DNA of 64,000 nucleotides, from the NCBI RefSeq assembly GCF_003334385.1, contig NZ_QOWN01000016.1; one strand, written 5' to 3'. Shown piece by piece: positions 1 to 64,000 of the stretch. Below the pieces are notes generated by a model. The model was not told the DNA's origin, did not search any database, and saw only the letters and a list, made by a program, of their open reading frames with translations. A program made the position numbers and the translations under genes. Origin of the DNA: Escherichia coli. GTDB lineage: Bacteria; Pseudomonadota; Gammaproteobacteria; Enterobacterales; Enterobacteriaceae. Numbering within the stretch: the first letter of the stretch is position 1; every line of letters starts with the position of its first letter.

Positions 1-72
1 CAGAAGTGAAACGCCGTAGCGCCGATGGTAGTGTGGGGTCTCCCCATGCGAGAGTAGGGAACTGCCAGGCAT
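1..72 (+). rRNA. rrfD: 5S rRNA, 3' portion (gene starts upstream of window); first of two 5S copies at the distal end of an rrnD-type operon
   Basis: Window opens inside the canonical E. coli 5S sequence (...GAAGTGAAACGCCGTAGCGCCGATGGTAGTGTGGGGTCTCCCCATGCGAGAGTAGGGAACTGCCAGGCAT), identical to the complete copy at 198-317. Confidence 0.9.
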
Positions 73-84
73 CAAATTTAGCGT

Positions 85-160
85 GCTGATATGGCTCAGT
101 TGGTAGAGCGCACCCTTGGTAAGGGTGAGGTCCCCAGTTCGACTCTGGGTATCAGCACCA
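85..160 (+). tRNA. thrV: tRNA-Thr (anticodon GGU)
   Basis: 76-nt sequence GCTGATATGGCTCAGTTGGTAGAGCGCACCCTTGGTAAGGGTGAGGTCCCCAGTTCGACTCTGGGTATCAGCACCA with encoded CCA end; lies between two 5S genes as in rrnD. Confidence 0.92.
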
Positions 161-197
161 CTTTTTAGGTTAAAGTTCGGCAGATTAGAAAAGAATT

Positions 198-317
198 TGT
201 CTGGCGGCAGTAGCGCGGTGGTCCCACCTGACCCCATGCCGAACTCAGAAGTGAAACGCCGTAGCGCCGATGGTAGTGTGGGGTCTCCCCATGCGAGAGT
301 AGGGAACTGCCAGGCAT
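198..317 (+). rRNA. rrfF: 5S rRNA, complete 120-nt copy
   Basis: TGTCTGGCGGCAGTAGCGCGGTGGTCCCACCTGACCCCATGCC...GGGAACTGCCAGGCAT; second 5S gene after thrV. Confidence 0.92.
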
Positions 318-322
318 CAAAT

Positions 323-366
323 AAAACGAAAGGCTCAGTCGGAAGACTGGGCCTTTCGTTTTATCT
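323..366 (+). terminator. rrn operon terminator T1 (hairpin plus U-tract)
   Basis: AAACGAAAGGCTCAGTCGGAAGACTGGGCCTTTCGTTTTAT immediately after the 5S gene. Confidence 0.75.
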
Positions 367-496
367 GTTGTTTGTCGGTGAACGCTCTCCTGAGTAGGAC
401 AAATCCGCCGGGAGCGGATTTGAACGTTGCGAAGCAACGGCCCGGAGGGTGGCGGGCAGGACGCCCGCCATAAACTGCCAGACATCAAATCAAGCG

Positions 497-530
497 AAAG
501 GCCATCCGAAAGGATGGCCTTTTTGCTTTT
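497..530 (+). terminator. rrn operon terminator T2-like hairpin plus U-tract
   Basis: AAAGGCCATCC-GAAA-GGATGGCCTTTTTGCTTTT; the stretch between T1 and T2 contains a degenerate 5S 3'-end-like segment (AAACTGCCAGACATCAAAT). Confidence 0.6.
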
Positions 531-545
531 CGAACTAACATTCAA

Positions 546-1304
546 TTAATGGATTACCTGCGATAAAAATGCCCTCGTACGCTCTGATTTAGGATGCGCA
601 AAAAATTCATCAGGTGCAGCTTGCTCCACTATTTCCCCACGATCCATAAAAATTACCCGGTCAGCGACGGTTCGTGCAAACCCCATCTCATGTGTTACAC
701 ACAACATTGTCATACCCGACTGCGCCAGCCCAATCATCGTATCCAGCACCTCTTTCACCATCTCAGGATCGAGCGCCGACGTTGGCTCATCAAACAACAT
801 AATTTTCGGCTTCATACACAGCGAACGCGCAATGGCAACGCGTTGCTGCTGACCACCTGAAATCTGTCCGGGAAACTTATGCGCATGTTCGGCAATTCTC
901 ACCCGCTCTAGGTAATGCACCGCCAGATCTTCAGCCTCTTTCTTAGGCATCTTGCGTACCCAAATCGGTGCCAGGGTACAGTTCTGTAAAACGGTCAGAT
1001 GAGGGAAGAGATTGAAATGCTGAAAGACCATTCCCACTTCCTGCCTGACGCGCTCAATATTGCGGATATCTTCATTAAGTTCGATGCCATCTACCACGAT
1101 CCGTCCCTGTTGATGTTCTTCCAGATGATTAATACAACGAATGGTTGTCGATTTACCGGAACCTGAAGGGCCACACAGAACGATCCGTTCTCCCGGTTGC
1201 ACGGTTAAATTTATATTTTTCAAAACATGGAATTGTCCATACCATTTATTGACGTTTTCCAGCGTAATCATCGCGTTAGCAGGTTGCAGTAAAATTTGGC
1301 TCAT
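546..1304 (-). CDS. yhdZ: amino-acid ABC transporter ATP-binding protein
   Basis: 252 aa; Walker [13 protein letters not shown] signature ISGGQQQR; last gene of yhdWXYZ. Confidence 0.9.
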
Positions 1305-1311
1305 AGTGTCC

Positions 1312-2415
1312 TCAATGCGGTATACGCCCGGTGTTAAAACGTTTTTCCAGATACTGGCTATAGCGCGACATGCTGAAACAGAAGATCCAGTAGATCAGCG
1401 CGGCGAAAACATACCCTTCCGTCGACATACCCAACCAGGCGGGATCAACGGTTGCCTGCTGAACGCTACTGAAAAGATCGAACAACCCGATAATGATCAC
1501 CAGGCTGGTATCTTTGAAGAGTGCGATGATGGTATTTACCAGCCCAGGAATTACCAGCTTCAACGCCTGTGGCAGAATAACCAGCCCCTGAGTTTTCCAG
1601 TAACCCAACGCCAGCGACTCTGCCGCTTCATATTGCCCTTTAGGCAGCGCCTGTAATCCACCTCGCACGACTTCCGCAACATATGCTGACTGAAACAGGA
1701 TCACGCCAACCAGCGCGCGGATCAATTTGTCGATACTGGTGCCTTCTGCCATAAACAACGGCAGCATGACCGAAGACATAAACAGAACGGTAATCAGCGG
1801 CACGCCGCGCCAGAATTCGATAAAAATGACCGATAAGATACGCACAATCGGCATATGGGAGCGGCGACCTAACGCCAGTAAGATCCCCCACGGTAGCGCC
1901 CCCGCAATCCCAACTGATGCAATAATTAAAGTTAGCGTCAGCCCGCCCCATTGCCGGGTTTCAACCCGCTCAAGAGCAAAAAAACCGCCATACATCAGCC
2001 ACCAGACAATCAGTGGGTAAATCACCGCCCAGGCCGCAATATAGCGACCGCGATGCGGGAGTATTTTCCAGAACATTGGTGCGATCGACACAAGCCCAAT
2101 CAGTAATGCGAGGTTAATTCGCCAGCGTTGGTCGTGTGGGTAAAGCCCATACATAAACTGACCAAATCGTTCGTGGATGAAGACCCAACAGGCACCGGCT
2201 TTTGTGCAGTCGGCACGCGGTGAGCCAACCCAGTTAGCCTGCAAAAATGCCCAGTTCAGCAACGGTGGGATCAGTTCCCACATCAACCATATGCAGCCAA
2301 TAGTCAGCAGGCTATTGCTCCAGCTGGAGAACAGATTTTTTCGCACCCACACCATCGCGCGGCTTGAGTTATGGCTCGCCGGGCGCGGGGGATGAGACAG
2401 CAATACTTTTGTCAT
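1312..2415 (-). CDS. yhdY: amino-acid ABC transporter permease
   Basis: Polytopic membrane protein; second ATG chosen (AAGGAG 5 nt upstream) giving 367 aa; ORF track starts one codon earlier. Confidence 0.85.
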
Positions 2416-2424
2416 CATGACTCC

Positions 2425-3606
2425 TTAGCGTTCAACGATCGCGATGCGGCGGTTATAGATATTCATCAGCAGCGAGATAGTCAGGCTGATAATCAGATAG
2501 ACCGACATGGTCATGGCTATCGTCTCGATGGCTTGCCCCGTCTGATTCAGCACGGTGCCGGCAAACAGCGAAACCATATCGGGATAGCCAATAGCGGCGG
2601 CAAGAGAGGAGTTTTTGACGATGTTGAGATACTGGCTGGTTAACGGTGGAATAATCACCCGCAATGCCTGGGGAATAATGACCTGGCGTAGCGTAACCGG
2701 GTTGGGTAATCCCAGTGACCGAGCCGCTTCATGTTGACCATAAGGCACTGCCTGGATCCCAGCGCGGATAATCTCGGCGATAAATGCAGATGTATAAACC
2801 GAAAGTGCCAGCGTTAAGGCTGCCAGTTCAGGAATTAAAACCATCCCGCCGCGGAAGTTAAAGCCTCGTAGGGCTGGGACATCCCAGTGTAGTGCTGCGC
2901 CAAAAAGCCATTGCGCCAGTAAAGGCAAACCAATGATCAACACTGCGGCGATCGGCCAGGTGCGGCGCAGTTGTCCGGTCTTTATCTGGTATGTTTTATT
3001 AAAGCGGAATAGCCCAACAGAAAGGACTATAGCCATAACAACAGCCAGGATAAACGCAATAAATCCGTCTCCCAGCTGCGGTGACGGAATATAAAGCCCA
3101 CGATTGCTCAAAAAGGCCAGATCAAACGCGCTCACAGCCTGGCGTGGTCCGGGCAAATTGCGCAACACGGCAAAGTACCAGAAGAAGATTTGCAGCAGCG
3201 GGGGAATATTACGGAAGATCTCAATATAAATTGTGGAAAGCTTTCGTAGCAGCCAGTTATCCGAAAGTCTCGCCAGACCGATAAAGAAGCCCAAAACAGA
3301 AGCGAACACAATACACAATGCAGAAACCAGTAGCGTATTGAGTAAGCCGACAATAAAAACGCGTCCGTAGGTGTCGCCCTGCTGGTAATCGATCAAATGC
3401 TGGACAATACCGAAGCCAGCGCCGCGATCCAGAAAGGCAAAACCTGAAGTAATGCCACGATTATTGAGATTCGTTACAGTGTTGTGAAATAACCAACCAA
3501 CAATGCCGACAACAGCAACAACGGCAAGGATCTGGAATAACCAGGCGCGAACCGTAGGGTTGGCAAAAGAGAGTGAGCCTTTAACGGTTGAGCGGCGATG
3601 AGACAT
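2425..3606 (-). CDS. yhdX: amino-acid ABC transporter permease
   Basis: Membrane permease; ATG at 3606 with GAGG upstream gives 393 aa; ORF track extends 6 codons further. Confidence 0.85.
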   Translation of the reverse strand: MSHRRSTVKGSLSFANPTVRAWLFQILAVVAVVGIVGWLFHNTVTNLNNRGITSGFAFLDRGAGFGIVQHLIDYQQGDTYGRVFIVGLLNTLLVSALCIVFASVLGFFIGLARLSDNWLLRKLSTIYIEIFRNIPPLLQIFFWYFAVLRNLPGPRQAVSAFDLAFLSNRGLYIPSPQLGDGFIAFILAVVMAIVLSVGLFRFNKTYQIKTGQLRRTWPIAAVLIIGLPLLAQWLFGAALHWDVPALRGFNFRGGMVLIPELAALTLALSVYTSAFIAEIIRAGIQAVPYGQHEAARSLGLPNPVTLRQVIIPQALRVIIPPLTSQYLNIVKNSSLAAAIGYPDMVSLFAGTVLNQTGQAIETIAMTMSVYLIISLTISLLMNIYNRRIAIVER

Positions 3607-3673
3607 AGAAACCTCGGAAAGCATAACGCTGAAGAGAGCGCCGCCGTAGCGACGCTCGTTACCTCACACCGAC

Positions 3674-4699
3674 TTAACGCACGGGCGGTGCGTACTGAAT
3701 ACCGCCGTTATTCCAGAGATTATTTTGCCCACGTTTAATTTTCAGCGGGCTTTCTGAACCTACGTTACGCTCAAAAATTTCCGAGTAGTTACCCACCTGT
3801 TTGATGATGTTATAGGCCCATTTATTATCCAGCTTCAGATCCTTGCCGTAATCGCCTTCTTTACCCAGCAGATGTGCCATATCAGGCGTTGCTGGATTAG
3901 CCGCTTTTTCATCGACGTTCTGGGAATTGATGCCCATCTCTTCAGCATTCAGCATGGCGAAAAGCGTCCAGCGTACAATCGAGAACCATTCATCATCGCC
4001 ACGACGAACTACCGGACCAAGCGGTTCTTTTGAGATAACTTCCGGTAAGACAATCCATTCAGCTGGGTTGCTTAATTTGATGCGCAGGGCATACAGTTGT
4101 GATTGATCCGAGGCCAGCGTATCGCAGCGACCAGATTCCAGTGCCTTCGCTGATTCGTCAGAGCGATCGAAAGTCACCGGTGTGTACTTCATATTGTTTG
4201 CCTTGAAGTAGTCGGCGACGTTGAGTTCGGTATCAGTACCCGCCTGAATACAGACGGTAGCGCCATCCAGTTCTTTCGCGCTTTTTAGCCCCGCTTTATC
4301 GTGCGTCAGGAAGCCAATGCCGTCGTAATAAGTGACGCCGGTAAATGCCATTCCCATCCCGGCATCGCGAGATGAAGTCCAGGTCGTATTACGGGAGAGC
4401 AAATCCACCTCCCCTGACTGTAAAGCGGTGAAGCGTTCTTTTGCAGTGAGCGGGGTATATTTCACTTTCGTGTCGTCACCAAATACAGCAGCGGCAACAC
4501 CACGACAAATATCAACATCAATACCTGAAAACTTACCGTCAGCATCGGCATAAGAGAACCCAGGTAATCCATCACTGATCCCGCATTGCACAAAACCTTT
4601 TTTCTGAACGGCATCAAGCGTCGCGCCAGCATGCGCCTGATTTGCAACGGCAAGCAGCACGCTGGCGGCAGCCAGTGTGGCTATCATCATCTTTTTCAT
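3674..4699 (-). CDS. yhdW: periplasmic amino-acid-binding protein of the ABC system
   Basis: 341 aa, N-terminal signal peptide MKKMMIATLAAASVLLAVANQAHA, solute-binding protein family 3 features. Confidence 0.88.
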   Translation of the reverse strand: MKKMMIATLAAASVLLAVANQAHAGATLDAVQKKGFVQCGISDGLPGFSYADADGKFSGIDVDICRGVAAAVFGDDTKVKYTPLTAKERFTALQSGEVDLLSRNTTWTSSRDAGMGMAFTGVTYYDGIGFLTHDKAGLKSAKELDGATVCIQAGTDTELNVADYFKANNMKYTPVTFDRSDESAKALESGRCDTLASDQSQLYALRIKLSNPAEWIVLPEVISKEPLGPVVRRGDDEWFSIVRWTLFAMLNAEEMGINSQNVDEKAANPATPDMAHLLGKEGDYGKDLKLDNKWAYNIIKQVGNYSEIFERNVGSESPLKIKRGQNNLWNNGGIQYAPPVR

Positions 4700-5129
4700 A
4701 ATGCTTCCTGTGAGGCGAAAATTATCGTTATAGGACGTTTGGGAAACGTCTTTTACCTGTCTGTGGCCATCCTCTTATAAGCAAAAGTAGTGCCAGCTTT
4801 TGCGCACGATTTCGCGTCGCAATAAGCTGAGTGTAGACAGGAAATAATAAAAACAGCGCTCCGCAATGGTGCGAAAATGAAACATGCGCCACATTTTGGC
4901 GCAAAATATTTACGCGTGTTTTACTAAGCAGAATAATGATTGTTAGCGTGAGTATATTTCTGGTGGGAAGTGTGAAAATTAAATTGATGCGTTATTTCGA
5001 AAGCAGCGAAATAACGCGATGTAACATGCTAAATCAGCAGGGAATTACCCAGCAGAATATAGCAATATTTTATCTTATGGAGAGATTCTGTATCGTTAAA
5101 AAGAGCGCGGAACTCCGCGCCCTGTTCAG

Positions 5130-5351
5130 TTATTTCGATAGAGCGATGATCCCCATCGTCAGGCCAGCAACAGCAGCTGCCCCGCCGGCAATAGCCCCAG
5201 CCGTTTCCCAGTTATCCTGAGTCGTGCCTTTCATACAGGTATTGGTGTGAACCAGACGACCCTGATCGTCATAAACCGGAACGCAGGGCGAATCGTGAGC
5301 ACAGCCCGCCAGCAATGCGGTGAGCAATGCCACAGGAATTAATCTTTTCAT
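5130..5351 (-). CDS. yhdV: small lipoprotein
   Basis: 73 aa, lipobox LLAGC after signal peptide, Gly/Ala-rich C-terminus. Confidence 0.75.
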   Translation of the reverse strand: MKRLIPVALLTALLAGCAHDSPCVPVYDDQGRLVHTNTCMKGTTQDNWETAGAIAGGAAAVAGLTMGIIALSK

Positions 5352-5603
5352 GGTGTTACCTCAGTAATAAACGCTAACGCTTAATAAGTTAACTCTCTTA
5401 TTAACGAGCTGAATGCCATTTTATCACCGGAGGTTATAAATCTTGCGGAATGAATAATGACAAATTATGTGAATTGTAAAAATAGTGAAGGGAGCGGGAA
5501 CTATAGAAAGCTTTTAAAGAGTGAGCAGAAGAATATCTTATTAATTTTTATGGGTTTCACTGGAAATAATAAAGGCACCCGAAAGCGCCTTTATGTTTCT
5601 GAT

Positions 5604-8600
5604 TTATCCTTTAAAGCAACGGCGGATCACCACAAAGAACACCGGTACGAAGAAGATTGCCAGCAACGTTGCAGAGACCATTCCTCCCATTACCCCGATA
5701 CCCACAGCGTTCTGCGCGCCACTGCCGGCACCGTTACTGATAGCTAGCGGTAATACGCCGAGAATAAAGGCGAGAGAGGTCATCAGGATAGGACGCAGAC
5801 GCATACGTACTGCCATCAGTGTCGCTTCAACAACACCTTTACCCTCTTTCTCCATGAGATCTTTAGCGAACTCAACGATCAAAATAGCGTTTTTGGCCGA
5901 CAAGCCAATTGTCGTTAGCAAGCCCACCATAAAGTAGACGTCATTTTTTTGATTAAAGAGTGTCGCCGCCAGCAGCACGCCGACAATCCCTAACGGCACT
6001 ACCAACATAACCGAGACAGGAATTGACCAGCTTTCATAGAGTGCAGCAAGGCACAGGAAAACAACCACAAAGGAAATTGCTACCAGAGCGGGAGCCTGGT
6101 TTCCCGATAAGCGTTCCTGATACGACATACCCGTCCAGTCATAACCAATGCCCGCAGGTAATTTTGACGCAAGGTTTTCCATCAACGCCATGGCATCGCC
6201 GGAACTGGTTCCTGGCGCGGCTTCCCCCTGAATCTCCATTGACGGCAGACCGTTGTAGCGTTCCAGTCGCGGAGAGCCATACACCCAATGTGAAGTGGTA
6301 AAGGCCGAGAATGGCACCATTTCGCCGTTGGCGCTGCGGACATAAAGTTTATCGACATCTTCTGGCAGCATACGGAATTTGGCATCCGCCTGAACATACA
6401 ACTTTTTCACGCGACCACGGTCGATGAAGTCGTTAACGTAAGTCCCACCCAGCGCCGTTGAAATGGTCTGATTGATGTCAGAAAGTGAAACACCTAATGC
6501 CTGCGCCTTTTCCTGGTCAACTTCCAGTTTAAACTGCGCGGTGTCTTCCAGGCCATTAGGGCGCACGCTGACTAAGCTGGCAGGATGTTGCGCCGCCATA
6601 CCAAGCAACTGGTTACGGGCCTGGGTTAGGGCATCGTGACCCAGCCCAGCCTGATCAATTAACTCAAAGTCGAAACCCGTTGCCGTGCCCAGTTCAACAA
6701 TGGCTGGCATATTGAATGGAATGACAAAACCGTCGCGGATCTTGCCCAATTCCATTTTGGCACGATGGATTACCGCTTCCGCACTGTTTTCGTCACCATT
6801 ACGCTCTTCCCACGGTTTCAGACTGACGAAGGCCATACCGGCGTTTTGTGCCTGGCCGCTGAAGCTAAAGCCGTTAACCGTAAAGACACTTTCAACGTTC
6901 GCTTTCTCGTTCTTCAGATAGTAATCCGTAACTTGATCCAACACTTTTTGCGTCCGCTCTTGCGTCGCGCCAGCGGGTAACTGAATCATGGTCAGAAAGA
7001 CACCCTGATCCTCTTCAGGTAAGAAGGAAGACGGAAGACGTAAAAACAACACCACCATTCCTGCAACAATCAGCGCATAGATCAGTAAATATCGTCCTGT
7101 GGATCCGAGGATTTTGCCGACGCTGTTGGTGTAGTGGTTAACGCTATGATCGAAGGTGGTATTAAACCAACCGAAGAAACCGCCCTTATTTTCGTGATGC
7201 TCAGCAGAGACGGGTTTAAGCAGCGTTGCACATAACGCAGGGGTAAGAATCAATGCCACCAGAACAGAAAGCGCCATTGCCGAAACGATGGTGATAGAGA
7301 ACTGGCGATAAATTGCCCCAGTAGAACCGCCGAAGAATGCCATCGGAATAAATACCGCTGACAGCACCATCGCGATACCCACCAGTGCGCCCTGAATTTG
7401 CGACATCGATTTTTCCGTCGCTTCTTTTGGCGGGAGCTTATCCTCCATCATCACGCGCTTGACGTTCTCCACCACCACTATCGCATCATCGACGAGCAGC
7501 CCGATGGCAAGCACCATCCCGAACATCGTTAGTGTGTTGATGGAGTAACCAAAAGCGGCGAGGATGGCAAACGTCCCTAACAACACCACGGGTACCGCAA
7601 TGGTGGGGATCAGCGTTGCTCGCATATTCTGCAAGAACAGATACATCACCAGGAACACCAGCATAATGGCTTCGAACAGCGTTTTTACCACTTCGTGAAT
7701 AGAAAGCTGGACGAATGGCGTGGTGTCATAAGGGTAGAGAACCTTCATTCCCTGCGGGAAGAATGGCTGTAATTCCGCCAGTTTTGCCTTAATGGCTTTC
7801 GCGGTATCGAGAGCATTCGCGCCGGTTGCCAGCTTAATCCCCAGGCCCGCCGCCGGTTTTCCGTTGATACGAGCGATAACGTTATAGTTTTCACCGCCAA
7901 GTTCAACCCGTGCGACATCTTTCAGGCGTACCACCGAGCCGTCACTGTTTACGCGCAGGGTCACTTTGCCGAATTCTTCCGGATTTTTAAACCGCGTCTG
8001 AGCAATAATCGAGGCGTTCAATTGTTGCCCTGGTAACGCTGGCGTTCCGCCCAACTGTCCGGCAGCGATCTGATCGTTCTGTACCTTCAACTGGTTAATC
8101 ACATCAACCGGTGTCAGTTTATATTTGTTTAGCAGATCGGCATCCAGCCAGATACGCATCGCATACTGTGCGCCGAAAAGCTGTACGTCACCGACGCCAT
8201 TCAGACGGCTAAGCGTATCTTTAACGTTAGAGGCCACATAGTCCGAGATATCGTCCTGTGTGGTGCCTGGGTTATCAGAGACAAAGCCCGCCACCATCAA
8301 ATAGCTGCTACTGGACTTTTCAACACTGATCCCCTGCTGCTGAACCTCCTGCGGCAGCAACGGCGTGGCGAGCTGGAGTTTGTTCTGCACCTGCACTTGC
8401 GCGATATCAGGATCGGTCCCGGACTGGAAGGTAAGGGTAATTGTCACGCTACCGGCGGAATCGCTGGTGGAGGACATATACATCAGGTTATCGATACCGT
8501 TCATATTCTGTTCGATAACCTGCGTCACCGTATCCTGCACGGTCTGCGCATCAGCGCCCGGATAGTTTGCTGAAACAGAAACCGCAGGCGGTGCAATTGT

Positions 8601-8708
8601 TGGATACTGAGCGACGGGCAATTGTAGGATCGCCAGTGCGCCCGCCATCATCAGAATAATGGCCAGCACCCATGCAAATATCGGTCGTCGAATAAAAAAG
8701 TTTGCCAT
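5604..8708 (-). CDS. acrF: RND multidrug efflux pump, inner-membrane transporter
   Basis: 1034 aa, 12-TM RND architecture, AcrB paralogue; follows acrE with a 12-bp gap. Confidence 0.93.
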
Positions 8709-8719
8709 GTCAGATTACC

Positions 8720-9877
8720 TTACTTCGATGCAGTATCTGCGGGGGTATCGGTAGTGGCTTTAACCTGCTCTCCCGGACGCGCTTTTTGCAGGCCGCTGAC
8801 AATGACTTGATCGCCAGATTTCAGTCCTTCACTAATCAACCATTTATCGCCAATCGCCTGACTGGCAACGACAGGGCGCGCTTCAACCTGACTTTTATCG
8901 TTAACAATCAGCACGGTTGCATCACCACGCGGTGTGCGGCTAACGCCTTGTTGCGGGATAAGAATGGCGTCAGGTTGGACGCCTTCATCAATCCGTGCAC
9001 GCACAAACATACCCGGCAAAAGCGTATGTTGCGGGTTAGGGAAGACAGCACGTAGGGTTATGGAGCCGGTGCTTTCATCAACGGTCACATCGGAGAATTG
9101 CAGCGTACCTTTCAGGGGATAGGTTTGACCGTTTTCCATGACCAACTCTACGTTGCTGGTGGCGTTTTCCTTATGCAAATTTCCTTGCTCTACGGATTGC
9201 TTCAGCCTCATAAAATCGTTGCTGGATTGGGTCACATCAACGTAGATAGGATCGAGCTGCTGGACAGTCGCCAGTTCAGTCGTTTGCCCATTAGTGACAA
9301 GAGCGCCTTCGGTCACAGTCGATTTGCCGATACGTCCGCTAATTGGCGCAGTGACTTTGGTATAAGCAAGATTGATGCGAGCGCTTTCGACTGTGGCTTT
9401 TGCGGCAATCACGGCGGCATCGGCCTGACGAGCATCAGCAATGGCCTGGTCGTACTCCTGCTGGCTGATGTATTTCGTACCCACGAGCGGAACGTAACGT
9501 TTTACCGTCAAATGCGCGATGGCGGCGGCGGCTTCACTTTTCGCCAGTTCGCCTTTCGCGCTGTCATAATTTGCCTGATAGGTCGCGGGATCGATCTGGT
9601 ACAGGGACTGGCCTGCTTGCACATCGCTGCCTTCAGTGAAATTGCGATTCAGTACGATCCCGCTAACCTGTGGGCGAACTTCGGCTATACGATAAGCATT
9701 GGTGCGGCCTGGTAATTCAGTCTTAACTTCTAACGGGGCCGTTTTTACAATATGAACGGTAACCTGCGGTTCACCGACGTGAGCTTTCTCTTCTCCCTTA
9801 TCGTTACAACCGGCGATTAAAGCCGCGGAGATCAGAATAAAGGAGGGCAGGAGGAAAAACCTGGCATGTTTCGTCAT
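8720..9877 (-). CDS. acrE: RND efflux membrane-fusion lipoprotein
   Basis: 385 aa, lipobox LIAGC, HlyD/AcrA-like. Confidence 0.92.
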   Translation of the reverse strand: MTKHARFFLLPSFILISAALIAGCNDKGEEKAHVGEPQVTVHIVKTAPLEVKTELPGRTNAYRIAEVRPQVSGIVLNRNFTEGSDVQAGQSLYQIDPATYQANYDSAKGELAKSEAAAAIAHLTVKRYVPLVGTKYISQQEYDQAIADARQADAAVIAAKATVESARINLAYTKVTAPISGRIGKSTVTEGALVTNGQTTELATVQQLDPIYVDVTQSSNDFMRLKQSVEQGNLHKENATSNVELVMENGQTYPLKGTLQFSDVTVDESTGSITLRAVFPNPQHTLLPGMFVRARIDEGVQPDAILIPQQGVSRTPRGDATVLIVNDKSQVEARPVVASQAIGDKWLISEGLKSGDQVIVSGLQKARPGEQVKATTDTPADTASK

Positions 9878-10275
9878 TACTATTCCTCAAAAAACCAAAA
9901 GCGCGTTATTTACCCAAAAAGGCAACGCGTTAACTCGCAGAAAGAAAAATACAGTTCGCTATCCTACAAATTATCATTCGTCGATGTAAGGAATAGTTAT
10001 GAATACAGGCATCTCAAGGCACATAAACACAAAAAAAGATTAATATTCTACTGTTTTATTTTGACGCGGGTTGAAAGAGGCAGAATTAAAACCTCGTAAA
10101 TTGAAATATATATTGATGTAGTGAATGTATCTTAGGTAAATAATATATATTATTTATTTAACGATTTATAGCAACTCAATATTAGCCTCTCGTATAAATA
10201 CACATTAGGTGATAGATTAACCTTCGCTATTTTCTCACTCTGTGTCGAATATATTTATTTCCTGAATAATTAATC

Positions 10276-10938
10276 ATGGCAAAAAGAACCAAAGCCGAAG
10301 CTCTGAAGACCCGGCAAGAACTGATTGAAACTGCCATCGCCCAGTTTGCGCAGCATGGCGTAAGCAAGACGACGCTCAACGACATTGCCGACGCCGCTAA
10401 CGTTACGCGTGGCGCTATCTACTGGCACTTCGAAAACAAGACTCAACTGTTTAATGAGATGTGGTTGCAACAGCCTTCATTGCGGGAGTTAATCCAGGAA
10501 CACTTGACGGCTGGATTAGAGCATGACCCGTTTCAACAATTGCGTGAAAAATTGATTGTCGGCTTGCAATATATTGCCAAAATTCCCCGCCAGCAGGCGT
10601 TGCTGAAAATCTTATATCACAAATGTGAATTTAATGATGAGATGCTGGCCGAGGGAGTGATACGCGAAAAGATGGGCTTTAATCCGCAGACTCTCCGCGA
10701 AGTATTGCAGGCGTGTCAGCAACAAGGTTGTGTAGCAAATAACCTCGATTTAGATGTTGTGATGATTATTATTGATGGTGCCTTCAGCGGAATTGTTCAA
10801 AACTGGTTAATGAATATGGCGGGTTATGATCTTTATAAACAAGCCCCCGCTCTGGTCGATAACGTATTAAGAATGTTCATGCCAGATGAAAACATAACGA
10901 AATTAATTCATCAAACGAATGAATTAAGTGTCATGTAA
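10276..10938 (+). CDS. acrS: TetR-family repressor of acrEF (AcrS/EnvR)
   Basis: 220 aa, N-terminal TetR HTH (FAQHGVSKTTLNDIADAANVTRGAIYWHF); divergent from acrE across an AT-rich ~400-bp region. Confidence 0.9.
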   Translation: MAKRTKAEALKTRQELIETAIAQFAQHGVSKTTLNDIADAANVTRGAIYWHFENKTQLFNEMWLQQPSLRELIQEHLTAGLEHDPFQQLREKLIVGLQYIAKIPRQQALLKILYHKCEFNDEMLAEGVIREKMGFNPQTLREVLQACQQQGCVANNLDLDVVMIIIDGAFSGIVQNWLMNMAGYDLYKQAPALVDNVLRMFMPDENITKLIHQTNELSVM

Positions 10939-10940
10939 AT

Positions 10941-11120
10941 TCACATTCTGTCCTGAAAATTCAGTTCGTCACAGTTAACCAGTTTTAGTGGATTAACTGA
11001 GTTCATATTGCGGCATTTGTCTGTTTCTGTTGCCAGCAGTTCAATCCACTGCATCAGTAAAGTATCAAACAGAAAAACGAAGACAGCGAAAACGACGAGC
11101 CACCAATACTTGCGAATCAT
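10941..11120 (-). CDS. yhdU: small membrane protein (DUF2556)
   Basis: ATG at 11120 gives 59 aa MIRKYWWLVVFAVFVFLF...; ORF track extends 9 codons upstream. Confidence 0.7.
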   Translation of the reverse strand: MIRKYWWLVVFAVFVFLFDTLLMQWIELLATETDKCRNMNSVNPLKLVNCDELNFQDRM

Positions 11121-11203
11121 TACCTGAGCCTGTGCATGTTTAACCAAGTCTGGCAGGAAATATACACGAAATGAATAATCTGAAAACCAGGCTTACACAT
11201 CCT

Positions 11204-12088
11204 TTACTTTGTAATGAGATCGGGGTCAACTTCGCTTAACCGGCTTCGTTTTGACAGGTTGCCGGTCTTTCTTTTTTTCACTTTCGCCAGTTCTTCCGCA
11301 GAGTAATGCGACGCGACATCCAGCCGTCGAAGCCCCATTTTGATGTACTCGCTGTTGATCTCAATACCAATGAATTTTCGTCCGCTGGCGATGGCTACGG
11401 CACCGGTAGTAAAGCTACCAGCAAACGGGTCGAGAACGATATCGCCTGGGTTGGAAGAGGCGAGAATAATGCGTTTCAGTAAGGCTTCCGGTTTTTGCGT
11501 CGGGTGGTTTTCATATTCATCCATCAAATAACGCACGCGCGGAAAATCCCAAACGTTACCCGGTACTTTTTGATGATTGTAAGGCTGTGGAGGATTTTTG
11601 CGATAATCGATCAACGCGCGCTGCGATCCGGTTTTGGCTTCTACCAGAATAGCATCACCGTTGAATGTGTAGTTCTTTGCGTCTTTCACCATCATCAGGA
11701 TGGGTTCGTACATGGAGCCGTAGTGTTTTTTCGCCTGCACTCCAGAACTGTCATATGACCAGACGATGCGACTTTTGATGGTAAAAAGCTTGCGGCACTG
11801 GAGATCGATAAAGGGCATGTTTTCCGTACTGTTCATGATGTACATGCTGCCCTGCTTTTTCAGAACGCGGTGGCACTCTGCAATCACTTCAAACAGCCAG
11901 TCGATAAACAGATCTTCTTTCCAGGCTTCGATCAGACCATCAAAATTTTTACCGATGTTATATGGTGGGTCGGCAAAGATCAGATCGACACTTTCGGCGG
12001 GGATCTTTTTAAGTTCGGCAAGCGCATCACCGTGAATAATGGTCTTAGCTTCATTACCAAACCGGGTCGGTTCACATCCTGTTCTCAT
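11204..12088 (-). CDS. yhdJ: orphan DNA N6-adenine methyltransferase (beta-class)
   Basis: 294 aa from ATG at 12088; motif IV DPPY (FADPPYNIG) precedes motif I (LDPFAGSFTTG); no restriction enzyme gene adjacent. Confidence 0.88.
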   Translation of the reverse strand: MRTGCEPTRFGNEAKTIIHGDALAELKKIPAESVDLIFADPPYNIGKNFDGLIEAWKEDLFIDWLFEVIAECHRVLKKQGSMYIMNSTENMPFIDLQCRKLFTIKSRIVWSYDSSGVQAKKHYGSMYEPILMMVKDAKNYTFNGDAILVEAKTGSQRALIDYRKNPPQPYNHQKVPGNVWDFPRVRYLMDEYENHPTQKPEALLKRIILASSNPGDIVLDPFAGSFTTGAVAIASGRKFIGIEINSEYIKMGLRRLDVASHYSAEELAKVKKRKTGNLSKRSRLSEVDPDLITK

Positions 12089-12111
12089 GGTCACTCCCTT
12101 TGTGACACCTA

Positions 12112-12150
12112 TAAAAAAGGCGCTTCCCCATGCCGAGTAGCGCCTTTTTA
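12112..12150 (-). terminator. dusB-fis operon terminator (bidirectional hairpin)
   Basis: AAAAAAGGCGCT...AGCGCCTTTTTA hairpin with A-run on one side and T-run on the other, just 3' of fis stop. Confidence 0.6.
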
Positions 12151-12173
12151 ATCAAGCATTTAGCTAACCTGAA

Positions 12174-12470
12174 TTAGTTCATGCCGTATTTTTTCAATTT
12201 TTTACGCAGCGTACCACGGTTGATGCCCATCATCAGCGCAGCACGGGTCTGGTTACCACGGGTGTATTGCATCACCATGTCCAACAGGGGCTGTTCTACT
12301 TCAGCCAGTACCAGCTCATAGAGGTCATTCACATCCTGACCATTCAGTTGAGCAAAATAGTTCTTCAGTGCCTGTTTAACCGAGTCACGCAGGGGTTTTT
12401 GGGTTACCTGATCCTGAGAGTTAACGGTAGAAACGGTCAGTACGTCAGAATTTACGCGTTGTTCGAACAT
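12174..12470 (-). CDS. fis: nucleoid-associated protein Fis
   Basis: 98 aa, C-terminal HTH ...[27 protein letters not shown]. Confidence 0.95.
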
Positions 12471-12495
12471 AGTTCTGTCAGCTCTTTATTTCTGT

Positions 12496-13461
12496 TTACG
12501 CAAAATTTTCGAAGTATGCCTCCAACGCCTCCAGCTGTTCGCTGGCATCCTCAATGGCGTTGAATGTGCGCCGAAACTGGTCATTTGGAGCGTGTTCCTG
12601 GAGATACCAGGAAACGTGTTTACGTGCAATTCGGTACCCTTTTGCCGGACCATAAAAGTCATGCAGTTCCCGAACGTGCGCGCAAAGCAAGCGCTTAACC
12701 TCTGCCAAAGGCAGCGGGGGCAGCAACTCCCCAGTGTCCAGATAATGCTGGATTTCCCGAAAGATCCAGGGTCTTCCCTGAGCTGCGCGGCCTATCATCA
12801 GGGCATCCGCCCCTGTATAGTCGAGCACAGCTCTGGCTTTAAGCGGGTCAGTAATGTCGCCATTCGCGATAACCGGAATGGAAACTTTCTGCTTAACTGC
12901 CCGAATACTGTCGTACTCAGCTTCTCCATTGAACAAACAGGCGCGTGTACGGCCATGAATGGTCAGAGCCTGAATGCCACAGTCTTCAGCCAGTTGGGCA
13001 ATCTCTTCGCAGTTACGGTGTTCCGGTGCCCAGCCGGTGCGAATCTTCAGGGTAACAGGAACGTCCACTGCATTGACGACCTCGGTAAGGATCGATTTAA
13101 CGACATCCGGGTACTGCAAGAGGGCTGAACCTGCGAGCTTGCGATTCACTTTTTTAGCCGGGCAACCCATATTGATATCAATAATCTGGGCACCGCTTTC
13201 CACGTTAATACGTGCTGCATCTGCCATTTCTTTCGGATCGCTACCAGCAATTTGCACGGTGCGAATACCGGGTTCATCAATGTGCACCATCCGTAAACGA
13301 GATTTGTCGCTTTCCCAAACCTGTGGGTTAGAAGACATCATCTCGGATACTGTCAATCCGGCTCCCATCTCGTAGCACAACGTCCGAAAAGGTCTGTCTG
13401 TAATGCCAGCCATGGGCGCTGCGATCAGGCGATTTCTGAGCTGATATTGTCCGATGCGCAT
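12496..13461 (-). CDS. dusB: tRNA-dihydrouridine synthase B
   Basis: 321 aa, Dus family TIM-barrel; upstream gene of the fis operon. Confidence 0.93.
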
Positions 13462-13494
13462 GAGTTAAGAAATGACCATACTGTGACTGCAAGG

Positions 13495-13530
13495 CGGCGT
13501 ATATTACGCATTTTTTGCACGAGATGAAAG
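13495..13530 (-). promoter_or_regulatory. fis operon promoter (-35 TTCATC, -10 TAATAT, GC-rich discriminator)
   Basis: Minus strand reads TTTCATCTCGTGCAAAAAATGCGTAATATACGCCGCCTTGCAG upstream of dusB; -10 hexamer is at 13501-13506 and -35 at 13523-13528 in + coordinates. Confidence 0.6.
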
Positions 13531-13789
13531 GCCAAACTTTGACCAATCCTCTGAGATGGATCAAAGAATTGCATTTAAAATGAGCGTGGTGCGATAATTA
13601 CTCATAAAAATCATCATATTAGAAAATAGTGACTAAAATTTACACTCAAAGAAATTTGAGTAAGTTCTCAATTTTTCTTTATGAATGAAAATTTTGGCAC
13701 GCAAATTTGCGTAAATAATCGGCAAATTTACGTGCCTTTTGTGAGCTTGCTCGCACTTCGCCCCGCGTCACCCTACGGCGATGCGAAGG

Positions 13790-14671
13790 TTAATTCTTAC
13801 GACCGGTAATACGGCACCACTCTTCTTTTTCCACGACCGGGTCCAGTGCGAAGCTATCGGCATAAGCTTCACAAACGCTCTCTGCCTGGCTTGCCAGAAT
13901 ACCGGAAAGGCCCAGCAAACCGCCTGAAACCGGCAGGACGCTGATTAACGGTGCCAGTTCACGTAATGGGCCTGCAAGGATGTTAGCGACCACCACGTCG
14001 GCTTTCATTTCTTCTGGCTGATCTTTCGGTAAGTAGAGTTCCAGACGGTCAGAAACGCCATTACGTTCGGCGTTATCGCGGCTGGCCTGAATCGCCTGCG
14101 GATCGATATCAATACCAATGGCTTTTGCTGCACCCAGTTTCAGCGCCGCGATCGCCAGAATGCCGGAACCACAGCCAAAGTCGATGACTGTTTTACCGGT
14201 TAAATCGAGGCTGTCGAGCCATTGCAGGCACAGAGAGGTGGTTGGATGGGTACCCGTACCAAACGCCAGCCCTGGATCTAACATCACGTTGACGGCGTTT
14301 TCGTCCGGCACATCACGCCAGCTAGGGCAGATCCACAGTCGTTCACCAAAGCGCATCGGGTGGAAATTATCCATCCATTCGCGCTCCCAGTCTTTATCTT
14401 CTAGTTGTTCGATTTTATGCGCGAAGCCTGCGCCGAGCAGCGGATGGTTTTCCAGAATCGCCACCACGTCGTTCATATCGGTTTCAGCGTCGAACAGACC
14501 AATCACATCGGTGTCGCCCCACAGGCGCGTTTCGCCCGGCAGCGGTTCAAATACTGGCGTATCGTGGGTATCCTGAAAAGTGATAGAAACGGCACCCGCT
14601 TCCATCAGCGCATCGCTAAGATCTTCCGCGTTCGCGCCGGTGGTGTTCAGTTTCAGTTGGATCCAAGGCAT
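13790..14671 (-). CDS. prmA: ribosomal protein L11 methyltransferase
   Basis: 293 aa; SAM-binding motif [15 protein letters not shown]. Confidence 0.93.
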
Positions 14672-14682
14672 GGCAAAACTCT

Positions 14683-16134
14683 TTATTTATCAGTAGTCAA
14701 AACGGTAGCTTGCGGGACGGATGTACCGAAACGGTTTCCGACCAGGAAAGCCAGCAAACTTAGTAGTAACGAGGGCACGATAGGGTGGAAGCCCAGGTAC
14801 TGAATATTCAGCGTCGCGAGTACGGCATACAGCACGCCGCCAACGATCATCGCACTTAGCGCGCCTTTGGCGTTGGCGCGTTCCCAGTAAAGACCCAGCA
14901 CCAGCGGCCACAGGAAAACGGCTTCCAGCCCACCGAAGGCCAACAAATTCAGCCAGATGATCATTTCTGGCGGCTTCCAGGCGGCAAGCAGCAGCAACGC
15001 GCCGAGAACTAACGTAATTACCGCCGACATCCGCTTCAGACGCGTCTCGTTTTGCATTTGATCCGGACGGATATTCAGATAGAGATCTTTAATGATCGTA
15101 GCGGAACTTTGCAGCAGTTGGGCGTTAATTGTCGACATGATCGCAGCCATCGGTGCAGCCAGGAAGATCCCGGCAGCAAACGGTGGCAGCACTTTTACCA
15201 TTAACGTTGGGATCACCAGGTCCGGTACGGTGAGATCGGGGATCACCGCCCGACCTAACGCTCCGGCCAGGTGCATACCGAACATCAGAATTGCGACCAC
15301 AATCGTACCGATGATGATCCCCCGATGTACGGCTTTGCTGTCTTTATAAGAGATACAGCGCACCGCAGTATGCGGCAGGCCAATCACGCCAAAACACACC
15401 AGTACCCAGAACGACGTCATAAAGGCAGGCGACAGAATATCGTCAGCGCCTTGTGGCGTAACCAGTTGCGGATCGATGGTTTGCAAGGTCTGTACTGCGT
15501 TACTTAAGCCGCCAGCGGCATGTACTACGCCAATAAGCAGCACAACGGTGCCAATCAGCATCACAAGCCCTTGCATGGTGTCGTTCAGCACGCTGGCGCG
15601 AAAGCCACCAAAGGCGGTATATAACGCAATGCTGATACCAAAAATCAGCAGCCCGGTTTCATAAGGAATACCCGCCGCGGTTTCCAGCAGGCGCGCACCG
15701 CCGATAAACTGCACGGTCATCGCACCAACGAACGCAACCAGCAAACTCAAACTCGCCAGCCACACCAGAAGACGACTCTGGTAGCGGGCAAACAGCATAT
15801 CGTTCAGCGTCACTGCATTGTAGCGGCGCGCAAGAATCGCAAACTTCTTGCCGAGAATACCGAGTGAAAGCCAGACTGCAGGAAGCTGAATCATCGCCAG
15901 CAATACCCAGCCCAGCCCGTATTTATAAGCAGCTCCTGGCCCGCCGATAAACGAACTGGCACTGATATAGGTCGCGGTGAGCGTCATCGCCAGCACAATA
16001 CCGCCCATAGAGCGGCTGCCGAGGAAATACTCATTAAGGAAGGTGCCGGTGCTCCGTTTACGCATCGCATAAACCGAGATACCGAACACCACCACCAGAT
16101 AGGCGACCAGCGGTAGAATTACTTCAAGCTGCAT
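14683..16134 (-). CDS. panF: sodium/pantothenate symporter (SSS family)
   Basis: 483 aa from ATG at 16134 ([13 protein letters not shown]...); polytopic. Confidence 0.92.
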
Positions 16135-16366
16135 CGTCATCCTCCAGTGGGATATCGCGATAGATAAATTTCACCATCGCCCAGCACAGTCCAATAAACA
16201 GCAGCGGCGTCAGGATGCAGGCCATCTCAAACCAGCGCGGAAAGCCGGTAAAACCGGGGGCAACGCCAGATAAGTAAGCGGCTACTAACCAAACTGCCAG
16301 ATACAAAAGGGTCAGCCCCAGCGCCCAGCGCGCCTCTTTATGGGCCTGAACAAAACGAGTGTCCAT
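16124..16366 (-). CDS. yhdT: small membrane protein (DUF997), overlaps panF start
   Basis: 80 aa, two hydrophobic helices; stop overlaps the panF start region by about 11 nt. Confidence 0.8.
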   Translation of the reverse strand: MDTRFVQAHKEARWALGLTLLYLAVWLVAAYLSGVAPGFTGFPRWFEMACILTPLLFIGLCWAMVKFIYRDIPLEDDDAA

Positions 16367-16431
16367 TTTTTGTCCCTGATGGGTGAAGAAAGCGGGGATT
16401 GTACCTTATGGGGGTTGTCGATCCCCAGTAA

Positions 16432-16460
16432 TAAAAAAGGCCGGAAAATCCGGCCTTTTG
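16432..16460 (-). terminator. accBC operon terminator
   Basis: AAAAGGCCGG-AAAAT-CCGGCCTTTT hairpin; read on the minus strand it is followed by a T-run, 15 nt after accC stop. Confidence 0.7.
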
Positions 16461-16474
16461 ACGCTTTAGCAGTC

Positions 16475-17824
16475 TTATTTTTCCTGAAGACCGAGTTTTT
16501 TCTCCAGATAGTGGATGTTAGTGCCACCATGCTGGAAGTTCTCGTCATTCATGATGCGGATCTGCAGATCAACGTTGGTTTTGATACCGTCGATGATCAG
16601 CTCCTGCAGCGCATTCTTCATGCGGGCAATCGCCACGTCACGGTTTTCACCGTAGCAAATCAGCTTACCGATCATTGAGTCATAGTACGGCGGTACGGTG
16701 TAGCCCGCGTAGATATGAGACTCCCAACGTACGCCAAAACCGCCAGGTGCGTGGAAACGGGTGATTTTGCCCGGACTTGGCAGGAAGGTGTTCGGATCTT
16801 CGGCGTTGATACGACATTCCACCGCATGGCCGCGAATGTGAACTTCTTCTTGCTTGATCGACAGCGGTTGACCGGCAGCGATACGCAGCTGTTCTTTGAT
16901 CAGGTCAACGCCGGTGATCATTTCTGTAACCGGGTGTTCTACCTGAATACGGGTGTTCATTTCGATGAAATAGAACTCGCCGTTTTCGAACAGGAACTCG
17001 AAAGTACCTGCACCGCGATAGCCGATATCAACACACGCTTTAGCGCAACGTTCGCCGATGTAGCGACGCAGTTCCGGGGTAATGCCCGGTGCTGGCGCTT
17101 CTTCGACCACTTTCTGGTGGCGGCGTTGCATGGAGCAGTCACGTTCCGCCAGATAGATAGCGTTGCCCTGACCGTCAGCCAGTACCTGAATCTCGACGTG
17201 GCGAGGATTTTCCAGGTATTTCTCCATGTAAACCATATCGTTGCTGAAAGCAGCTTTCGCTTCCGCACGGGTCATGGAGATGGATTGTGCCAGTTCAGCG
17301 TCGCCGCGCACTACGCGCATACCGCGACCGCCGCCGCCGCCGGAGGCTTTGATAATCACCGGATAACCAATGCGTTTAGCAATGGCACGGTTTTTATCCA
17401 TATCGTCGCCCAGCGGGCCGTCAGAACCCGGTACGCAAGGGACGCCCGCTTTTTTCATCGCCGCGATTGCGGATACTTTGTCGCCCATCAGGCGAATGGT
17501 TTCTGCTTTCGGGCCAATGAAGATAAAGCCGGAGCGTTCAACCTGCTCGGCAAAGTTGGCGTTCTCGGAGAGGAAGCCGTAACCCGGATGGATTGCTACT
17601 GCGCCGGTGATTTCAGCGGCGCTGATGATTGCCGGGATGTTCAGATAACTTTTTACTGACGGAGCAGGGCCAATACAGACCGTTTCATCTGCCAGTAATA
17701 CGTGTTTTAGATCGCGATCCGCGCTGGAGTGCACAGCGACAGTCTTGATGCCCAGTTCTTTACAGGCACGAAGAATACGCAATGCAATCTCGCCGCGGTT
17801 GGCAATAACAATTTTATCCAGCAT
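16475..17824 (-). CDS. accC: biotin carboxylase subunit of acetyl-CoA carboxylase
   Basis: 449 aa from ATG at 17824 ([16 protein letters not shown]...); ATP-grasp; ORF track adds 13 codons upstream. Confidence 0.95.
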
Positions 17825-17834
17825 GTTCGCCTCG

Positions 17835-18305
17835 TTACTCGATGACGACCAGCGGCTCGTCAAATTCTACCGGTTGTCCACTTTCGACCAGAATTGCTTT
17901 CACGGTACCGGATTTGTCCGCTTCGATCTGGTTCATCATTTTCATGGCTTCAACGATGCACAGGGTATCGCCCACGTTGACTTTCTGACCCACTTCGATG
18001 AACGCTTTTGCGTCCGGGCTTGGGGTGCGGTAGAAAGTACCAACCATCGGGGAACGTACGATGTGACCACTGATTTCCGCTGCTGCTGGCGCTTCCATGG
18101 AAGGAACGGTCGCCGGAGCGGCTGCGTTAGATTGAGCTGGCTGCTGCATCATTGGTGCAGCGTAAGCTTGTTGCATCACAGGGAAACTTGCGGCAGGAGC
18201 TGCACGGCTAATGCGTACTGACTCTTCGCCTTCAGAAATTTCCAGTTCGGAGATGCCTGATTCTTCAACCAGCTCGATCAGTTTTTTAATCTTACGAATA
18301 TCCAT
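17835..18305 (-). CDS. accB: biotin carboxyl carrier protein
   Basis: 156 aa; biotinylation motif EAMKMMN; Pro/Ala-rich linker. Confidence 0.95.
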
Positions 18306-19282
18306 GAGTGGGTTCCGTACTCTTTGTTTAGTGTGATTGTGACAGGCGTTTCACCGCCGTCTGTAAAGCGTATGCCCCGACAGCTGTATGCATAGCGATA
18401 AATTCCAGCAGGCCGGGACGCCGGTCTATTTTGCCCCAGAGTGTCAATGTTAGACTTGACGGACATTGTGCAGCGATCTGCTGCTATCCTCCGGCAAAAA
18501 ACAAAATATACCTTCGTTGCGCCAATGTCACCTTTTCCGCAGCGCAAAAACTGCGTCAGGGAGGACGAGGTCGCACATTATAACGATTTCGTAGCAATTG
18601 GCAGCTAAATACTGGTCTTATCAGGGAAGATAATCAACAGCTAACATGTAAATAACCTTCAACACCGTGTAATTTGCAACAAGCCGCACAATTCACGAAA
18701 TTAGCGCCATCATCGACGGAACTTCTTATAACGTAAGGTGAAAAGCTGAAAAGCCAGCCCTGCGAAGATGAGGGGCTGCAATGAGATAATCTTCACAGAC
18801 CACAAATAATGTAGGGATGCCAGGATCGCGACAAGATAGACGACATTACGCAGCGGTTGCTGGGGATTACCCAATTTTCACTGCATCGTCTGGATAGATG
18901 TGAATGCTAAAGCACGCAAAATTAACCGATTGACAATGCTCAGCATTAAATAGGTTCGAGTGATTAATTTGTAGTCAAACAAAATCAGATTATTCACCCC
19001 ATGGTACCAGAAATAAGTAAGGGGCTAAGCGTAGCGTCGCCCAGGCAAAGCACCATAAACCTAACAGGCGACGGAGGCGTATCAATAATAGCTGTTTAGT
19101 GGAGTATCAATGCGCATCAATTTGTGGTCAGTCGAAATCATGACTTTCCAGTTTGGATGATGTTGTATAACTTCCTGACCAAGGTGTTCGACGAAAGCTG
19201 TCCGGCTAACCGCTTTTCCCGTTAACCGATTGAATAATGATTTCAAAATGAGTTCCCTCTCTTATTATTCCCTGCTAAATGG

Positions 19283-20257
19283 TTAGTTAACCTTCACCAG
19301 CGTGCGACCCTGGATCTGGTTATTAATGATGGCCTCGGCAAAGTTCGGTGCCTCTGACAGAGATATCTCTTTTGCCGCCTGGGTATAGAATGATTCCGGT
19401 AAATCGGCGACCAGTCGCTGCCAGGCTTGTGCGCGGCGTTCTGGTGGCGTCATTACTGAATCCACCCCTTGCAAACGGACATTACGCAGAATAAATGGCA
19501 TGACCGTGGTTGGCAGAGTAAAACCACCCGCCAGACCACAGGCCGCCACGCAGCCGCCGTAATTCATTTGCGCCAGCACTTTTGCCAGCACTTTGTCGCC
19601 AACGGTGTCAATTGCCCCAGCCCAGACTTGTTTTTCCAGAGGACGGGATTCGGCAAACTCATCACGAGGGAGAACACGGCTAGCACCTAAACTTTTCAGA
19701 TATTCATGGGTACTTTCGCGACCGGAAACGGCAACGACCTGATAACCCAACTTATGCAGCAGCGCCACGGCGGTACTGCCGACGCCACCACTGGCACCCG
19801 TCACGACAATCTCCCCGTCCTGCGGGCGAACACCGGCATCTTCCAGCGCCATCACACACAGCATGGCGGTAAAACCGGCAGTACCGATAATCATTGCTTT
19901 ACGCGCGTCCAGCCCTTGCGGCATGGCAACCAGCCAGTCACCTTTCACTCGCGCCTGCTCCGCCAGCCCACCCCAGTGGTTTTCACCAACGCCCCAGCCA
20001 GTGAGTAACACCTCCTGACCGGCATGAAAACGCGGATCTTCGCTGGTGCGTACAGTTCCGGCAAAATCGATCCCAGGAATCATCGGAAAATTACGGATGA
20101 TTTTTCCCTTACCGGTAATCGCCAGCGCATCTTTATAGTTCAGGCTCGACCAGTGAACATCGACCGTGACATCGCCCTCCGGCAGGCGACTTTCGTCCAG
20201 AGTCTGTACTGATGCGAGAGTTTTGCCGTCCTGCTGTTCTAAAAGTAACGCCTGCAT
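19283..20257 (-). CDS. acuI: acrylyl-CoA reductase, MDR superfamily (YhdH)
   Basis: 324 aa, quinone oxidoreductase-like, GxGxxG NAD(P)-binding (VTGASGGVGS). Confidence 0.9.
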   Translation of the reverse strand: MQALLLEQQDGKTLASVQTLDESRLPEGDVTVDVHWSSLNYKDALAITGKGKIIRNFPMIPGIDFAGTVRTSEDPRFHAGQEVLLTGWGVGENHWGGLAEQARVKGDWLVAMPQGLDARKAMIIGTAGFTAMLCVMALEDAGVRPQDGEIVVTGASGGVGSTAVALLHKLGYQVVAVSGRESTHEYLKSLGASRVLPRDEFAESRPLEKQVWAGAIDTVGDKVLAKVLAQMNYGGCVAACGLAGGFTLPTTVMPFILRNVRLQGVDSVMTPPERRAQAWQRLVADLPESFYTQAAKEISLSEAPNFAEAIINNQIQGRTLVKVN

Positions 20258-20408
20258 AAGTGGTCCTCATGTGCATGATGGATTGGAAAATAATTTCTGA
20301 AGACTATACTCGCTAATGGAAAAGCAAAGCCGATGAAGCGCAATAAATTGCGAGATAAATCTGATTTGCTAGTATGCCCGCTTCCTCACTATCGGAGTTA
20401 ACACAAGG

Positions 20409-22349
20409 ATGAGATTAACGACGAAATTTTCGGCCTTTGTTACGCTGCTCACCGGGTTAACAATTTTTGTGACTTTGCTGGGCTGTTCGCTAAGTTTCTA
20501 CAACGCCATTCAGTATAAGTTTAGTCATCGCGTTCAGGCGGTGGCGACGGCGATTGATACCCACCTTGTGTCGAATGACTTCAGCGTATTAAGGCCACAA
20601 ATTACCGAATTAATGATGTCGGCAGATATCGTTCGTGTAGACCTGCTCCATGGTGATAAACAGGTTTATACCCTGGCCAGAAATGGTAGTTATCGTCCAG
20701 TTGGCTCCAGCGATCTGTTTCGCGAACTGAGCGTTCCGTTGATAAAGCATCCGGGGATGTCGTTGCGTCTGGTTTATCAGGATCCGATGGGCAACTATTT
20801 CCATTCGTTGATGACCACCGCGCCGCTCACGGGGGCGATTGGCTTTATCATTGTTATGCTCTTCCTGGCGGTACGCTGGTTACAACGGCAACTTGCCGGG
20901 CAAGAATTGCTGGAAACCCGGGCTACTCGTATCTTAAACGGTGAGCGTGGCTCTAATGTGTTGGGAACCATCTATGAATGGCCGCCCAGAACCAGCAGTG
21001 CGCTGGATACGCTGCTTCGTGAAATTCAGAACGCACGCGAACAACACAGCCGTCTTGATACGCTGATCCGCTCTTATGCCGCCCAGGACGTGAAAACCGG
21101 CCTCAATAACCGACTCTTTTTCGATAATCAGTTAGCAACGTTACTGGAAGATCAGGAGAAAGTAGGTACCCACGGGATCGTGATGATGATTCGTCTGCCG
21201 GATTTCAATATGTTGAGCGATACCTGGGGGCACAGCCAGGTTGAAGAACAGTTCTTCACTCTGACGAATCTGCTGTCGACATTTATGATGCGCTACCCTG
21301 GCGCACTGCTGGCGCGTTACCACCGCAGTGATTTTGCTGCGCTGTTACCGCACCGGACGTTAAAAGAGGCAGAGAGCATCGCCGGTCAGTTAATCAAAGC
21401 CGTTGATACCTTGCCGAACAATAAAATGCTCGATCGCGACGATATGATCCACATTGGTATCTGCGCCTGGCGTAGTGGTCAGGATACCGAGCAGGTAATG
21501 GAACATGCAGAGTCTGCCACGCGTAATGCGGGATTGCAGGGCGGCAATAGCTGGGCTATTTACGATGACTCGTTGCCTGAAAAAGGACGCGGTAATGTTC
21601 GCTGGCGTACGCTTATCGAGCAAATGCTCAGTCGCGGCGGCCCGCGCCTTTATCAAAAACCGGCGGTTACTCGCGAAGGTCAGGTTCATCATCGCGAACT
21701 CATGTGCCGCATCTTCGATGGTAATGAAGAGGTTAGCTCGGCGGAGTATATGCCGATGGTCTTGCAGTTTGGCTTATCGGAAGAGTATGACCGTCTGCAA
21801 ATCAGCCGTCTTATTCCACTATTGCGTTACTGGCCAGAGGAAAATCTGGCGATTCAGGTTACCGTTGAGTCGCTGATTCGCCCGCGTTTTCAGCGTTGGC
21901 TGCGCGATACGTTAATGCAATGTGAAAAATCACAACGAAAACGCATAATTATTGAACTTGCAGAGGCCGATGTAGGTCAACATATCAGTCGTTTACAACC
22001 TGTTATTCGTTTAGTGAATGCTTTAGGGGTACGGGTAGCCGTCAACCAGGCTGGTTTGACGCTGGTAAGTACCAGTTGGATCAAAGAACTTAATGTTGAG
22101 TTACTCAAGCTCCATCCGGGGCTGGTCAGAAACATTGAGAAGCGAACGGAGAACCAGCTGCTGGTTCAAAGCCTGGTGGAAGCCTGCTCCGGGACCAGCA
22201 CCCAGGTTTACGCCACCGGCGTGCGTTCGCGAAGCGAGTGGCAGACCCTGATTCAGCGCGGTGTTACAGGCGGGCAAGGGGATTTTTTCGCGTCCTCACA
22301 GCCACTTGATACTAACGTGAAAAAATATTCACAAAGATACTCGGTTTAA
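20409..22349 (+). CDS. csrD: RNase E specificity factor CsrD (degenerate GGDEF-EAL protein)
   Basis: 646 aa, N-terminal TM segments followed by GGDEF-like and EAL-like regions. Confidence 0.9.
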   Translation: MRLTTKFSAFVTLLTGLTIFVTLLGCSLSFYNAIQYKFSHRVQAVATAIDTHLVSNDFSVLRPQITELMMSADIVRVDLLHGDKQVYTLARNGSYRPVGSSDLFRELSVPLIKHPGMSLRLVYQDPMGNYFHSLMTTAPLTGAIGFIIVMLFLAVRWLQRQLAGQELLETRATRILNGERGSNVLGTIYEWPPRTSSALDTLLREIQNAREQHSRLDTLIRSYAAQDVKTGLNNRLFFDNQLATLLEDQEKVGTHGIVMMIRLPDFNMLSDTWGHSQVEEQFFTLTNLLSTFMMRYPGALLARYHRSDFAALLPHRTLKEAESIAGQLIKAVDTLPNNKMLDRDDMIHIGICAWRSGQDTEQVMEHAESATRNAGLQGGNSWAIYDDSLPEKGRGNVRWRTLIEQMLSRGGPRLYQKPAVTREGQVHHRELMCRIFDGNEEVSSAEYMPMVLQFGLSEEYDRLQISRLIPLLRYWPEENLAIQVTVESLIRPRFQRWLRDTLMQCEKSQRKRIIIELAEADVGQHISRLQPVIRLVNALGVRVAVNQAGLTLVSTSWIKELNVELLKLHPGLVRNIEKRTENQLLVQSLVEACSGTSTQVYATGVRSRSEWQTLIQRGVTGGQGDFFASSQPLDTNVKKYSQRYSV

Positions 22350-22527
22350 CCTGCCGTTTAATCCGTTTTCACGTAGAATAACGCGCGCTGCGTCTCATGG
22401 GAGTGTGCTTGTCTGCTCGCCAGATTGTTGCAGCACATATGCAGATGAATGACCTTACGCGGTTGCAAACAGGCGAGGAATGCTGCTGATGCATTAAGCC
22501 TTTCTGGACTCAGGCAGAGATTTGTAA

Positions 22528-23697
<1,170 letters not shown>

Positions 23698-23762
23698 TCG
23701 GATGCAGGCAGGGGAAGTGTCTGTTTACCCTGCCTGGTCTGATACGAGAATACGCATAACTT

Positions 23763-25354
<1,592 letters not shown>

Positions 25355-25362
25355 AGGTTTCT

Positions 25363-25956
25363 ATGACTTCTCTGTATTTAGCTTCCGGTTCTCCGCGTCG
25401 TCAGGAGTTACTTGCGCAACTTGGCGTGACCTTTGAACGTATTGTTACGGGCATTGAGGAGCAGCGTCAGCCGCAGGAGAGCGCGCAGCAGTATGTTGTG
25501 CGTCTGGCGCGCGAGAAAGCACGGGCAGGTGTCGCGCAAACGGCGAAGGATCTCCCGGTGCTGGGTGCGGATACTATCGTTATCCTGAACGGAGAAGTGC
25601 TGGAGAAACCGCGCGACGCAGAGCATGCGGCGCAGATGTTGCGCAAATTATCGGGTCAGACCCATCAGGTGATGACAGCAGTGGCGTTGGCCGACAGCCA
25701 GCACATTCTCGATTGCCTGGTGGTCACCGATGTGACTTTCAGAACGTTAACAGACGAAGACATCGCGGGCTATGTCGCCAGCGATGAACCGTTAGATAAA
25801 GCAGGTGCATACGGTATTCAGGGGCTGGGTGGCTGTTTTGTCAGGAAGATAAATGGCAGCTATCACGCCGTAGTCGGCTTACCGCTGGTTGAAACGTATG
25901 AATTATTAAGTAATTTTAACGCACTGCGTGAGAAAAGGGATAAACATGACGGCTGA
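25363..25956 (+). CDS. yhdE: Maf-family dTTP/UTP pyrophosphatase
   Basis: 197 aa from [17 protein letters not shown]; ORF track adds 20 upstream codons. Confidence 0.9.
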
Positions 25957-27415
25957 ATTGTTAGTAAACGTAACGCCTTCGGAAACGCGAGTGGCGTATA
26001 TTGATGGCGGTATTCTGCAGGAAATTCATATTGAACGTGAGGCGCGACGCGGAATAGTAGGCAATATCTACAAGGGTCGTGTAAGTCGTGTACTTCCGGG
26101 TATGCAGGCGGCTTTTGTAGATATTGGGCTGGATAAAGCCGCGTTTCTTCATGCATCCGACATCATGCCGCACACCGAATGTGTGGCGGGTGAAGAACAA
26201 AAGCAATTCACGGTGCGCGACATCTCGGAACTGGTTCGTCAGGGGCAAGATCTGATGGTGCAGGTGGTGAAAGATCCGCTTGGCACTAAAGGTGCGCGCC
26301 TGACCACCGATATCACGCTCCCTTCTCGCTATCTGGTGTTTATGCCAGGGGCTTCTCACGTTGGGGTTTCCCAACGTATTGAAAGCGAATCAGAACGTGA
26401 ACGCCTGAAAAAAGTGGTCGCAGAGTATTGCGACGAGCAGGGCGGGTTTATCATCCGTACCGCAGCGGAAGGGGTTGGCGAGGCTGAACTGGCCTCCGAT
26501 GCCGCTTATCTGAAACGCGTCTGGACCAAAGTTATGGAGCGTAAAAAACGCCCGCAGACCCGTTATCAGCTGTACGGCGAACTGGCGCTGGCGCAGCGTG
26601 TTCTGCGTGATTTCGCCGATGCCGAACTGGACCGCATTCGCGTTGACTCACGCCTGACTTACGAAGCGTTACTTGAGTTCACCTCGGAGTACATTCCCGA
26701 GATGACAAGCAAGCTGGAGCATTACACAGGACGCCAGCCGATTTTCGATCTCTTTGATGTCGAAAACGAAATCCAGCGAGCGCTGGAACGCAAAGTAGAA
26801 CTGAAATCCGGTGGTTATCTCATTATCGACCAGACCGAAGCGATGACCACCGTGGACATCAATACCGGAGCGTTTGTCGGTCATCGCAATCTGGACGACA
26901 CCATTTTCAATACCAATATTGAAGCGACGCAGGCTATCGCTCGCCAGTTACGGTTGCGTAATCTGGGCGGGATTATCATTATTGATTTCATCGATATGAA
27001 TAATGAAGATCACCGCCGCCGAGTGCTGCACTCGCTGGAGCAGGCGTTGAGCAAAGACCGGGTGAAAACCAGCGTTAATGGTTTTTCGGCGCTGGGGCTG
27101 GTGGAGATGACGCGTAAACGCACCCGCGAAAGCATTGAGCACGTACTGTGTAACGAATGCCCAACCTGCCACGGTCGCGGAACGGTGAAAACCGTGGAAA
27201 CGGTATGCTATGAAATCATGCGCGAGATTGTTCGTGTCCACCATGCTTACGACTCCGACCGTTTCCTGGTCTATGCTTCTCCGGCAGTAGCTGAAGCCTT
27301 GAAAGGCGAAGAGTCACACTCGCTGGCGGAAGTGGAAATTTTCGTTGGCAAACAGGTTAAAGTACAAATTGAACCGCTCTATAACCAGGAGCAGTTTGAC
27401 GTCGTAATGATGTAA
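25946..27415 (+). CDS. rng: ribonuclease G
   Basis: 489 aa from [17 protein letters not shown]; S1 domain and RNase E/G catalytic core; overlaps yhdE end. Confidence 0.93.
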
Positions 27416-27482
27416 ACAGATGCTGGGCCGCCATCCGGCAAAGGGTTTTTGAGTCACATTTTTAGCAGACAAGGAGTGACGG

Positions 27483-30400
27483 GTGAGGCGATTGCCGGGG
27501 ATTTTACTGCTTACTGGAGCCGCGCTCGTTGTGATCGCTGCCCTGCTGGTTAGCGGCCTGCGTATTGCTTTACCGCATCTTGACGCCTGGCGTCCGGAAA
27601 TCCTCAACAAAATAGAATCCGCGACTGGCATGCCGGTAGAAGCCAGTCAGCTCTCAGCCAGCTGGCAGAATTTTGGCCCGACGCTTGAAGCACACGACAT
27701 CCGTGCAGAACTAAAAGATGGCGGCGAATTTTCGGTTAAACGCGTTACTCTGGCGCTGGATGTCTGGCAGAGCCTGTTACATATGCGCTGGCAGTTTCGC
27801 GACCTCACTTTCTGGCAGCTGCGCTTTCGCACCAACACTCCTATCACCAGCGGTGGTAGTGATGACAGTCTGGAAGCCAGTCACATCAGCGATCTGTTTC
27901 TTCGTCAATTTGACCATTTCGATCTTCGCGACAGTGAAGTCAGTTTCCTGACGCCATCCGGTCAGCGCGCCGAGCTGGCGATCCCACAACTCACCTGGCT
28001 GAACGATCCACGTCGACACCGTGCGGAAGGCCTGGTAAGCCTCTCCAGCCTTACCGGACAGCACGGCGTGATGCAGGTGCGCATGGATTTGCGCGATGAT
28101 GAGGGGTTGTTAAGCAATGGTCGCGTCTGGCTCCAGGCGGATGACATCGACCTGAAGCCGTGGCTCGGTAAATGGATGCAGGACAATATTGCGCTGGAAA
28201 CGGCACAGTTCTCCCTTGAAGGCTGGATGACGATCGACAAAGGCGATGTAACCGGCGGTGACGTCTGGCTGAAACAGGGCGGTGCCAGCTGGTTGGGCGA
28301 GAAGCAAACGCATACGCTGTCGGTGGATAATCTGACCGCGCATATTACGCGTGAAAATCCGGGCTGGCAGTTCTCTATTCCCGATACACGGATCACGATG
28401 GACGGCAAACCCTGGCCGAGCGGAGCATTGACGCTGGCCTGGATACCGGAACAGGACGTTGGCGGCAAAGACAATAAACGCAGTGACGAACTCCGGATTC
28501 GCGCCAGTAATCTGGAGCTGGCAGGCCTGGAGGGCATACGCCCGCTGGCCGCGAAACTTTCACCTGCACTGGGTGATGTTTGGCGCTCCACACAACCGAG
28601 CGGCAAGATTAACACTCTGGCGCTGGATATCCCGCTTCAGGCGGCAGACAAGACCCGTTTTCAGGCATCGTGGAGCGATCTGGCCTGGAAGCAATGGAAA
28701 TTATTACCGGGTGCGGAACACTTCTCCGGGACGCTTTCCGGCAGCGTTGAAAATGGTTTGCTTACCGCGTCGATGAAGCAGGCAAAGATGCCTTACGAAA
28801 CGGTATTCCGTGCGCCACTAGAAATCGCCGACGGCCAGGCAACTATAAGCTGGCTGAACAATAACAAAGGTTTCCAGCTGGATGGGCGTAATATTGACGT
28901 TAAAGCCAAAGCCGTCCATGCGCGCGGCGGTTTTCGTTACCTGCAACCTGCTAACGATGAACCCTGGCTGGGTATTCTGGCTGGCATCAGTACCGATGAT
29001 GGTTCACAAGCCTGGCGCTATTTCCCGGAAAACTTGATGGGTAAAGACCTGGTTGATTACTTAAGTGGCGCGATTCAGGGCGGTGAAGCGGATAACGCGA
29101 CGCTGGTTTATGGTGGCAATCCGCAACTCTTCCCCTATAAACACAACGAAGGTCAGTTTGAAGTGCTGGTGCCGCTGCGCAACGCGAAGTTTGCCTTCCA
29201 GCCGGACTGGCCTGCATTAACTAACCTTGATATTGAACTGGACTTTATTAACGACGGTTTATGGATGAAAACCGATGGCGTTAATCTGGGCGGCGTGCGC
29301 GCGAGTAATCTTACCGCAGTGATCCCTGACTACTCAAAAGAAAAACTGCTGATTGACGCTGACATTAAAGGTCCGGGTAAAGCCGTTGGCCCTTACTTTG
29401 ATGAGACACCGCTGAAAGATTCTCTGGGTGCGACCCTGCAAGAACTCCAGCTCGACGGCGATGTGAATGCTCGCTTACATCTTGATATCCCGCTGAACGG
29501 CGAACTGGTAACCGCGAAAGGTGAAGTGACGCTGCGTAATAACAGTCTGTTTATCAAACCACTCGACAGCACCCTGAAAAATTTGAGCGGTAAATTCAGC
29601 TTTATCAATAGCGATCTGCAAAGTGAACCACTGACAGCAAGCTGGTTTAATCAGCCGTTGAACGTGGATTTTTCCACCAAAGAAGGGGCAAAAGCCTACC
29701 AGGTAGCGGTAAACCTCAACGGTAACTGGCAACCGGCGAAAACCGGCGTTCTGCCTGAAGCGGTGAACGAAGCATTGAGTGGCAGCGTGGCGTGGGATGG
29801 TAAAGTGGGCATTGATCTGCCTTATCATGCTGGTGCGACCTATAACATAGAGCTGAACGGCGATCTAAAGAATGTGAGCAGTCACTTACCTTCACCGTTA
29901 GCCAAACCTGCGGGTGAACCACTAGCGGTAAACGTTAAGGTTGATGGCAATCTCAACAGCTTTGAATTAACCGGACAGGCTGGTGCGGATAATCATTTCA
30001 ATAGCCGCTGGTTGCTCGGTCAAAAGCTGACGCTCGATCGTGCTATTTGGGCGGCAGACAGTAAAACGCTCCCGCCGTTGCCGGAACAAAGTGGCGTTGA
30101 ACTCAATATGCCGCCGATGAATGGTGCCGAGTGGCTGGCCCTGTTCCAGAAAGGCGCTGCGGAGAGTGTCGGTGGTGCAGCGAGTTTCCCACAACACATA
30201 ACGTTACGTACGCCTATGTTGTCACTGGGAAATCAGCAATGGAATAACCTGAGTATTGTTTCGCAACCGACGGCAAATGGCACCCTGGTTGAAGCGCAAG
30301 GGCGTGAAATCAACGCCACGCTAGCGATGCGTAATAACGCGCCGTGGCTGGCGAATATCAAATATCTTTATTACAACCCGAGCGTGGCGAAAACTCGTGG

Positions 30401-31283
30401 TGATTCAACGCCGTCATCACCTTTCCCGACAACGGAGCGCATTAACTTCCGTGGCTGGCCGGACGCCCAAATACGATGCACAGAGTGCTGGTTCTGGGGG
30501 CAAAAATTCGGTCGCATTGACAGTGATATCACCATTTCTGGCGATACGTTAACGCTGACCAATGGACTGATTGATACTGGTTTCTCGCGGCTTACTGCCG
30601 ATGGTGAATGGGTTAATAATCCGGGGAATGAACGTACCTCGCTGAAAGGAAAACTGCGCGGGCAGAAAATTGATGCCGCCGCAGAATTTTTTGGTGTCAC
30701 GACGCCCATACGCCAGTCGTCATTTAATGTGGATTACGATTTACACTGGCGCAAAGCACCCTGGCAGCCAGATGAAGCGACGTTGAATGGCATCATTCAT
30801 ACTCAACTGGGTAAAGGCGAAATTACCGAAATCAATACCGGACATGCCGGGCAATTGCTGCGCTTATTGAGCGTAGATGCCCTGATGCGTAAGCTGCGTT
30901 TTGATTTCAGAGACACTTTTGGCGAAGGGTTCTATTTTGACTCCATTCGCAGCACCGCGTGGATTAAAGACGGCGTTATGCACACCGACGACACGCTGGT
31001 GGATGGCCTGGAGGCGGATATCGCCATGAAAGGGTCGGTAAATCTGGTACGTCGCGACCTGAATATGGAAGCGGTTGTCGCACCAGAGATTTCTGCGACG
31101 GTGGGCGTGGCTGCGGCTTTTGCGGTTAACCCCATTGTTGGCGCGGCAGTGTTTGCCGCCAGTAAAGTGCTGGGGCCGCTGTGGAGCAAAGTCTCCATTT
31201 TGCGCTATCACATTTCGGGTCCGCTGGACGATCCGCAAATCAACGAAGTGTTGCGCCAACCGCGTAAAGAAAAAGCGCAATGA
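27483..31283 (+). CDS. yhdP: large AsmA-like envelope protein YhdP
   Basis: 1266 aa, N-terminal TM anchor then long beta-rich periplasmic region. Confidence 0.9.
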   Translation: MRRLPGILLLTGAALVVIAALLVSGLRIALPHLDAWRPEILNKIESATGMPVEASQLSASWQNFGPTLEAHDIRAELKDGGEFSVKRVTLALDVWQSLLHMRWQFRDLTFWQLRFRTNTPITSGGSDDSLEASHISDLFLRQFDHFDLRDSEVSFLTPSGQRAELAIPQLTWLNDPRRHRAEGLVSLSSLTGQHGVMQVRMDLRDDEGLLSNGRVWLQADDIDLKPWLGKWMQDNIALETAQFSLEGWMTIDKGDVTGGDVWLKQGGASWLGEKQTHTLSVDNLTAHITRENPGWQFSIPDTRITMDGKPWPSGALTLAWIPEQDVGGKDNKRSDELRIRASNLELAGLEGIRPLAAKLSPALGDVWRSTQPSGKINTLALDIPLQAADKTRFQASWSDLAWKQWKLLPGAEHFSGTLSGSVENGLLTASMKQAKMPYETVFRAPLEIADGQATISWLNNNKGFQLDGRNIDVKAKAVHARGGFRYLQPANDEPWLGILAGISTDDGSQAWRYFPENLMGKDLVDYLSGAIQGGEADNATLVYGGNPQLFPYKHNEGQFEVLVPLRNAKFAFQPDWPALTNLDIELDFINDGLWMKTDGVNLGGVRASNLTAVIPDYSKEKLLIDADIKGPGKAVGPYFDETPLKDSLGATLQELQLDGDVNARLHLDIPLNGELVTAKGEVTLRNNSLFIKPLDSTLKNLSGKFSFINSDLQSEPLTASWFNQPLNVDFSTKEGAKAYQVAVNLNGNWQPAKTGVLPEAVNEALSGSVAWDGKVGIDLPYHAGATYNIELNGDLKNVSSHLPSPLAKPAGEPLAVNVKVDGNLNSFELTGQAGADNHFNSRWLLGQKLTLDRAIWAADSKTLPPLPEQSGVELNMPPMNGAEWLALFQKGAAESVGGAASFPQHITLRTPMLSLGNQQWNNLSIVSQPTANGTLVEAQGREINATLAMRNNAPWLANIKYLYYNPSVAKTRGDSTPSSPFPTTERINFRGWPDAQIRCTECWFWGQKFGRIDSDITISGDTLTLTNGLIDTGFSRLTADGEWVNNPGNERTSLKGKLRGQKIDAAAEFFGVTTPIRQSSFNVDYDLHWRKAPWQPDEATLNGIIHTQLGKGEITEINTGHAGQLLRLLSVDALMRKLRFDFRDTFGEGFYFDSIRSTAWIKDGVMHTDDTLVDGLEADIAMKGSVNLVRRDLNMEAVVAPEISATVGVAAAFAVNPIVGAAVFAASKVLGPLWSKVSILRYHISGPLDDPQINEVLRQPRKEKAQ

Positions 31284-31357
31284 TTTGACGAGGGCGCGTA
31301 ATTGCCCCAATCTCATAGGATAATCGTTGCCAAAGGCCAACGAGCCAGAACATAACC

Positions 31358-31391
31358 GTAGGTCGGATAGGGCGTTCACGCCGCATCCGGC
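31358..31391. repeat. REP (repetitive extragenic palindrome, PU type)
   Basis: GTAGGTCGGATAGGGCGTTCACGCCGCATCCGGC, reverse complement of the REP consensus GCCGGATGCGGCGTGAACGCC...; between yhdP and tldD. Confidence 0.8.
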
Positions 31392-31423
31392 AGCCGTAAA
31401 AAATCCTCTACTGCAGTAACTAA

Positions 31424-32884
<1,461 letters not shown>

Positions 32885-32933
32885 TAATTTCACTATTTTC
32901 AGAAGGATAATTAATCTTTCTACGTGCACGAAC

Positions 32934-32977
32934 GGTCCCCTCGCCCCTTTGGGGTGAGGGTTAGGGTGAGGGGAACC
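32934..32977. repeat. GC-rich palindromic intergenic element (CCCCTCGCCCC...GGGGTGAGGG type)
   Basis: GGTCCCCTCGCCCCTTTGGGGTGAGGGTTAGGGTGAGGGGAACC; related copy at 50788-50823. Confidence 0.55.
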
Positions 32978-33017
32978 CGTTGGCACAGGTTTGTACAACG
33001 TAACAGTACAATATGAA

Positions 33018-33947
33018 TTACTTCTCTTTCCCGCGCCCGTGCATCTCCTGAAACAATTTACCGACCTCAACAAAATAATCCGTCAGCGAGTTGATCACGA
33101 CCTGTACCTTCAGCGGCAGCTTATCTTTTTCGGTATATAACGCATAAACCGGGCGTGGATCTGACTGGTAACGCGGCAGCAGGATCTCCAGCTCCCCACG
33201 ATTGATCTCGTTGATCACCCACATCAGCGGCACGTAGGCGATCCCGGCACCCGCCGTCAGCCAGCGCACCAGCGTCATCGGATCATTAGTCACAAATCTT
33301 CCTTGTGGGATCAGGCGAGTCGAGATCCCTTCCGGTGCGATCAGTTCAAATTCATTGTCGGGCCGCACGCTGTATTCAAGCCATGAATGACTACTCAAAT
33401 CGGCGGGTTTTTCCGGTATGCCGTATTGTGTGAGATAGCTTTTCGCGGCGCACACCACCATTGGCATCGCGCCCAGACGGCGGGAAAACAGGCTGGAATC
33501 CTGCAACGCGCCGACGCGGATCACCACATCCAGACCGTCGGCAATCAGGTCGGGGGCTGGAATTCCGGTAACCAGATTGACGCTCAAACCTGGGTATTCT
33601 TTCAGCATTTTGGCTGTCAGCCCGGCGAGAACATTTTGTGCCATAGTTGAAGAACAGCCAATGCGTAGCGTCCCGATGGGGGTGTTATTGAAGGCATACA
33701 GTTGCTCATGAACATCCTGCACTTCATGAAGCATACGACGGCAGCCCTGGTAGTAAATTCTACCGGCTTCGGTCAGGCCAATGCTGCGTGTGCTACGGTT
33801 TAACAGCTTTACCTGCAACTCATCTTCCAGTTTTGATACCGTCTGACTGATGGACGAAACGCTCATCTGTAGCTGTCTGGCGGCGGCGGTAAAAGAGCCA
33901 AATTCAACTACTTTGGCAAACACCGACATGCGTTTTAGTCGTTCCAT
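33018..33947 (-). CDS. aaeR: LysR-family activator AaeR
   Basis: 309 aa, N-terminal HTH, divergent from aaeXAB. Confidence 0.9.
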   Translation of the reverse strand: MERLKRMSVFAKVVEFGSFTAAARQLQMSVSSISQTVSKLEDELQVKLLNRSTRSIGLTEAGRIYYQGCRRMLHEVQDVHEQLYAFNNTPIGTLRIGCSSTMAQNVLAGLTAKMLKEYPGLSVNLVTGIPAPDLIADGLDVVIRVGALQDSSLFSRRLGAMPMVVCAAKSYLTQYGIPEKPADLSSHSWLEYSVRPDNEFELIAPEGISTRLIPQGRFVTNDPMTLVRWLTAGAGIAYVPLMWVINEINRGELEILLPRYQSDPRPVYALYTEKDKLPLKVQVVINSLTDYFVEVGKLFQEMHGRGKEK

Positions 33948-34129
33948 TATTCACTCTGACTTAAAAGTGATTTAGATCACATAATATAGATAACAGCATA
34001 ACAGTTACGCTAATATATTAAATATCAATCTACAGCAATGTTGCTCTCGCCCGGCTTTCCATGCCCTTCTCTGCGGCGACAGATGCTGAAAATAATAACG
34101 CCTGCTCTCTCTTTACAACCAAGGTCAAC

Positions 34130-34333
34130 ATGAGTCTGTTTCCCGTTATCGTGGTGTTTGGGCTGTCCTTCCCACCGATATTTTTTGAATTGCTTTTATC
34201 ACTGGCGATTTTCTGGCTGGTGCGCCGGGTACTTGTGCCAACAGGTATCTACGACTTTGTCTGGCATCCGGCGTTGTTCAACACCGCGCTCTATTGCTGC
34301 TTGTTTTATTTGATATCGCGACTGTTCGTTTGA
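34130..34333 (+). CDS. aaeX: small membrane protein AaeX
   Basis: 67 aa from [12 protein letters not shown]...; ORF track adds 23 upstream codons. Confidence 0.8.
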
Positions 34334-34340
34334 GGTTGAA

Positions 34341-35273
34341 GTGAAAACACTAATAAGAAAATTCTCCCGTACGGCCATCACGGTCGTATTAGTCATTCTG
34401 GCCTTCATCGCAATTTTTAATGCCTGGGTCTATTACACCGAATCCCCCTGGACGCGTGACGCGCGCTTTAGCGCTGACGTCGTTGCGATCGCGCCGGACG
34501 TTTCTGGACTCATTACCCAGGTGAATGTTCATGATAACCAGCTGGTGAAAAAAGGACAGATACTGTTCACCATCGACCAGCCGCGCTATCAAAAGGCGCT
34601 TGAGGAAGCGCAAGCCGATGTTGCTTATTATCAGGTACTGGCACAGGAGAAACGCCAGGAGGCCGGACGTCGTAACCGTCTCGGTGTGCAGGCGATGTCT
34701 CGCGAAGAGATCGACCAGGCCAACAACGTACTACAAACGGTTCTGCATCAGTTAGCGAAAGCGCAGGCGACCCGCGATCTGGCAAAACTGGATCTTGAAC
34801 GCACGGTGATCCGCGCGCCAGCAGATGGCTGGGTGACCAACCTCAACGTCTATACCGGTGAGTTTATTACTCGAGGATCAACGGCGGTTGCGCTGGTGAA
34901 ACAGAACTCCTTCTATGTACTGGCCTATATGGAAGAAACTAAGCTGGAAGGGGTGCGTCCGGGGTATCGTGCAGAGATCACGCCGCTTGGCAGTAACAAA
35001 GTGCTGAAAGGGACTGTTGATAGTGTTGCCGCAGGGGTCACCAACGCCAGCAGCACGCGTGACGACAAAGGGATGGCGACTATAGACTCTAACCTTGAAT
35101 GGGTGCGTCTTGCGCAACGTGTTCCGGTTCGTATTCGTCTCGACAACCAGCAAGAGAACATCTGGCCTGCGGGCACCACTGCTACAGTGGTGGTCACTGG
35201 CAAACAAGATCGCGACGAAAGCCAGGATTCGTTCTTCCGTAAAATGGCCCATCGCCTGCGTGAGTTTGGTTAA
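34341..35273 (+). CDS. aaeA: aromatic carboxylic acid efflux pump, membrane-fusion subunit
   Basis: 310 aa, HlyD-like, single N-terminal TM. Confidence 0.9.
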
Positions 35274-35278
35274 TCACG

Positions 35279-37246
35279 ATGGGTATTTTCTCCATTGCTA
35301 ACCAACATATTCGCTTTGCGGTAAAACTGGCGACCGCCATTGTACTGGCGCTGTTTGTTGGCTTTCACTTCCAGCTGGAAACGCCACGCTGGGCGGTACT
35401 GACAGCGGCGATTGTTGCCGCCGGTCCGGCCTTTGCTGCGGGAGGTGAACCGTATTCTGGCGCTATTCGCTATCGTGGCTTTTTGCGCATCATCGGCACA
35501 TTTATTGGCTGTATTGCCGGACTGGTGATCATCATTGCGATGATCCGCGCACCATTATTGATGATTCTGGTGTGCTGTATCTGGGCCGGTTTTTGTACCT
35601 GGATATCCTCGCTGGTACGAATAGAAAACTCGTATGCGTGGGGGCTGGCCGGTTATACCGCGCTGATCATTGTGATCACCATTCAGCCGGAACCATTGCT
35701 TACGCCGCAGTTTGCCGTCGAACGTTGTAGCGAGATCGTTATCGGTATTGTGTGTGCGATTATGGCGGATTTGCTCTTTTCTCCGCGATCGATCAAACAA
35801 GAAGTGGATCGAGAGCTGGAAAGTTTGCTGGTCGCGCAATATCAATTAATGCAACTCTGTATCAAGCATGGCGATGGTGAAGTTGTCGATAAAGCCTGGG
35901 GCGACCTGGTGCGACGCACCACGGCGCTACAAGGCATGCGCAGCAACCTGAATATGGAATCTTCCCGCTGGGCGCGGGCCAATCGACGTTTAAAAGCGAT
36001 CAATACGCTATCGCTGACGCTGATTACCCAATCCTGCGAAACTTATCTTATTCAGAATACGCGCCCGGAATTGATCACTGATACTTTCCGCGAATTTTTT
36101 GACACGCCGGTAGAAACCGCGCAGGACGTCCACAAGCAGCTCAAACGCCTGCGGAGAGTTATCGCCTGGACCGGGGAACGGGAAACGCCTGTCACCATTT
36201 ATAGCTGGGTCGCGGCGGCAACGCGTTATCAGCTTCTCAAGCGCGGCGTTATCAGTAACACAAAAATCAACGCCACCGAAGAAGAGATCCTGCAAGGCGA
36301 ACCGGAAGTAAAAGTAGAGTCAGCCGAACGTCATCATGCAATGGTTAACTTCTGGCGAACCACACTTTCCTGCATTCTGGGCACGCTTTTCTGGCTGTGG
36401 ACGGGCTGGACTTCCGGCAGTGGTGCAATGGTGATGATTGCGGTAGTGACGTCACTGGCAATGCGTTTGCCGAATCCACGCATGGTGGCGATCGACTTTA
36501 TCTACGGGACGCTGGCCGCGCTGCCGTTAGGGCTGCTCTACTTTTTGGTGATTATCCCTAATACCCAACAGAGCATGTTGCTGCTGTGCATTAGCCTGGC
36601 AGTGCTGGGATTCTTCCTCGGTATAGAAGTACAGAAACGGCGACTGGGCTCGATGGGGGCACTGGCCAGCACCATAAATATTATCGTGCTGGATAACCCG
36701 ATGACTTTCCATTTCAGTCAGTTTCTCGACAGCGCATTAGGGCAAATCGTCGGCTGTGTGCTCGCGTTCACCGTTATTTTGCTGGTGCGGGATAAATCGC
36801 GCGACAGGACCGGACGTGTACTGCTTAATCAGTTTGTTTCTGCCGCTGTTTCCGCGATGACTACCAATGTGGCACGTCGTAAAGAGAACCACCTCCCGGC
36901 ACTTTATCAGCAGCTGTTTTTGCTGATGAATAAGTTCCCAGGGGATTTGCCGAAATTTCGCCTGGCGCTGACGATGATTATCGCGCACCAGCGCCTGCGT
37001 GATGCACCGATCCCGGTTAACGAGGATTTATCGGCGTTTCACCGACAAATGCGCCGCACAGCAGACCATGTGATATCTGCCCGTAGCGATGATAAACGTC
37101 GTCGGTACTTTGGCCAGTTGCTGGAAGAACTGGAAATCTACCAGGAAAAGCTACGCATCTGGCAAGCGCCACCGCAGGTGACGGAACCGGTAAATCGGCT
37201 GGCGGGGATGCTCCATAAGTATCAACATGCGTTGACCGATAGTTAA
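35279..37246 (+). CDS. aaeB: aromatic carboxylic acid efflux pump, FUSC-family transporter
   Basis: 655 aa, two hydrophobic blocks separated by a soluble domain. Confidence 0.9.
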
Positions 37247-37249
37247 GTC

Positions 37250-37279
37250 AAAACCGACGCCAAAAGCGTCGGTTTTTTC
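37250..37279 (+). terminator. aaeXAB terminator
   Basis: AAAACCGACGC-CAAAA-GCGTCGGTTTTTTC directly after aaeB stop. Confidence 0.75.
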
Positions 37280-37337
37280 ATGGCTATACTTAGCGATGCA
37301 CGGCAGAACTCGCCGCGAAACGTGACGGTGGCAACAG

Positions 37338-37610
37338 ATGAATATTTATACCTTTGATTTTGATGAGATTGAGAGTCAGGAGGATTTTTATCGTGACTTT
37401 AGCCAAACCTTTGGTCTGGCGAAAGATAAGGTACGCGATCTCGACTCACTATGGGATGTGTTAATGAACGATGTCCTGCCGCTACCACTTGAGATTGAAT
37501 TTGTTCATCTGGGAGAGAAAACGCGTCGCCGTTTTGGCGCGTTAATATTGCTGTTTGATGAGGCAGAGGAAGAGCTGGAAGGGCATTTGCGTTTTAATGT
37601 TCGTCATTAG
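37338..37610 (+). CDS. yhcO: barstar-like protein (putative RNase inhibitor)
   Basis: 90 aa acidic protein; recognised as YhcO; no barnase-like partner in this window. Confidence 0.8.
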
Positions 37611-37611
37611 C

Positions 37612-37640
37612 GCAAAAAAAAGCCCCCGAACCGGGGGCAA
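37612..37640 (-). terminator. yhcN terminator hairpin between convergent yhcO and yhcN
   Basis: AAAAAAAAGCCCCCGAACCGGGGGC; on the minus strand the hairpin is followed by a T-run. Confidence 0.6.
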
Positions 37641-37665
37641 TATCGTCGGACAAGACGATGAGGGT

Positions 37666-37929
37666 TTATTTGTACAGTTCAGCCGTAGCGTGCCAGGTGT
37701 CACCGCTACGAGCTTCAGTAATCTGGTAGGCCGTTGCGCCTTTCTCTTCCGCTTTTTTGTTCAGCATTTCACGCATATCCATTGGCGAAGACGCCACACC
37801 ACTTACGGATACGGTCCCGATTGCTTCACGATTTTGTGCTTGTGCAGCATCAATGGAGTCGGCAGCGAATGCACCGAAAGAGAGAACAGAAAGTACGCTT
37901 AATGCAGCAACAGTGGTTTTGATTTTCAT
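37666..37929 (-). CDS. yhcN: small periplasmic stress protein (DUF1471, BhsA/YdgH-like)
   Basis: 87 aa from MKIKTTVAALSVLSVLSFGAFA (signal peptide); ORF track adds 17 codons. Confidence 0.82.
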   Translation of the reverse strand: MKIKTTVAALSVLSVLSFGAFAADSIDAAQAQNREAIGTVSVSGVASSPMDMREMLNKKAEEKGATAYQITEARSGDTWHATAELYK

Positions 37930-38293
37930 GATTTTTACCTCGACATAATCTTTTAGCTGGGCCTTTGTTTCGTGACCCATATCACAAAATCAAGTATACA
38001 CTAATTATTGAGCTAATTAATACCGCGCTAACTGTTTCAGTTGATACTAAGTGTTAAAAATGTGAATTTTAATAACAAAAAAGAATTAAAAATACGGTTA
38101 TTTATCGTTAATTCTAGTTTTTTCAATTAGATAATGAATTTTGCATAATGTGCTTTTTTTACCTTATGTATTCATTGTGTGAATGACATGTCGCAGTAAA
38201 ACGCACTATTCGTTAAATTAATCGCAGGGGAAAGCAGGGGGTTGAGAGGGATAAGCAACATTTTCCCCGCCGTCAGAAACGACGGGGCAGAGA

Positions 38294-38767
<474 letters not shown>

Positions 38768-38800
38768 TCACCCGATATGGTGGTTGATACAACATTATTG

Positions 38801-38830
38801 TGCATACAGATGAATTTTTATGCAAACAGT
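38801..38830. promoter_or_regulatory. candidate ARG-box-like palindrome in the argR promoter region
   Basis: TGCATACAGATGAATTTTTATGCAAACAGT contains TGAAT-AT-rich-ATGCA half-sites about 40 bp upstream of argR start; assignment by resemblance only. Confidence 0.3.
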
Positions 38831-39123
38831 CAGCCCTGAAGAAGGCTGAAATAATGTTATGAAAGAGTGGGATTTTATCAAATTTCGTTATTGAGAAACA
38901 TGCCTGCGTCACGGCATGCAAATTCTGCTTAAAAGTAAATTAATTGTTATCAAATTGATGTTGTTTTGGCTGAACGGTAGGGTATATTGTCACCACCTGT
39001 TGGAATGTTGCGCTAATGCATAAGCGACTGTTAATTACGTAAGTTAGGTTCCTGATTACGGCAATTAAATGCATAAACGCTAAACTTGCGTGACTACACA
39101 TTCTTGAGATGTGGTCATTGTAA

Positions 39124-40137
<1,014 letters not shown>

Positions 40138-40152
40138 TTGATTAGCGGATAA

Positions 40153-40188
40153 TAAAAAACCGGAGCACAGACTCCGGTTTTTTGTTTT
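40153..40188. terminator. bidirectional terminator between convergent mdh and degS
   Basis: AAAAAACCGGAG-CACAGA-CTCCGGTTTTTTGTTTT with A-run and T-run flanks. Confidence 0.8.
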
Positions 40189-40199
40189 GAGCGCACGAC

Positions 40200-41267
40200 T
40201 TAATTGGTTGCCGGATATTCCTGAATGGTGACCTGCAGCGTTAACTGCTTATCATCACGCATCACTACTACAGGGATCACCGAACCAGGGCGAATTTCCG
40301 CCACCTGATCCATCGTCTCCAGAGCAGAGATGGCCGGTTTGTTATCCACCGAAATAATCAGATCGTTGACCTGAATACCCGCATTCGCCGCCGGGCCGTC
40401 AGGTGACACTTCATTAACCACGATCCCTTGCAGTTGATCTATACCACCGCCCTGCGCGTGCAGTGGTGCGATCTCACGTCCGCCGATACCAATGTAGCCG
40501 CGGATCACGCGACCATCGCGGATCAGCTTATCCATAATTTTGGTTGCTAACTGGAAAGGAATCGCAAAGCCGATACCTTCCGGCGTTTCGCCATCGTTAC
40601 TCTTATCAAACGACAGCGTATTAATGCCCATCAGTTCGCCCAGCGAGTTCACCAGCGCGCCGCCAGAGTTACCGTGGTTAATGGAAGCATCGGTTTGGAG
40701 GAAGTTTTGCCGCCCGGTCGGGTTCAGACCGATTCGACCCGTGGCACTAATAATCCCCTGGGTAATGGTCTGCCCGAGGTTGTACGGGTTACCGATCGCC
40801 AGTACTACGTCGCCAATGTGCGGTACGCGACGTGCATTAATTGGAATGGTAGGTAAACCGCCAGTGGCATTAATTTTAAGTACCGCCAGATCGGTTAGAG
40901 AGTCAGATCCCACCAGCAATGCTTCAAATACACGTCCATCCTGTAAGGCGACGATGATCTGATCGGCGTCGTTGATGACGTGTTTATTGGTGATGATATA
41001 ACCGTGTTGATCCATGATTACACCGGATCCCAGGGTGCGGATCTCAAGCTGGTTGTGAGAGTTGGTGTTCAAACCACGGTTGTAAACGTTAACCACCGCT
41101 GGCGCGGCGCGGCGAACCGCCAGATTATAGCTGGCAGGCGTCTCATCGGTACTGTCAAATTGCGGAGTGGAAAGCGGGTTAAGGCTGCGCAGCGAAGGCA
41201 TGGCAACCAGCAGAATAGCGCCGACAATTAATCCAATCGCAACGGAACGTAAGAGCTTCACAAACAT
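40200..41267 (-). CDS. degS: periplasmic serine endoprotease DegS
   Basis: 355 aa, N-terminal TM anchor, trypsin-like core with GNSGGAL, one PDZ. Confidence 0.93.
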   Translation of the reverse strand: MFVKLLRSVAIGLIVGAILLVAMPSLRSLNPLSTPQFDSTDETPASYNLAVRRAAPAVVNVYNRGLNTNSHNQLEIRTLGSGVIMDQHGYIITNKHVINDADQIIVALQDGRVFEALLVGSDSLTDLAVLKINATGGLPTIPINARRVPHIGDVVLAIGNPYNLGQTITQGIISATGRIGLNPTGRQNFLQTDASINHGNSGGALVNSLGELMGINTLSFDKSNDGETPEGIGFAIPFQLATKIMDKLIRDGRVIRGYIGIGGREIAPLHAQGGGIDQLQGIVVNEVSPDGPAANAGIQVNDLIISVDNKPAISALETMDQVAEIRPGSVIPVVVMRDDKQLTLQVTIQEYPATN

Positions 41268-41356
41268 GATGGAGGCGTCATTAAAAAAGGGAACGGCAGC
41301 AGCATACCACGAGTTAACCGGACATCACACGTAAGCCTGATGCCCGGTTTACGACA

Positions 41357-42724
41357 TTAACGCATCAGCAGATAGATGCTTTCATTGCCGCGTACAATTT
41401 GCAGGGCGATGATGGCCGGTTTTGCCGCCAGCACTTTACGCATTTCAGCAATCGAGTTCACCCGATCGCGGTTGACGCCAATGATCACATCGTCTTTTTG
41501 CAAGCCAGCCTGAGCAGCTGGGCTTCCTTTGACAACTTCATCGATTTTAATACCTTTGCCGCCATCTTTTAGCTGACCATCGCTCAACGTTGCACCTTCC
41601 AGCGCTGGCGTGATCATTTCAGCGCTGGCCGACGAAGAGGTGCTGGTATCGAGCGTCACTTCTACTTCCAGTGGTTTGCCGTTACGCAGCAGGCCAAGCT
41701 TCACTTTCGTGCCCGGCTCGGTGGTCGCGATACGAGAGCGCAACTCAGCAAAGCTATTCAGCGGTTTGCCGTTGAGGCTGGTAATAATATCGCCCGCTTT
41801 GACGCCCGCTTTTGCCGAGCCAGAACCTGGCAACACTTCGCTGACAAACGCGCCACGCTGCACGTCAAGGTTGAAGGCTTTGGCGATATCGGCACTCATC
41901 TCGGTGCCTTTGATGCCTAACAAACCGCGTTTGATTTCACCAAAGTCGATAAGCTGCTGCGCCAGTGTTCGCGCCATATTACTGGGGATGGCAAATCCAA
42001 TCCCGACGCTCCCGCCGCCAGGCGCAAGGATTGCAGTGTTGATGCCAATTAACTCACCGTTAAGGTTTAATAGTGCACCGCCGGAGTTACCGCGGTTAAT
42101 GGAAGCATCTGTCTGGATAAAGTTTTCCAGACCTTCAAGATTCAACCCGCTGCGGCCTAATGCGGAAACAATGCCAGAGGTGGCGGTTTGCCCAAGGCCA
42201 AATGGGTTACCGACCGCTACGGCAAAATCACCGACGCGCAATTTATCGGAGTCGGCAATAGCGATTTGCGTTAATTTGCTCGGGTTTTGAATTTGTAACA
42301 GGGCGATATCGCTCTGGTCATCGCTACCAATCAGTTTTGCATCAAACTCGCGCCCATCATTGAGCTGAATACTGATTTTCTGTGCCTGATTAATCACATG
42401 GTTGTTGGTCAGCACATAGCCTTTACTGGCGTTGATGATGACACCGGAGCCTAAACCTTCGAAGGGTTGTGCAGGTTGATCCGGTAAATCATCACCAAAA
42501 AACTTTTTGAATTCTTCCGGGATTTTCTGTCCCTGACTGGCCGTTCCTTCCACCCGTACGCTCACCACTGCCGGAAGCACTTTTTCCAGCATTGGAGCCA
42601 GACTGGGGAGAGGGGCCTGATCGGCAACCTGGCCTGGAATCGACGCGACGGCCTGAAATGACGCCGAGAGAGTTAACCCGACACTTAACGCTAATGCACT
42701 CAACAGCTGGGTTTGTTTTTTCAT
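41357..42724 (-). CDS. degQ: periplasmic serine endoprotease DegQ
   Basis: 455 aa from MKKQTQLLSALALSVGLTLSASFQAVA; GNSGGAL; two PDZ domains. Confidence 0.93.
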   Translation of the reverse strand: MKKQTQLLSALALSVGLTLSASFQAVASIPGQVADQAPLPSLAPMLEKVLPAVVSVRVEGTASQGQKIPEEFKKFFGDDLPDQPAQPFEGLGSGVIINASKGYVLTNNHVINQAQKISIQLNDGREFDAKLIGSDDQSDIALLQIQNPSKLTQIAIADSDKLRVGDFAVAVGNPFGLGQTATSGIVSALGRSGLNLEGLENFIQTDASINRGNSGGALLNLNGELIGINTAILAPGGGSVGIGFAIPSNMARTLAQQLIDFGEIKRGLLGIKGTEMSADIAKAFNLDVQRGAFVSEVLPGSGSAKAGVKAGDIITSLNGKPLNSFAELRSRIATTEPGTKVKLGLLRNGKPLEVEVTLDTSTSSSASAEMITPALEGATLSDGQLKDGGKGIKIDEVVKGSPAAQAGLQKDDVIIGVNRDRVNSIAEMRKVLAAKPAIIALQIVRGNESIYLLMR

Positions 42725-42877
42725 TATTCCTGCTCTCGTACCTGAATGATAAGAAAAGAGATTCAAAACAGTTTGATGTTATTGAATTTTCAGACGGCTA
42801 ACAATGAGACACCAGATTAAATGATAGTCGGGGAGGGAGAGAAGAGGAGGGCGCAATGGCTGCGCCCGAAAAATAAA

Positions 42878-43276
42878 TTAGTCGCGCTTCGCGCCAGTAC
42901 GCAGCAGGCCGGATGCGCCTTCAGAATAGTCGCGAGGCATCTGCACCGGTGCCTGATCGTTGCTGGCTTCAGACTCTGCCAGACGATTACGGAACGGGTT
43001 TGCTTCAGCAGACAGTTCCGGCAGCAGGCTGCTGGAGCTTTTTGCCATGTGCTGATACAGCTGGCGATAGTCGTGCGCCATGGTATCCAGTAATTCCGCG
43101 CTGCGGGCAAAGTGGCTAACCAGCTCTTCGCGATACTCGTCCAGTTCAGCTTTATTCTTTTCCAGTTCGTACTGCAACGCCTGTTGCTGGCGTAGTTTAC
43201 GATTACCAAAACGCATGGCCACAGCACCAATAATGATGCCGACGACTAACCCAATTAGCGCATATTCCCAGGTCAT
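42878..43276 (-). CDS. zapG: inner-membrane cell-division protein ZapG (YhcB)
   Basis: 132 aa from MTWEYALIGLVVGIIIG; N-terminal TM then coiled coil. Confidence 0.88.
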   Translation of the reverse strand: MTWEYALIGLVVGIIIGAVAMRFGNRKLRQQQALQYELEKNKAELDEYREELVSHFARSAELLDTMAHDYRQLYQHMAKSSSSLLPELSAEANPFRNRLAESEASNDQAPVQMPRDYSEGASGLLRTGAKRD

Positions 43277-43469
43277 GAACATCTCCCGTTGTCTTTTGTT
43301 TCCGTAGGGTGTTGGCTTCAGGCTCCATGCCTGCGGCTGATTATGCCACTATAACCGTTAATTCCACAGAAGTGGAATCCCGACTGCATATCGCGTAGTG
43401 TAGAACGGCCTTTTTTTCGTCAACCGTGAACAACGGCGCACCGATTATTCAAGGAATAACAATAAGATC

Positions 43470-44597
43470 ATGCAAAGCGTTACCCCAACATCGCAATACC
43501 TGAAGGCGCTTAATGAAGGCAGCCATCAACCCGACGACGTTCAAAAAGAGGCCGTCAGCCGCCTGGAAATTATTTATCAGGAACTCATCAATAGCACGCC
43601 ACCAGCCCCCAGGACGAGTGGGCTAATGGCGCGGGTCGGTAAGCTGTGGGGTAAACGCGAAGACATAAAGCATACGCCAGTGCGTGGCTTATATATGTGG
43701 GGCGGTGTAGGACGCGGGAAAACCTGGCTGATGGACCTTTTCTATCAAAGCCTGCCGGGAGAGCGGAAACAGCGCCTGCACTTTCACCGTTTTATGCTGC
43801 GGGTGCATGAAGAGCTAACTGCCTTACAGGGGCAGACCGATCCGCTGGAAATTATTGCCGATCGCTTTAAAGCCGAAACTGACGTGCTCTGTTTTGACGA
43901 ATTTTTTGTTTCTGATATTACCGATGCCATGCTACTTGGCGGTCTGATGAAAGCCCTGTTCGCTCGCGGTATTACCCTGGTAGCGACGTCAAATATTCCG
44001 CCGGATGAACTTTATCGAAATGGCCTGCAACGTGCGCGTTTTCTGCCTGCAATCGATGCCATTAAACAGCATTGTGATGTAATGAACGTGGACGCTGGTG
44101 TTGATTATCGTCTGCGTACACTCACTCAGGCGCATCTGTGGCTTTCGCCACTTCACGATGAAACCCGGGCGCAAATGGATAAACTATGGTTGGCGCTGGC
44201 GGGGGGGAAACGAGAAAATTCACCGACGTTAGAAATCAACCATCGGCCATTAGCAACAATGGGCGTCGAGAACCAGACGCTGGCGGTCTCTTTTACTACG
44301 CTGTGCGTCGACGCCCGCAGTCAGCATGACTATATTGCGCTCTCACGTCTCTTTCATACGGTCATGTTGTTTGATGTACCAGTTATGACGCGGTTGATGG
44401 AGAGCGAAGCGCGGCGCTTTATTGCGCTGGTGGATGAGTTTTACGAGCGCCATGTCAAATTAGTGGTGAGTGCAGAAGTGCCGCTGTATGAAATTTATCA
44501 GGGCGATCGGCTGAAGTTTGAGTTCCAGCGTTGCCTGTCACGTCTGCAAGAGATGCAAAGCGAAGAGTATCTGAAGCGCGAGCATTTGGCGGGTTAA
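43470..44597 (+). CDS. zapE: AAA-family ATPase ZapE (YhcM)
   Basis: 375 aa; Walker A GGVGRGKT; Walker B CFDEF. Confidence 0.9.
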   Translation: MQSVTPTSQYLKALNEGSHQPDDVQKEAVSRLEIIYQELINSTPPAPRTSGLMARVGKLWGKREDIKHTPVRGLYMWGGVGRGKTWLMDLFYQSLPGERKQRLHFHRFMLRVHEELTALQGQTDPLEIIADRFKAETDVLCFDEFFVSDITDAMLLGGLMKALFARGITLVATSNIPPDELYRNGLQRARFLPAIDAIKQHCDVMNVDAGVDYRLRTLTQAHLWLSPLHDETRAQMDKLWLALAGGKRENSPTLEINHRPLATMGVENQTLAVSFTTLCVDARSQHDYIALSRLFHTVMLFDVPVMTRLMESEARRFIALVDEFYERHVKLVVSAEVPLYEIYQGDRLKFEFQRCLSRLQEMQSEEYLKREHLAG

Positions 44598-44728
44598 AAC
44601 CTGTCACAAATCACAAAAAGGGGTCGATCTTTGACCCCGACTTCTCTATAATCCTGCGACCCCACGTTACAAGAAAGTTTTTTTCCCAAAACTTTTTGTG
44701 TGCTGGCATAGGCTATTCGAAGGGGTAG

Positions 44729-45244
<516 letters not shown>

Positions 45245-45256
45245 TCGGGATTATAG

Positions 45257-45652
<396 letters not shown>

Positions 45653-45684
45653 TTGGCTTCTGCTCCGGCAGAAAACAATTTTCG

Positions 45685-45711
45685 AAAAAACCCGCTTCGG
45701 CGGGTTTTTTT
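45685..45711 (+). terminator. rplM-rpsI operon terminator
   Basis: AAAAAACCCGC-TTCG-GCGGGTTTTTTT. Confidence 0.8.
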
Positions 45712-46046
45712 ATAGCTAAAATCTGAATCAGCGTAAAAACTGGAAAGTTGCTTTTTGCTGCCACCTGACAGACAGGTAAAACAAAAACCACATCGCCAAT
45801 AAGGGACTAAGTCAACTATTTCAGACTAAAGCGCATCTCTTTTTCCCCATTTCCGGCATCGACTCACCACAATGGTCGCAAAATCTGGTAAACTATCATC
45901 CAATTTTCTGCCCAAATGTCGGGTATTGCTCATTTTTTGTTTGATTTTCGAACAAAGAGAGTCGTTCCTTATTGGGTAACACAACTTCTGACTGGCCACC
46001 TGGTGGCTGGTAGCAGTAAAAATTCTGACTATACCTGGAGGTTTTC

Positions 46047-46685
46047 ATGGCTGTCGCTGCCAACAAACGTTCGGTAATGACGCTGTTTTCCGGTCCTACT
46101 GACATCTATAGCCATCAGGTCCGCATTGTGCTGGCTGAGAAAGGTGTAAGTTTCGAGATCGAACACGTGGAAAAGGACAATCCGCCTCAGGATCTGATTG
46201 ACCTCAACCCGAATCAGAGCGTTCCGACCCTGGTGGATCGTGAGCTGACCCTGTGGGAATCTCGCATCATTATGGAATATCTGGATGAGCGTTTCCCGCA
46301 TCCGCCACTGATGCCTGTTTACCCGGTAGCTCGCGGTGAAAGCCGTCTGTACATGCATCGCATCGAAAAAGACTGGTACACGCTGATGAACACCATCATC
46401 AACGGTTCAGCTTCTGAAGCAGATGCCGCACGTAAGCAACTGCGCGAAGAACTGCTGGCGATTGCGCCGGTCTTCGGTCAGAAGCCGTACTTCCTGAGCG
46501 ATGAGTTCAGCCTGGTCGATTGCTATCTTGCTCCGCTGCTGTGGCGTCTGCCGCAACTGGGCATCGAGTTCAGCGGCCCGGGTGCGAAAGAGCTGAAAGG
46601 CTATATGACCCGCGTCTTTGAGCGTGACTCTTTCCTTGCTTCTTTAACTGAAGCAGAACGTGAAATGCGTCTGGGCCGGAGTTAA
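46047..46685 (+). CDS. sspA: stringent starvation protein A (GST-like)
   Basis: 212 aa. Confidence 0.95.
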   Translation: MAVAANKRSVMTLFSGPTDIYSHQVRIVLAEKGVSFEIEHVEKDNPPQDLIDLNPNQSVPTLVDRELTLWESRIIMEYLDERFPHPPLMPVYPVARGESRLYMHRIEKDWYTLMNTIINGSASEADAARKQLREELLAIAPVFGQKPYFLSDEFSLVDCYLAPLLWRLPQLGIEFSGPGAKELKGYMTRVFERDSFLASLTEAEREMRLGRS

Positions 46686-46690
46686 TCTGT

Positions 46691-47188
46691 ATGGATTTGT
46701 CACAGCTAACACCACGTCGTCCCTATCTGCTGCGTGCATTCTATGAGTGGTTGCTGGATAACCAGCTCACGCCGCACCTGGTGGTGGATGTGACGCTCCC
46801 TGGCGTGCAGGTTCCTATGGAATATGCGCGTGACGGGCAAATCGTACTCAACATTGCGCCGCGTGCTGTCGGCAATCTGGAACTGGCGAATGATGAGGTG
46901 CGCTTTAACGCGCGCTTTGGTGGCATTCCGCGTCAGGTTTCTGTGCCGCTGGCTGCCGTGCTGGCTATCTACGCCCGTGAAAATGGCGCAGGCACGATGT
47001 TTGAGCCTGAAGCTGCCTACGATGAAGATACCAACATCATGAATGATGAAGAGGCATCGGCAGACAACGAAACCGTTATGTCGGTTATTGATGGCGACAA
47101 GCCAGATCACGATGATGACACTCATCCTGACGATGAACCTCCGCAGCCACCACGCGGTGGTCGACCGGCATTACGCGTTGTGAAGTAA
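46691..47188 (+). CDS. sspB: ClpXP adaptor SspB
   Basis: 165 aa, acidic tail ending ...GGRPALRVVK (ClpX-binding). Confidence 0.95.
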   Translation: MDLSQLTPRRPYLLRAFYEWLLDNQLTPHLVVDVTLPGVQVPMEYARDGQIVLNIAPRAVGNLELANDEVRFNARFGGIPRQVSVPLAAVLAIYARENGAGTMFEPEAAYDEDTNIMNDEEASADNETVMSVIDGDKPDHDDDTHPDDEPPQPPRGGRPALRVVK

Positions 47189-47191
47189 TAC

Positions 47192-47222
47192 AAAACAGGC
47201 CCAGGCGGCCTGTTTTGTCTTT
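47192..47222. terminator. bidirectional terminator between convergent sspB and dcuD
   Basis: AAAACAGGCC-CAGGC-GGCCTGTTTTGTCTTTTT. Confidence 0.8.
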
Positions 47223-47230
47223 TTAATGAC

Positions 47231-48598
47231 TTAATAAAATAGCGTGATTGTGGCAATCATATTCACCACGAAACCGACTGCCATGGGGATCGCTGTCCGC
47301 TTCACCACCGCAAAAGGCGAAACGCCTGCAATTCCTGACGTAACGACCACCACCGCAGTAATCGGCGAAACCGCGCGCGCTAGCGTCGTGGCAAAATGCA
47401 TCGGCATAATCATTACAACCGCTGGTACATGTAGTCCGGCTGCGATATTCGGAATAAGACTGGCAAATGACATAAACGGCGCATTGCCAGAGCCCATCAC
47501 AATGGCACAAATGGCAATGACCAGCGCCATAATAATCATCACGCCAATACCGCCCAGACCAGAATGCTCCGCCCCCCTGATAACCGCATCGACAGTGCCA
47601 ATCGTCGTTAAGCCTTTCGCAAATATTTCACCCGCGACCACCAGCGTTACCACGTTGGCAAACTGCGTACCCATGCCGTCAAAAAACGCCTGCACATCGT
47701 CCATTGTTTCGCGCAAGTTATGCTTGCGGAAGAACTCAACAAACATCGTCACAGTCAAACTCAGTAACATCACCACCACCAGATGCAGTTCTGACTGCAT
47801 CAGCCCGACGTGGGCGAGGAACAGCGAGCCGAGCATCAGGATTAACGGCATCACAGGTAAAATGGCGTAATAGAGCGGCGGGACATTATCGAGAGCTTTT
47901 TGCTCTGCCTGTTCGTGATTGATATTTTTATCTTTTTTGTCAAAAGCGCGTTGCACGAAAAAGTGGGAGATCGCCACCGAGATAATGACGCAAGAGGCGA
48001 CCGGAAGCTGGTAGTGGAAGAAGTATGTGGCAATTTTCATTCCCGCTACCTGGGCAGCAAAAATGGAGTTCGTTTCCAGAATCCCCCACTCAATGGACAT
48101 CGTGGTTGCGATAACTGCCACCGCAGAGAGACGACTTACTCCCAGACTCACCAGCGTCGGAAATAAGGTGACCATCAGCAACATACCCAGACCGGAGGCG
48201 CTGGTAATAAACTGCGCCATGATTTGGCCGATGACGTAAGTTGCCGACAGAATAATATACGGCGAGCGAATGAGTTTTAACGGGCGGCTTAACAAGCTCA
48301 CCATCGCGCGACTGGCCCCTATGCGCTCCATGTAGCGGGCATAACCGCCCACCGCCATAATCGACAGCCCCAATCCGGCAATGCGGTTGGACAGCATGCG
48401 CAGGATTTCATTATAAATATCGACGATCAAGTAGCCGCTGCTTTTGGTGGGATCGAGTACACCACCGAACCCTAACCAGACACCGCACATCATCAGGAAG
48501 ATACCTGCGGCAGCCAGCACCACCTGAGGTTTGTAGTTTTTCAGGATCAAATAGCCCATCGTAATTAATACGATGACAGATATAATTATGCCGAACAT
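47231..48598 (-). CDS. dcuD: DcuC-family anaerobic C4-dicarboxylate transporter
   Basis: 455 aa from [23 protein letters not shown]; polytopic. Confidence 0.88.
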
Positions 48599-48977
48599 TG
48601 TTGAACTCCGTGTCAAAAGAAAACGGTCAATCCCATAAACGGCAGATTGAAAACAACGATGTTATATTTTTTGCAAGGCTATTTATGGTGCGGATGTCGT
48701 GTTTTTAATTGTAGGTGAGGTGATTTTTCATTAAAAAATATGCGCTTATGATTATTTTGTAAGAACACATTCATAATATTCATAATGCTCGTGAATAGTC
48801 TTATAAATAATTCAAACGGGATGTTTTTATCTGCGTTACATTAATTTTTCGCAATAGTTAATTATTCCGTTAATTATGGTAATGATGAGGCACAAAGAGA
48901 AAACCCTGCCATTTTCCCCTACTTTCAATCCTGTGATAGGATGTCACTGATGATGTTAATCACACTGACCTTACAGA

Positions 48978-49769
48978 ATGGGCCTTATGAACGCATTTGA
49001 TTCGCAAACCGAAGATTCTTCACCTGCAATTGGTCGCAACTTGCGTAGCCGCCCGCTGGCGCGTAAAAAACTCTCCGAAATGGTGGAAGAAGAGCTGGAA
49101 CAGATGATCCGCCGTCGTGAATTTGGCGAAGGTGAACAATTACCGTCTGAACGCGAACTGATGGCGTTCTTTAACGTCGGGCGTCCTTCGGTGCGTGAAG
49201 CGCTGGCAGCGTTAAAACGCAAAGGTCTGGTGCAAATAAACAACGGCGAACGCGCTCGCGTCTCGCGTCCTTCTGCGGACACTATCATCGGTGAGCTTTC
49301 CGGCATGGCGAAAGATTTCCTTTCTCATCCCGGTGGGATTGCCCATTTCGAACAATTACGTCTGTTCTTTGAATCCAGTCTGGTGCGCTATGCGGCTGAA
49401 CATGCCACCGATGAGCAAATCGATTTGCTGGCAAAAGCACTGGAAATCAACAGTCAGTCGCTGGATAACAACGCGGCATTCATTCGTTCAGACGTTGATT
49501 TCCACCGCGTGCTGGCGGAGATCCCCGGTAACCCAATCTTCATGGCGATCCACGTTGCCCTGCTCGACTGGCTTATTGCCGCACGCCCAACGGTTACCGA
49601 TCAGGCACTGCACGAACATAACAACGTTAGTTATCAACAGCATATTGCGATCGTTGATGCGATCCGCCGTCATGATCCTGACGAAGCCGATCGTGCGTTG
49701 CAATCGCATCTCAACAGCGTCTCTGCTACCTGGCACGCTTTCGGTCAGACCACCAACAAAAAGAAATAA
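48978..49769 (+). CDS. nanR: GntR/FadR-family repressor NanR
   Basis: 263 aa, N-terminal winged HTH ([22 protein letters not shown]). Confidence 0.93.
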
Positions 49770-49832
49770 TGCCACTTTAGTGAAGCAGATCGCATTATAA
49801 GCTTTCTGTATGGGGTGTTGCTTAATTGATCT

Positions 49833-49855
49833 GGTATAACAGGTATAAAGGTATA
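49833..49855 (+). promoter_or_regulatory. NanR operator: three tandem GGTATA repeats in the nanA promoter
   Basis: CTGGTATAACAGGTATAAAGGTATATCG, 35 bp upstream of nanA start. Confidence 0.75.
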
Positions 49856-49890
49856 TCGTTTATCAGACAAGCATCACTTCAGAGGTATTT

Positions 49891-50784
49891 ATGGCAACGA
49901 ATTTACGTGGCGTAATGGCTGCACTCCTGACTCCTTTTGACCAACAACAAGCACTGGATAAAGCGAGTCTGCGTCGCCTGGTTCAGTTCAATATTCAGCA
50001 GGGCATCGACGGTTTATACGTGGGTGGTTCGACCGGCGAGGCCTTTGTACAAAGCCTTTCCGAGCGTGAACAGGTACTGGAAATCGTCGCCGAAGAGGCG
50101 AAAGGTAAGATTAAACTCATCGCCCACGTCGGTTGCGTCAGCACCGCCGAAAGCCAACAACTTGCGGCATCGGCTAAACGTTATGGCTTCGATGCCGTCT
50201 CCGCCGTCACGCCGTTCTACTATCCTTTCAGCTTTGAAGAACACTGCGATCACTATCGGGCAATTATTGATTCGGCGGATGGTTTGCCGATGGTGGTGTA
50301 CAACATTCCAGCCCTGAGTGGGGTAAAACTGACCCTGGATCAGATCAACACACTTGTTACATTGCCTGGCGTAGGTGCGCTGAAACAGACCTCTGGCGAT
50401 CTCTATCAGATGGAGCAGATCCGTCGTGAACATCCTGATCTTGTGCTCTATAACGGTTACGACGAAATCTTCGCCTCTGGTCTGCTGGCGGGCGCTGATG
50501 GTGGTATCGGCAGTACCTACAACATCATGGGCTGGCGCTATCAGGGGATCGTTAAGGCGCTGAAAGAAGGCGATATCCAGACCGCGCAGAAACTGCAAAC
50601 TGAATGCAATAAAGTCATTGATTTACTGATCAAAACGGGCGTATTCCGCGGCCTGAAAACTGTCCTCCATTATATGGATGTCGTTTCTGTGCCGCTGTGC
50701 CGCAAACCGTTTGGACCGGTAGATGAAAAATATCTGCCAGAACTGAAGGCGCTGGCCCAGCAGTTGATGCAAGAGCGCGGGTGA
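49891..50784 (+). CDS. nanA: N-acetylneuraminate lyase
   Basis: 297 aa, DHDPS/NAL family. Confidence 0.95.
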
Positions 50785-50787
50785 GTT

Positions 50788-50823
50788 GTTTCCCCTCGCT
50801 CGCCCCTACCGGGTGAGGGGAAA
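50788..50823. repeat. GC-rich palindromic intergenic element, second copy
   Basis: TTTCCCCTCGCTCGCCCCTACCGGGTGAGGGGAAA between nanA and nanT; related to 32934-32977. Confidence 0.5.
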
Positions 50824-50892
50824 TAAACGCATCTGTACCCTACAATTTTCATACCAAAGCGTGTGGGCATCGCCCACCGCGGGAGACTCACA

Positions 50893-52383
50893 ATGAGTAC
50901 TACAACCCAGAATATCCCGTGGTATCGCCATCTCAACCGTGCACAATGGCGCGCATTTTCCGCTGCCTGGTTGGGATATCTGCTTGACGGTTTTGATTTC
51001 GTTTTAATCGCCCTGGTACTCACCGAAGTACAAGGTGAATTCGGGCTGACGACGGTGCAGGCGGCAAGTCTGATCTCTGCAGCCTTTATCTCTCGCTGGT
51101 TCGGCGGCCTGATGCTCGGCGCTATGGGTGACCGCTACGGGCGTCGTCTGGCAATGGTCACCAGCATCGTTCTCTTCTCGGCCGGGACGCTGGCCTGCGG
51201 CTTTGCGCCAGGCTACATCACCATGTTTATCGCTCGTCTGGTCATCGGCATGGGGATGGCGGGTGAATACGGTTCCAGCGCCACCTATGTCATTGAAAGC
51301 TGGCCAAAACATCTGCGTAACAAAGCCAGTGGTTTTTTGATTTCAGGCTTCTCTGTGGGGGCCGTCGTTGCCGCTCAGGTCTATAGCCTGGTGGTTCCGG
51401 TCTGGGGCTGGCGTGCGCTGTTCTTTATCGGCATTTTGCCAATCATCTTTGCTCTCTGGCTGCGTAAAAACATCCCGGAAGCGGAAGACTGGAAAGAGAA
51501 ACACGCAGGTAAAGCACCAGTACGCACAATGGTGGATATTCTCTACCGTGGTGAACATCGCATTGCCAATATCGTAATGACACTGGCGGCGGCTACTGCG
51601 CTGTGGTTCTGCTTCGCCGGTAACCTGCAAAATGCCGCGATCGTCGCTGTTCTTGGGCTGTTATGCGCCGCAATCTTTATCAGCTTTATGGTGCAGAGTA
51701 CAGGCAAACGCTGGCCAACGGGCGTAATGCTGATGGTGGTCGTGTTGTTTGCTTTCCTCTACTCATGGCCGATTCAGGCGCTGCTGCCAACGTATCTGAA
51801 AACCGATCTGGCTTATAACCCGCATACTGTAGCCAATGTGCTGTTCTTTAGTGGCTTTGGCGCGGCGGTGGGATGCTGCGTAGGTGGCTTCCTCGGTGAC
51901 TGGCTGGGAACCCGCAAAGCGTACGTTTGTAGCCTGCTGGCCTCGCAGCTGCTGATTATTCCGGTATTTGCGATTGGCGGCGCAAACGTCTGGGTGCTCG
52001 GTCTGTTACTGTTCTTCCAGCAAATGCTTGGACAAGGGATCGCCGGGATCTTACCAAAACTGATTGGCGGTTATTTCGATACCGACCAGCGTGCAGCGGG
52101 CCTGGGCTTTACCTACAACGTTGGCGCATTGGGCGGTGCACTGGCCCCAATCATCGGCGCGTTGATCGCTCAACGTCTGGATCTGGGTACTGCGCTGGCA
52201 TCGCTCTCGTTCAGTCTGACGTTCGTGGTGATCCTGCTGATTGGGCTGGATATGCCTTCTCGCGTTCAGCGTTGGTTGCGCCCGGAAGCGTTGCGTACTC
52301 ATGACGCTATCGACGGTAAACCATTCAGCGGTGCCGTGCCGTTTGGCAGCGCCAAAAACGATTTAGTCAAAACCAAAAGTTAA
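50893..52383 (+). CDS. nanT: sialic acid MFS transporter
   Basis: 496 aa from [15 protein letters not shown]; MFS with central insertion. Confidence 0.93.
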
Positions 52384-52430
52384 TCCTGTTGCCCGGTCTA
52401 TGTACCGGGCCTTTCGCTAAGGGAAGATGT

Positions 52431-53116
52431 ATGTCGTTACTTGCACAACTGGATCAAAAAATCGCTGCTAACGGTGGCCTGATTGTCTCCTGCCAGCCGG
52501 TTCCGGACAGCCCGCTCGATAAACCCGAAATCGTCGCCGCCATGGCATTAGCGGCAGAACAGGCGGGCGCGGTTGCCATTCGCATTGAAGGTGTGGCAAA
52601 TCTGCAAGCCACGCGTGCGGTGGTGAGCGTGCCGATTATTGGAATTGTGAAACGCGATCTGGAGGATTCTCCGGTACGCATCACGGCCTATATTGAAGAT
52701 GTTGATGCGCTGGCGCAGGCGGGCGCGGACATTATCGCCATTGACGGCACCGACCGCCCGCGTCCGGTGCCTGTTGAAACGCTGCTGGCACGTATTCACC
52801 ATCACGGTTTACTGGCGATGACCGACTGCTCAACGCCGGAAGACGGCCTGGCATGCCAAAAGCTGGGAGCCGAAATTATTGGCACTACGCTTTCTGGCTA
52901 TACCACGCCTGAAACGCCAGAAGAGCCGGATCTGGCGCTGGTGAAAACGTTGAGCGACGCCGGATGTCGGGTGATTGCCGAAGGGCGTTACAACACGCCT
53001 GCTCAGGCGGCGGATGCGATGCGCCACGGCGCGTGGGCGGTGACGGTCGGTTCTGCAATCACGCGTCTTGAGCACATTTGTCAGTGGTACAACACAGCGA
53101 TGAAAAAGGCGGTGCT

Positions 53117-53120
<4 letters not shown>
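52431..53120 (+). CDS. nanE: N-acetylmannosamine-6-phosphate 2-epimerase
   Basis: 229 aa from [23 protein letters not shown]. Confidence 0.93.
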
Positions 53121-54453
<1,333 letters not shown>

Positions 54454-54472
54454 AACTTAGTTCGTTTTAAAG

Positions 54473-54497
54473 ATTCTGCAGACACTGTCTGCAGAAT
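54473..54497. repeat. perfect palindrome ATTCTGCAGAC-ACT-GTCTGCAGAAT between convergent nanQ and yhcG stops
   Basis: 11-bp perfect arms around core CAGAC-N3-GTCTG; same family as three copies inside yhcG and one after gltD. Confidence 0.85.
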
Positions 54498-54512
54498 TCG
54501 AAACCGCTGAAA

Positions 54513-55640
54513 TTAACGGCGTCTATAGCCTTCCTCTAGCACCGCCTGTGTTCGAACGAGTTCATCTGCGAGTCGTTTCTCATCAGGTAGTTGCATCTTA
54601 TATTCGCTTGCCAGAACGGTGTTAGGCAAACCTGCCAGAGCATAATGCGCTTCTCCGGCTCCTTTCTCTGCACAGAGAACCAGACCGATGGGCGGATTTT
54701 CATCCGGTAGCGTCCAGTGCTCTTTGGCGTAGTTGAGATACATATTCATCTGTCCGGCATCGCTATAGCTGAATTTGCCCACTTTTAGATCGACGATTAG
54801 CAGGCAGCGTAAACGGCGGTGGAAAAACAGCAGATCGACACGAAACCAGTTGTCATCAATGCGTAACCTTCGCTGCCGACCAACAAAGGCAAAATCATCC
54901 CCAAGTTCCAGCATGAAATCCATCAGGTGGTTGATCAGCGCCTCCTCAAAATCGGATTCTGAATATTCATCTTTCAATTCCAGAAATTCGAGCACAAAGG
55001 GATCGCGTATCGCCTGTTGCGGAAGAATATGCGTCTCGGCAGGAGCGTGTTGTTGCAGCATGGCTGATTTGTCATGTGACAGTAGTGTCCGCTCATAAAA
55101 CTGGGTCGCAATTTGCCGCTCTAGCTGGCGAACAGACCAGCCACAGCGGAGCGTCTCTTTTTCATAAAAGCTGCGGGCGTCAGCGTTTTTAACGGAAAGT
55201 AAACGGACGTAGGTGGACCTGGGCAAGGGGAAAGATTTGGCAGACAGCGTCTGCCAAATCTTTGCCGATGGGAATTCTGCAGACGGTGTCTGCGGAATTC
55301 CCAATGGTGTTAATTCGCCAGACATTGTCTGGCGAATTTCAACATGTTGAAAAAAGAGGTAAAAAAGCCTCATTTGGCGTAAGTTTTTTGCAGAGAACCC
55401 ACGCTTATACCTTAGACATAAATCCTTTGATAGTCGCTTGATTAGCTGCGCACCATACGCAGCCCTGGCCTCGCCACCTTGTTCAAATTCGACAATTCGT
55501 CGGCCAATTTCCTGGTACGTCGCGGTCATTAACGCGTTAACGCTACGTACCGTTTCCGTCCGGGCGCTATCGACCAGATGAATAATACCGTCGTGGATTT
55601 GCTGGTAGCCTGCTGTGGTTCCTTCTGAGAGCGATTCCAT
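54513..55640 (-). CDS. yhcG: DUF1016 / PD-(D/E)XK nuclease-like protein
   Basis: 375 aa; C-terminal region carries a D...D-L-K arrangement (FRVDLLFF...LLIVDLKVGKF) compatible with a restriction-endonuclease fold; linker has three in-frame palindromic DNA units. Confidence 0.85.
   Translation of the reverse strand: MESLSEGTTAGYQQIHDGIIHLVDSARTETVRSVNALMTATYQEIGRRIVEFEQGGEARAAYGAQLIKRLSKDLCLRYKRGFSAKNLRQMRLFYLFFQHVEIRQTMSGELTPLGIPQTPSAEFPSAKIWQTLSAKSFPLPRSTYVRLLSVKNADARSFYEKETLRCGWSVRQLERQIATQFYERTLLSHDKSAMLQQHAPAETHILPQQAIRDPFVLEFLELKDEYSESDFEEALINHLMDFMLELGDDFAFVGRQRRLRIDDNWFRVDLLFFHRRLRCLLIVDLKVGKFSYSDAGQMNMYLNYAKEHWTLPDENPPIGLVLCAEKGAGEAHYALAGLPNTVLASEYKMQLPDEKRLADELVRTQAVLEEGYRRR
55231..55338. 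repeat. three tandem palindromes (CAGAC-N3-GTCTG cores) embedded in-frame in yhcG
   Basis: 55231-55263 AAAGATTTGGCAGAC-AGC-GTCTGCCAAATCTTT (15-bp perfect arms); 55270-55302 GGGAATTCTGCAGAC-GGT-GTCTGCGGAATTCCC (1 mismatch); 55312-55338 AATTCGCCAGAC-ATT-GTCTGGCGAATT (12-bp perfect arms); encode EIRQTMSGE / IPQTPSAEF / KIWQTLSAK. Confidence 0.85.
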
Positions 55641-55824
55641 TATCTGTCCCTTTATATGGAGCTAAGTTGAATAATGGAATGAGCTATACTCTGGGGGGTG
55701 AGCACTGAACAATTAAGAACAGCGTATTACATTTACTTTCCCCAAGATATGCGAAGAGCTTTCCTGAAACATTAACCGATCGTATAAAACGAATGCCTGA
55801 TAGTACTCCTGTCCGGCATTGTTA

Positions 55825-56541
55825 TCACAAGTAGACTACGCTTATCACAGCTTTCCCATCAAGTTCGATTTTTTCTGAACCGCCTAAATCATTCGCGATA
55901 GATGCGCTCACCTGAAGCGGTATAATGGCGTTCGTTACAGGAGTTGGGGTTGTTTCACCTGGTTTTACAAAGGTGTAATAATAGCTTTGATCGACTGCAA
56001 GCGGATAAGCGGTGAGCGTTTGCCATGCTCTTTTTTGCCCTGTTATGACGGCATCTGCACCTGCTATTGATACAGCTAACGTCTGGCTACCATTGCTGGC
56101 ACTAATGTTGTTGCTATCAATTAACACGGCATAACTACCGATATTTTTATTATCTTTTGTTTTCCCTAAGCCGAATAAGCGCGTTGTCTGGCTAATATAA
56201 CCTCCGCCATTTAAGGTATATTTTACACCACTCTGACCCCCACTATCTTTTCCGGTGGTCATACTATCCATTCGTGTATCACGAGCGGTAATCGCAATGC
56301 TGGTAGCGGATTCGCAAGTTATAGTCATATTAATATTACGTGTTCCAATCTGTGTGTAGTGCTGCGTTGAAAGTCTATTGACTGAATGACTACCGAAGTT
56401 AACAACTCCGCCGTTGCTTAGTATTGGAGTACAAGCTGCAGCTTCCAGAGTCACCTTAACGTCAATTGATACTCTATCAGCGGCTTGCGCTGACATGGCA
56501 AAAAAGGCACTTCCGGCAATCAGTAATTTTACATTGTTCAT
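55825..56541 (-). CDS. yhcF: DUF1120 fimbrial-like periplasmic protein
   Basis: 238 aa, signal peptide; clear paralogue of GltF (ACTPILSNGGVVNFGSH vs ACTPVVTGGGIVDYGKH; C-terminal EKIELDGKAVISVVYL vs ETIKLDGNVTISVQYL). Confidence 0.85.
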   Translation of the reverse strand: MNNVKLLIAGSAFFAMSAQAADRVSIDVKVTLEAAACTPILSNGGVVNFGSHSVNRLSTQHYTQIGTRNINMTITCESATSIAITARDTRMDSMTTGKDSGGQSGVKYTLNGGGYISQTTRLFGLGKTKDNKNIGSYAVLIDSNNISASNGSQTLAVSIAGADAVITGQKRAWQTLTAYPLAVDQSYYYTFVKPGETTPTPVTNAIIPLQVSASIANDLGGSEKIELDGKAVISVVYL

Positions 56542-57083
56542 TTTGCCTCCACCAGGACCGTCAGATTGCCTGTAATATCTGTCATGTCGGTTAGTTCCCC
56601 TTCATCCTTAAAAGCTGGAGCCATTGTCAGTGTGAGGCTAACGCTTTTACCGCTATCAATTACCACTTCTTGACCATTTTGCATAAACACCAGCCAATTA
56701 TTGGGGGAAGTACTAATTGATGCTGTTCCTGTGCTGCCCGGATTGTCATTTTTGCCACTGGCTAACGCCAGGTCGAGATTGTTACTACCTGAAAATGCAT
56801 CGCTGGCGATCAGATTTAATGAACCATTCGGGCCAAATCCAAATCCGTTGTTGGAAATATTAGCGGTATTCAACTGAACACGAATATGAGCGTCCTGATC
56901 GCATTGCATTACCAGCGTGATTGTTCTGTCTGCTAATTGTGTTGTTTTACCCCGGTCAACTTGGCGCATGGCAGCACTTCGTTTGCCATAGTCGATATTT
57001 TGTATGCTACTGGAGATATTACACTCTGCCTGAGCGGCCATGGCGAAGTTCAGCAGCAGGCATCCTGTTATTATCCGTTTCAT
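56538..57083 (-). CDS. yhcE: fimbrial-like protein, intact
   Basis: about 181 aa from ATG at 57083 (MKRIITGCLLLNFAMAAQA signal peptide); ATGA overlaps with yhcD stop and yhcF start; uninterrupted here. Confidence 0.75.
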   Translation of the reverse strand: MKRIITGCLLLNFAMAAQAECNISSSIQNIDYGKRSAAMRQVDRGKTTQLADRTITLVMQCDQDAHIRVQLNTANISNNGFGFGPNGSLNLIASDAFSGSNNLDLALASGKNDNPGSTGTASISTSPNNWLVFMQNGQEVVIDSGKSVSLTLTMAPAFKDEGELTDMTDITGNLTVLVEAK

Positions 57084-59461
57084 TGGCACTCTCCTGTTGC
57101 TGTCTCATAGAACACATCTTTTGGTGCATCTTCTGGGAATGTAAGGTGAATACGGCATGATTGCTGCTCATCTTTTATATCTAGCACCATGTCCGGTTTG
57201 ATGTTATTGAGGAATACAACACCGTCATCCACTGATGTTGTCAGATAGTTGCCTTCACTATCTTCAATCGCAACGCCTCTGGGCAGTTTTTTGCCGTCGG
57301 AAAGTGTGATATTGAGTAATGCACGGCGTTGTGTTATCGCACTGAATCCGACTTTCCCTACTGCACCACGGCCTTGTTTGATCATTTTTGTGCCGTTACC
57401 GATATCGACATTTTTTGGCAAGCTGGCGGTATCGATCTCAACTCCTGATGTTCGCCACGACTGGATTGATGGAATGACGGCATTACCCCGAAAATCTGTC
57501 CATACTGGGCCTGCCTGAGATGTAATTCTGACACCTGCAATATTGTTATCCATTTTTGCGATGGCGAAAGTGTCATTGATAGTCCACGGTGAAAAGGTCA
57601 CTCCCTGATCATGTACGGCAATACCACCTGACATCGTACCGTTGTAAGTACGGCTATCACTGCCGCTTGCTCCTGCGGCAAGGCTGACTTGGGTGTAATG
57701 GAGATTGGAACTGATACTGCCGTTCAAGCTCGTTTCACGTTCGTCGTGATCTCGTTCAGCATTCACATAGTAGGACATCTCATCTGAGACGACTCCCATG
57801 ACACCAGTACCATAGTGGGTTTTATGATCGTCATGGCGAGTATACAGTGTGGCGGTGTTTGATCTGCCAAATGGAATACTGATGTTGACGTAGAACAGAT
57901 CACCATCGTCTTCATTATTTTCTGAAGCACTAAGTTGATGCTGCCAGTTGACGGAAACCGTGGCGTGTTTGAACGCTTTGTTCCAGTTAATATTAAGGTT
58001 GCTTGAGTCATTGTCACCGTCGTAACTATATGTTTTATAGCCACTGATGTTGAAACCACCCAGAATGGAGTTAGACCAGTTTAAACCAAGCGCATAAGTG
58101 CTTTTAGTCGGATCGGTATAATCATCATCAATCGCTTCAGACAGTTCGCGATAATGGCGATCAGATCGAGTGAGGCTGGTTGTTAGCCCAAGTGAAAATG
58201 GGAGATTGTAGTTCGCGTCAAGACGATATTTCTGTCCTTGCAGTGAGTCTTTCGTATCCTGCGATGTACTAATTTGGCTGCTCACTGTTAAATCGGGCAG
58301 GGGAACCAGACTCGACCGGATTGATGCCGCCTGATAATTTTCTGCTACGATAACGCCGCCGTTCATTGCACTCCAGCGTGTCAGATTCCATCCGCTCGAT
58401 GCACTAATTACCCAAGGTGATTCGTCATAGTCATCGTCTACCCGCCCTATCGCGAAGCGATAACCCTGGAAGCTTTCTACATGCTGATTAAACAGGGTGG
58501 AGGGAACAATATAGTTGTGCGAACTACCGTCTGTTTCGACAACGGTGACATTAAGATCACTATTACCATTGCGAACAGGTACATCAGGGATAGTGAATGC
58601 GCCCGCAGGAACCAGAATGGAATGAATTAAAACTCCTTGTTGACGAATCTCGACACGAGCCTGAGAGGTGTTGGCTATACCAGTAACTTGCACACCACTG
58701 CCGCTGGTTTGCAATGCGTTGTCCGGTGCGATTTCGATACCGTAAATACTGGCTCCTTCCAACACGCTATTATTGAGGTTAACTTCACCTGCTCGCATGA
58801 GTGTTTTAAGATCTGTAAAGGTACGTTGAAGGTAGGTTGACGAGTTCTGGTTACTGAATGTGCCATTTGTTTGTGTAAGGAACTGATGGCTGCGTAACAT
58901 CCAGTCATTAATATTAATCCCGCCTTCAAGTGCAGCCTGGGAGTAGTCCGAACTCCCATTAGAAAATTCTGCACGGCTGCTCATCAGAGAGTAGTTTAGC
59001 AGCGCAGCTGTTCCACCAGTTGCTGCGTTTGTGAGATCCAACCCTATGGGAATGATCGCCTGTGGTGAAACGATAATATCTAACGCTTCCTGGTTAGGTA
59101 ATGGTGTGATTGTGGTACCCGGGTAGGACAATATATAGTCGTAACAGCCATTTTTTTCTTCAGAAGGAATTTTTAAACCGGCTTGTTGCAGAAATGCCTG
59201 ATCAAGACAAATGTCGCCATTTTCATCAAAGCGCGTAGCAATGTTGCCTTTTTTTTCGCCATTTACTGATACTATCAGTGAATATTCACCTGGCAAAAAA
59301 CGGGCTGAACGGGAAAAATAATGCGATATATTAGGATCTACACCTAGTGATTTTAATGTTTCCCGATCAAAATCAACAGCGGCAATCTCTATACCATCTG
59401 CATTGGCTGGGGGAGAAAAGGCAAAACCAATGGTGTAGGCCAGTAACGTTTTTTTTAACAT
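57080..59461 (-). CDS. yhcD: fimbrial outer-membrane usher
   Basis: 793 aa from ATG at 59461 (MLKKTLLAYTIGFAF...); usher-sized beta-barrel protein; ORF track opens at an upstream TTG. Confidence 0.88.
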   Translation of the reverse strand: MLKKTLLAYTIGFAFSPPANADGIEIAAVDFDRETLKSLGVDPNISHYFSRSARFLPGEYSLIVSVNGEKKGNIATRFDENGDICLDQAFLQQAGLKIPSEEKNGCYDYILSYPGTTITPLPNQEALDIIVSPQAIIPIGLDLTNAATGGTAALLNYSLMSSRAEFSNGSSDYSQAALEGGININDWMLRSHQFLTQTNGTFSNQNSSTYLQRTFTDLKTLMRAGEVNLNNSVLEGASIYGIEIAPDNALQTSGSGVQVTGIANTSQARVEIRQQGVLIHSILVPAGAFTIPDVPVRNGNSDLNVTVVETDGSSHNYIVPSTLFNQHVESFQGYRFAIGRVDDDYDESPWVISASSGWNLTRWSAMNGGVIVAENYQAASIRSSLVPLPDLTVSSQISTSQDTKDSLQGQKYRLDANYNLPFSLGLTTSLTRSDRHYRELSEAIDDDYTDPTKSTYALGLNWSNSILGGFNISGYKTYSYDGDNDSSNLNINWNKAFKHATVSVNWQHQLSASENNEDDGDLFYVNISIPFGRSNTATLYTRHDDHKTHYGTGVMGVVSDEMSYYVNAERDHDERETSLNGSISSNLHYTQVSLAAGASGSDSRTYNGTMSGGIAVHDQGVTFSPWTINDTFAIAKMDNNIAGVRITSQAGPVWTDFRGNAVIPSIQSWRTSGVEIDTASLPKNVDIGNGTKMIKQGRGAVGKVGFSAITQRRALLNITLSDGKKLPRGVAIEDSEGNYLTTSVDDGVVFLNNIKPDMVLDIKDEQQSCRIHLTFPEDAPKDVFYETATGECQ

Positions 59462-59481
59462 CCTTGTCGCTCCAGGCAAAG

Positions 59482-60156
59482 TTATTTTAAGTCAGTGACA
59501 TATTTATTACCGCGATAACCATATCGGCTGGCTGGGTAAAACTCGACTTTTGTATCCGTAGCGTTTGTTAATGCAGTAGTTGTACTGGTGTGTGGTAGAA
59601 AATAGGTCTTATTTATAGCCCCCGTTTTTCCTGAAGGGAGCGTTTTAAATTGTAAGGTCATACGAACGACATAATTACTGGGGTTGCTAATCTCAATTTG
59701 GTCGCCATTTTTACGCCATTCCAGGAATTTCCAGGTCTCTCGCTCTTCCGGCAGGGAAGCCGGGTGGATCAGTACAGGTAGATCCTGACGAATTGAAACA
59801 GTAACTCTGCTGCTCTTGTCATCTTTTGGTGGAATACCTTCGAACGTTACGCGTTTCAGCTCTTCTGATTGCAGAGGAACAGTCGCCTGAAGTAAAAATC
59901 GAACCTGTTGTACTTGACCGGCTTCAACACGAATAACGGGCTGAGTCGGGATTAAACGAATTGATTTATTGCTTTCAGGCAAATCAACAATGGTGGTGTA
60001 AAGCAATGAAGGATGATCATCTGTATTCTTAATATTAATACTAGCTTCACCACGCTTTTCATCAACCAGCAATACTGATGTTTCAGGAACCATCCCTGTG
60101 GCTAAGGTATTCATTGATGTTGTTATAAATACAGTGAATGTAATGTGTCTGAGCAT
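59482..60156 (-). CDS. yhcA: fimbrial periplasmic chaperone (PapD-like)
   Basis: 224 aa, signal peptide, chaperone-sized; immediately upstream of the usher. Confidence 0.88.
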   Translation of the reverse strand: MLRHITFTVFITTSMNTLATGMVPETSVLLVDEKRGEASINIKNTDDHPSLLYTTIVDLPESNKSIRLIPTQPVIRVEAGQVQQVRFLLQATVPLQSEELKRVTFEGIPPKDDKSSRVTVSIRQDLPVLIHPASLPEERETWKFLEWRKNGDQIEISNPSNYVVRMTLQFKTLPSGKTGAINKTYFLPHTSTTTALTNATDTKVEFYPASRYGYRGNKYVTDLK

Positions 60157-60327
60157 TTAAATTAAAACTCCTGTAATAATGATAAATAACGCAGAAACAT
60201 ATTGTTAATATATGTTATGCACTGTTTGCGATGAGATTGATTAAGACAGACCATGTCATAGGGCATAATCTGTCCGAGTTATAGCTAACTGGTTAATGCG
60301 TAAAAATAAAAACTGTATTACAAGTTC

Positions 60328-61092
60328 TTATAAATACTGAACGCTGATAGTGACGTTACCATCCAGTTTGATCGTTTCATCAGAACCAAGAATAGTATTG
60401 TCATTTACCGCAGCATCAATCAGTAACGGGAAGGTGACCGCTGTAATGGCAACAGGTGTCAGTTCCCCTGTTTTTGCAACAGAATAACCGCGCTCGATTG
60501 CTGAGCAACTTGTCAGCGAGCAGAATGCGCCATTAGATGAGGCTTTCCATGTGGGGGTCGCTGCTGACCAGTGGTCAGTTTGAATCAGGTCGACAGGAAT
60601 TTCACCTGTATCGTCCGCCGCGTGAATCCCACCATTAGACCTGTCAATACCAATGGATGCAGCGCCAATTTTTTGTCCATTAGGCGCAGAACCTAAACCA
60701 AAGGCGTTTTTCGTTCCCTTCATATCTACGAGAGTATCATAAGCTTTTTCAATATAGGATGTGTCGTTTAACGCTACAATGGTCGACTGACGGTTATCCT
60801 TGGAGGTTACAGCAATTAGCGTTGGTGCTGTGCAGGTTATATTTAATGTGCTGTTTTTGCGGCCCAGTTGAACCAGTTTATTACTTTTACCGGTCGGATT
60901 CAGCGCACTGTTATGATGTTTCCCATAGTCAACAATGCCGCCGCCCGTAACAACTGGGGTACATGCACCAGGGGTATACTCGCCGATGATAGTTAATTCT
61001 GTATCAGTTGAATCTGTTGCCATGGCACTGAATGCTGCAACAGAAAGTGCTGCACAAATAGCAGCTGTTGTGAGGTTCTTTTTGAAAAACAT
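60328..61092 (-). CDS. gltF: DUF1120 periplasmic protein GltF
   Basis: 254 aa, signal peptide MFFKKNLTTAAICAALSVAAFSAMA; paralogue of YhcF. Confidence 0.88.
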   Translation of the reverse strand: MFFKKNLTTAAICAALSVAAFSAMATDSTDTELTIIGEYTPGACTPVVTGGGIVDYGKHHNSALNPTGKSNKLVQLGRKNSTLNITCTAPTLIAVTSKDNRQSTIVALNDTSYIEKAYDTLVDMKGTKNAFGLGSAPNGQKIGAASIGIDRSNGGIHAADDTGEIPVDLIQTDHWSAATPTWKASSNGAFCSLTSCSAIERGYSVAKTGELTPVAITAVTFPLLIDAAVNDNTILGSDETIKLDGNVTISVQYL

Positions 61093-61611
61093 ATGAACAT
61101 ATCCTTAATAACAAATTTATTTTTTAAAATAAAAAGCTGAAGCAGTATATATATCTGTTTGTGAATGTAAATAAATAACTCGTTCAGAAATAGCCAACTT
61201 GCTGGGATGTATTTATTTAATGAATTTTATAGTTACGATCATGTGAATAATAAGGTGCTGGTGAGGTGGTTTGTGGTGATAATTATTCATTACATGAATG
61301 TTTGCGCTGAAAAATAGGAAAATATATAGATAATTAAGGATAATATATTGGTTTTTTATATTCATATTTTGTATATTAATATCGAGACAATTTACATGGA
61401 ATGAAAAGACTGAATAGCTTGCAGAATCGGTATTGTCAGAGGTGTTAACAAGTAATTGAGACGGATTGTAAATGAGAAATTGCTTGATGTGCTTCACTCA
61501 TCAGACTTGGTGAACAAAGCACAATTTATTGAAAATTATCCCTATTATAGGAAAGGTCAAACGCTCATGCCGCATTTGCCAGAAAACAACGCGCACTTCG
61601 TCAGTAATTTG

Positions 61612-61636
61612 ATTCGCCAGACACAGTCTGGCGAAT
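61612..61636. repeat. perfect palindrome ATTCGCCAGAC-ACA-GTCTGGCGAAT just 3' of gltD
   Basis: 11-bp perfect arms; arm sequence identical to the yhcG-internal unit at 55312-55338; 16 bp from the gltD stop codon. Confidence 0.85.
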
Positions 61637-61651
61637 TCATTGTTACCTCGC

Positions 61652-63082
<1,431 letters not shown>

Positions 63083-64000
63083 TTACTGCGCCTGCACGCG
63101 CAACTCAGCTGCGCTACGACTACGGTGACCCAGCAGTGCTTTTACATCACTGGACTTCGGTTTAACCAGCGCAAATTTAGTGGCGAAGGTTGACCAGTTC
63201 GCCAGAATCTCTTCACCGCGCTGAGAGCCGGTATGCTGCACATGCTCGGTGATAAGACCACGCAGATGCTCTTCATGGATCGCCAGAGCGTCAACGCTTA
63301 AGACCTCGACCAGTTCCGGGTTAACGCGTTTGCGGAAATCGCCGCTTTCATCGAGAACGTAAGCGAAACCGCCGGTCATGCCCGCACCGAAGTTAACGCC
63401 GGTTTTACCCAGAATGCAGACGATACCACCCGTCATATATTCACAACCGTTGTCGCCAATGCCTTCTACCACGGTGATAGCACCGGAGTTACGCACGCCG
63501 AAACGTTCACCCGCGCGGCCTGCGGCATACAGACGACCACCGGTCGCGCCATACAGGCAGGTGTTGCCGATAATGCTTGCTTCATGGCTGCGGAAGGCGG
63601 AACCAACCGGAGGACGAATGGCGATTAAGCCGCCCGCCATGCCTTTACCGACATAGTCGTTGGCATCACCGGTCAGGTACAGTTCCACGCCGCCCGCGTT
63701 CCACACGCCGAAGCTCTGGCCTGCGGTGCCGTTGAAGTACGCTTTGATAGGATCGGCTGCCAGCCCCTGATCGCCGTGCGTCTGGGCGATATAGCCTGAA
63801 AGCGACGCGCCGACAGAACGGTCGGTGTTGCGAATATCGAACCAGAAGGTTTTGCTCTGGCGCTCATCGACAAACGGTTTCGCCTGTTGCAGCAACTGCG
63901 CGTTCAGCAGGCCGTTATCAAACGGCGGGTTGTTTTCGGTGCAGTAGAGTGCCTTACCTGGATGCGGTTCGGCAGTCTCCAGCAGCTTCGACAGCGCCAG
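63083..64000 (-). CDS. gltB: glutamate synthase large subunit, C-terminal portion (gene continues beyond window end)
   Basis: Open frame runs to the window edge and ends ...AAELRVQAQ; Gly-rich GXGXG-type repeats of the GltB C-terminal domain; 12-bp gap to gltD. Confidence 0.9.
   Translation of the reverse strand: MALSKLLETAEPHPGKALYCTENNPPFDNGLLNAQLLQQAKPFVDERQSKTFWFDIRNTDRSVGASLSGYIAQTHGDQGLAADPIKAYFNGTAGQSFGVWNAGGVELYLTGDANDYVGKGMAGGLIAIRPPVGSAFRSHEASIIGNTCLYGATGGRLYAAGRAGERFGVRNSGAITVVEGIGDNGCEYMTGGIVCILGKTGVNFGAGMTGGFAYVLDESGDFRKRVNPELVEVLSVDALAIHEEHLRGLITEHVQHTGSQRGEEILANWSTFATKFALVKPKSSDVKALLGHRSRSAAELRVQAQ

Follow-up and report, generated by a model that had tools for sequence, protein, structure and literature searches.

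A palindromic DNA unit at one position of the yhcG/DUF1016 gene family and related intergenic palindromes in Escherichia coli

Quasipalindrome template switching is established in E. coli, with hotspots in thyA and in lacZ reporters (PMC7202029), and template switching is known to make and maintain perfect stems via multi-base compensatory changes (PMC8794818). The palindromic units found in the E. coli gene yhcG resemble these systems in that short-loop inverted repeats are involved, that the changes make or keep perfect arms through multi-base compensation without one-sided intermediates, and that copying of one arm from the other is visible, unit 3 of the K-12 gene being templated from the coding flank for AKSFP. 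The described cases are, on the other hand, single mutational events or accounts of RNA gene evolution, whereas in yhcG a palindrome is held at one position of a coding gene across phyla, together with tandem copies and solo derivatives.

PARCEL repeats are, like the yhcG units, tandem and intragenic with dyad-symmetric coding DNA, and both vary in copy number, have spread horizontally and are linked to the mobilome. They consist, however, of a 25-residue amphipathic motif in long tracts of mostly membrane-targeted proteins, while the yhcG units span 13 residues (39 bp), occur in one to three copies in one loop, predicted to be disordered, of a PD-(D/E)XK nuclease family, and do not have the peptide as their conserved entity. 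Rickettsia palindromic elements (RPEs), which Ogata and colleagues are said to have described in 2000 as inserted in frame into genes, are likewise in-frame palindromic DNA tolerated in permissive surface or loop regions, but they are 100-150 bp long, present in many copies per genome, scattered over unrelated genes and restricted to Rickettsia; the yhcG units are 25-33 bp long, of low copy number and found at one site of one gene family across phyla. The REP/BIME sequences of enterobacteria are also short and can be located between convergent genes and serve as sites of rearrangement. Unlike the yhcG units, they are extragenic, number hundreds per genome, follow their own consensus and come with RAYT transposases, whereas one to three sites per E. 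coli genome, chiefly intragenic and with no resemblance to that consensus, are seen here, in agreement with the original prediction, which did not recognise these palindromes as REP or ERIC; they are neither.

Five palindromes in and around yhcG

In the window, meaning the whole 64,000-nt stretch of DNA analysed, CAGAC-NNN-GTCTG was found as five exact matches with cores at 54479, 55241, 55280, 55319 and 61618, compared to a shuffle mean of 0.03, and none of 100 dinucleotide-preserving shuffles reached five. When two mismatches were allowed, the 30 matches obtained against 20.9 expected were at chance level. Two of the palindromes are intergenic and unstranded: ATTCTGCAGAC-ACT-GTCTGCAGAAT (54473-54497; 11-nt arms, ATTCTGCAGAC) lies between nanQ and yhcG, whose stops converge, and ATTCGCCAGAC-ACA-GTCTGGCGAAT (61612-61636), with 11-nt arms, ATTCGCCAGAC, identical to those of in-gene unit 1, lies 15 nt from the gltD stop and not 16 bp as first given. 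The three others are on the minus strand inside yhcG. Unit 1 (55312-55338; 12-nt arms, AATTCGCCAGAC) encodes EIRQTMSGEL and occupies the position shared by the family, unit 2 (55270-55302; 15-nt arms with one T.G mismatch) encodes GIPQTPSAEFP, and unit 3 (55231-55263), with the 15-nt arms AAAGATTTGGCAGAC-AGC-GTCTGCCAAATCTTT, encodes KIWQTLSAKSF. Exact search and reading of the sequence thus confirmed the five palindromes with the coordinates and arm sub-types predicted originally, as well as the three in-frame units of yhcG and their reiterated peptide (IRQTMSGE / IPQTPSAE / IWQTLSAK), the internal cores being spaced by exactly 39 bp. Folded as single-stranded DNA, each unit gave a hairpin of -10.9 to -18.5 kcal/mol with a z-score of -5.3 to -7.8.

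The gene itself (54513-55640, minus strand) encodes a 375-aa protein with a DUF1016_N domain and a YhcG_C PD-(D/E)XK nuclease domain, the nuclease domain being similar to NucS/EndoMS and Can2, and corresponds to the PADLOC defence candidate PDC-S02; the gene family is a candidate for phage defence. The repeats had been assigned to an inter-domain linker; the region instead sits within the Pfam DUF1016_N match (residues 19-184), in a loop (residues 105-123) with pLDDT below 50 in an AlphaFold2 model of mean pLDDT 83. The length of this loop goes from about 10 to about 90 residues over the family, and the palindrome site is, on the model, a permissive loop predicted to be disordered, just upstream of the LSWSH/PLPWS motif.

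The array also belongs to a hypervariable cassette (55236-55430, minus strand; gene nt 211-405) comprising the palindromes and about 90 nt upstream of them. The K-12 and A30 alleles of yhcG are 98-100% identical along the gene and only 45-76% identical in the cassette. The 3' edge of this 190-nt allele cassette is the last palindrome of the array, and both of its haplotypes, NLRQMR and NLWQFK, are common to several genera.

Conservation of the unit across the DUF1016 family

At least one unit was found at the same place of yhcG/DUF1016 in Enterobacteriaceae, Burkholderiaceae, Actinobacteria, Cyanobacteria, Acidobacteria, Planctomycetes, Verrucomicrobia and Bacteroidota. By tally, CAGAC-N3-GTCTG is present in about 65 of 80 related loci taken from genome contigs, about 270-340 nt into the gene and with mostly perfect arms of 11-14 nt, and in the loci with an intact gene frame the core is read in frame as I-x-Q-T-x-S. 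The unit has the form ATT-NNN-CAGAC-NNN-GTCTG-NNN-AAT plus variable extensions (about 25-33 bp), and its number among relatives, from one to three, explains the protein lengths of 349, 356, 362, 375 and 382 aa. Related loci without CAGAC-N3-GTCTG carry different palindromes at the same place, and nine of the twelve plasmid homologues (28-39% identity) also have a palindrome at this site, with cores such as GTGAC/GTCAC, GTATC/GATAC or GCAGCAG/CTGTTGC, none being detected there in the remaining three. In the 200 nt that precede PLPWS, the density of perfect palindromes with arms of at least 10 nt is 125 times that of the rest of the loci. The basal unit is ancestral, native to the whole yhcG/DUF1016 family and at a fixed position across phyla, which does not support the insertion of a mobile element into yhcG that had been envisaged, while the proposed amplification of the unit is supported by the relatives with one to three units, in 39-bp frame-preserving steps.

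Among 90 distinct units, stem pairs 6, 7 and 8 displayed 40, 26 and 42 double changes respectively and no one-sided change of the G·U type, and the covariation score of 0.263, versus 0.098 in shuffles, was reached by none of 500 shuffles, these events, like the codon counts below, not being independent as the sequences are phylogenetically related. With the same relatedness applying, Ser was encoded by TCT (background 11%) and Gln by CAG in 53 of 53 peptide-defined units, and in loci with a GC content of at least 0.58 Ile was ATT in 33/35 (background 22%) and the Glu/Lys/Gln codon was A-ending in 41/41 (background 34%). In the L011/L014/L016 lineage, ATTCGCCAGAC-AGT-GTCTGaCGAAT is read in a different codon phase, giving EFARQCLTNLSWS in a 343-aa ORF that is intact. 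Because of the Watson-Crick-only covariation, the fixed synonymous codons and this phase-shifted lineage, the units are considered a DNA-level phenomenon, consistent with the early suggestion that ordinary codon evolution was not at work. At the family site, the DNA is conserved in its Watson-Crick self-complementarity, and the peptide is not conserved.

Strong stems on the transcribed strand and compensatory covariation, which classically marks functional RNA stems, could also be expected if the units were mRNA hairpins controlling translation or stability of a potentially toxic nuclease message, the intergenic copies then stabilising 3' ends. This is quite unlikely, as there are no G.U intermediates and no one-sided changes at the three covarying pairs, and the sense strand has no more mismatches of the wobble type than of the A.C type: the arms hold 9 G.T and 11 A.C mismatches, with no G.T excess, and 8 and 15 respectively in an independent metagenome sample, while the mismatch of K-12 unit 2 is C.A on the mRNA strand. 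Moreover, the minimal loops of 3 nt (1 nt in relatives) look like pure dyad symmetry and not like evolved RNA loops, an Rfam search gave no match, and solo copies lie between genes in either orientation.

Intergenic copies and locus configurations in E. coli

The pattern search in E. coli gave one to three sites per genome, every one of them at the yhcG locus, and plasmids had none. DUF1016 ORFs contained 23 of the 41 pattern sites in the viral scan and 90 of the 135 in the metagenome scan. Solo copies were observed in many unrelated intergenic contexts of metagenomes and viral contigs, in either orientation, and near relaxases, topoisomerase III, HsdS/HsdR and recombinases, the same niche as that of DUF1016 genes; a single phage ORF also has the unit in frame, as do a few other ORFs. 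The core CAGAC/GTCTG is kept in the solo intergenic copies, with the caveat that the search pattern demands it. Among the genera sampled, the nanQ-side palindrome (54473-54497) was found in Escherichia only (L018, L019, L028, L034). By our own reading, about 55 nt of its flanks are homologous to the region of the in-gene units (TTTCAGC...GAATCT..AAAA), and in the read-through variant P0021 the palindrome is translated as FQRFRILQTLSGES; it is probably a stray copy of the unit in the yhcG loop.

Among 5426 E. coli genomes, configuration i (947 genomes, 17%) lacks precisely the 7.1 kb that separate the intergenic copies and has a nanQ-gltD gap of 67 bp with a single palindrome and K-12 flank on either side. 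In configuration ii (3140 genomes, 58%) yhcG adjoins gltD and the gltD-side palindrome is absent, and configuration iii (1234 genomes) shows the K-12-type junction with the gltF-yhcADEF block. The gltD-side copy and its gltD-side flank exist only in configurations i and iii (about 2240 genomes), and this palindrome was not found where yhcG abuts gltD. The one-palindrome junction of the 947 genomes bears out the idea of a recombination boundary at the intergenic copies. In O157:H7, an 80-bp frameshifting deletion is present in the array, and unit 1, the sole remaining unit, is identical to the solo palindrome found in strain E302 (25/25 positions).

In K-12-type strains the fimbrial gltF-yhcADEF block (55770-61651, minus strand, left limit approximate) is an insert that separates gltD from yhcG, and homology with block-free strains stops some 130 bp upstream of the start of yhcG to resume at the gltD stop. 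The gltD-yhcG synteny is found in Salmonella, Citrobacter and Pseudocitrobacter; gltD-yhcG is the ancestral arrangement, with gltF-yhcADEF only as the insert, and no palindrome is present at the yhcG-side junction of this insert. The view of yhcG-yhcFEDA-gltF as one bracketed island is not supported, given the ancestral synteny, the 3140 genomes and this palindrome-free junction. A mobile palindromic element, MITE- or REP-like, having entered yhcG in frame as well as intergenic DNA, with the outer copies as ends of a mobile yhcG-to-gltF island, would fit with the deletion endpoints coinciding with the two intergenic copies, the solo copies in unrelated contexts of metagenomes and viral contigs and the in-frame units of the phage ORF and few other ORFs. 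The model is nonetheless very unlikely and largely contradicted, given the one to three sites per E. coli genome, all at the yhcG locus with none on plasmids, the single fixed position in a single gene family across phyla, the absence of an associated transposase or of a conserved neighbour gene among the loci examined, the ancestral adjacency of yhcG and gltD, the other island junction without palindrome, and the 58% of E. coli genomes in which yhcG is present without the gltD-side copy.

The perfect dyad symmetry with an odd centre, and the location of the intergenic copies between convergent genes or just past gltD, would also suit an operator bound by a symmetric regulator not related to YhcG, or bidirectional intrinsic terminators in the case of the intergenic copies, although these are the least probable of the readings considered. 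No regulator is conserved across the unit-bearing phyla, the neighbour genes are unrelated, and positions unread by a protein would lose complementarity. Termination, which had been proposed as well, was not borne out: the terminator scan called neither 54473-54497 nor 61612-61636, no T-run follows either copy, and the hairpin used after gltD in strains of the ancestral arrangement is another, GC-rich one. We infer that both intergenic copies are derivatives of yhcG's own unit and a peculiarity of Escherichia, being neither terminators nor ends of a mobile island.

Maintenance and possible role of the palindrome

The preferred explanation, held with about even confidence, is that of a family-native palindrome kept perfect by intrastrand template switching and acting as a hotspot for slippage and recombination. 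The unit would be a hairpin- or cruciform-forming sequence whose one arm is copied from the other by template switching in replication, which would keep and extend complementarity; with one arm templated from the other, both sides would change in a single step. Hairpin-promoted slippage would then lead to duplication and deletion of units, and the local allele cassette, like the stray copies and the large deletion, would stem from breakage or recombination at the array. In K-12 unit 3, the conserved coding flank GCCAAATCTTT (AKSFP) makes up one arm, and the left arm is its reverse complement. The GCCAAATCTTT flank is present without palindrome in the A30 allele, Salmonella and Citrobacter have the related flank GCCAAAACATTCCC, there too without a palindrome, and the L018 locus carries the same palindrome as unit 3 with arms extended to 18 nt. 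Template switching accounts for the upkeep of a palindrome, but its origin and persistence at one site of one family across phyla and deep divergence suggest selection for something unnamed. The core also persists in the solo intergenic copies and in the phase-shifted lineage, where the Q-T-x-S coding constraint is absent and erosion would be expected; as the pattern used to find them requires the core, this is weak evidence against neutral concerted drift.

The palindromes may have a protein-binding role. It is possible, if rather unlikely, that they are the cognate cis site of the putative dimeric PD-(D/E)XK nuclease YhcG, as a hairpin, a cruciform or a symmetric duplex, and template switching could still maintain them under this account. 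Positions 1-5 and 9-11 are conserved and the middle covaries, as in protein-recognised hairpins, and the core holds GAC-N3-GTC, an interrupted palindrome of the type cut by dimeric PD-(D/E)XK restriction enzymes. The association is specific, as seen from the share of viral (23/41) and metagenome (90/135) sites within DUF1016 ORFs, solo copies share the niche of DUF1016 genes, and the core persists under differing coding constraint. Where relatives differ in the core, the palindrome at this site is a different one, as would be expected from co-evolution of specificity with the protein, and the cassette ending at the array resembles a conversion tract begun at a break there. However, three units with differing middle triplets coexist in one gene, three of the twelve distant homologues have no detectable palindrome, a gene bearing its own cleavage site would require a protection mechanism, and E. 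coli strains without yhcG retain a solo palindrome with no obvious partner. If the palindrome were the cognate site of YhcG, the conserved loop-proximal CAGAC and the stem-base ATT would be read by the protein and the mid-stem only paired, the site would be used for autoregulation, self-marking or the starting of gene conversion, and the solo palindromes would be targets in trans.

Five palindromes in the window and the loop they encode

An exact search of the 64-kb window for CAGAC-NNN-GTCTG returned five sites (cores at 54479, 55241, 55280, 55319 and 61618), for an expectation of 0.03 in shuffled sequence and with five sites reached in 0 of 100 shuffles; a two-mismatch search of the window for degenerate copies gave no excess over chance. 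The corresponding copies (54473-54497, 55231-55263, 55270-55302, 55312-55338 and 61612-61636) have arms of 11, 15, 15 (one mismatch), 12 and 11 nt respectively, and each unit, folded as single-stranded DNA, has an energy between -10.9 and -18.5 kcal/mol (z-scores between -5.3 and -7.8). The arm ATTCGCCAGAC is common to the copies at 55312 and 61612 and the arm ATTCTGCAGAC to those at 54473 and 55270; both the coordinates and the arm sub-types of the original prediction were confirmed on reading the sequence. Three of the five copies are intragenic, their cores lying at an exact 39-bp spacing in frame with yhcG (54513..55640, minus strand, 375 aa) and the units being translated as IRQTMSGE, IPQTPSAE and IWQTLSAK, so that frame retention and the repeated peptide were also borne out.

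YhcG consists of a DUF1016_N domain at residues 19-184 (PF17761, E = 1.3e-36) followed by a YhcG_C PD-(D/E)XK domain at 208-360 (PF06250, E = 1.6e-56), and matches PADLOC PDC-S02, a candidate single-gene defence system, with E = 2.8e-131. No YhcG family model was found in NCBIfam, and a PDB sequence search with YhcG returned insignificant matches only. An AlphaFold2 model built on 66 diverse aligned sequences reached a mean pLDDT of 83, and a Foldseek comparison of its nuclease domain only places the predicted YhcG_C fold nearest NucS/EndoMS and Can2. Residues 97-123 are modelled as coil and pLDDT falls below 50 at 105-123; units 1 (55312-55338) and 2 (55270-55302) are therefore predicted to encode a disordered loop of the N-terminal helical domain. 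The repeats had been assigned to an inter-domain linker; in the model, units 1 and 2 lie within the N-terminal helical domain and not between domains. Across the family, which counts 21,241 cluster representatives at E <=0.001, the loop varies from ~10 to ~90 residues and motifs resembling I-x-Q-T-x-S are often repeated.

Many PADLOC PDC-S02 sub-models are short, covering only the N-terminal 100-115 residues or only the C-terminal part, and their breaks fall approximately at the palindrome (YhcG residues ~100-115, window ~55300-55340), which suggests that many database ORFs of the family are split or truncated near it. A candidate antisense RNA, G0-10703, is divergent from yhcG and overlaps its 5' UTR by 128 bp (PMC7967276); its region (window 55641-55770) lies outside the palindromes.

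A family-intrinsic unit constrained at the DNA level

Close relatives of YhcG are 349, 356, 362, 370, 375 or 382 aa long, differences that are accounted for by the carriage of one to three thirteen-residue units; Salmonella, Citrobacter and Kluyvera have one. A peptide-seeded scan with one genome per species gave 80 loci, from Enterobacteriaceae, Paraburkholderia/Burkholderia, Coxiellaceae, Propionibacteriaceae, Bifidobacteriaceae, cyanobacteria, Gemmataceae, Acidobacteria, Verrucomicrobia, Chryseobacterium and Chloroflexota. By our own tally ~65 of the 80 have CAGAC-N3-GTCTG at ~270-340 nt from the gene start, in most cases with perfect 11-14-nt arms, and the core is in frame as I-x-Q-T-x-S wherever the gene frame is intact. 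At loci without the CAGAC core this position is taken by other palindromes, such as GATTCTGGAATC-AGC-GATTCCAGAATC. Among plasmid homologues at 28-39% identity, 9 of 12 carry a palindrome at residues 95-110, abutting an LSWSH/LTWTH/LPWGH motif and with cores that include GTGAC/GTCAC, GTATC/GATAC, GCAGCAG/CTGTTGC and CGCACAG/CTGTGCG. The 200 nt that precede the PLPWS motif contain perfect palindromes with arms of at least 10 nt at 125 times the density seen over the other 296 kb of these loci. The palindromic unit is thus intrinsic to the family, at a fixed position and in variable copy number.

Palindromes of other kinds were also observed near yhcG homologues. In Burkholderia diffusa (L053, 5488-5760), three unrelated perfect palindromes with 12-15-nt arms lie ~1.4-1.7 kb downstream of the homologue; one of them, TCTCTCCGC...GCGGAGAGA, recurs in another locus (L049) and may therefore represent a separate Burkholderia repeat family. 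In a Prosthecobacter MAG (L082, 2521-2567), a perfect palindrome with 22-nt arms (GAACCACCGAAACCACCAAAAC-CGG-...) is found ~450 nt upstream of the homologue.

In a set of 90 distinct units, changes at stem pairs 6, 7 and 8 (numbered from the loop) are always double-sided: there are 40, 26 and 42 of them respectively, 108 in total, and none is one-sided. The covariation score of 0.263, against 0.098 in shuffles, was reached in 0 of 500 shuffles and collapses once the register of pairing is shifted. Among mismatches, G.T (9) is no more frequent than A.C (11), and in an independent metagenome sample, in which pairing of the middle triplets was not required, 169 of 201 pairs are Watson-Crick, 8 are G.T and 15 are A.C. 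For Ser and Gln, codon choice was counted on units defined by the peptide Q-T-x-S alone, since selection on the DNA motif would be circular: Ser is TCT in 53/53 units (background 11%) and Gln is CAG in 53/53. At loci with a GC content of at least 0.58, ATT encodes Ile in 33 of 35 cases, against a background of 22%, and A is the last base of the Glu/Lys/Gln codon in 41 of 41, against 34%. Residues are themselves linked across the dyad in the aligned units as we read them, in the combinations Val (GTG) and Ala-Gln (GCA CAA), Arg (CGC) and Gly-Glu (GGC GAA), and Phe (TTC) and Gly-Lys (GGA AAA). At three loci (L011, L014 and L016) the palindrome ATTCGCCAGAC-AGT-GTCTGaCGAAT occupies the same place in an intact 343-aa ORF in another codon phase and is read as EFARQCLTNLSWS; this shifted phase belongs to a single lineage, the usual one being found in 20 of 23 viral sites and, among the matches listed, 88 of 90 metagenome sites. 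Loops are minimal, at 3 nt or, in distant relatives, 1 nt, leaving pure dyad symmetry.

Together with the absence of an Rfam match, the covariation, the lack of wobble pairs, the codons, the linked residues, the phase shift and the loops favour, at the level of sequence, pairing or symmetry of DNA over an RNA stem. A hairpin acting in the mRNA, for which an excess of wobble pairs is absent, is improbable. The unit is constrained at the DNA level.

Proposed template switching, array instability and the nanQ-gltD interval

Quasipalindrome hotspots have a raised, replication-dependent mutation rate that is limited by the 3' exonucleases ExoI and ExoVII. The yhcG units share their arm-complementing, multi-base templated changes, a likeness at the level of pattern. 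Intrastrand template switching is documented for E. coli quasipalindromes (PMC7202029) and has been proposed to create and maintain perfect stems through multi-base compensatory changes (PMC8794818). Such switching is proposed here because double changes without intermediates are its product: it would generate them in the palindrome arms, and a unit forming a hairpin or cruciform would be kept perfect in a permissive YhcG loop, the array becoming a hotspot for slippage, cassette exchange and deletion. This is the best reading of the data, and we hold it with moderate confidence.

One arm of unit 3 (55231-55263) is GCCAAATCTTT, the conserved coding flank for A-K-S-F-P, and the other is its reverse complement. 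This flank is present without the palindrome in another yhcG allele, A30, and in a related form in Salmonella and Citrobacter; as read in the sequence, the arms of unit 3 would be the direct footprint of templating in the window. In another E. coli locus (L018) the palindrome of unit 3 is extended to 18-nt arms, into the F-P codons.

Units are gained and lost in 39-bp steps. In O157:H7 strain F6321 (L001, 414-1461), yhcG is annotated as a frameshifted pseudogene and an 80-bp deletion removes two of the three units; the one that remains is identical at 25/25 positions to the solo intergenic palindrome of strain E302. These steps and the frameshifting 80-bp deletion show the instability of the array. 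Outside gene nt 211-405 (window 55236-55430, ~190 nt) the K-12 and A30 alleles are 98-100% identical; within these limits identity drops to 45-76%, and this divergent cassette ends exactly at the last palindrome. The cassette haplotypes, NLRQMR..FQHVEI and NLWQFK..FQRIEI, are each common to Escherichia, Salmonella, Citrobacter and Pseudocitrobacter, a sharing which suggests recombinational exchange at this spot, and the cassette looks like a trans-genus polymorphism or the result of recurrent exchange. Insertion sequences were also seen at the gene: E. coli NT1F10 (NZ_CP075462.1, 533761-535838) has an IS1 insertion within the yhcG interval, and several other strains have a transposase in place of the C-terminal part of yhcG.

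The two intergenic copies had been viewed as bracketing a single yhcG-yhcFEDA-gltF island. Among 5426 complete E. coli genomes, three arrangements of the interval were found. In 3140 (configuration ii) the order is gltD, a GC-rich hairpin, yhcG, palindrome and nanQ, with no palindrome on the gltD side; in 1234 (configuration iii, the K-12 form) it is gltD, palindrome, gltF-yhcADEF, yhcG, palindrome and nanQ; and in 947 (configuration i) nanQ and gltD are 67 bp apart, separated by one palindrome with the nanQ-side flank on its left and the K-12 gltD-side flank on its right. Given these arrangements, and since yhcG directly follows gltD in Salmonella, Citrobacter and Pseudocitrobacter, the history runs from ii to iii to i. 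The single island is consequently not retained: yhcG is ancestrally beside gltD and the insertion is gltF-yhcADEF, whose yhcG-side junction lies ~130 bp upstream of the start codon and lacks a palindrome. The boundary role proposed for the intergenic copies did hold, configuration i being a 7.1-kb deletion between them that leaves, in 947 of 5426 genomes, one palindrome with a flank from each side. The chaperone-usher fimbrial block itself (window ~55770-61651) is present at this junction in only 1234 of the 5426 genomes, and gltF is therefore an accessory insertion downstream of gltD and not an ancestral member of the gltBD operon.

Among the genera sampled, the nanQ-side copy (54473-54497) occurs only in Escherichia. 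By our own reading of the sequences it shares ~55 nt with the in-gene unit region, and a read-through variant translates it as ...FQRFRILQTLSGES. The intergenic copies are derived from the in-gene unit.

An intrinsic terminator is a GC-rich stem-loop followed directly by a run of T/U. The suggestion that the intergenic copies are terminators failed in a consensus scan of both strands, which found none at 54473-54497 or 61612-61636; the sequences that follow are TCGAAACC and CTTTAAAAC for the former and TCATTGTT and CAAATTAC for the latter. MetJ boxes, which have the form AGACGTCT, were rejected as well, the half-sites here being 3 nt apart. As an operator or a terminator the palindrome fits the data poorly, and such a role is most improbable.

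Known repeat classes, solo copies and possible recognition by the gene product

BLAST of three arm variants against the 5426 genomes gave a median of 2-3 places per genome, all at this locus, and no match on plasmids, a count from which copies with novel arms would escape; as both strands of a site can be hit by a palindromic query, this amounts to ~1-2 sites per genome. REP/BIME elements are extragenic, occur in hundreds per enterobacterial genome and are built on a ~35-bp imperfect palindrome with a conserved head. The present unit is at one locus and reads ATT-NNN-CAGAC-NNN-GTCTG-NNN-AAT, with perfect arms and a 3-nt loop, and the REP consensus quoted in PMC7967276 differs from it. Rfam searches at permissive thresholds gave no family at E <=1 across 54300-61800. 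ERIC/IRU elements are ~127-bp imperfect palindromes of transcribed intergenic regions, and the units measure 25-33 bp. The view that the unit is neither REP nor ERIC was thus upheld by its low copy number, size, form and lack of an Rfam match.

MITE-like elements have dispersed copies, target-site duplications and a cognate transposase. Judged on copy number and neighbours, the unit is not of this kind: copies are few and at a single locus in E. coli, and neighbour clustering over the 80 loci gave no partner gene conserved across phyla. The insertion of a small mobile element into yhcG, as first proposed, is not sustained by the low copy number, the one locus and the one fixed position in the gene, and a mobile MITE-like element, a poor fit to the data, is very improbable. 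CRISPR arrays combine near-identical repeats with unique spacers of similar length in non-coding DNA, and were rejected, the units differing in their arms, lying only 6-9 nt apart and being translated in frame. Programmed frameshifting, with a slippery site upstream of the hairpin, was dropped because the TTTTTTC run of K-12 is missing in Salmonella and Citrobacter.

Rickettsia palindromic elements are 100-150 bp long and lie in frame in many unrelated genes of one genus, whereas the yhcG units are at most 39 bp, at one position, in one gene family and in at least eight phyla. PARCELs are tandem intragenic repeats with dyad-symmetric coding DNA, to which the three palindromic units at 39-bp spacing are similar, as is their variable number (one to three in yhcG relatives). 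PARCELs have, however, a 25-residue amphipathic motif, typically in membrane-targeted ORFs (PMC2996958), while by unit length and host the present case is a 13-residue unit in a cytoplasmic-type DUF1016_N + YhcG_C protein. Quasipalindrome template switching, PARCELs and Rickettsia palindromic elements are the closest known phenomena and have dyad-symmetric coding DNA in common with yhcG, which differs from them in unit size, in its single nuclease-family loop and in its breadth across phyla. In the literature on yhcG, DUF1016 and PDC-S02, no earlier description of these palindromes was found.

Scans with ATT-N3-CAGAC-N3-GTCTG-N3-AAT gave 41 sites in viral contigs and at least 135 in metagenome contigs, ~60-67% of them inside DUF1016 ORFs (for the metagenome, among the matches listed). 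Of the 45 metagenome sites outside such ORFs among the matches listed, most have fully or nearly complementary middle triplets and are therefore not chance matches, and only 7 have a DUF1016 homologue within 1.5 kb. Among these solo sites, 25 of 31 inspected are intergenic. Four in metagenome contigs (L151 1254, L222 6898, L174 1846 and L204 2273), with no DUF1016 gene within 1.5 kb, lie 6-52 bp past the ends of genes for conjugative relaxases and topoisomerase III, and also beside a fusion of a tyrosine recombinase with an HsdS fragment; further neighbours, recognised by reading alone, are presumably HsdS, HsdR and AbiEi-like. This niche of mobile elements and defence genes is that of DUF1016 genes themselves. 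Such solo sites may have been left behind by genes since lost, as in E. coli configuration i, or may be targets in trans. Two viral contigs (L110 5813-5837 and L128 1209-1233) carry an AT-rich form of the unit, ATTTAACAGAC-AAT-GTCTGTTAAAT, flanked by what we take, from sequence, to be an HNH-endonuclease-like and a RhuM-like ORF. Both RhuM and DUF1016 are often found as passengers in type I restriction-modification operons (PMC9881135).

The leading alternative, considered unlikely, is that every yhcG/DUF1016 gene embeds a hairpin or cruciform recognised by its own product, for autoregulation, self-marking or gene conversion. Conversion would swap the adjacent sensor-loop cassette and spread the gene, and the product's targets in trans would be the solo palindromes beside genes for relaxase, topoisomerase III and type I restriction-modification. 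Three features are consistent with recognition: CAGAC and ATT are conserved on either side of a middle that has only to pair, the core contains GAC-N3-GTC, and the core persists both in solo copies and where the codon phase differs. Template switching leaves the retention of the site by one gene family across phyla unexplained, and the two readings are not mutually exclusive. Only if the product recognises its own gene would the case be categorically new.

For E. coli, the palindrome explains why YhcG varies in length, why O157:H7 has a yhcG pseudogene and how the nanQ-gltD interval comes to have three haplotypes. It also provides a natural case of nucleic-acid constraint overriding codon choice and even residue identity, the amino acids being bent to dyad symmetry. 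If self-maintaining, it would represent long-lived, template-switch-driven concerted evolution inside a gene, and would caution against equating perfect compensatory covariation with a functional RNA. If recognised by its own product, it would be a cognate DNA structural site embedded in a protein-coding gene of a candidate anti-phage defence family and conserved across bacterial phyla. The YhcG/DUF1016 family is very large and uncharacterised, its members recurring as passengers of BREX and restriction-modification operons, of plasmids and of conjugative elements, and a functional nuclease site would give the first experimental handle on what this defence candidate recognises.

Follow-up and report, generated by a model that had tools for sequence, protein, structure and literature searches.

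The window, by which we mean the whole 64-kb stretch of E. coli DNA that was analysed, carries yhcG on its minus strand, convergent with nanQ (53989..54453, plus strand). Upstream of yhcG lie the fimbrial genes yhcF, yhcE, yhcD and yhcA, followed by gltF and gltD. RefSeq labels identical DNA yhcG, PDDEXK nuclease domain-containing protein, the MG1655 annotation agrees with this call, and the quoted stretch WFRVDLLFFHRRLRCLLIVDLKVGKF (WFRVDLLFF...LLIVDLKVGKF) matches the reading frame at 54513..55640 exactly. In E. coli, yhcG DNA is present in 3349 of 5426 complete genomes (match to at least 80% of a 1351-nt query); in both Salmonella and E. coli, the gene is a syntenic chromosomal resident just downstream of gltD. 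The gene, its two domains and its catalytic codons are positioned as follows.

54513..55640, minus strand: yhcG coding sequence, 375 aa plus stop, ATG start (open reading frame list, Pfam, RefSeq)
55089..55586, minus strand: DUF1016_N helical domain (PF17761), aa 19-184, Pfam E 1.3e-36
54561..55019, minus strand: YhcG_C PD-(D/E)XK nuclease domain (PF06250), aa 208-360, Pfam E 1.6e-56
54738..54908, minus strand: span of all catalytic motif codons
54906..54908, minus strand: catalytic codon E245
54834..54836, minus strand: catalytic codon D269
54783..54791, minus strand: catalytic codons D284-L-K286
54750..54752, minus strand: catalytic codon Q297
54738..54740, minus strand: catalytic codon Y301

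An earlier note on this DNA had described yhcG as standing alone, and this description holds: its neighbours are nanQ and the yhcF/E/D/A fimbrial genes, and neither the window nor the MG1655 annotation places a methyltransferase, helicase or ATPase gene beside it. The adjacent cognate methyltransferase that would mark a restriction-modification (R-M) system is therefore absent. No NCBIfam model matches YhcG or the neighbours at the variable locus.

YhcG is the name-giving member of the DUF1016/YhcG family (PF17761 plus PF06250; COG4804; PDC-S02), with which it shares domains, motif and length; both Pfam domains are significant. The family comprises 51,623 clusters at 50% identity. D269 and Y301 never vary across 96 diverse homologues, in which E245, K286 and Q297 reach at least 90% conservation; position 284 is D or E in an alignment of nine diverse sequences (A2). 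An AF2 model built on the 96 sequences (an input of nine sequences gave a poor pLDDT of 62) shows a restriction-endonuclease-like alpha/beta fold in the C-terminal domain, with the D...(D/E)-x-K triad on core beta-strands (residues 264-274 and 279-285). Profile, catalytic residues and predicted structure thus all bear out the proposal of the earlier note that YhcG is a DUF1016 protein with a PD-(D/E)XK active site.

The best structural match of the catalytic domain is NucS/EndoMS (PDB 2vld and 5gke), which also has the motif order D...(D/E)xK...Q...Y; this alignment covers the C-terminal domain only, over 119-139 residues. The N-terminal 200 residues of YhcG are predicted to be all-helical. 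In NucS, by contrast, the N-terminal domain is a beta-rich dimerisation domain, and a NucS-type N-terminal DNA-binding and dimerisation domain is absent from the YhcG model. Sequence searches of the PDB, with the single protein and with the 96-sequence profile, returned no relevant structure. By domain content, YhcG is not an HUH/Y1 (IS200-like) transposase, since Pfam finds only the DUF1016 domains. We predict, on the basis of this model, that YhcG is a solitary two-domain DNA endonuclease with an all-helical N-terminal domain, probably serving in DNA recognition, and a NucS/EndoMS-like catalytic C-terminal domain. The fold and motif assignment was already made by Kosinski 2005, which linked YhcG to DUF91; the description of yhcG as a lone uncharacterised nuclease-fold gene is correct, yet already published and annotated (Kosinski 2005; PADLOC PDC-S02).

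The helical domain is interrupted by a linker encoded by palindromic DNA, and these palindrome-encoded residues account for the ~30 aa by which YhcG exceeds the Pfam model. In the AF2 model, residues 97-125 form coil, with neither helix nor strand; pLDDT falls below 50 at residues 104-106 and 108-122, and its mean over residues 101-120 (~45-50) is the lowest in the model. The palindromic unit, ATTnnnCAGACnnnGTCTGnnnAAT, occurs five times in the 64-kb window, compared with 0 occurrences in 100 shuffles.

55235..55259, no strand assigned: intragenic palindrome 1, ATTTGGCAGACAGCGTCTGCCAAAT, encoding IWQTLSAK; stem of 15 contiguous pairs, 17 with the two outer pairs
55274..55298, no strand assigned: intragenic palindrome 2, ATTCTGCAGACGGTGTCTGCGGAAT, encoding IPQTPSAE
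55313..55337, no strand assigned: intragenic palindrome 3, ATTCGCCAGACATTGTCTGGCGAAT, encoding IRQTMSGE
54473..54497, no strand assigned: extragenic palindrome, 16 nt past the yhcG stop, between the convergent nanQ and yhcG 3' ends; left edge of a 7.1-kb indel
61612..61636, no strand assigned: orphan palindrome, 15 nt past the gltD stop; right edge of the 7.1-kb indel

The three copies inside DUF1016_N (55235-55337) constitute what we define here as the in-frame linker palindrome; they repeat with a period of 39 nt, or 13 codons. Together with the two extragenic copies, they lie within 7.2 kb, and the remainder of the window contains no further extragenic copy. The variable triplets differ among the five copies (TGG, CTG, CGC, CTG, CGC) and are fully self-complementary in four of them, copy 2 having one G.T mismatch. 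As single-stranded DNA, each copy folds at -11 to -18 kcal/mol (z -6 to -9). A terminator scan rejected the palindromes as intrinsic terminators (they have no T-tract), Rfam covariance models gave no relevant match at E values up to 10, and MG1655 has no repeat annotation at these positions. The gltD-side orphan was also considered as the remnant of a decayed DUF1016 gene and rejected, its flanks showing no similarity.

Alleles of yhcG in E. coli carry one, two or three units, corresponding to proteins of 349, 362 and 375 aa, and variants of 370, 382 and 391 aa also occur (BLAST is too insensitive to trace 25-nt degenerate units across E. coli genomes). The Salmonella and Citrobacter orthologues have one unit. 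By its position and alignment, palindrome 3 is the ancestral family copy, and the K-12-type allele is an ancestral single palindrome amplified to three copies. The earlier note was thus right that the linker carries palindromic units; its view that they had remodelled the linker misplaces the emphasis, as one in-frame palindrome is ancestral to the family.

We scanned one genome per species with a pattern for the palindrome and recovered at least 120 loci with at least 135 palindromes. This set is biased by its own search pattern; here and in the other comparisons, ORF calls, start calls and local HMMs are approximate. The matches listed come from Bacteroidota, Firmicutes, Proteobacteria, Verrucomicrobia, Acidobacteria, Myxococcota, Planctomycetes, cyanobacteria, methanogens and Woesearchaeota. 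All three free stem positions are complementary in 86 of the 135 palindromes among the matches listed (chance, 1/64). Ninety-five of these 135 lie inside ORFs matching the YhcG profile, always in the I-x-Q-T-x-S frame and mostly at ~aa 75-160; among the same matches listed, the palindrome occurs in no other recognisable protein family. Among 84 sense-oriented copies in the matches listed, the three free pairs have changed on both sides in 40, 37 and 40 copies, with a covariation score of 0.322 versus 0.105 in shuffles; none of 500 shuffles reaches this score, and it collapses when the register is slid. The unit reads I-x-Q-T-x-S-x-E/K on either strand, which explains why a palindrome is tolerated in the linker.

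To escape this bias, we also assembled a set of 66 DUF1016 loci from viral contigs, picked only by a peptide pattern in the nuclease domain. The core CAGACnnnGTCTG (at most one mismatch) is present in or near the gene at 27 of these loci, and in 24 of the 27 its distance into the match is ~230-350 nt. Of the loci at least 35% identical to YhcG, likewise 27 in number, all but 4 carry this core. Distant subfamilies that lack it have AGTGTCACCACTGGTGACACA, CTCTCAnCAnTGnTGAGAG or AAATTGTGTCATTTCAAATGACACAATT at the same position, often in tandem; the n positions of CTCTCAnCAnTGnTGAGAG covary, and the type of palindrome tracks the DUF1016 subfamily. The linker interval contains 2.43 perfect palindromes per kb (stem of at least 9, loop of at most 5), compared with 0.08 for the remainder of the gene and likewise for that of the loci, and 0.70 in the 200-nt flanks.

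Codon usage in the viral-contig set is constrained in the same place. The serine of QTxS is encoded by TCT in 17 of 17 cases (background, 22%) and the glutamine by CAG in 16 of 17 (background, 52%), and the codon that follows QTxS begins with G in 16 of 17. The motif-bearing proteins are ~31-60% identical to YhcG, so synonymous sites should be saturated; codons that stay fixed under such saturation indicate a constraint on the nucleic acid and not on the peptide. On this comparative sequence evidence, the palindrome is an ancestral, DNA-level hallmark of the whole DUF1016 family, 25-35 bp long, in frame, and located in the disordered linker of the N-terminal domain. Literature searches by family name and by sequence string found no description of a family-wide in-frame palindrome; as far as these searches tell, the in-ORF palindrome is new.

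Copies also occur outside the ORF. At several loci, one palindrome lies ~25-40 nt before the predicted start and another at ~+300, often with the same variable triplet. Five loci (L059, L087, L035, L060 and L101) have copies outside the ORF, sometimes also after the stop; in L087 and L059 the upstream copy lies just before a Shine-Dalgarno-like sequence, and in L087 it lies downstream of a likely extended -10 element (read by eye). One gene (L057) is bracketed by identical 48-nt direct repeats, each with a palindrome, and another (L115) has an extragenic array of 4-5 different self-complementary units 600 nt upstream, one of which contains a compensated change in the otherwise 'conserved' core (CCGAC...GTCGG). 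Among 60 full-length genes with the YhcG palindrome type, there is one internal copy in 40 genes, two in 16, three in 2 and four in 1, and some family representatives have 4-6 linker repeats. In the same full-length set, an upstream copy is present in only 7 of 56 genes and a downstream copy in 1 of 56, a scarcity that we count against a model in which enzyme and site belong together. Twenty-nine palindromes among the matches listed come from loci without a DUF1016 ORF in the fetched DNA; the DUF1016 gene may lie beyond the fetched flanks. Well-paired orphans occupy short intergenic spaces, mostly near ORF ends, like the gltD copy.

The region between nanQ and gltD is polymorphic in E. coli, and one segment of it is bounded by two of the palindromes.

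54498..61611, no strand assigned: segment yhcG-yhcF-yhcE-yhcD-yhcA-gltF, absent from 946 of 5426 complete E. coli genomes

These 946 genomes, like strain AVS0542, have nanQ adjoining gltD across a 67-nt spacer with exactly one palindrome. On its left side this empty site matches the sequence preceding 54473, and on its right side it is identical to the sequence following 61636; the 7.1-kb segment is therefore an indel whose ends fall within ~4 nt of the palindrome edges. A single event may lie behind all 946 empty-site genomes. NCCP 13905 has unrelated DNA in place of the C-terminal two thirds of yhcG, with the junction exactly at the outer edge of palindrome 1, and its yhcG promoter region directly abuts gltD, as in Salmonella; this shared arrangement suggests that gltD-yhcG adjacency is ancestral. 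An IS1-associated deletion in EF7-18-51 ends inside palindrome 1, and SMS-3-5 has yet other content at the yhcG site. Long palindromes are intrinsically unstable, and such breakpoints therefore need no dedicated enzyme. The events are few; they are consistent with, and not proof of, an enzyme acting at these sites.

Neighbourhoods of DUF1016 homologues vary, with no fixed partner and no conserved second enzyme. On an IncHI plasmid, an integrase gene is translationally coupled to the DUF1016 gene in an island with helicase, ATPase and Shedu genes; on a Paraburkholderia plasmid, an HU gene overlaps the homologue beside DUF4435 and GASH genes. Other homologues are found with mobilisation genes or with SIR2/Macro/PIN genes, and type I R-M and BREX-like loci have been reported in the literature as DUF1016 contexts. 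Homologues are present on 518 of 72,556 plasmids versus 16 of 50,697 phage records. These contexts support the placing of relatives in defence islands by the earlier note, and show them in mobile elements as well. YhcG itself matches the PADLOC profile PDC-S02 (E 2.8e-131), a name whose prefix PDC marks it as no more than a candidate system. In the one report found that assayed a PDC-S02 representative, in E. coli B with phages T4, T5 and T7, the candidates that gave protection did not include it, and a defence role for yhcG is unproven. Deletion of yhcG is synthetic-lethal with hypomorphic dnaB, dnaN and parE, and YhcG associates with HsdMRS, McrBC, IntF/IntS and PinE (Hu 2009). These genetics and associations fit an enzyme acting on replication- or supercoiling-dependent DNA structures.

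Several features of the palindromes bear on the form in which they might be recognised. In the sense orientation, 46 of 90 copies among the matches listed have C at the dyad centre and 41 have G, and mismatches at the free pairs in the matches listed comprise 7 G.T, 14 A.C and 11 others. A functional mRNA hairpin would be expected to show strand asymmetry or G.U tolerance, and these counts give no hint of either. The palindrome has two-fold symmetry throughout. Where one gene has tandem copies, their variable triplets are often different, yet each copy remains self-complementary. Such differences disfavour a simple duplex reading by one dimer, and the retained self-complementarity points either to intrastrand pairing, as in a hairpin or cruciform, or to arms that have been homogenised. 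If YhcG reads these copies as its site, the triplet differences force the assumption of a hairpin or cruciform.

Our preferred reading, held tentatively, is that the palindrome is YhcG's own DNA hairpin or cruciform site, used for feedback and/or for site-directed cleavage and recombination. We infer binding or cleavage by YhcG itself, with DNA and not RNA as the form recognised. The palindrome would then be a cognate nucleic-acid site, read by YhcG as a two-fold-symmetric hairpin or cruciform, and its embedding in the ORF would ensure joint inheritance of enzyme and site. By binding or cutting the palindromes, YhcG would feed back on the expression of its own gene and would make the sites recombinogenic; recombinogenic sites would in turn give rise to the in-frame tandem amplification to three copies, to the copies 3' of yhcG and gltD, and to breakpoints at palindrome edges. 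A nuclease that cuts its own gene would need some restraint.

Other explanations account for part of these observations. YhcG could be a stand-alone anti-phage or anti-plasmid nuclease directed against foreign DNA, with palindromes that regulate or stabilise its expression or are incidental. The PDC-S02 profile match, the 518 plasmids with homologues, and the homologues found in type I R-M loci or next to Shedu, DUF4435/GASH and SIR2/Macro/PIN genes speak for such a role; we nevertheless consider it unlikely, because the PDC-S02 representative was not one of the candidates protecting against T4, T5 or T7, E. coli and Salmonella share a syntenic position of the gene beside gltD, and the family-wide covariation, subfamily-specific palindromes and orphan copies would be left unexplained. 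A hairpin in the yhcG transcript, acting as an autoregulatory binding or cleavage site or as a processing or stability element, is a live rival because the majority of copies belong to, or closely adjoin, the transcription unit of the gene itself: they are found in the coding linker, ~25-40 nt upstream of the predicted start or a short way past the stop, and the extragenic copies of the window are 15-20 nt beyond stop codons. A hairpin is the means by which RNase III regulates its own mRNA, and some relatives of the PD-(D/E)XK fold, such as Can2, act on RNA. However, the sense strand shows no excess of G.U over A.C (7 versus 14) and no preference for one dyad-centre base (C 46 versus G 41), Rfam gives no match, the units are not terminator-like, and orphans adjoin unrelated genes, all of which make an RNA element quite unlikely.

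The palindromes might instead constitute a selfish or recombination element in its own right, akin to REP, MITE or attC, served by another enzyme such as a tyrosine recombinase and using the linker as a safe harbour. A unit that translates in frame in both orientations, tandem amplification to as many as six copies, the orphans and arrays, the integrase coupled to a DUF1016 gene on the IncHI plasmid, and the cassette-like 48-nt direct repeat flanking one gene would all be expected of such an element. Against this stand the restriction of 95 of the 135 palindromes among the matches listed to one family, one position and one frame, with none in another recognisable protein family among those matches, the tracking of palindrome type with DUF1016 subfamily, and neighbourhoods with no conserved second enzyme; we regard this explanation as very unlikely. 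That the repeats reflect only a conserved peptide motif or chance, with no meaning at the nucleic-acid level, is scarcely credible. The I-x-Q-T-x-S peptide is indeed conserved, but its serine codon is fixed (TCT, 17 of 17), flanking codons covary in a way that keeps complementarity, non-coding copies exist, and the encoded segment is a low-confidence coil; an explanation by peptide conservation alone was rejected on codon fixation and covariation.

Among known systems, REP/RAYT would be the closest functional analogy to yhcG and its palindrome. Both combine a short palindrome with a single dedicated enzyme gene, and both show tandem clusters and repeat types that track the enzyme lineage. Copies flanking the gene, and orphans in short intergenic spaces mostly near ORF ends, may be a further likeness; the window has two extragenic copies within 7.2 kb and none in the rest of its 64 kb. 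They differ in that YhcG is a PD-(D/E)XK protein while RAYT is an HUH/Y1 protein, that the main yhcG palindrome lies inside the enzyme ORF, in frame, and that copy number is low (five in 64 kb). It is possible, if doubtful, that DUF1016 proteins and their in-frame palindromes form a self-contained enzyme-plus-site system not recognised before, a PD-(D/E)XK counterpart of REP/RAYT. Its hairpin or cruciform target would sit within the enzyme's ORF in a form translatable in both orientations, and the enzyme would copy, amplify or recombine the palindromes.

Rickettsia palindromic elements (RPEs) are likewise palindromic DNA translated in frame within proteins. RPEs are ~100-150 bp long and scattered through many unrelated genes, whereas the yhcG-type unit is 25-35 bp long and occupies one conserved position in one family across phyla. 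Integron attC sites resemble the yhcG units in having conserved boxes with variable complementary positions, an arrangement that implies recognition as a folded structure, and in flanking gene cassettes; unlike the perfect, symmetric and coding yhcG units, attC sites are imperfect, strand-asymmetric and non-coding and need IntI. The archaeal Holliday-junction resolvases (Hjc) and cruciform-cutting PD-(D/E)XK enzymes belong to the same fold superfamily as YhcG, and a palindrome that extrudes as a cruciform creates a four-way junction. In contrast to the activity predicted for YhcG, these enzymes are sequence-independent and carry no cognate site.

DUF1016 proteins are routinely flagged in defence islands, plasmids and R-M loci, and the covarying palindrome within the gene offers a concrete candidate substrate for them, a hairpin of 25-35 bp. 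Constraint at the DNA level explains the repetitive 'QTxS' linker peptides and the length polymorphism as by-products, and provides an example in which selection on DNA structure overrides codon choice inside an ORF. The palindrome also accounts for a structural polymorphism common in E. coli, in which yhcG, the yhc fimbrial operon and gltF are either present or missing. If DUF1016 enzymes do copy, amplify or recombine their palindromes, they would shape local genome structure in bacteria and archaea.

The entire yhcG-yhcFEDA-gltF block (window 54498-61611) is polymorphic for presence or absence among E. coli strains, and 946 of 5,426 complete E. coli genomes join nanQ to gltD through a single palindrome (e.g., the empty site L122, 9055-9121). 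Within the block, yhcE (56538-57089) appears to be an uninterrupted 183-aa ORF in the window, whereas in MG1655 it is a pseudogene whose ORF is split by IS5 (insH10); the window therefore does not come from MG1655.

Other E. coli strains also vary at this site. In NCCP 13905, the 3' two thirds of yhcG is swapped for foreign DNA whose boundary coincides exactly with the outer edge of palindrome 1, a linker unit (window 55235-55259).

L124 (NCCP 13905), 2630-3030: 101-aa ORF annotated "transposase," within the foreign DNA replacing the 3' part of yhcG.
L123 (SMS-3-5), 4050-8500: content of the nanQ-gltD hotspot (a pair of hypothetical genes together with a fragment of yhcG 123 nt long, plus a VWA/DUF5682/ATP-binding gene set).

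A search of NCBIfam returned no match for the 101-aa ORF and no model for any of the SMS-3-5 hotspot genes.

Taken as a whole, the three-unit array in the yhcG linker (window 55225-55347) forms a larger imperfect palindrome centered on the middle unit, with 50-nt arms that are 72% complementary; this arrangement hints that the array grew via inverted, not direct, duplication. Beyond the gene, the 391-aa E. coli allele P0021 passes the normal yhcG stop and continues into the stretch that holds the 3' palindrome (window 54473-54512), gaining the tail "...ILQTLSGES..."; the extragenic unit, too, can thus be translated in frame. At the other end, a stationary-phase antisense ncRNA, G0-10703, is reported to overlap 128 bp of the yhcG 5' UTR (PMC7967276).

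Window, about 55641-55825: yhcG 5' region, where G0-10703 was reported.

Extragenic palindromes also occur near other DUF1016 genes.

L115, 117-300: array of four to five differing self-complementary units at 36- to 48-nt spacing.
L057, 1139-1188 and 2325-2374: identical 48-nt direct repeats, each with the palindrome, on either side of the DUF1016 gene.

The L115 array lies 600 nt upstream of the DUF1016 gene, and one unit carries a compensated core change (CCGAC...GTCGG). Bracketed by its identical palindrome-bearing repeats, the L057 gene resembles a cassette, and the palindrome copy inside its own linker has decayed.

Two plasmid-borne DUF1016 genes each overlap the stop codon of the gene upstream.

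L193 (Enterobacter IncHI plasmid), 4736-6999: overlap with a tyrosine integrase gene.
L196 (Paraburkholderia plasmid), 5705-7164: overlap with an HU-family gene.

These overlaps suggest that the plasmid DUF1016 genes are translationally coupled to DNA-architecture or recombination proteins.

Follow-up and report, generated by a model that had tools for sequence, protein, structure and literature searches.

The yhc locus of Escherichia coli K-12 is described in the literature as a beta chaperone-usher locus, one of 12 operons of this type in that strain, and K-12 yhcD is the beta-clade representative of E. coli (PMC5216030, PMC3559732). In the window (the whole stretch of E. coli DNA that was analysed, 64,000 nucleotides), the DNA is 99.9-100% identical to the loci annotated gltF, yhcA, yhcD, YhcE family and yhcF in K-12 and other phylogroup A genomes, and yhcD is 100% identical in DNA to its K-12 counterpart, so that its product is a beta-clade usher by the K-12 assignment. 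Gene set, gene order and the site between gltD and yhcG, where the cluster is flanked by protein-coding genes, are the same as in K-12 MG1655, whereas yhcE, which is split by IS5R/insH10 in MG1655, is whole here (181 aa). The beta-clade Stj system of Salmonella enterica, which lies at another place in the Salmonella genome, has the usher clade in common with this locus, and its operon likewise combines chaperone and usher genes with DUF1120-type subunits and a small YhcE-like gene. The archaic (sigma) Csu/CupE and the alternative Ecp systems are also among the nearest known counterparts. The yhcF gene of the window is full-length, with the 717 bp of the K-12 form (PMC5216030).

The cluster is thus already catalogued in the K-12 inventory, and the finding as first noted adds nothing new. 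The first-pass annotation had called it a non-canonical chaperone-usher cluster; the DUF1120-based cluster was indeed found, but it is no unrecognised oddity, since it is the published yhc beta-fimbrial locus. Taking all results together, the block is very probably an intact gltF-yhcADEF chaperone-usher operon of the beta-fimbrial clade, for which subunit roles and a history can be proposed. Its five genes form a minus-strand run at 55825-61092, with the open reading frames exactly where first noted. Both ATGA overlaps described there can be read in the DNA, that of yhcD and yhcE in ...TGCCAATGAAACGG and that of yhcE and yhcF in ...GCAAAATGAACAAT, where the yhcF start lies over the yhcE stop (Table 1).

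Table 1. Features of the yhc locus and its borders in the window.
Feature	Position	Strand	Description
gltF	60328-61092	minus	254 aa; exported DUF1120 protein
yhcA	59482-60156	minus	224 aa; PapD-like periplasmic chaperone, beta class
yhcD	57080-59461 (from its ATG)	minus	793 aa; outer-membrane usher
yhcE	56538-57083 (from its ATG)	minus	181 aa; exported, pilin-fold model, intact
yhcF	55825-56541	minus	238 aa; DUF1120 subunit with N-terminal extension
AT-rich gltD-gltF spacer	61093-61651		559 bp, 32% G+C
Promoter-like site	61171-61144	minus	TTTACA-16-TATACT, 10/12 positions; about 50 bp upstream of gltF; candidate
12-bp stem-loop, gltF-yhcA spacer	60244-60275	minus	RNA fold
PhoB box GGTAATAAATATGTCACT	59494-59511	minus	in yhcA 3' end; 1 exact match in the window, 0 expected by chance
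29-bp palindrome	61609-61637		12 bp from gltD stop; right edge of accessory segment
Palindrome, second copy, same family	54470-54497		between nanQ and yhcG stop codons; left edge

The chaperone and the usher are assigned by Pfam and NCBIfam matches that exceed the curated cut-offs, as had been claimed from the reading frames. YhcD is a three-domain usher in the Pfam scan (PapC_N, 2.2e-9; Usher, 3.8e-150; PapC_C, 7.7e-12) and scores 1271 bits against NCBIfam NF011832 (cut-off 723). YhcA matches Pfam PapD_N (1.1e-23) and NCBIfam NF007392 (319.7 bits against a cut-off of 183), and its sequence matches in the PDB are Caf1M, DraB, CupB2 and PapD. The usher domain architecture and the PapD_N domain of the chaperone are therefore common to this system and to type 1 and P pili (Fim, Pap). 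In contrast to the Fim and Pap chaperones, which carry Arg8, Lys112 and PapD_C, YhcA gave no significant PapD_C match in the Pfam scan, and the invariant Arg8/Lys112 clamp by which the classical FGS/FGL chaperones PapD, FimC and Caf1M grip the C-terminal carboxylate of the subunit was absent from YhcA and five orthologues when they were aligned with FimC. In all six of these beta chaperones Arg8 of FimC is aligned to Val or Ser and Lys112 to Pro, and the proline of YhcA also stands opposite the conserved lysine of Caf1M. This agrees with the lack of both residues noted earlier for beta chaperones (PMC4654587), and a chaperone without the clamp would hold the subunit C-terminus differently, as has already been proposed for this class.

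All five proteins are recognised by the NCBIfam models NF011829-NF011832, the usher with a score over the cut-off and the subunits with scores under it. With NF011829-31, GltF, YhcF and YhcE fall far short of the equivalog threshold (one score is 95 bits where 333 are required), which makes them relatives of those models and not orthologues. GltF and YhcF match Pfam DUF1120 (PF06551) with E=1.8e-45 and 2.4e-47, respectively, and align with each other over their full length (30% identity, E=5e-26); both shared motifs on which their paralogy had been claimed, ACTP..GG.V..G.H and I.LDG...ISV.YL, were found. No match to the Fimbrial family of Pfam, to which the Fim and Pap pilins belong, was obtained for GltF, YhcF or YhcE, even at E<=10, and the DUF1120 subunits are about 70 residues longer than type 1 and P pilins. 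The statement that these proteins are not classical pilin subunits consequently holds at the level of the Pfam family, but not at the level of fold. A PDB sequence search with GltF returned nothing meaningful, and fold comparison was used instead: the best structural match of the AlphaFold2 models of GltF and YhcE (pLDDT 88 and 84), which as monomers carry no information on a missing G strand or on donor-strand exchange, was to chaperone-usher pilins. Through its homology to GltF, YhcF may be placed with these pilin-fold subunits.

The landmarks of FimA are also recognisable in GltF: its signal peptide is followed by an N-terminal extension of about 18 residues (TDSTDTELTIIGEYTPGA), its cysteine pair is Cys44-Cys87, and the protein ends in ...VQYL. 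An N-terminal extension of about 15-18 residues with alternating hydrophobics and a penultimate tyrosine are shared by GltF and YhcF, as is a cysteine pair, and FimA has all three features. The first cysteine is precursor residue 44 in both GltF and FimA, with a cysteine spacing of 43 compared with 40, and the C-termini read VQYL and VQYQ. The gene order also follows that of Fim and Pap (major subunit, chaperone, usher, then minor or tip subunits), and GltF is the candidate major (stalk) subunit.

The literature gives no clear function for the YhcE family. The Pfam profile alone fails to link YhcE to DUF1120 (E=0.11), whereas hhalign does so, as a remote homologue, with a probability of 98.4% (E=5e-15); GltF, YhcF and YhcE are three exported proteins of one superfamily. 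YhcE shares the core of the other two but has no N-terminal extension, its conserved cysteine lying one residue past the signal peptide, and the C-terminal YL is absent. Among 27 YhcE-like proteins the conserved cysteine follows the signal-peptide core at a median distance of 8 residues, compared with 23 among 72 DUF1120 proteins. Of 31 loci whose usher is related, drawn from Enterobacteriaceae, Herbaspirillum, Cupriavidus, Burkholderia and Pseudomonas, 28 have a YhcE-like gene directly 3' of the usher; one of the 28, from Citrobacter koseri (L040), is degraded and keeps only a fragmented usher followed by a YhcE-like fragment of 108 aa. The locus search, by alignment of six beta ushers and two peptide patterns, returned 27 loci, which are a sample and not a census. 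In Pseudomonas sichuanensis and P. akapageensis the position directly after the usher is taken by a single protein of 393-417 aa, composed of a YhcE-like domain (E ~1e-23 to 1e-25), an extension-like linker and a DUF1120 domain (E ~1e-41 to 1e-45). This domain order is the one expected if the strand of the next subunit complements YhcE. The ITGC near the N-terminus of YhcE raised the possibility of a lipoprotein, which was rejected, as this cysteine is the eighth residue and orthologues do not conserve it.

From this sequence logic and the two natural fusions, we infer that YhcE is the distal tip or initiator subunit and that YhcF is an adaptor joining it to the GltF stalk. The candidate tip is a single-domain protein without the separate lectin domain seen in Fim and Pap. 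It is quite possible, although we would stop short of calling it probable, that the YhcE family supplies, in all beta-class systems, the tip or initiator subunit that had been missing, in the form of single-domain DUF1120-like pilins from which the donor strand has been lost, and that YhcE caps the fibre and is joined to the next subunit, which is YhcF in E. coli and is fused to it in some Pseudomonas. If this were true, beta fimbriae, with their clamp-less chaperone, would truly stand as an intermediate between the classical and the archaic modes of assembly. In annotation, the labels 'DUF1120' and 'YhcE family' could both give way to that of a fimbrial subunit.

A plausible course of assembly can be derived from the established donor-strand mechanism of chaperone-usher systems. 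YhcA would lend a strand to each subunit and so keep it in the periplasm, and at YhcD the extension of the incoming subunit would displace the chaperone strand of the previous one. As YhcE would be unable to donate a strand, only the first and most distal place would be open to it, where it would form the tip and possibly be an adhesin. YhcF, translationally coupled to YhcE, would then form the bridge from YhcE to the stalk, in which GltF, encoded by the first gene, would be the main component. No report of a fibre or surface product of the yhc operon was found in the literature searched, and it is conceivable, but unlikely, that the product is an afimbrial coat or a set of very short oligomers instead of a pilus. 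In PMC5216030, Nuccio and Baumler are cited for the proposal that beta systems form afimbrial structures or thin fibres, made because no tip adhesin had been recognised; the subunits, at about 230 aa with large insertions in the pilin core, are also far larger than rod-forming pilins. However, FimA-like N-terminal extensions on the subunits, a dedicated extension-less subunit and natural tip-like two-domain fusions are marks of ordered, polar fibres, and an ordered fibre is the reading that we prefer. It provides a list of parts that can be tested for a fimbrial class still uncharacterised: a GltF stalk, a YhcF adaptor, an extension-less YhcE tip and a clamp-less chaperone.

The block differs from the rest of the window in composition. 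Its G+C is 0.443 in the coding block, 0.320 in the gltD-gltF spacer and 0.304 in the gltF-yhcA spacer, compared with 0.513 elsewhere, and no other 5.9-kb stretch of the window is below 0.474. The five genes have a GC3 of 0.35-0.44, which does not overlap with the 0.47-0.65 of the 40 other genes in the window (Mann-Whitney p=3e-4), and a codon adaptation index, built within the window from those 40 genes, of 0.585-0.647 against a mean of 0.712 (p=3e-4). The AT-richness of the block and of its upstream region, which had been judged by eye, is thereby put on a computed footing, and on both measures the genes are distinct from their flanks.

The cluster is accessory in E. coli. Among 5426 complete genomes, 5417 carry gltD and 1302 were matched by the gltF block, and yhcD is present in 1136, always with at least 99% identity, and absent from 79%; no copies with 95-98% identity were found in other E. 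coli phylogroups. It also lies beside gltD in other genera. Position and orientation are as in the window in E. ruysiae-type and E. albertii-type contigs, and the cluster is inverted beside gltD in Enterobacter, Leclercia, Silvania, Klebsiella oxytoca and Pseudenterobacter, its presence next to gltD in several enterobacterial genera pointing to an old locus. The five-gene order is shared by several genera, and a four-gene core occurs in Betaproteobacteria and Pseudomonas.

Two kinds of empty site were found. The O157/B1-type site holds a 54-bp filler in which no cluster remnants were found, and is silent on deletion versus insertion. In B2-type genomes the 7.1-kb segment bracketed by the two palindromes (yhcG and the yhc cluster) is missing, and a palindrome is the sole spacer element retained between nanQ and gltD; in the B2-type locus compared with the window (L043), homology runs to 54498 and resumes at 61612, both stretches overlapping on the single palindrome. 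Strain 18KM2445 has a different island at the same site. No integrase, tRNA or other mobility gene was found in the block, and the 26-29-bp palindrome is its sole bracketing repeat.

Compared with the E. ruysiae-type and E. albertii-type loci, dS of the cluster ranges from 0.6 to saturated, whereas it is 0.29-0.36 for gltD and 0.18-0.51 for nanK. Such an excess over the flanks supports horizontally exchanged alleles. The similarity is also mosaic, with gltF, yhcA and yhcD nearer to the E. albertii type and yhcE and yhcF nearer to the E. ruysiae type. The horizontal acquisition proposed in the first-pass annotation is thus favoured by composition, patchy presence and dS, while a recent arrival at a new site is contradicted by the old neighbourhood with gltD. 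We conclude that the cluster is an old neighbour of gltD in Enterobacteriaceae, that its alleles were exchanged horizontally, and that most E. coli lineages are without it.

Alternatively, the locus could be ancestral to Escherichia, inherited vertically and repeatedly lost, with AT-richness and divergence reflecting fast evolution of surface proteins. This would fit the equal position and orientation in the two Escherichia relatives, the inverted copies beside gltD in five other genera, the block without mobility genes, and the exactly one copy of the bracketing palindrome in B2-type genomes, as a deletion between repeats would leave. We nevertheless consider it the less probable history, if one with some chance of being right. 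The dS of the cluster is several-fold above that of gltD and nanK, and since the excess is synonymous, selection at the protein level is no explanation for it; the mosaic counts against vertical inheritance, and the at least 99% identity of all E. coli copies fits a single lineage or a single introduction. Under horizontal exchange, the locus becomes an example of surface-structure evolution in which fimbrial alleles were swapped and repeatedly lost at a fixed, old site beside gltD.

In some lineages the locus may be decaying. Besides the IS5 disruption of yhcE in K-12, insertions of IS1, IS2, IS3 and IS5 occur in many genomes, and IS1-mediated deletions are also seen. In ETEC, truncated yhcF alleles and a premature yhcD stop are described, and deletion of yhc from strain 100664 left adherence to Caco-2 cells unchanged (PMC5216030). 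According to the literature, the operon is poorly expressed and in K-12 lies within a region reported to bind H-NS: the site 3362763 '(yhcA) yhcD' in a table of PhoB sites (Table 1 of PMC10294691) carries a flag for H-NS binding reported earlier in that region, and its RNA levels are given as low. Our literature search found no direct H-NS ChIP table for gltF/yhc and no hns derepression data. Together with the 79% of genomes that lack the locus, these observations could be read as those of a cryptic remnant, kept by chance in one lineage, silenced, decaying and building nothing. We regard this as unlikely, because all five frames are intact here and in many genomes of 100% identity, and dN/dS against the relatives is 0.05-0.22 where dS is unsaturated, with at least one such comparison for each of the five genes. 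Moreover, the five-gene order and the four-gene core are conserved across genera as described above, and YhcD protein is detectable in K-12, where it affects complement binding (PMC6658569). For work on an intact operon, strains such as the source of the window are the right material, and not K-12.

Early genetic work reportedly gave gltF a role in nitrogen regulation. The gene is co-oriented with gltBD, and in the literature it is counted among the Lrp targets within gltBDF and described as a member of that operon. That GltF serves the gltBDF glutamate synthase operon as a regulator or accessory protein, functionally unrelated to yhcADEF, is nevertheless very improbable. GltF carries a signal peptide, was modelled with a pilin-like fold and is paralogous to YhcF, a 559-bp spacer of 32% G+C separates its gene from gltD, and gltD is found in 5417 genomes compared with 1302 for the gltF block. 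The cluster and gltD converge in six other enterobacterial loci, which makes co-transcription with gltBD impossible at those loci, and in unrelated genomes showing no gltD nearby, DUF1120 genes adjoin a chaperone and an usher. Some caution is needed in annotation, as gltF stands outside any conserved glutamate synthase operon. With gltF as a subunit gene of the yhc operon, and more speculatively, an Escherichia-specific inversion that puts it after gltBD could couple the output of the major subunit to the nitrogen/Lrp control of glutamate synthase.

The gltD-gltF spacer is poorly conserved and has other lengths in the E. ruysiae-type and E. albertii-type copies. It contains the candidate promoter of Table 1, although in the promoter and terminator scan such sites were no commoner than in shuffled sequence, and an Rfam scan of 55000-62000 gave no match at E<=1. 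The PhoB box lies in the 3' end of yhcA. In the spacer between gltF and yhcA, the fold of the minus strand at 60150-60335 reaches -35.7 kcal/mol (z=-2.56), and 1 of 200 shuffles was as stable. A simple terminator scan found no T-run terminator at the stem-loop in this spacer, which may be an attenuator or an mRNA-stabilising hairpin behind the first subunit gene.

The five minus-strand genes between gltD and yhcG are the known yhc β-fimbrial operon, and nothing in the cluster itself is new. The 5.8-kb block matches, at 99.9–100% identity, E. coli chromosomes on which the genes are annotated as gltF, yhcA, yhcD, "YhcE family protein" and yhcF, including that of K-12, in which yhcE is split by IS5, whereas the allele in the window is uninterrupted. 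The same five genes have been described as a β chaperone-usher locus that is intact in phylogroup-A ETEC, with an unclear function for yhcE and no Caco-2 adherence defect upon deletion of the locus (PMC5216030). Yhc has also been classified as a sporadic type of the β clade (PMC3559732), gltF-yhcADEF has been counted as one of 12 chaperone-usher operons in MG1655 (PMC8174762), and Stj is the β fimbria of Salmonella (PMC9238391). With a published locus and near-identical chromosomes, the finding is therefore already known, and our additions are modest: a proposed subunit assignment for YhcE, the conservation of YhcE and its natural fusions, a confirmed absence of the classical clamp from the chaperone, and a description of the site states and of the palindromes that bracket the segment.

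Features of the yhc locus in the window, and the two fusion genes found in Pseudomonas loci (L030 and L033)
Feature	Coordinates	Strand	Remark
gltD	61652-63070		upstream flank of the cluster
gltF	60328-61092	minus	254 aa ORF
yhcA	59482-60156	minus	224 aa ORF
yhcD	57080-59461	minus	793 aa counted from its ATG
yhcE	56538-57083	minus	181 aa counted from its ATG
yhcF	55825-56541	minus	238 aa ORF
yhcG	54513-55640	minus	downstream flank, with nan genes also downstream
Palindrome	54470-54497		one copy
Palindromes	55232-55338		three copies
Palindrome	61609-61637		one copy
YhcE-DUF1120 fusion	L030 8238-9491		Pseudomonas sichuanensis, directly after usher
YhcE-DUF1120 fusion	L033 8376-9557		P. akapageensis, directly after usher

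The gene content was read correctly by the first-pass annotation, with open reading frames and profile matches agreeing on a five-gene DUF1120 chaperone-usher run and both ATGA stop/start overlaps readable in the sequence. YhcA is a PapD-like chaperone (Pfam PapD_N, 1.1e-23; NCBIfam NF007392 above cut-off), and YhcD is an usher (Pfam PapC_N, Usher at 3.8e-150 and PapC_C; NCBIfam NF011832, 1271 bits). Pfam places GltF and YhcF in DUF1120, a large family with 1592 cluster representatives at E ≤ 1e-3; they share 30% identity (E = 5e-26), and the motifs quoted for their paralogy occur in both. The accompanying statement that they are not classical pilins holds at the level of the Pfam family, but not for the architecture, as both share the landmarks of FimA: behind the signal peptide comes an extension of about 18 residues, in which hydrophobic residues alternate and which ends in AC; a second Cys follows the first after 39–43 residues (FimA, 40), and the penultimate residue is Tyr (VQYL; VQYQ in FimA). 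The AlphaFold2 model of GltF, built on a 135-sequence alignment, is a confident all-β fold (pLDDT 88, pTM 0.81), in which GltF looks like a pilin core carrying large insertions.

The chaperones of β systems have been noted to do without the classical anchors, making them CsuC-like on this point (PMC4654587), and our YhcA alignments reproduce this remark. Aligned with FimC, YhcA and five orthologues carry Val or Ser in place of Arg8 and Pro in place of Lys112, and the same Pro was found in the alignment of YhcA with Caf1M. An invariant Arg is present in the IRQD motif of YhcA. Over the whole sequence, in contrast, the PDB matches of YhcA were to classical chaperones only. The most apt description of the system is classical-like, its hold on the subunit C-terminus being non-classical.

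YhcE gave no significant Pfam match. A full-length alignment was nevertheless obtained between a profile of 17 YhcE family sequences and that of DUF1120 (98.4% probability, E = 5e-15). The conserved first Cys of YhcE lies 1–3 residues past the signal-peptide cleavage site, leaving no N-terminal extension, and, unlike the DUF1120 proteins, it also lacks the C-terminal YL. We annotated 31 loci with related ushers from Enterobacteriaceae, Herbaspirillum, Cupriavidus, Burkholderia and Pseudomonas, and a YhcE-like gene stood immediately 3' of the usher, often overlapping it, in 28, counting a degraded Citrobacter koseri locus (L040) that keeps only a 108-aa YhcE-like fragment. DUF1120 genes numbered 1–5 before the chaperone and 0–2 after yhcE. 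The median distance from signal-peptide core to Cys, a noisy heuristic whose two distributions are still clearly separate, was 8 residues in YhcE-like proteins versus 23 in DUF1120 proteins. The gene behind the usher in P. sichuanensis and P. akapageensis codes for a single polypeptide in which a YhcE-like domain is joined through an extension-like linker to a DUF1120 domain. Structural biologists self-complement subunits by fusing the neighbor's strand, an arrangement as in these Pseudomonas proteins, which are candidate two-domain tip proteins of β-class systems; the fusion layout implies that YhcE is distal to a DUF1120 subunit. Under donor-strand exchange, a subunit offering a groove but lacking a strand to donate must be the one with which assembly starts. 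From this rule we infer an order in which YhcE would be the tip subunit, YhcF, translationally coupled to YhcE, would be the adaptor, and GltF, encoded by the first gene and followed by a stable hairpin, would be the stalk.

The atypical composition claimed by eye was borne out by calculation, with both G+C and codon usage setting the block apart from its flanks, so that it withstands the refutation test set out in the first-pass annotation. G+C was 0.443 in the coding block, 0.320 in the gltD-gltF spacer and 0.304 in the gltF-yhcA spacer, against 0.513 in the rest of the window, where no other 5.9-kb stretch fell below 0.474. GC3 of the five genes (0.35–0.44) was under that of every one of the 40 other long genes in the window (0.47–0.65; Mann-Whitney p = 3e-4), and their codon adaptation index, derived from these 40 genes, was 0.585–0.647 against a mean of 0.712 (p = 3e-4). 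A further AT-rich stretch at 48500-48999 (G+C 0.358), between a dcuC-like gene (47231-48598) and nanR (48978-49769), is probably a divergent regulatory region.

Divergence of cluster and flanking genes between the window and contigs encoding proteins named by NCBI from E. ruysiae (R) and E. albertii (A)
Gene	Protein identity, R / A (%)	dS, R / A
gltD (flank)	98 / 99	0.36 / 0.29
nanK (flank)	97 / 94	0.18 / 0.51
gltF	62 / 78	1.38 / 1.37
yhcA	74 / 83	3.21 / 1.11
yhcD	67 / 82	saturated / 2.02
yhcE	78 / 59	0.66 / saturated
yhcF	86 / 68	0.62 / saturated

Horizontal acquisition, as proposed in the first-pass annotation, is supported in part. All five genes are also found, identically oriented and immediately downstream of gltD, in contigs of the E. 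ruysiae and E. albertii types, and the cluster has diverged far beyond its flanks, an excess of synonymous divergence that cannot be explained by selection on the proteins. It is also a mosaic: the E. albertii type is the closer one for gltF, yhcA and yhcD, the E. ruysiae type for yhcE and yhcF. These features and the composition favor horizontal transfer; against recent arrival at a new site, the cluster is shared across genera, lying in the opposite orientation against the gltD 3' end in Enterobacter mori, E. asburiae, Leclercia (two loci), Silvania confinis and Klebsiella oxytoca; in Pseudenterobacter timonensis it is about 3 kb away from gltD. It follows that the cluster is a long-standing neighbor of gltD. 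We found no integrase, tRNA or transposase in the block. We read the site as fixed and ancient and its resident alleles as swapped horizontally, with a single cluster lineage in E. coli. Where dS was unsaturated, with at least one such comparison for each of the five genes, dN/dS was 0.05–0.22, which indicates long-term purifying selection.

As to expression, a PhoB site at MG1655 position 3362763, within yhcA and upstream of yhcD, lies in a region that is flagged for H-NS binding in earlier reports and has low RNA levels (PMC10294691). The PhoB box at 59494-59511, inside yhcA, is identical to this K-12 site, reported as PhoB-bound but transcriptionally inert. YhcD protein is detectable in K-12, is regulated through cAMP/CRP and binds complement C3b (PMC6658569). 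The suggestion that the cluster is cryptic and H-NS-bound is thus plausible and indirectly supported.

Within E. coli the cluster is accessory: yhcD was found in 1136 of 5426 complete genomes, all at ≥99% identity even with sensitive blastn, against 5417 for gltD. Two empty-site types account for most genomes without the block. In the first, seen in O157-like and other genomes, gltD is followed by 183 bp and a frameshifted yhcG; homology to the window stops at 55768/55769 and restarts at 61650, with an unrelated 54-bp filler between. As to the second, in about 1000 genomes the match is restricted to 34–37 nt adjoining gltD; the two of these that were inspected (an O2:K1:H4 APEC strain and strain R10) lack both yhcG and the cluster, and their 67-bp nanQ-gltD spacer holds one copy of a 29-bp palindrome that occurs twice in the window, flanking a 7.1-kb segment that comprises yhcG together with the cluster and the AT-rich spacer. 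Single versus paired palindromes could be the signature of either deletion between repeats or insertion at a hairpin.

The palindrome belongs to a local 26–29-bp family with an invariant CAGACnnnGTCTG core and covarying outer stems, of which the 64 kb hold five copies, all at 54.4–61.7 kb, against 0.03 expected by chance. Contigs of both the E. ruysiae and E. albertii types have related palindromes behind yhcF/nanQ, and the former also behind gltD. These palindromes may serve as bidirectional terminators or as a site of recombination. The three grouped copies are 39-bp tandem units within the yhcG coding sequence, encoding a repeated I-x-Q-T-x-S peptide; yhcG is 79 bp shorter in O157-like and B1-like genomes, whose annotations mark it as frameshifted, and it is at the repeats that the alignment is interrupted. 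No NCBIfam model matched YhcG.

Other occupants of the site were also observed. In E. coli 18KM2445 (locus L005, 1328-8768), the site corresponding to window 55769-61649 holds an unrelated five-gene island encoding SWIM zinc finger, DUF5691, AAA ATPase, DUF5682 and VWA domain proteins, which suggests that the gltD-yhcG site is a hot spot for insertion or replacement. In E. coli MSB1_1D and ECCWS199 (loci L001 and L002), IS1 stands in place of the yhc cluster together with the 5' portion of yhcG, indicating IS1-associated deletions of the locus. Finally, the YhcD encoded on a 5-kb contig labeled "MAG: Collinsella sp." (L015) shows 100% identity to its E. coli counterpart, and the contig is almost certainly E. 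coli sequence misbinned into a Collinsella MAG.

Follow-up and report, generated by a model that had tools for sequence, protein, structure and literature searches.

In the reference genome of Escherichia coli K-12 MG1655 (NC_000913.3), the gene yhcE (b4569) appears as a pseudogene in two pieces, with the annotated feature 'insertion sequence:IS5R' and its insH10 between them, whereas the same gene is uninterrupted in the window described here (the window being the whole stretch of 64,000 nucleotides that was analysed). This difference raises the question of whether the intact gene represents the original state of the locus or one restored after loss of the element, and of what its product might do within the fimbrial cluster that surrounds it. 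The features of the locus are collected in Table 1.

Table 1. Features of the yhc locus in the window (strand in the third column; "." where none applies)
Feature	Position	Strand	Description	Basis
yhcF	55825-56541	-	DUF1120 subunit-like, 238 aa; last cluster gene; mature N-terminus donor-strand-like (RVSIDVKVTL); G81S relative to K-12	annotation, sequence
yhcE	56538-57083	-	intact, 181 aa	ORF calling, homology to RefSeq, AF2 model, pilin-fold matches
YhcE signal peptide (predicted)	residues 1-19, nt 57027-57083	-		AxA pattern
IS5 target site, unoccupied	56713-56716	.	CTAA; single copy in the window, two in K-12	K-12 alignment
yhcD	57080-59461	-	fimbrial usher, 793 aa, full length; P668S relative to K-12	NCBIfam NF011832
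yhcA	59482-60156	-	periplasmic fimbrial chaperone (PapD-like), 224 aa, identical to K-12	NCBIfam NF007392
gltF	60328-61092	-	DUF1120 fimbrial-subunit-like, 254 aa; first cluster gene; mature N-terminus donor-strand-like (ELTIIGEY)	annotation, sequence
gltF-yhcADEF islet	55770-61649	.	about 5.9 kb, approximate extent	GC profile and genomes without the cluster

An uninterrupted yhcE gene

The frame containing yhcE has no internal stops on the minus strand between 57089 and 56538, and would encode 183 aa from a GTG start or 181 aa from the ATG at 57083. The start is ambiguous, the frame being open already at the GTG, 6 nt before the annotated ATG (57083-57089). The 181-aa product begins with MKRIITGCLLLNFAMAAQA, followed by ECN, and has a predicted signal peptide of typical form; an AxA motif that is conserved across the family predicts the cleavage site, and the mature protein would start at E20-C21. 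RefSeq records of other strains contain an identical gene of 546 nt, named 'YhcE family protein' (WP_000821351.1). A BLAST comparison of the K-12 IS5 copy with the entire 64-kb window returned chance matches only (16 nt at most), and the ORF list of the window holds no transposase ORF between yhcD and yhcF. An earlier note on this DNA, made from the letters alone, had described a continuous yhcE frame of about 181 aa with a signal peptide and no transposase or IS terminal repeats between yhcD and yhcF; the continuous frame and the absence of an insertion are both borne out.

The start of yhcE overlaps the stop of yhcD in the tetranucleotide ATGA (57080-57083), and its stop overlaps the start of yhcF in a second ATGA (56538-56541). 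Because of these overlaps on both sides, the sequence suggests that translation of yhcE is coupled to that of yhcD and yhcF. The start of yhcD is itself ambiguous, since its frame is open from a TTG at 59479, 18 nt upstream of the annotated ATG (59461) and directly after the yhcA stop. A scan of the cluster for promoters and terminators gave nothing above chance, with 10 promoter-like sites found against 13.5 expected from shuffled sequence.

The IS5 insertion in K-12 and the empty site in the window

The earlier note had stated that yhcE of K-12 MG1655 is a pseudogene split by IS5, and the annotation of NC_000913.3 agrees: fragment 1 (3365185-3365555) and fragment 2 (3366755-3366929) are separated by IS5R (3365556-3366750, 1195 bp). 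The K-12 locus aligns with the window in two blocks, positions 1-4717 of the locus with window 52000-56716 and positions 5913-10900 with window 56713-61700; the blocks therefore delimit a 1195-bp insert and a 4-bp overlap, CTAA. At the K-12 junctions, GTACTAA is followed by GGAAGGTGCGAA on one side, and TTCGCACCTTCC is followed by CTAATTG on the other, which are the terminal inverted repeats of IS5 with a duplicated CTAA on either side. Joined together, the two K-12 fragments reproduce the window gene at all 546 of 546 nt, each piece being a 100% match. Both copies are the same gene at the same locus with the same neighbours (gltF, yhcA, yhcD, yhcF, and yhcG); the window differs in having no 1195-bp IS5 and one CTAA instead of two, and in carrying the YhcD P668S and YhcF G81S substitutions.

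In K-12, IS5R interrupts codon 124, so the product there is limited to at most 123 native residues plus 36 encoded by the IS. The last 58 residues, which are lost, correspond in the AlphaFold2 model to three predicted beta-strands, the C-terminal strand included. In this reading, K-12 acquired IS5 at the CTAA in codon 124 and thereby lost these residues and the C-terminal beta-strands, and the element in addition cuts off yhcF from the upstream genes to which it is probably coupled in translation.

The target site by itself fits both a gene that never received the element and one from which it was precisely removed: the observed state, one CTAA and a gene equal to the two K-12 fragments put together, is also what would be left by precise removal of IS5 from a K-12-like ancestor or in an engineered IS-free K-12 derivative. 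The flanking sequence argues against such a restoration. Over 9.7 kb, the window differs from K-12 by four SNPs, three of them non-synonymous (YhcD P668S at 57460, YhcF G81S at 56301, and YhcG H103R at 55333, with a synonymous change in gltF at 60448), and over 25 kb it matches wild isolates from cattle, humans, rivers, and sediment (e.g., N61) at about 100% identity. The window as an IS-cured K-12 was considered and rejected on the four SNPs and the match of about 100% to wild isolates. Other strains with an intact yhcE (e.g., WCHEC005237) share the K-12 alleles of the YhcD and YhcF proteins.

Distribution of yhcE states

Among 5,426 complete E. coli genomes, 1,142 contain yhcE, all at 95% identity or more and 1,139 at 99% or more. 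Probed with 100 bp of sequence that has the target site at its centre, 789 of the 1,141 genomes with this site show no interruption, and of about 1,141 carriers 783 to 789 have an intact gene. Complete matches to a 120-bp probe spanning the boundary of yhcE and IS5 in K-12 occur in 351 genomes, and among the matches listed all 60 junction-bearing records are laboratory K-12 derivatives (among them MG1655, W3110-type strains, C600, DH5alpha, DH1, J53, and HMS174). Outside the species, YhcE orthologues of 181 aa occur in E. ruysiae and E. albertii, with 59-78% identity. Given the population counts and these orthologues, intact yhcE is both the ancestral form and that of the majority, and IS5 entered the gene in the K-12 lineage. 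Other elements have entered it independently in strains outside K-12: the canine strain 1283 has an IS1 in yhcE, 2017.10.01CC has an IS3-family element there, and in strain D53-1 an IS1B affects yhcE or its neighbourhood (H1/H156, H13, and H204 being the non-K-12 loci compared).

These distributions weigh further against a restored K-12 gene, as 789 diverse genomes have the empty site, orthologues of the same length occur in related Escherichia species, and the 60 listed records with the IS5 junction are all laboratory lines of K-12; taken with the SNPs and the identity to cattle, human, and river isolates, precise excision or engineering is a highly improbable origin for the window. An assembly artefact, in which an IS copy collapsed out of the contig, would draw on the fact that short-read mis-assembly is common for repeats such as IS5. 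Collapse would not, however, produce a perfect single target site together with a reading frame, and the same uninterrupted sequence is found in hundreds of complete (closed) genomes, so that the chance of such an artefact is close to nil. The window thus almost certainly holds a never-interrupted, ancestral yhcE in a natural E. coli strain other than K-12, a reading adopted because of the identity of about 100% to wild isolates and the four SNPs relative to K-12. The proposal in the earlier note that the DNA comes from a strain or state without the insertion is upheld by the single CTAA, the four SNPs, and the match to wild isolates; alignment to MG1655 and other E. coli, which that note had put forward as a check, finds the 1195-bp IS5 in K-12 and, among the 60 junction-bearing records listed, in laboratory K-12 derivatives only.

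The gltF-yhcADEF cluster and its islet

On the evidence of its sequence, the locus is a beta-class chaperone-usher fimbrial cluster, in which yhcE is the fourth gene of gltF-yhcA-yhcD-yhcE-yhcF, lying between yhcD and yhcF inside the order gltD-gltF-yhcADEF-yhcG-nanQ. YhcD matches the usher family NF011832 with 1271.5 bits (cut-off 723) over residues 1-793, and YhcA matches the chaperone family NF007392 with 319.7 bits (cut-off 183). GltF and YhcF, which share 31% identity, are DUF1120 proteins by RefSeq annotation, and their matches to NCBIfam PRK15302 and PRK15303 fall under the cut-offs. All five ORFs of the cluster (gltF, yhcA, yhcD, yhcE, and yhcF) are full-length in the window. The description of the fimbrial operon as potentially functional, also made in the earlier note, accordingly stands at the level of ORFs and at that level only, as it is the intactness of all five genes that supports it.

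The cluster forms an AT-rich islet, with a GC content of 35-48% compared with 53-59% in the flanks, and is present in about 21% and absent in about 79% of the 5,426 complete genomes. The source lineage belongs to this cluster-carrying minority of E. coli, reported as phylogroup A. In genomes without the islet, gltD adjoins yhcG, or adjoins nanQ directly where yhcG is also missing; this layout was taken from H205 and H228, H40 being left out with its IS1-rearranged locus. In strain 2013C_3964, about 53 bp separate gltD and yhcG where the islet would be. The neighbouring yhcG (window 54513-55640, PDDEXK/DUF1016) is variable: it is absent in some strains (e.g., Rb-23, where nanQ adjoins gltD) and elsewhere is cut to a 'DUF1016 N-terminal' fragment beside a transposase, and in WCHEC005237 such a fragment lies beside IS629/IS3-family remnants and a group II intron.

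Previous reports of the yhc locus

An intact yhcE without IS5 is already known, since it is documented by the reference annotation and by at least two papers. The classification of E. coli fimbriae by Wurpel et al. 2013 includes the Yhc usher, and its authors reported no intact Yhc cluster among 36 genomes (PMC3559732). Intact beta-class yhc loci, 'lacking the IS', were then described in colonisation-factor-negative ETEC of phylogroup A by Del Canto et al. 2017, who counted 353 identical database entries for YhcE and called its function unclear; in the only published test, deletion of an intact yhc locus from an ETEC strain left adherence to Caco-2 cells unchanged (PMC5216030). Krol et al. 2019 reported that E. 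coli C is without the K-12 yhcE IS5 insertion (PMC6805351), and that insertion is one of 11 catalogued IS5 copies in BW25113 (PMC11677980). The loci of the ETEC strains and of E. coli C share with the window a five-gene organisation without the IS (PMC5216030, PMC6805351), and yhcF of the window is the 717-bp form of K-12 length, in contrast to the shorter yhcF2 and yhcF3 reported in the ETEC and E. coli C work.

The YhcE family and its predicted fold

Profile searches against curated families place YhcE below every threshold. Against Pfam, the matches are sub-threshold only (DUF1120 PF06551 with an i-Evalue of 0.11, Fimbrial PF00419, and SCPU); among 40 aligned YhcE relatives, none matches Pfam DUF1120 at E<=0.001 and 12 do at E<=0.1. 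Against NCBIfam NF011829/PRK15301 the score is 54 bits where the cut-off is 226, and searches of PDB sequences with two profiles returned nothing meaningful (the best matches being PLD4 and BurrH, E > 0.1). BLASTP between YhcE and YhcF is marginal (E 0.013), and profile-profile comparison with hhalign aligns YhcE from Cys21 to about residue 70, a stretch holding both cysteines, with the same region of YhcF/GltF (E 1e-5, 50 columns). Of the 119 cluster representatives that an exhaustive profile search yielded, most measure 175-215 aa, and some reach 375-398 aa and match in two stretches. Both Cys21 and Cys61 are retained without exception among the 96 aligned relatives.

AlphaFold2, run with a 40-sequence alignment, gives a confident all-beta model (pLDDT 91.5), and all six Foldseek matches to this model at E <= 0.001 are chaperone-usher pilins. 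As modelled, the protein has an incomplete Ig-like pilin fold in which the F strand comes last.

A named system close to this cluster is Salmonella Stj (PRK15301-15304), the second beta-fimbria of enterobacteria, which has been classed as such (PMC9238391). The Stj usher falls in the NF011832 subfamily, as does YhcD (1271 bits); the alignment of YhcE to NF011829/PRK15301 runs from end to end, and YhcF can be aligned to both PRK15302 and PRK15303. Because its 54 bits lie far under the equivalog cut-off of 226, YhcE is, as far as the profile comparison goes, a distant homologue of the Stj protein and not the same protein.

The position of the gene relative to the usher gene extends well beyond E. 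coli. In all four distant loci with readable context (the contig of a further homologue, L005, being too short), a YhcE-like gene comes immediately downstream of the usher gene and often overlaps it by 4 bp, and these loci also hold a chaperone gene and DUF1120 genes; in one of the four, the gene in this position encodes a two-domain version. P0047 (locus L007, 7001-8128) and some 15 further representatives, 374-398 aa long, have a tandem two-domain layout with paired cysteines near 30/69 and 203/242, which is reminiscent of two-domain tip adhesins. Compared with the tip subunits of classical chaperone-usher pili (FimH, PapG, LpfD, and CupB6), E. coli YhcE differs in being a single domain of about 160 residues without a separate lectin domain; its two-domain relatives in other bacteria (375-398 aa) occupy the same gene position.

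A possible role at the fibre tip

In donor-strand exchange, the N-terminal extension of each pilin subunit inserts into the previously assembled one, and a subunit without such an extension is the first in and stands at the distal tip. The N-terminus was measured on an HMM alignment, from the hydrophobic core of the signal peptide to the first of the conserved cysteines; the median is 10 residues in the YhcE family, compared with 23-25 residues in five DUF1120 subunits. The additional stretch of about 15 residues in the DUF1120 subunits carries an alternating hydrophobic/polar motif (e.g., RVSIDVKVTL, ELTIIGEY). YhcE has no such donor-strand extension, its mature form starting one residue before Cys21 according to the predicted cleavage, and since polymerising subunits need the extension, this is the pattern of a tip-type and not of a shaft subunit. 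The family includes exceptions, a few relatives having 22-31 residues before the first Cys. Two relatives, P0007 and P0016 (84% and 61% identity to YhcE), have L-A-A-C and L-A-G-C before the conserved cysteine, which resembles a lipobox (signal-peptidase II); in most of the family this cysteine is preceded by E or D, which does not suit a lipobox.

These features are consistent with a model in which YhcE would be a secreted pilin-fold subunit, which YhcA, the chaperone, would hold and hand over to YhcD, the usher. Without the N-terminal donor strand of YhcF and GltF, it would be able to accept a strand and unable to donate one, and for this reason it would be assembled first and would occupy the distal tip of a thin fibre made of DUF1120 subunits. 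The groove of YhcE accepts the YhcF donor strand in silico, in a fusion model that was built without a scrambled-peptide comparison. For this mechanism the balance is about even. Its extension to the whole family, in which the missing tip or initiator subunit in fimbriae of the beta class would be a YhcE-like protein (a pilin without a donor strand, encoded right after the usher, in one- and two-domain forms), is a tentative proposal in which our confidence stays just short of even. To our knowledge, beta-class fimbriae have never been seen assembled.

Alternatively, YhcE may not be a fibre subunit at all, and may instead be a periplasmic accessory or regulatory protein, or the whole cluster may be a silent relic that forms no surface structure. 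Published work describes what YhcE does as unclear and reports a yhc knockout without an adhesion phenotype (PMC5216030), YhcE stays under threshold for every curated fimbrial family, an AT-rich islet is typical of silenced horizontally acquired DNA, and the independent IS insertions in yhcE of other strains suggest weak selection in some lineages. Set against this are the fold matches, which are mostly to chaperone-usher pilin domains, and the place of the gene right after the usher, which is kept in distant relatives. The near invariance of yhcE (99% identity or more) and its intact state in most carriers also count against this alternative, as does, in the model, the fit of the YhcF donor strand into the YhcE groove. 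A role outside the fibre, or a silent cluster, is on this evidence unlikely, and a pilin-like subunit, with the tip as its candidate position, is the preferred reading.

Implications

The explanation that best covers the observations as a whole, and that is very probably correct, combines an ancestral yhcE allele in a natural strain with a mechanism in which YhcE would act as a pilin subunit. The state of yhcE serves as a strain marker: the window is not K-12, and at this locus it is the K-12 reference that has the unusual state. For work on beta-class fimbriae, a strain like this one or E. coli C is preferable to K-12.

The sole research lead to emerge is YhcE as a pilin without a donor strand and a candidate tip subunit. 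As relayed in a passage of Del Canto et al. 2017 (PMC5216030), an earlier view (Nuccio and Baumler 2007) holds that beta-fimbriae are without tip subunits. A tip or initiator role, if true, would contradict this published view as well as the view that YhcE has no predictable function, and would explain how the IS5 insertion in yhcE killed the cluster of K-12, an effect beyond the loss of a minor component.
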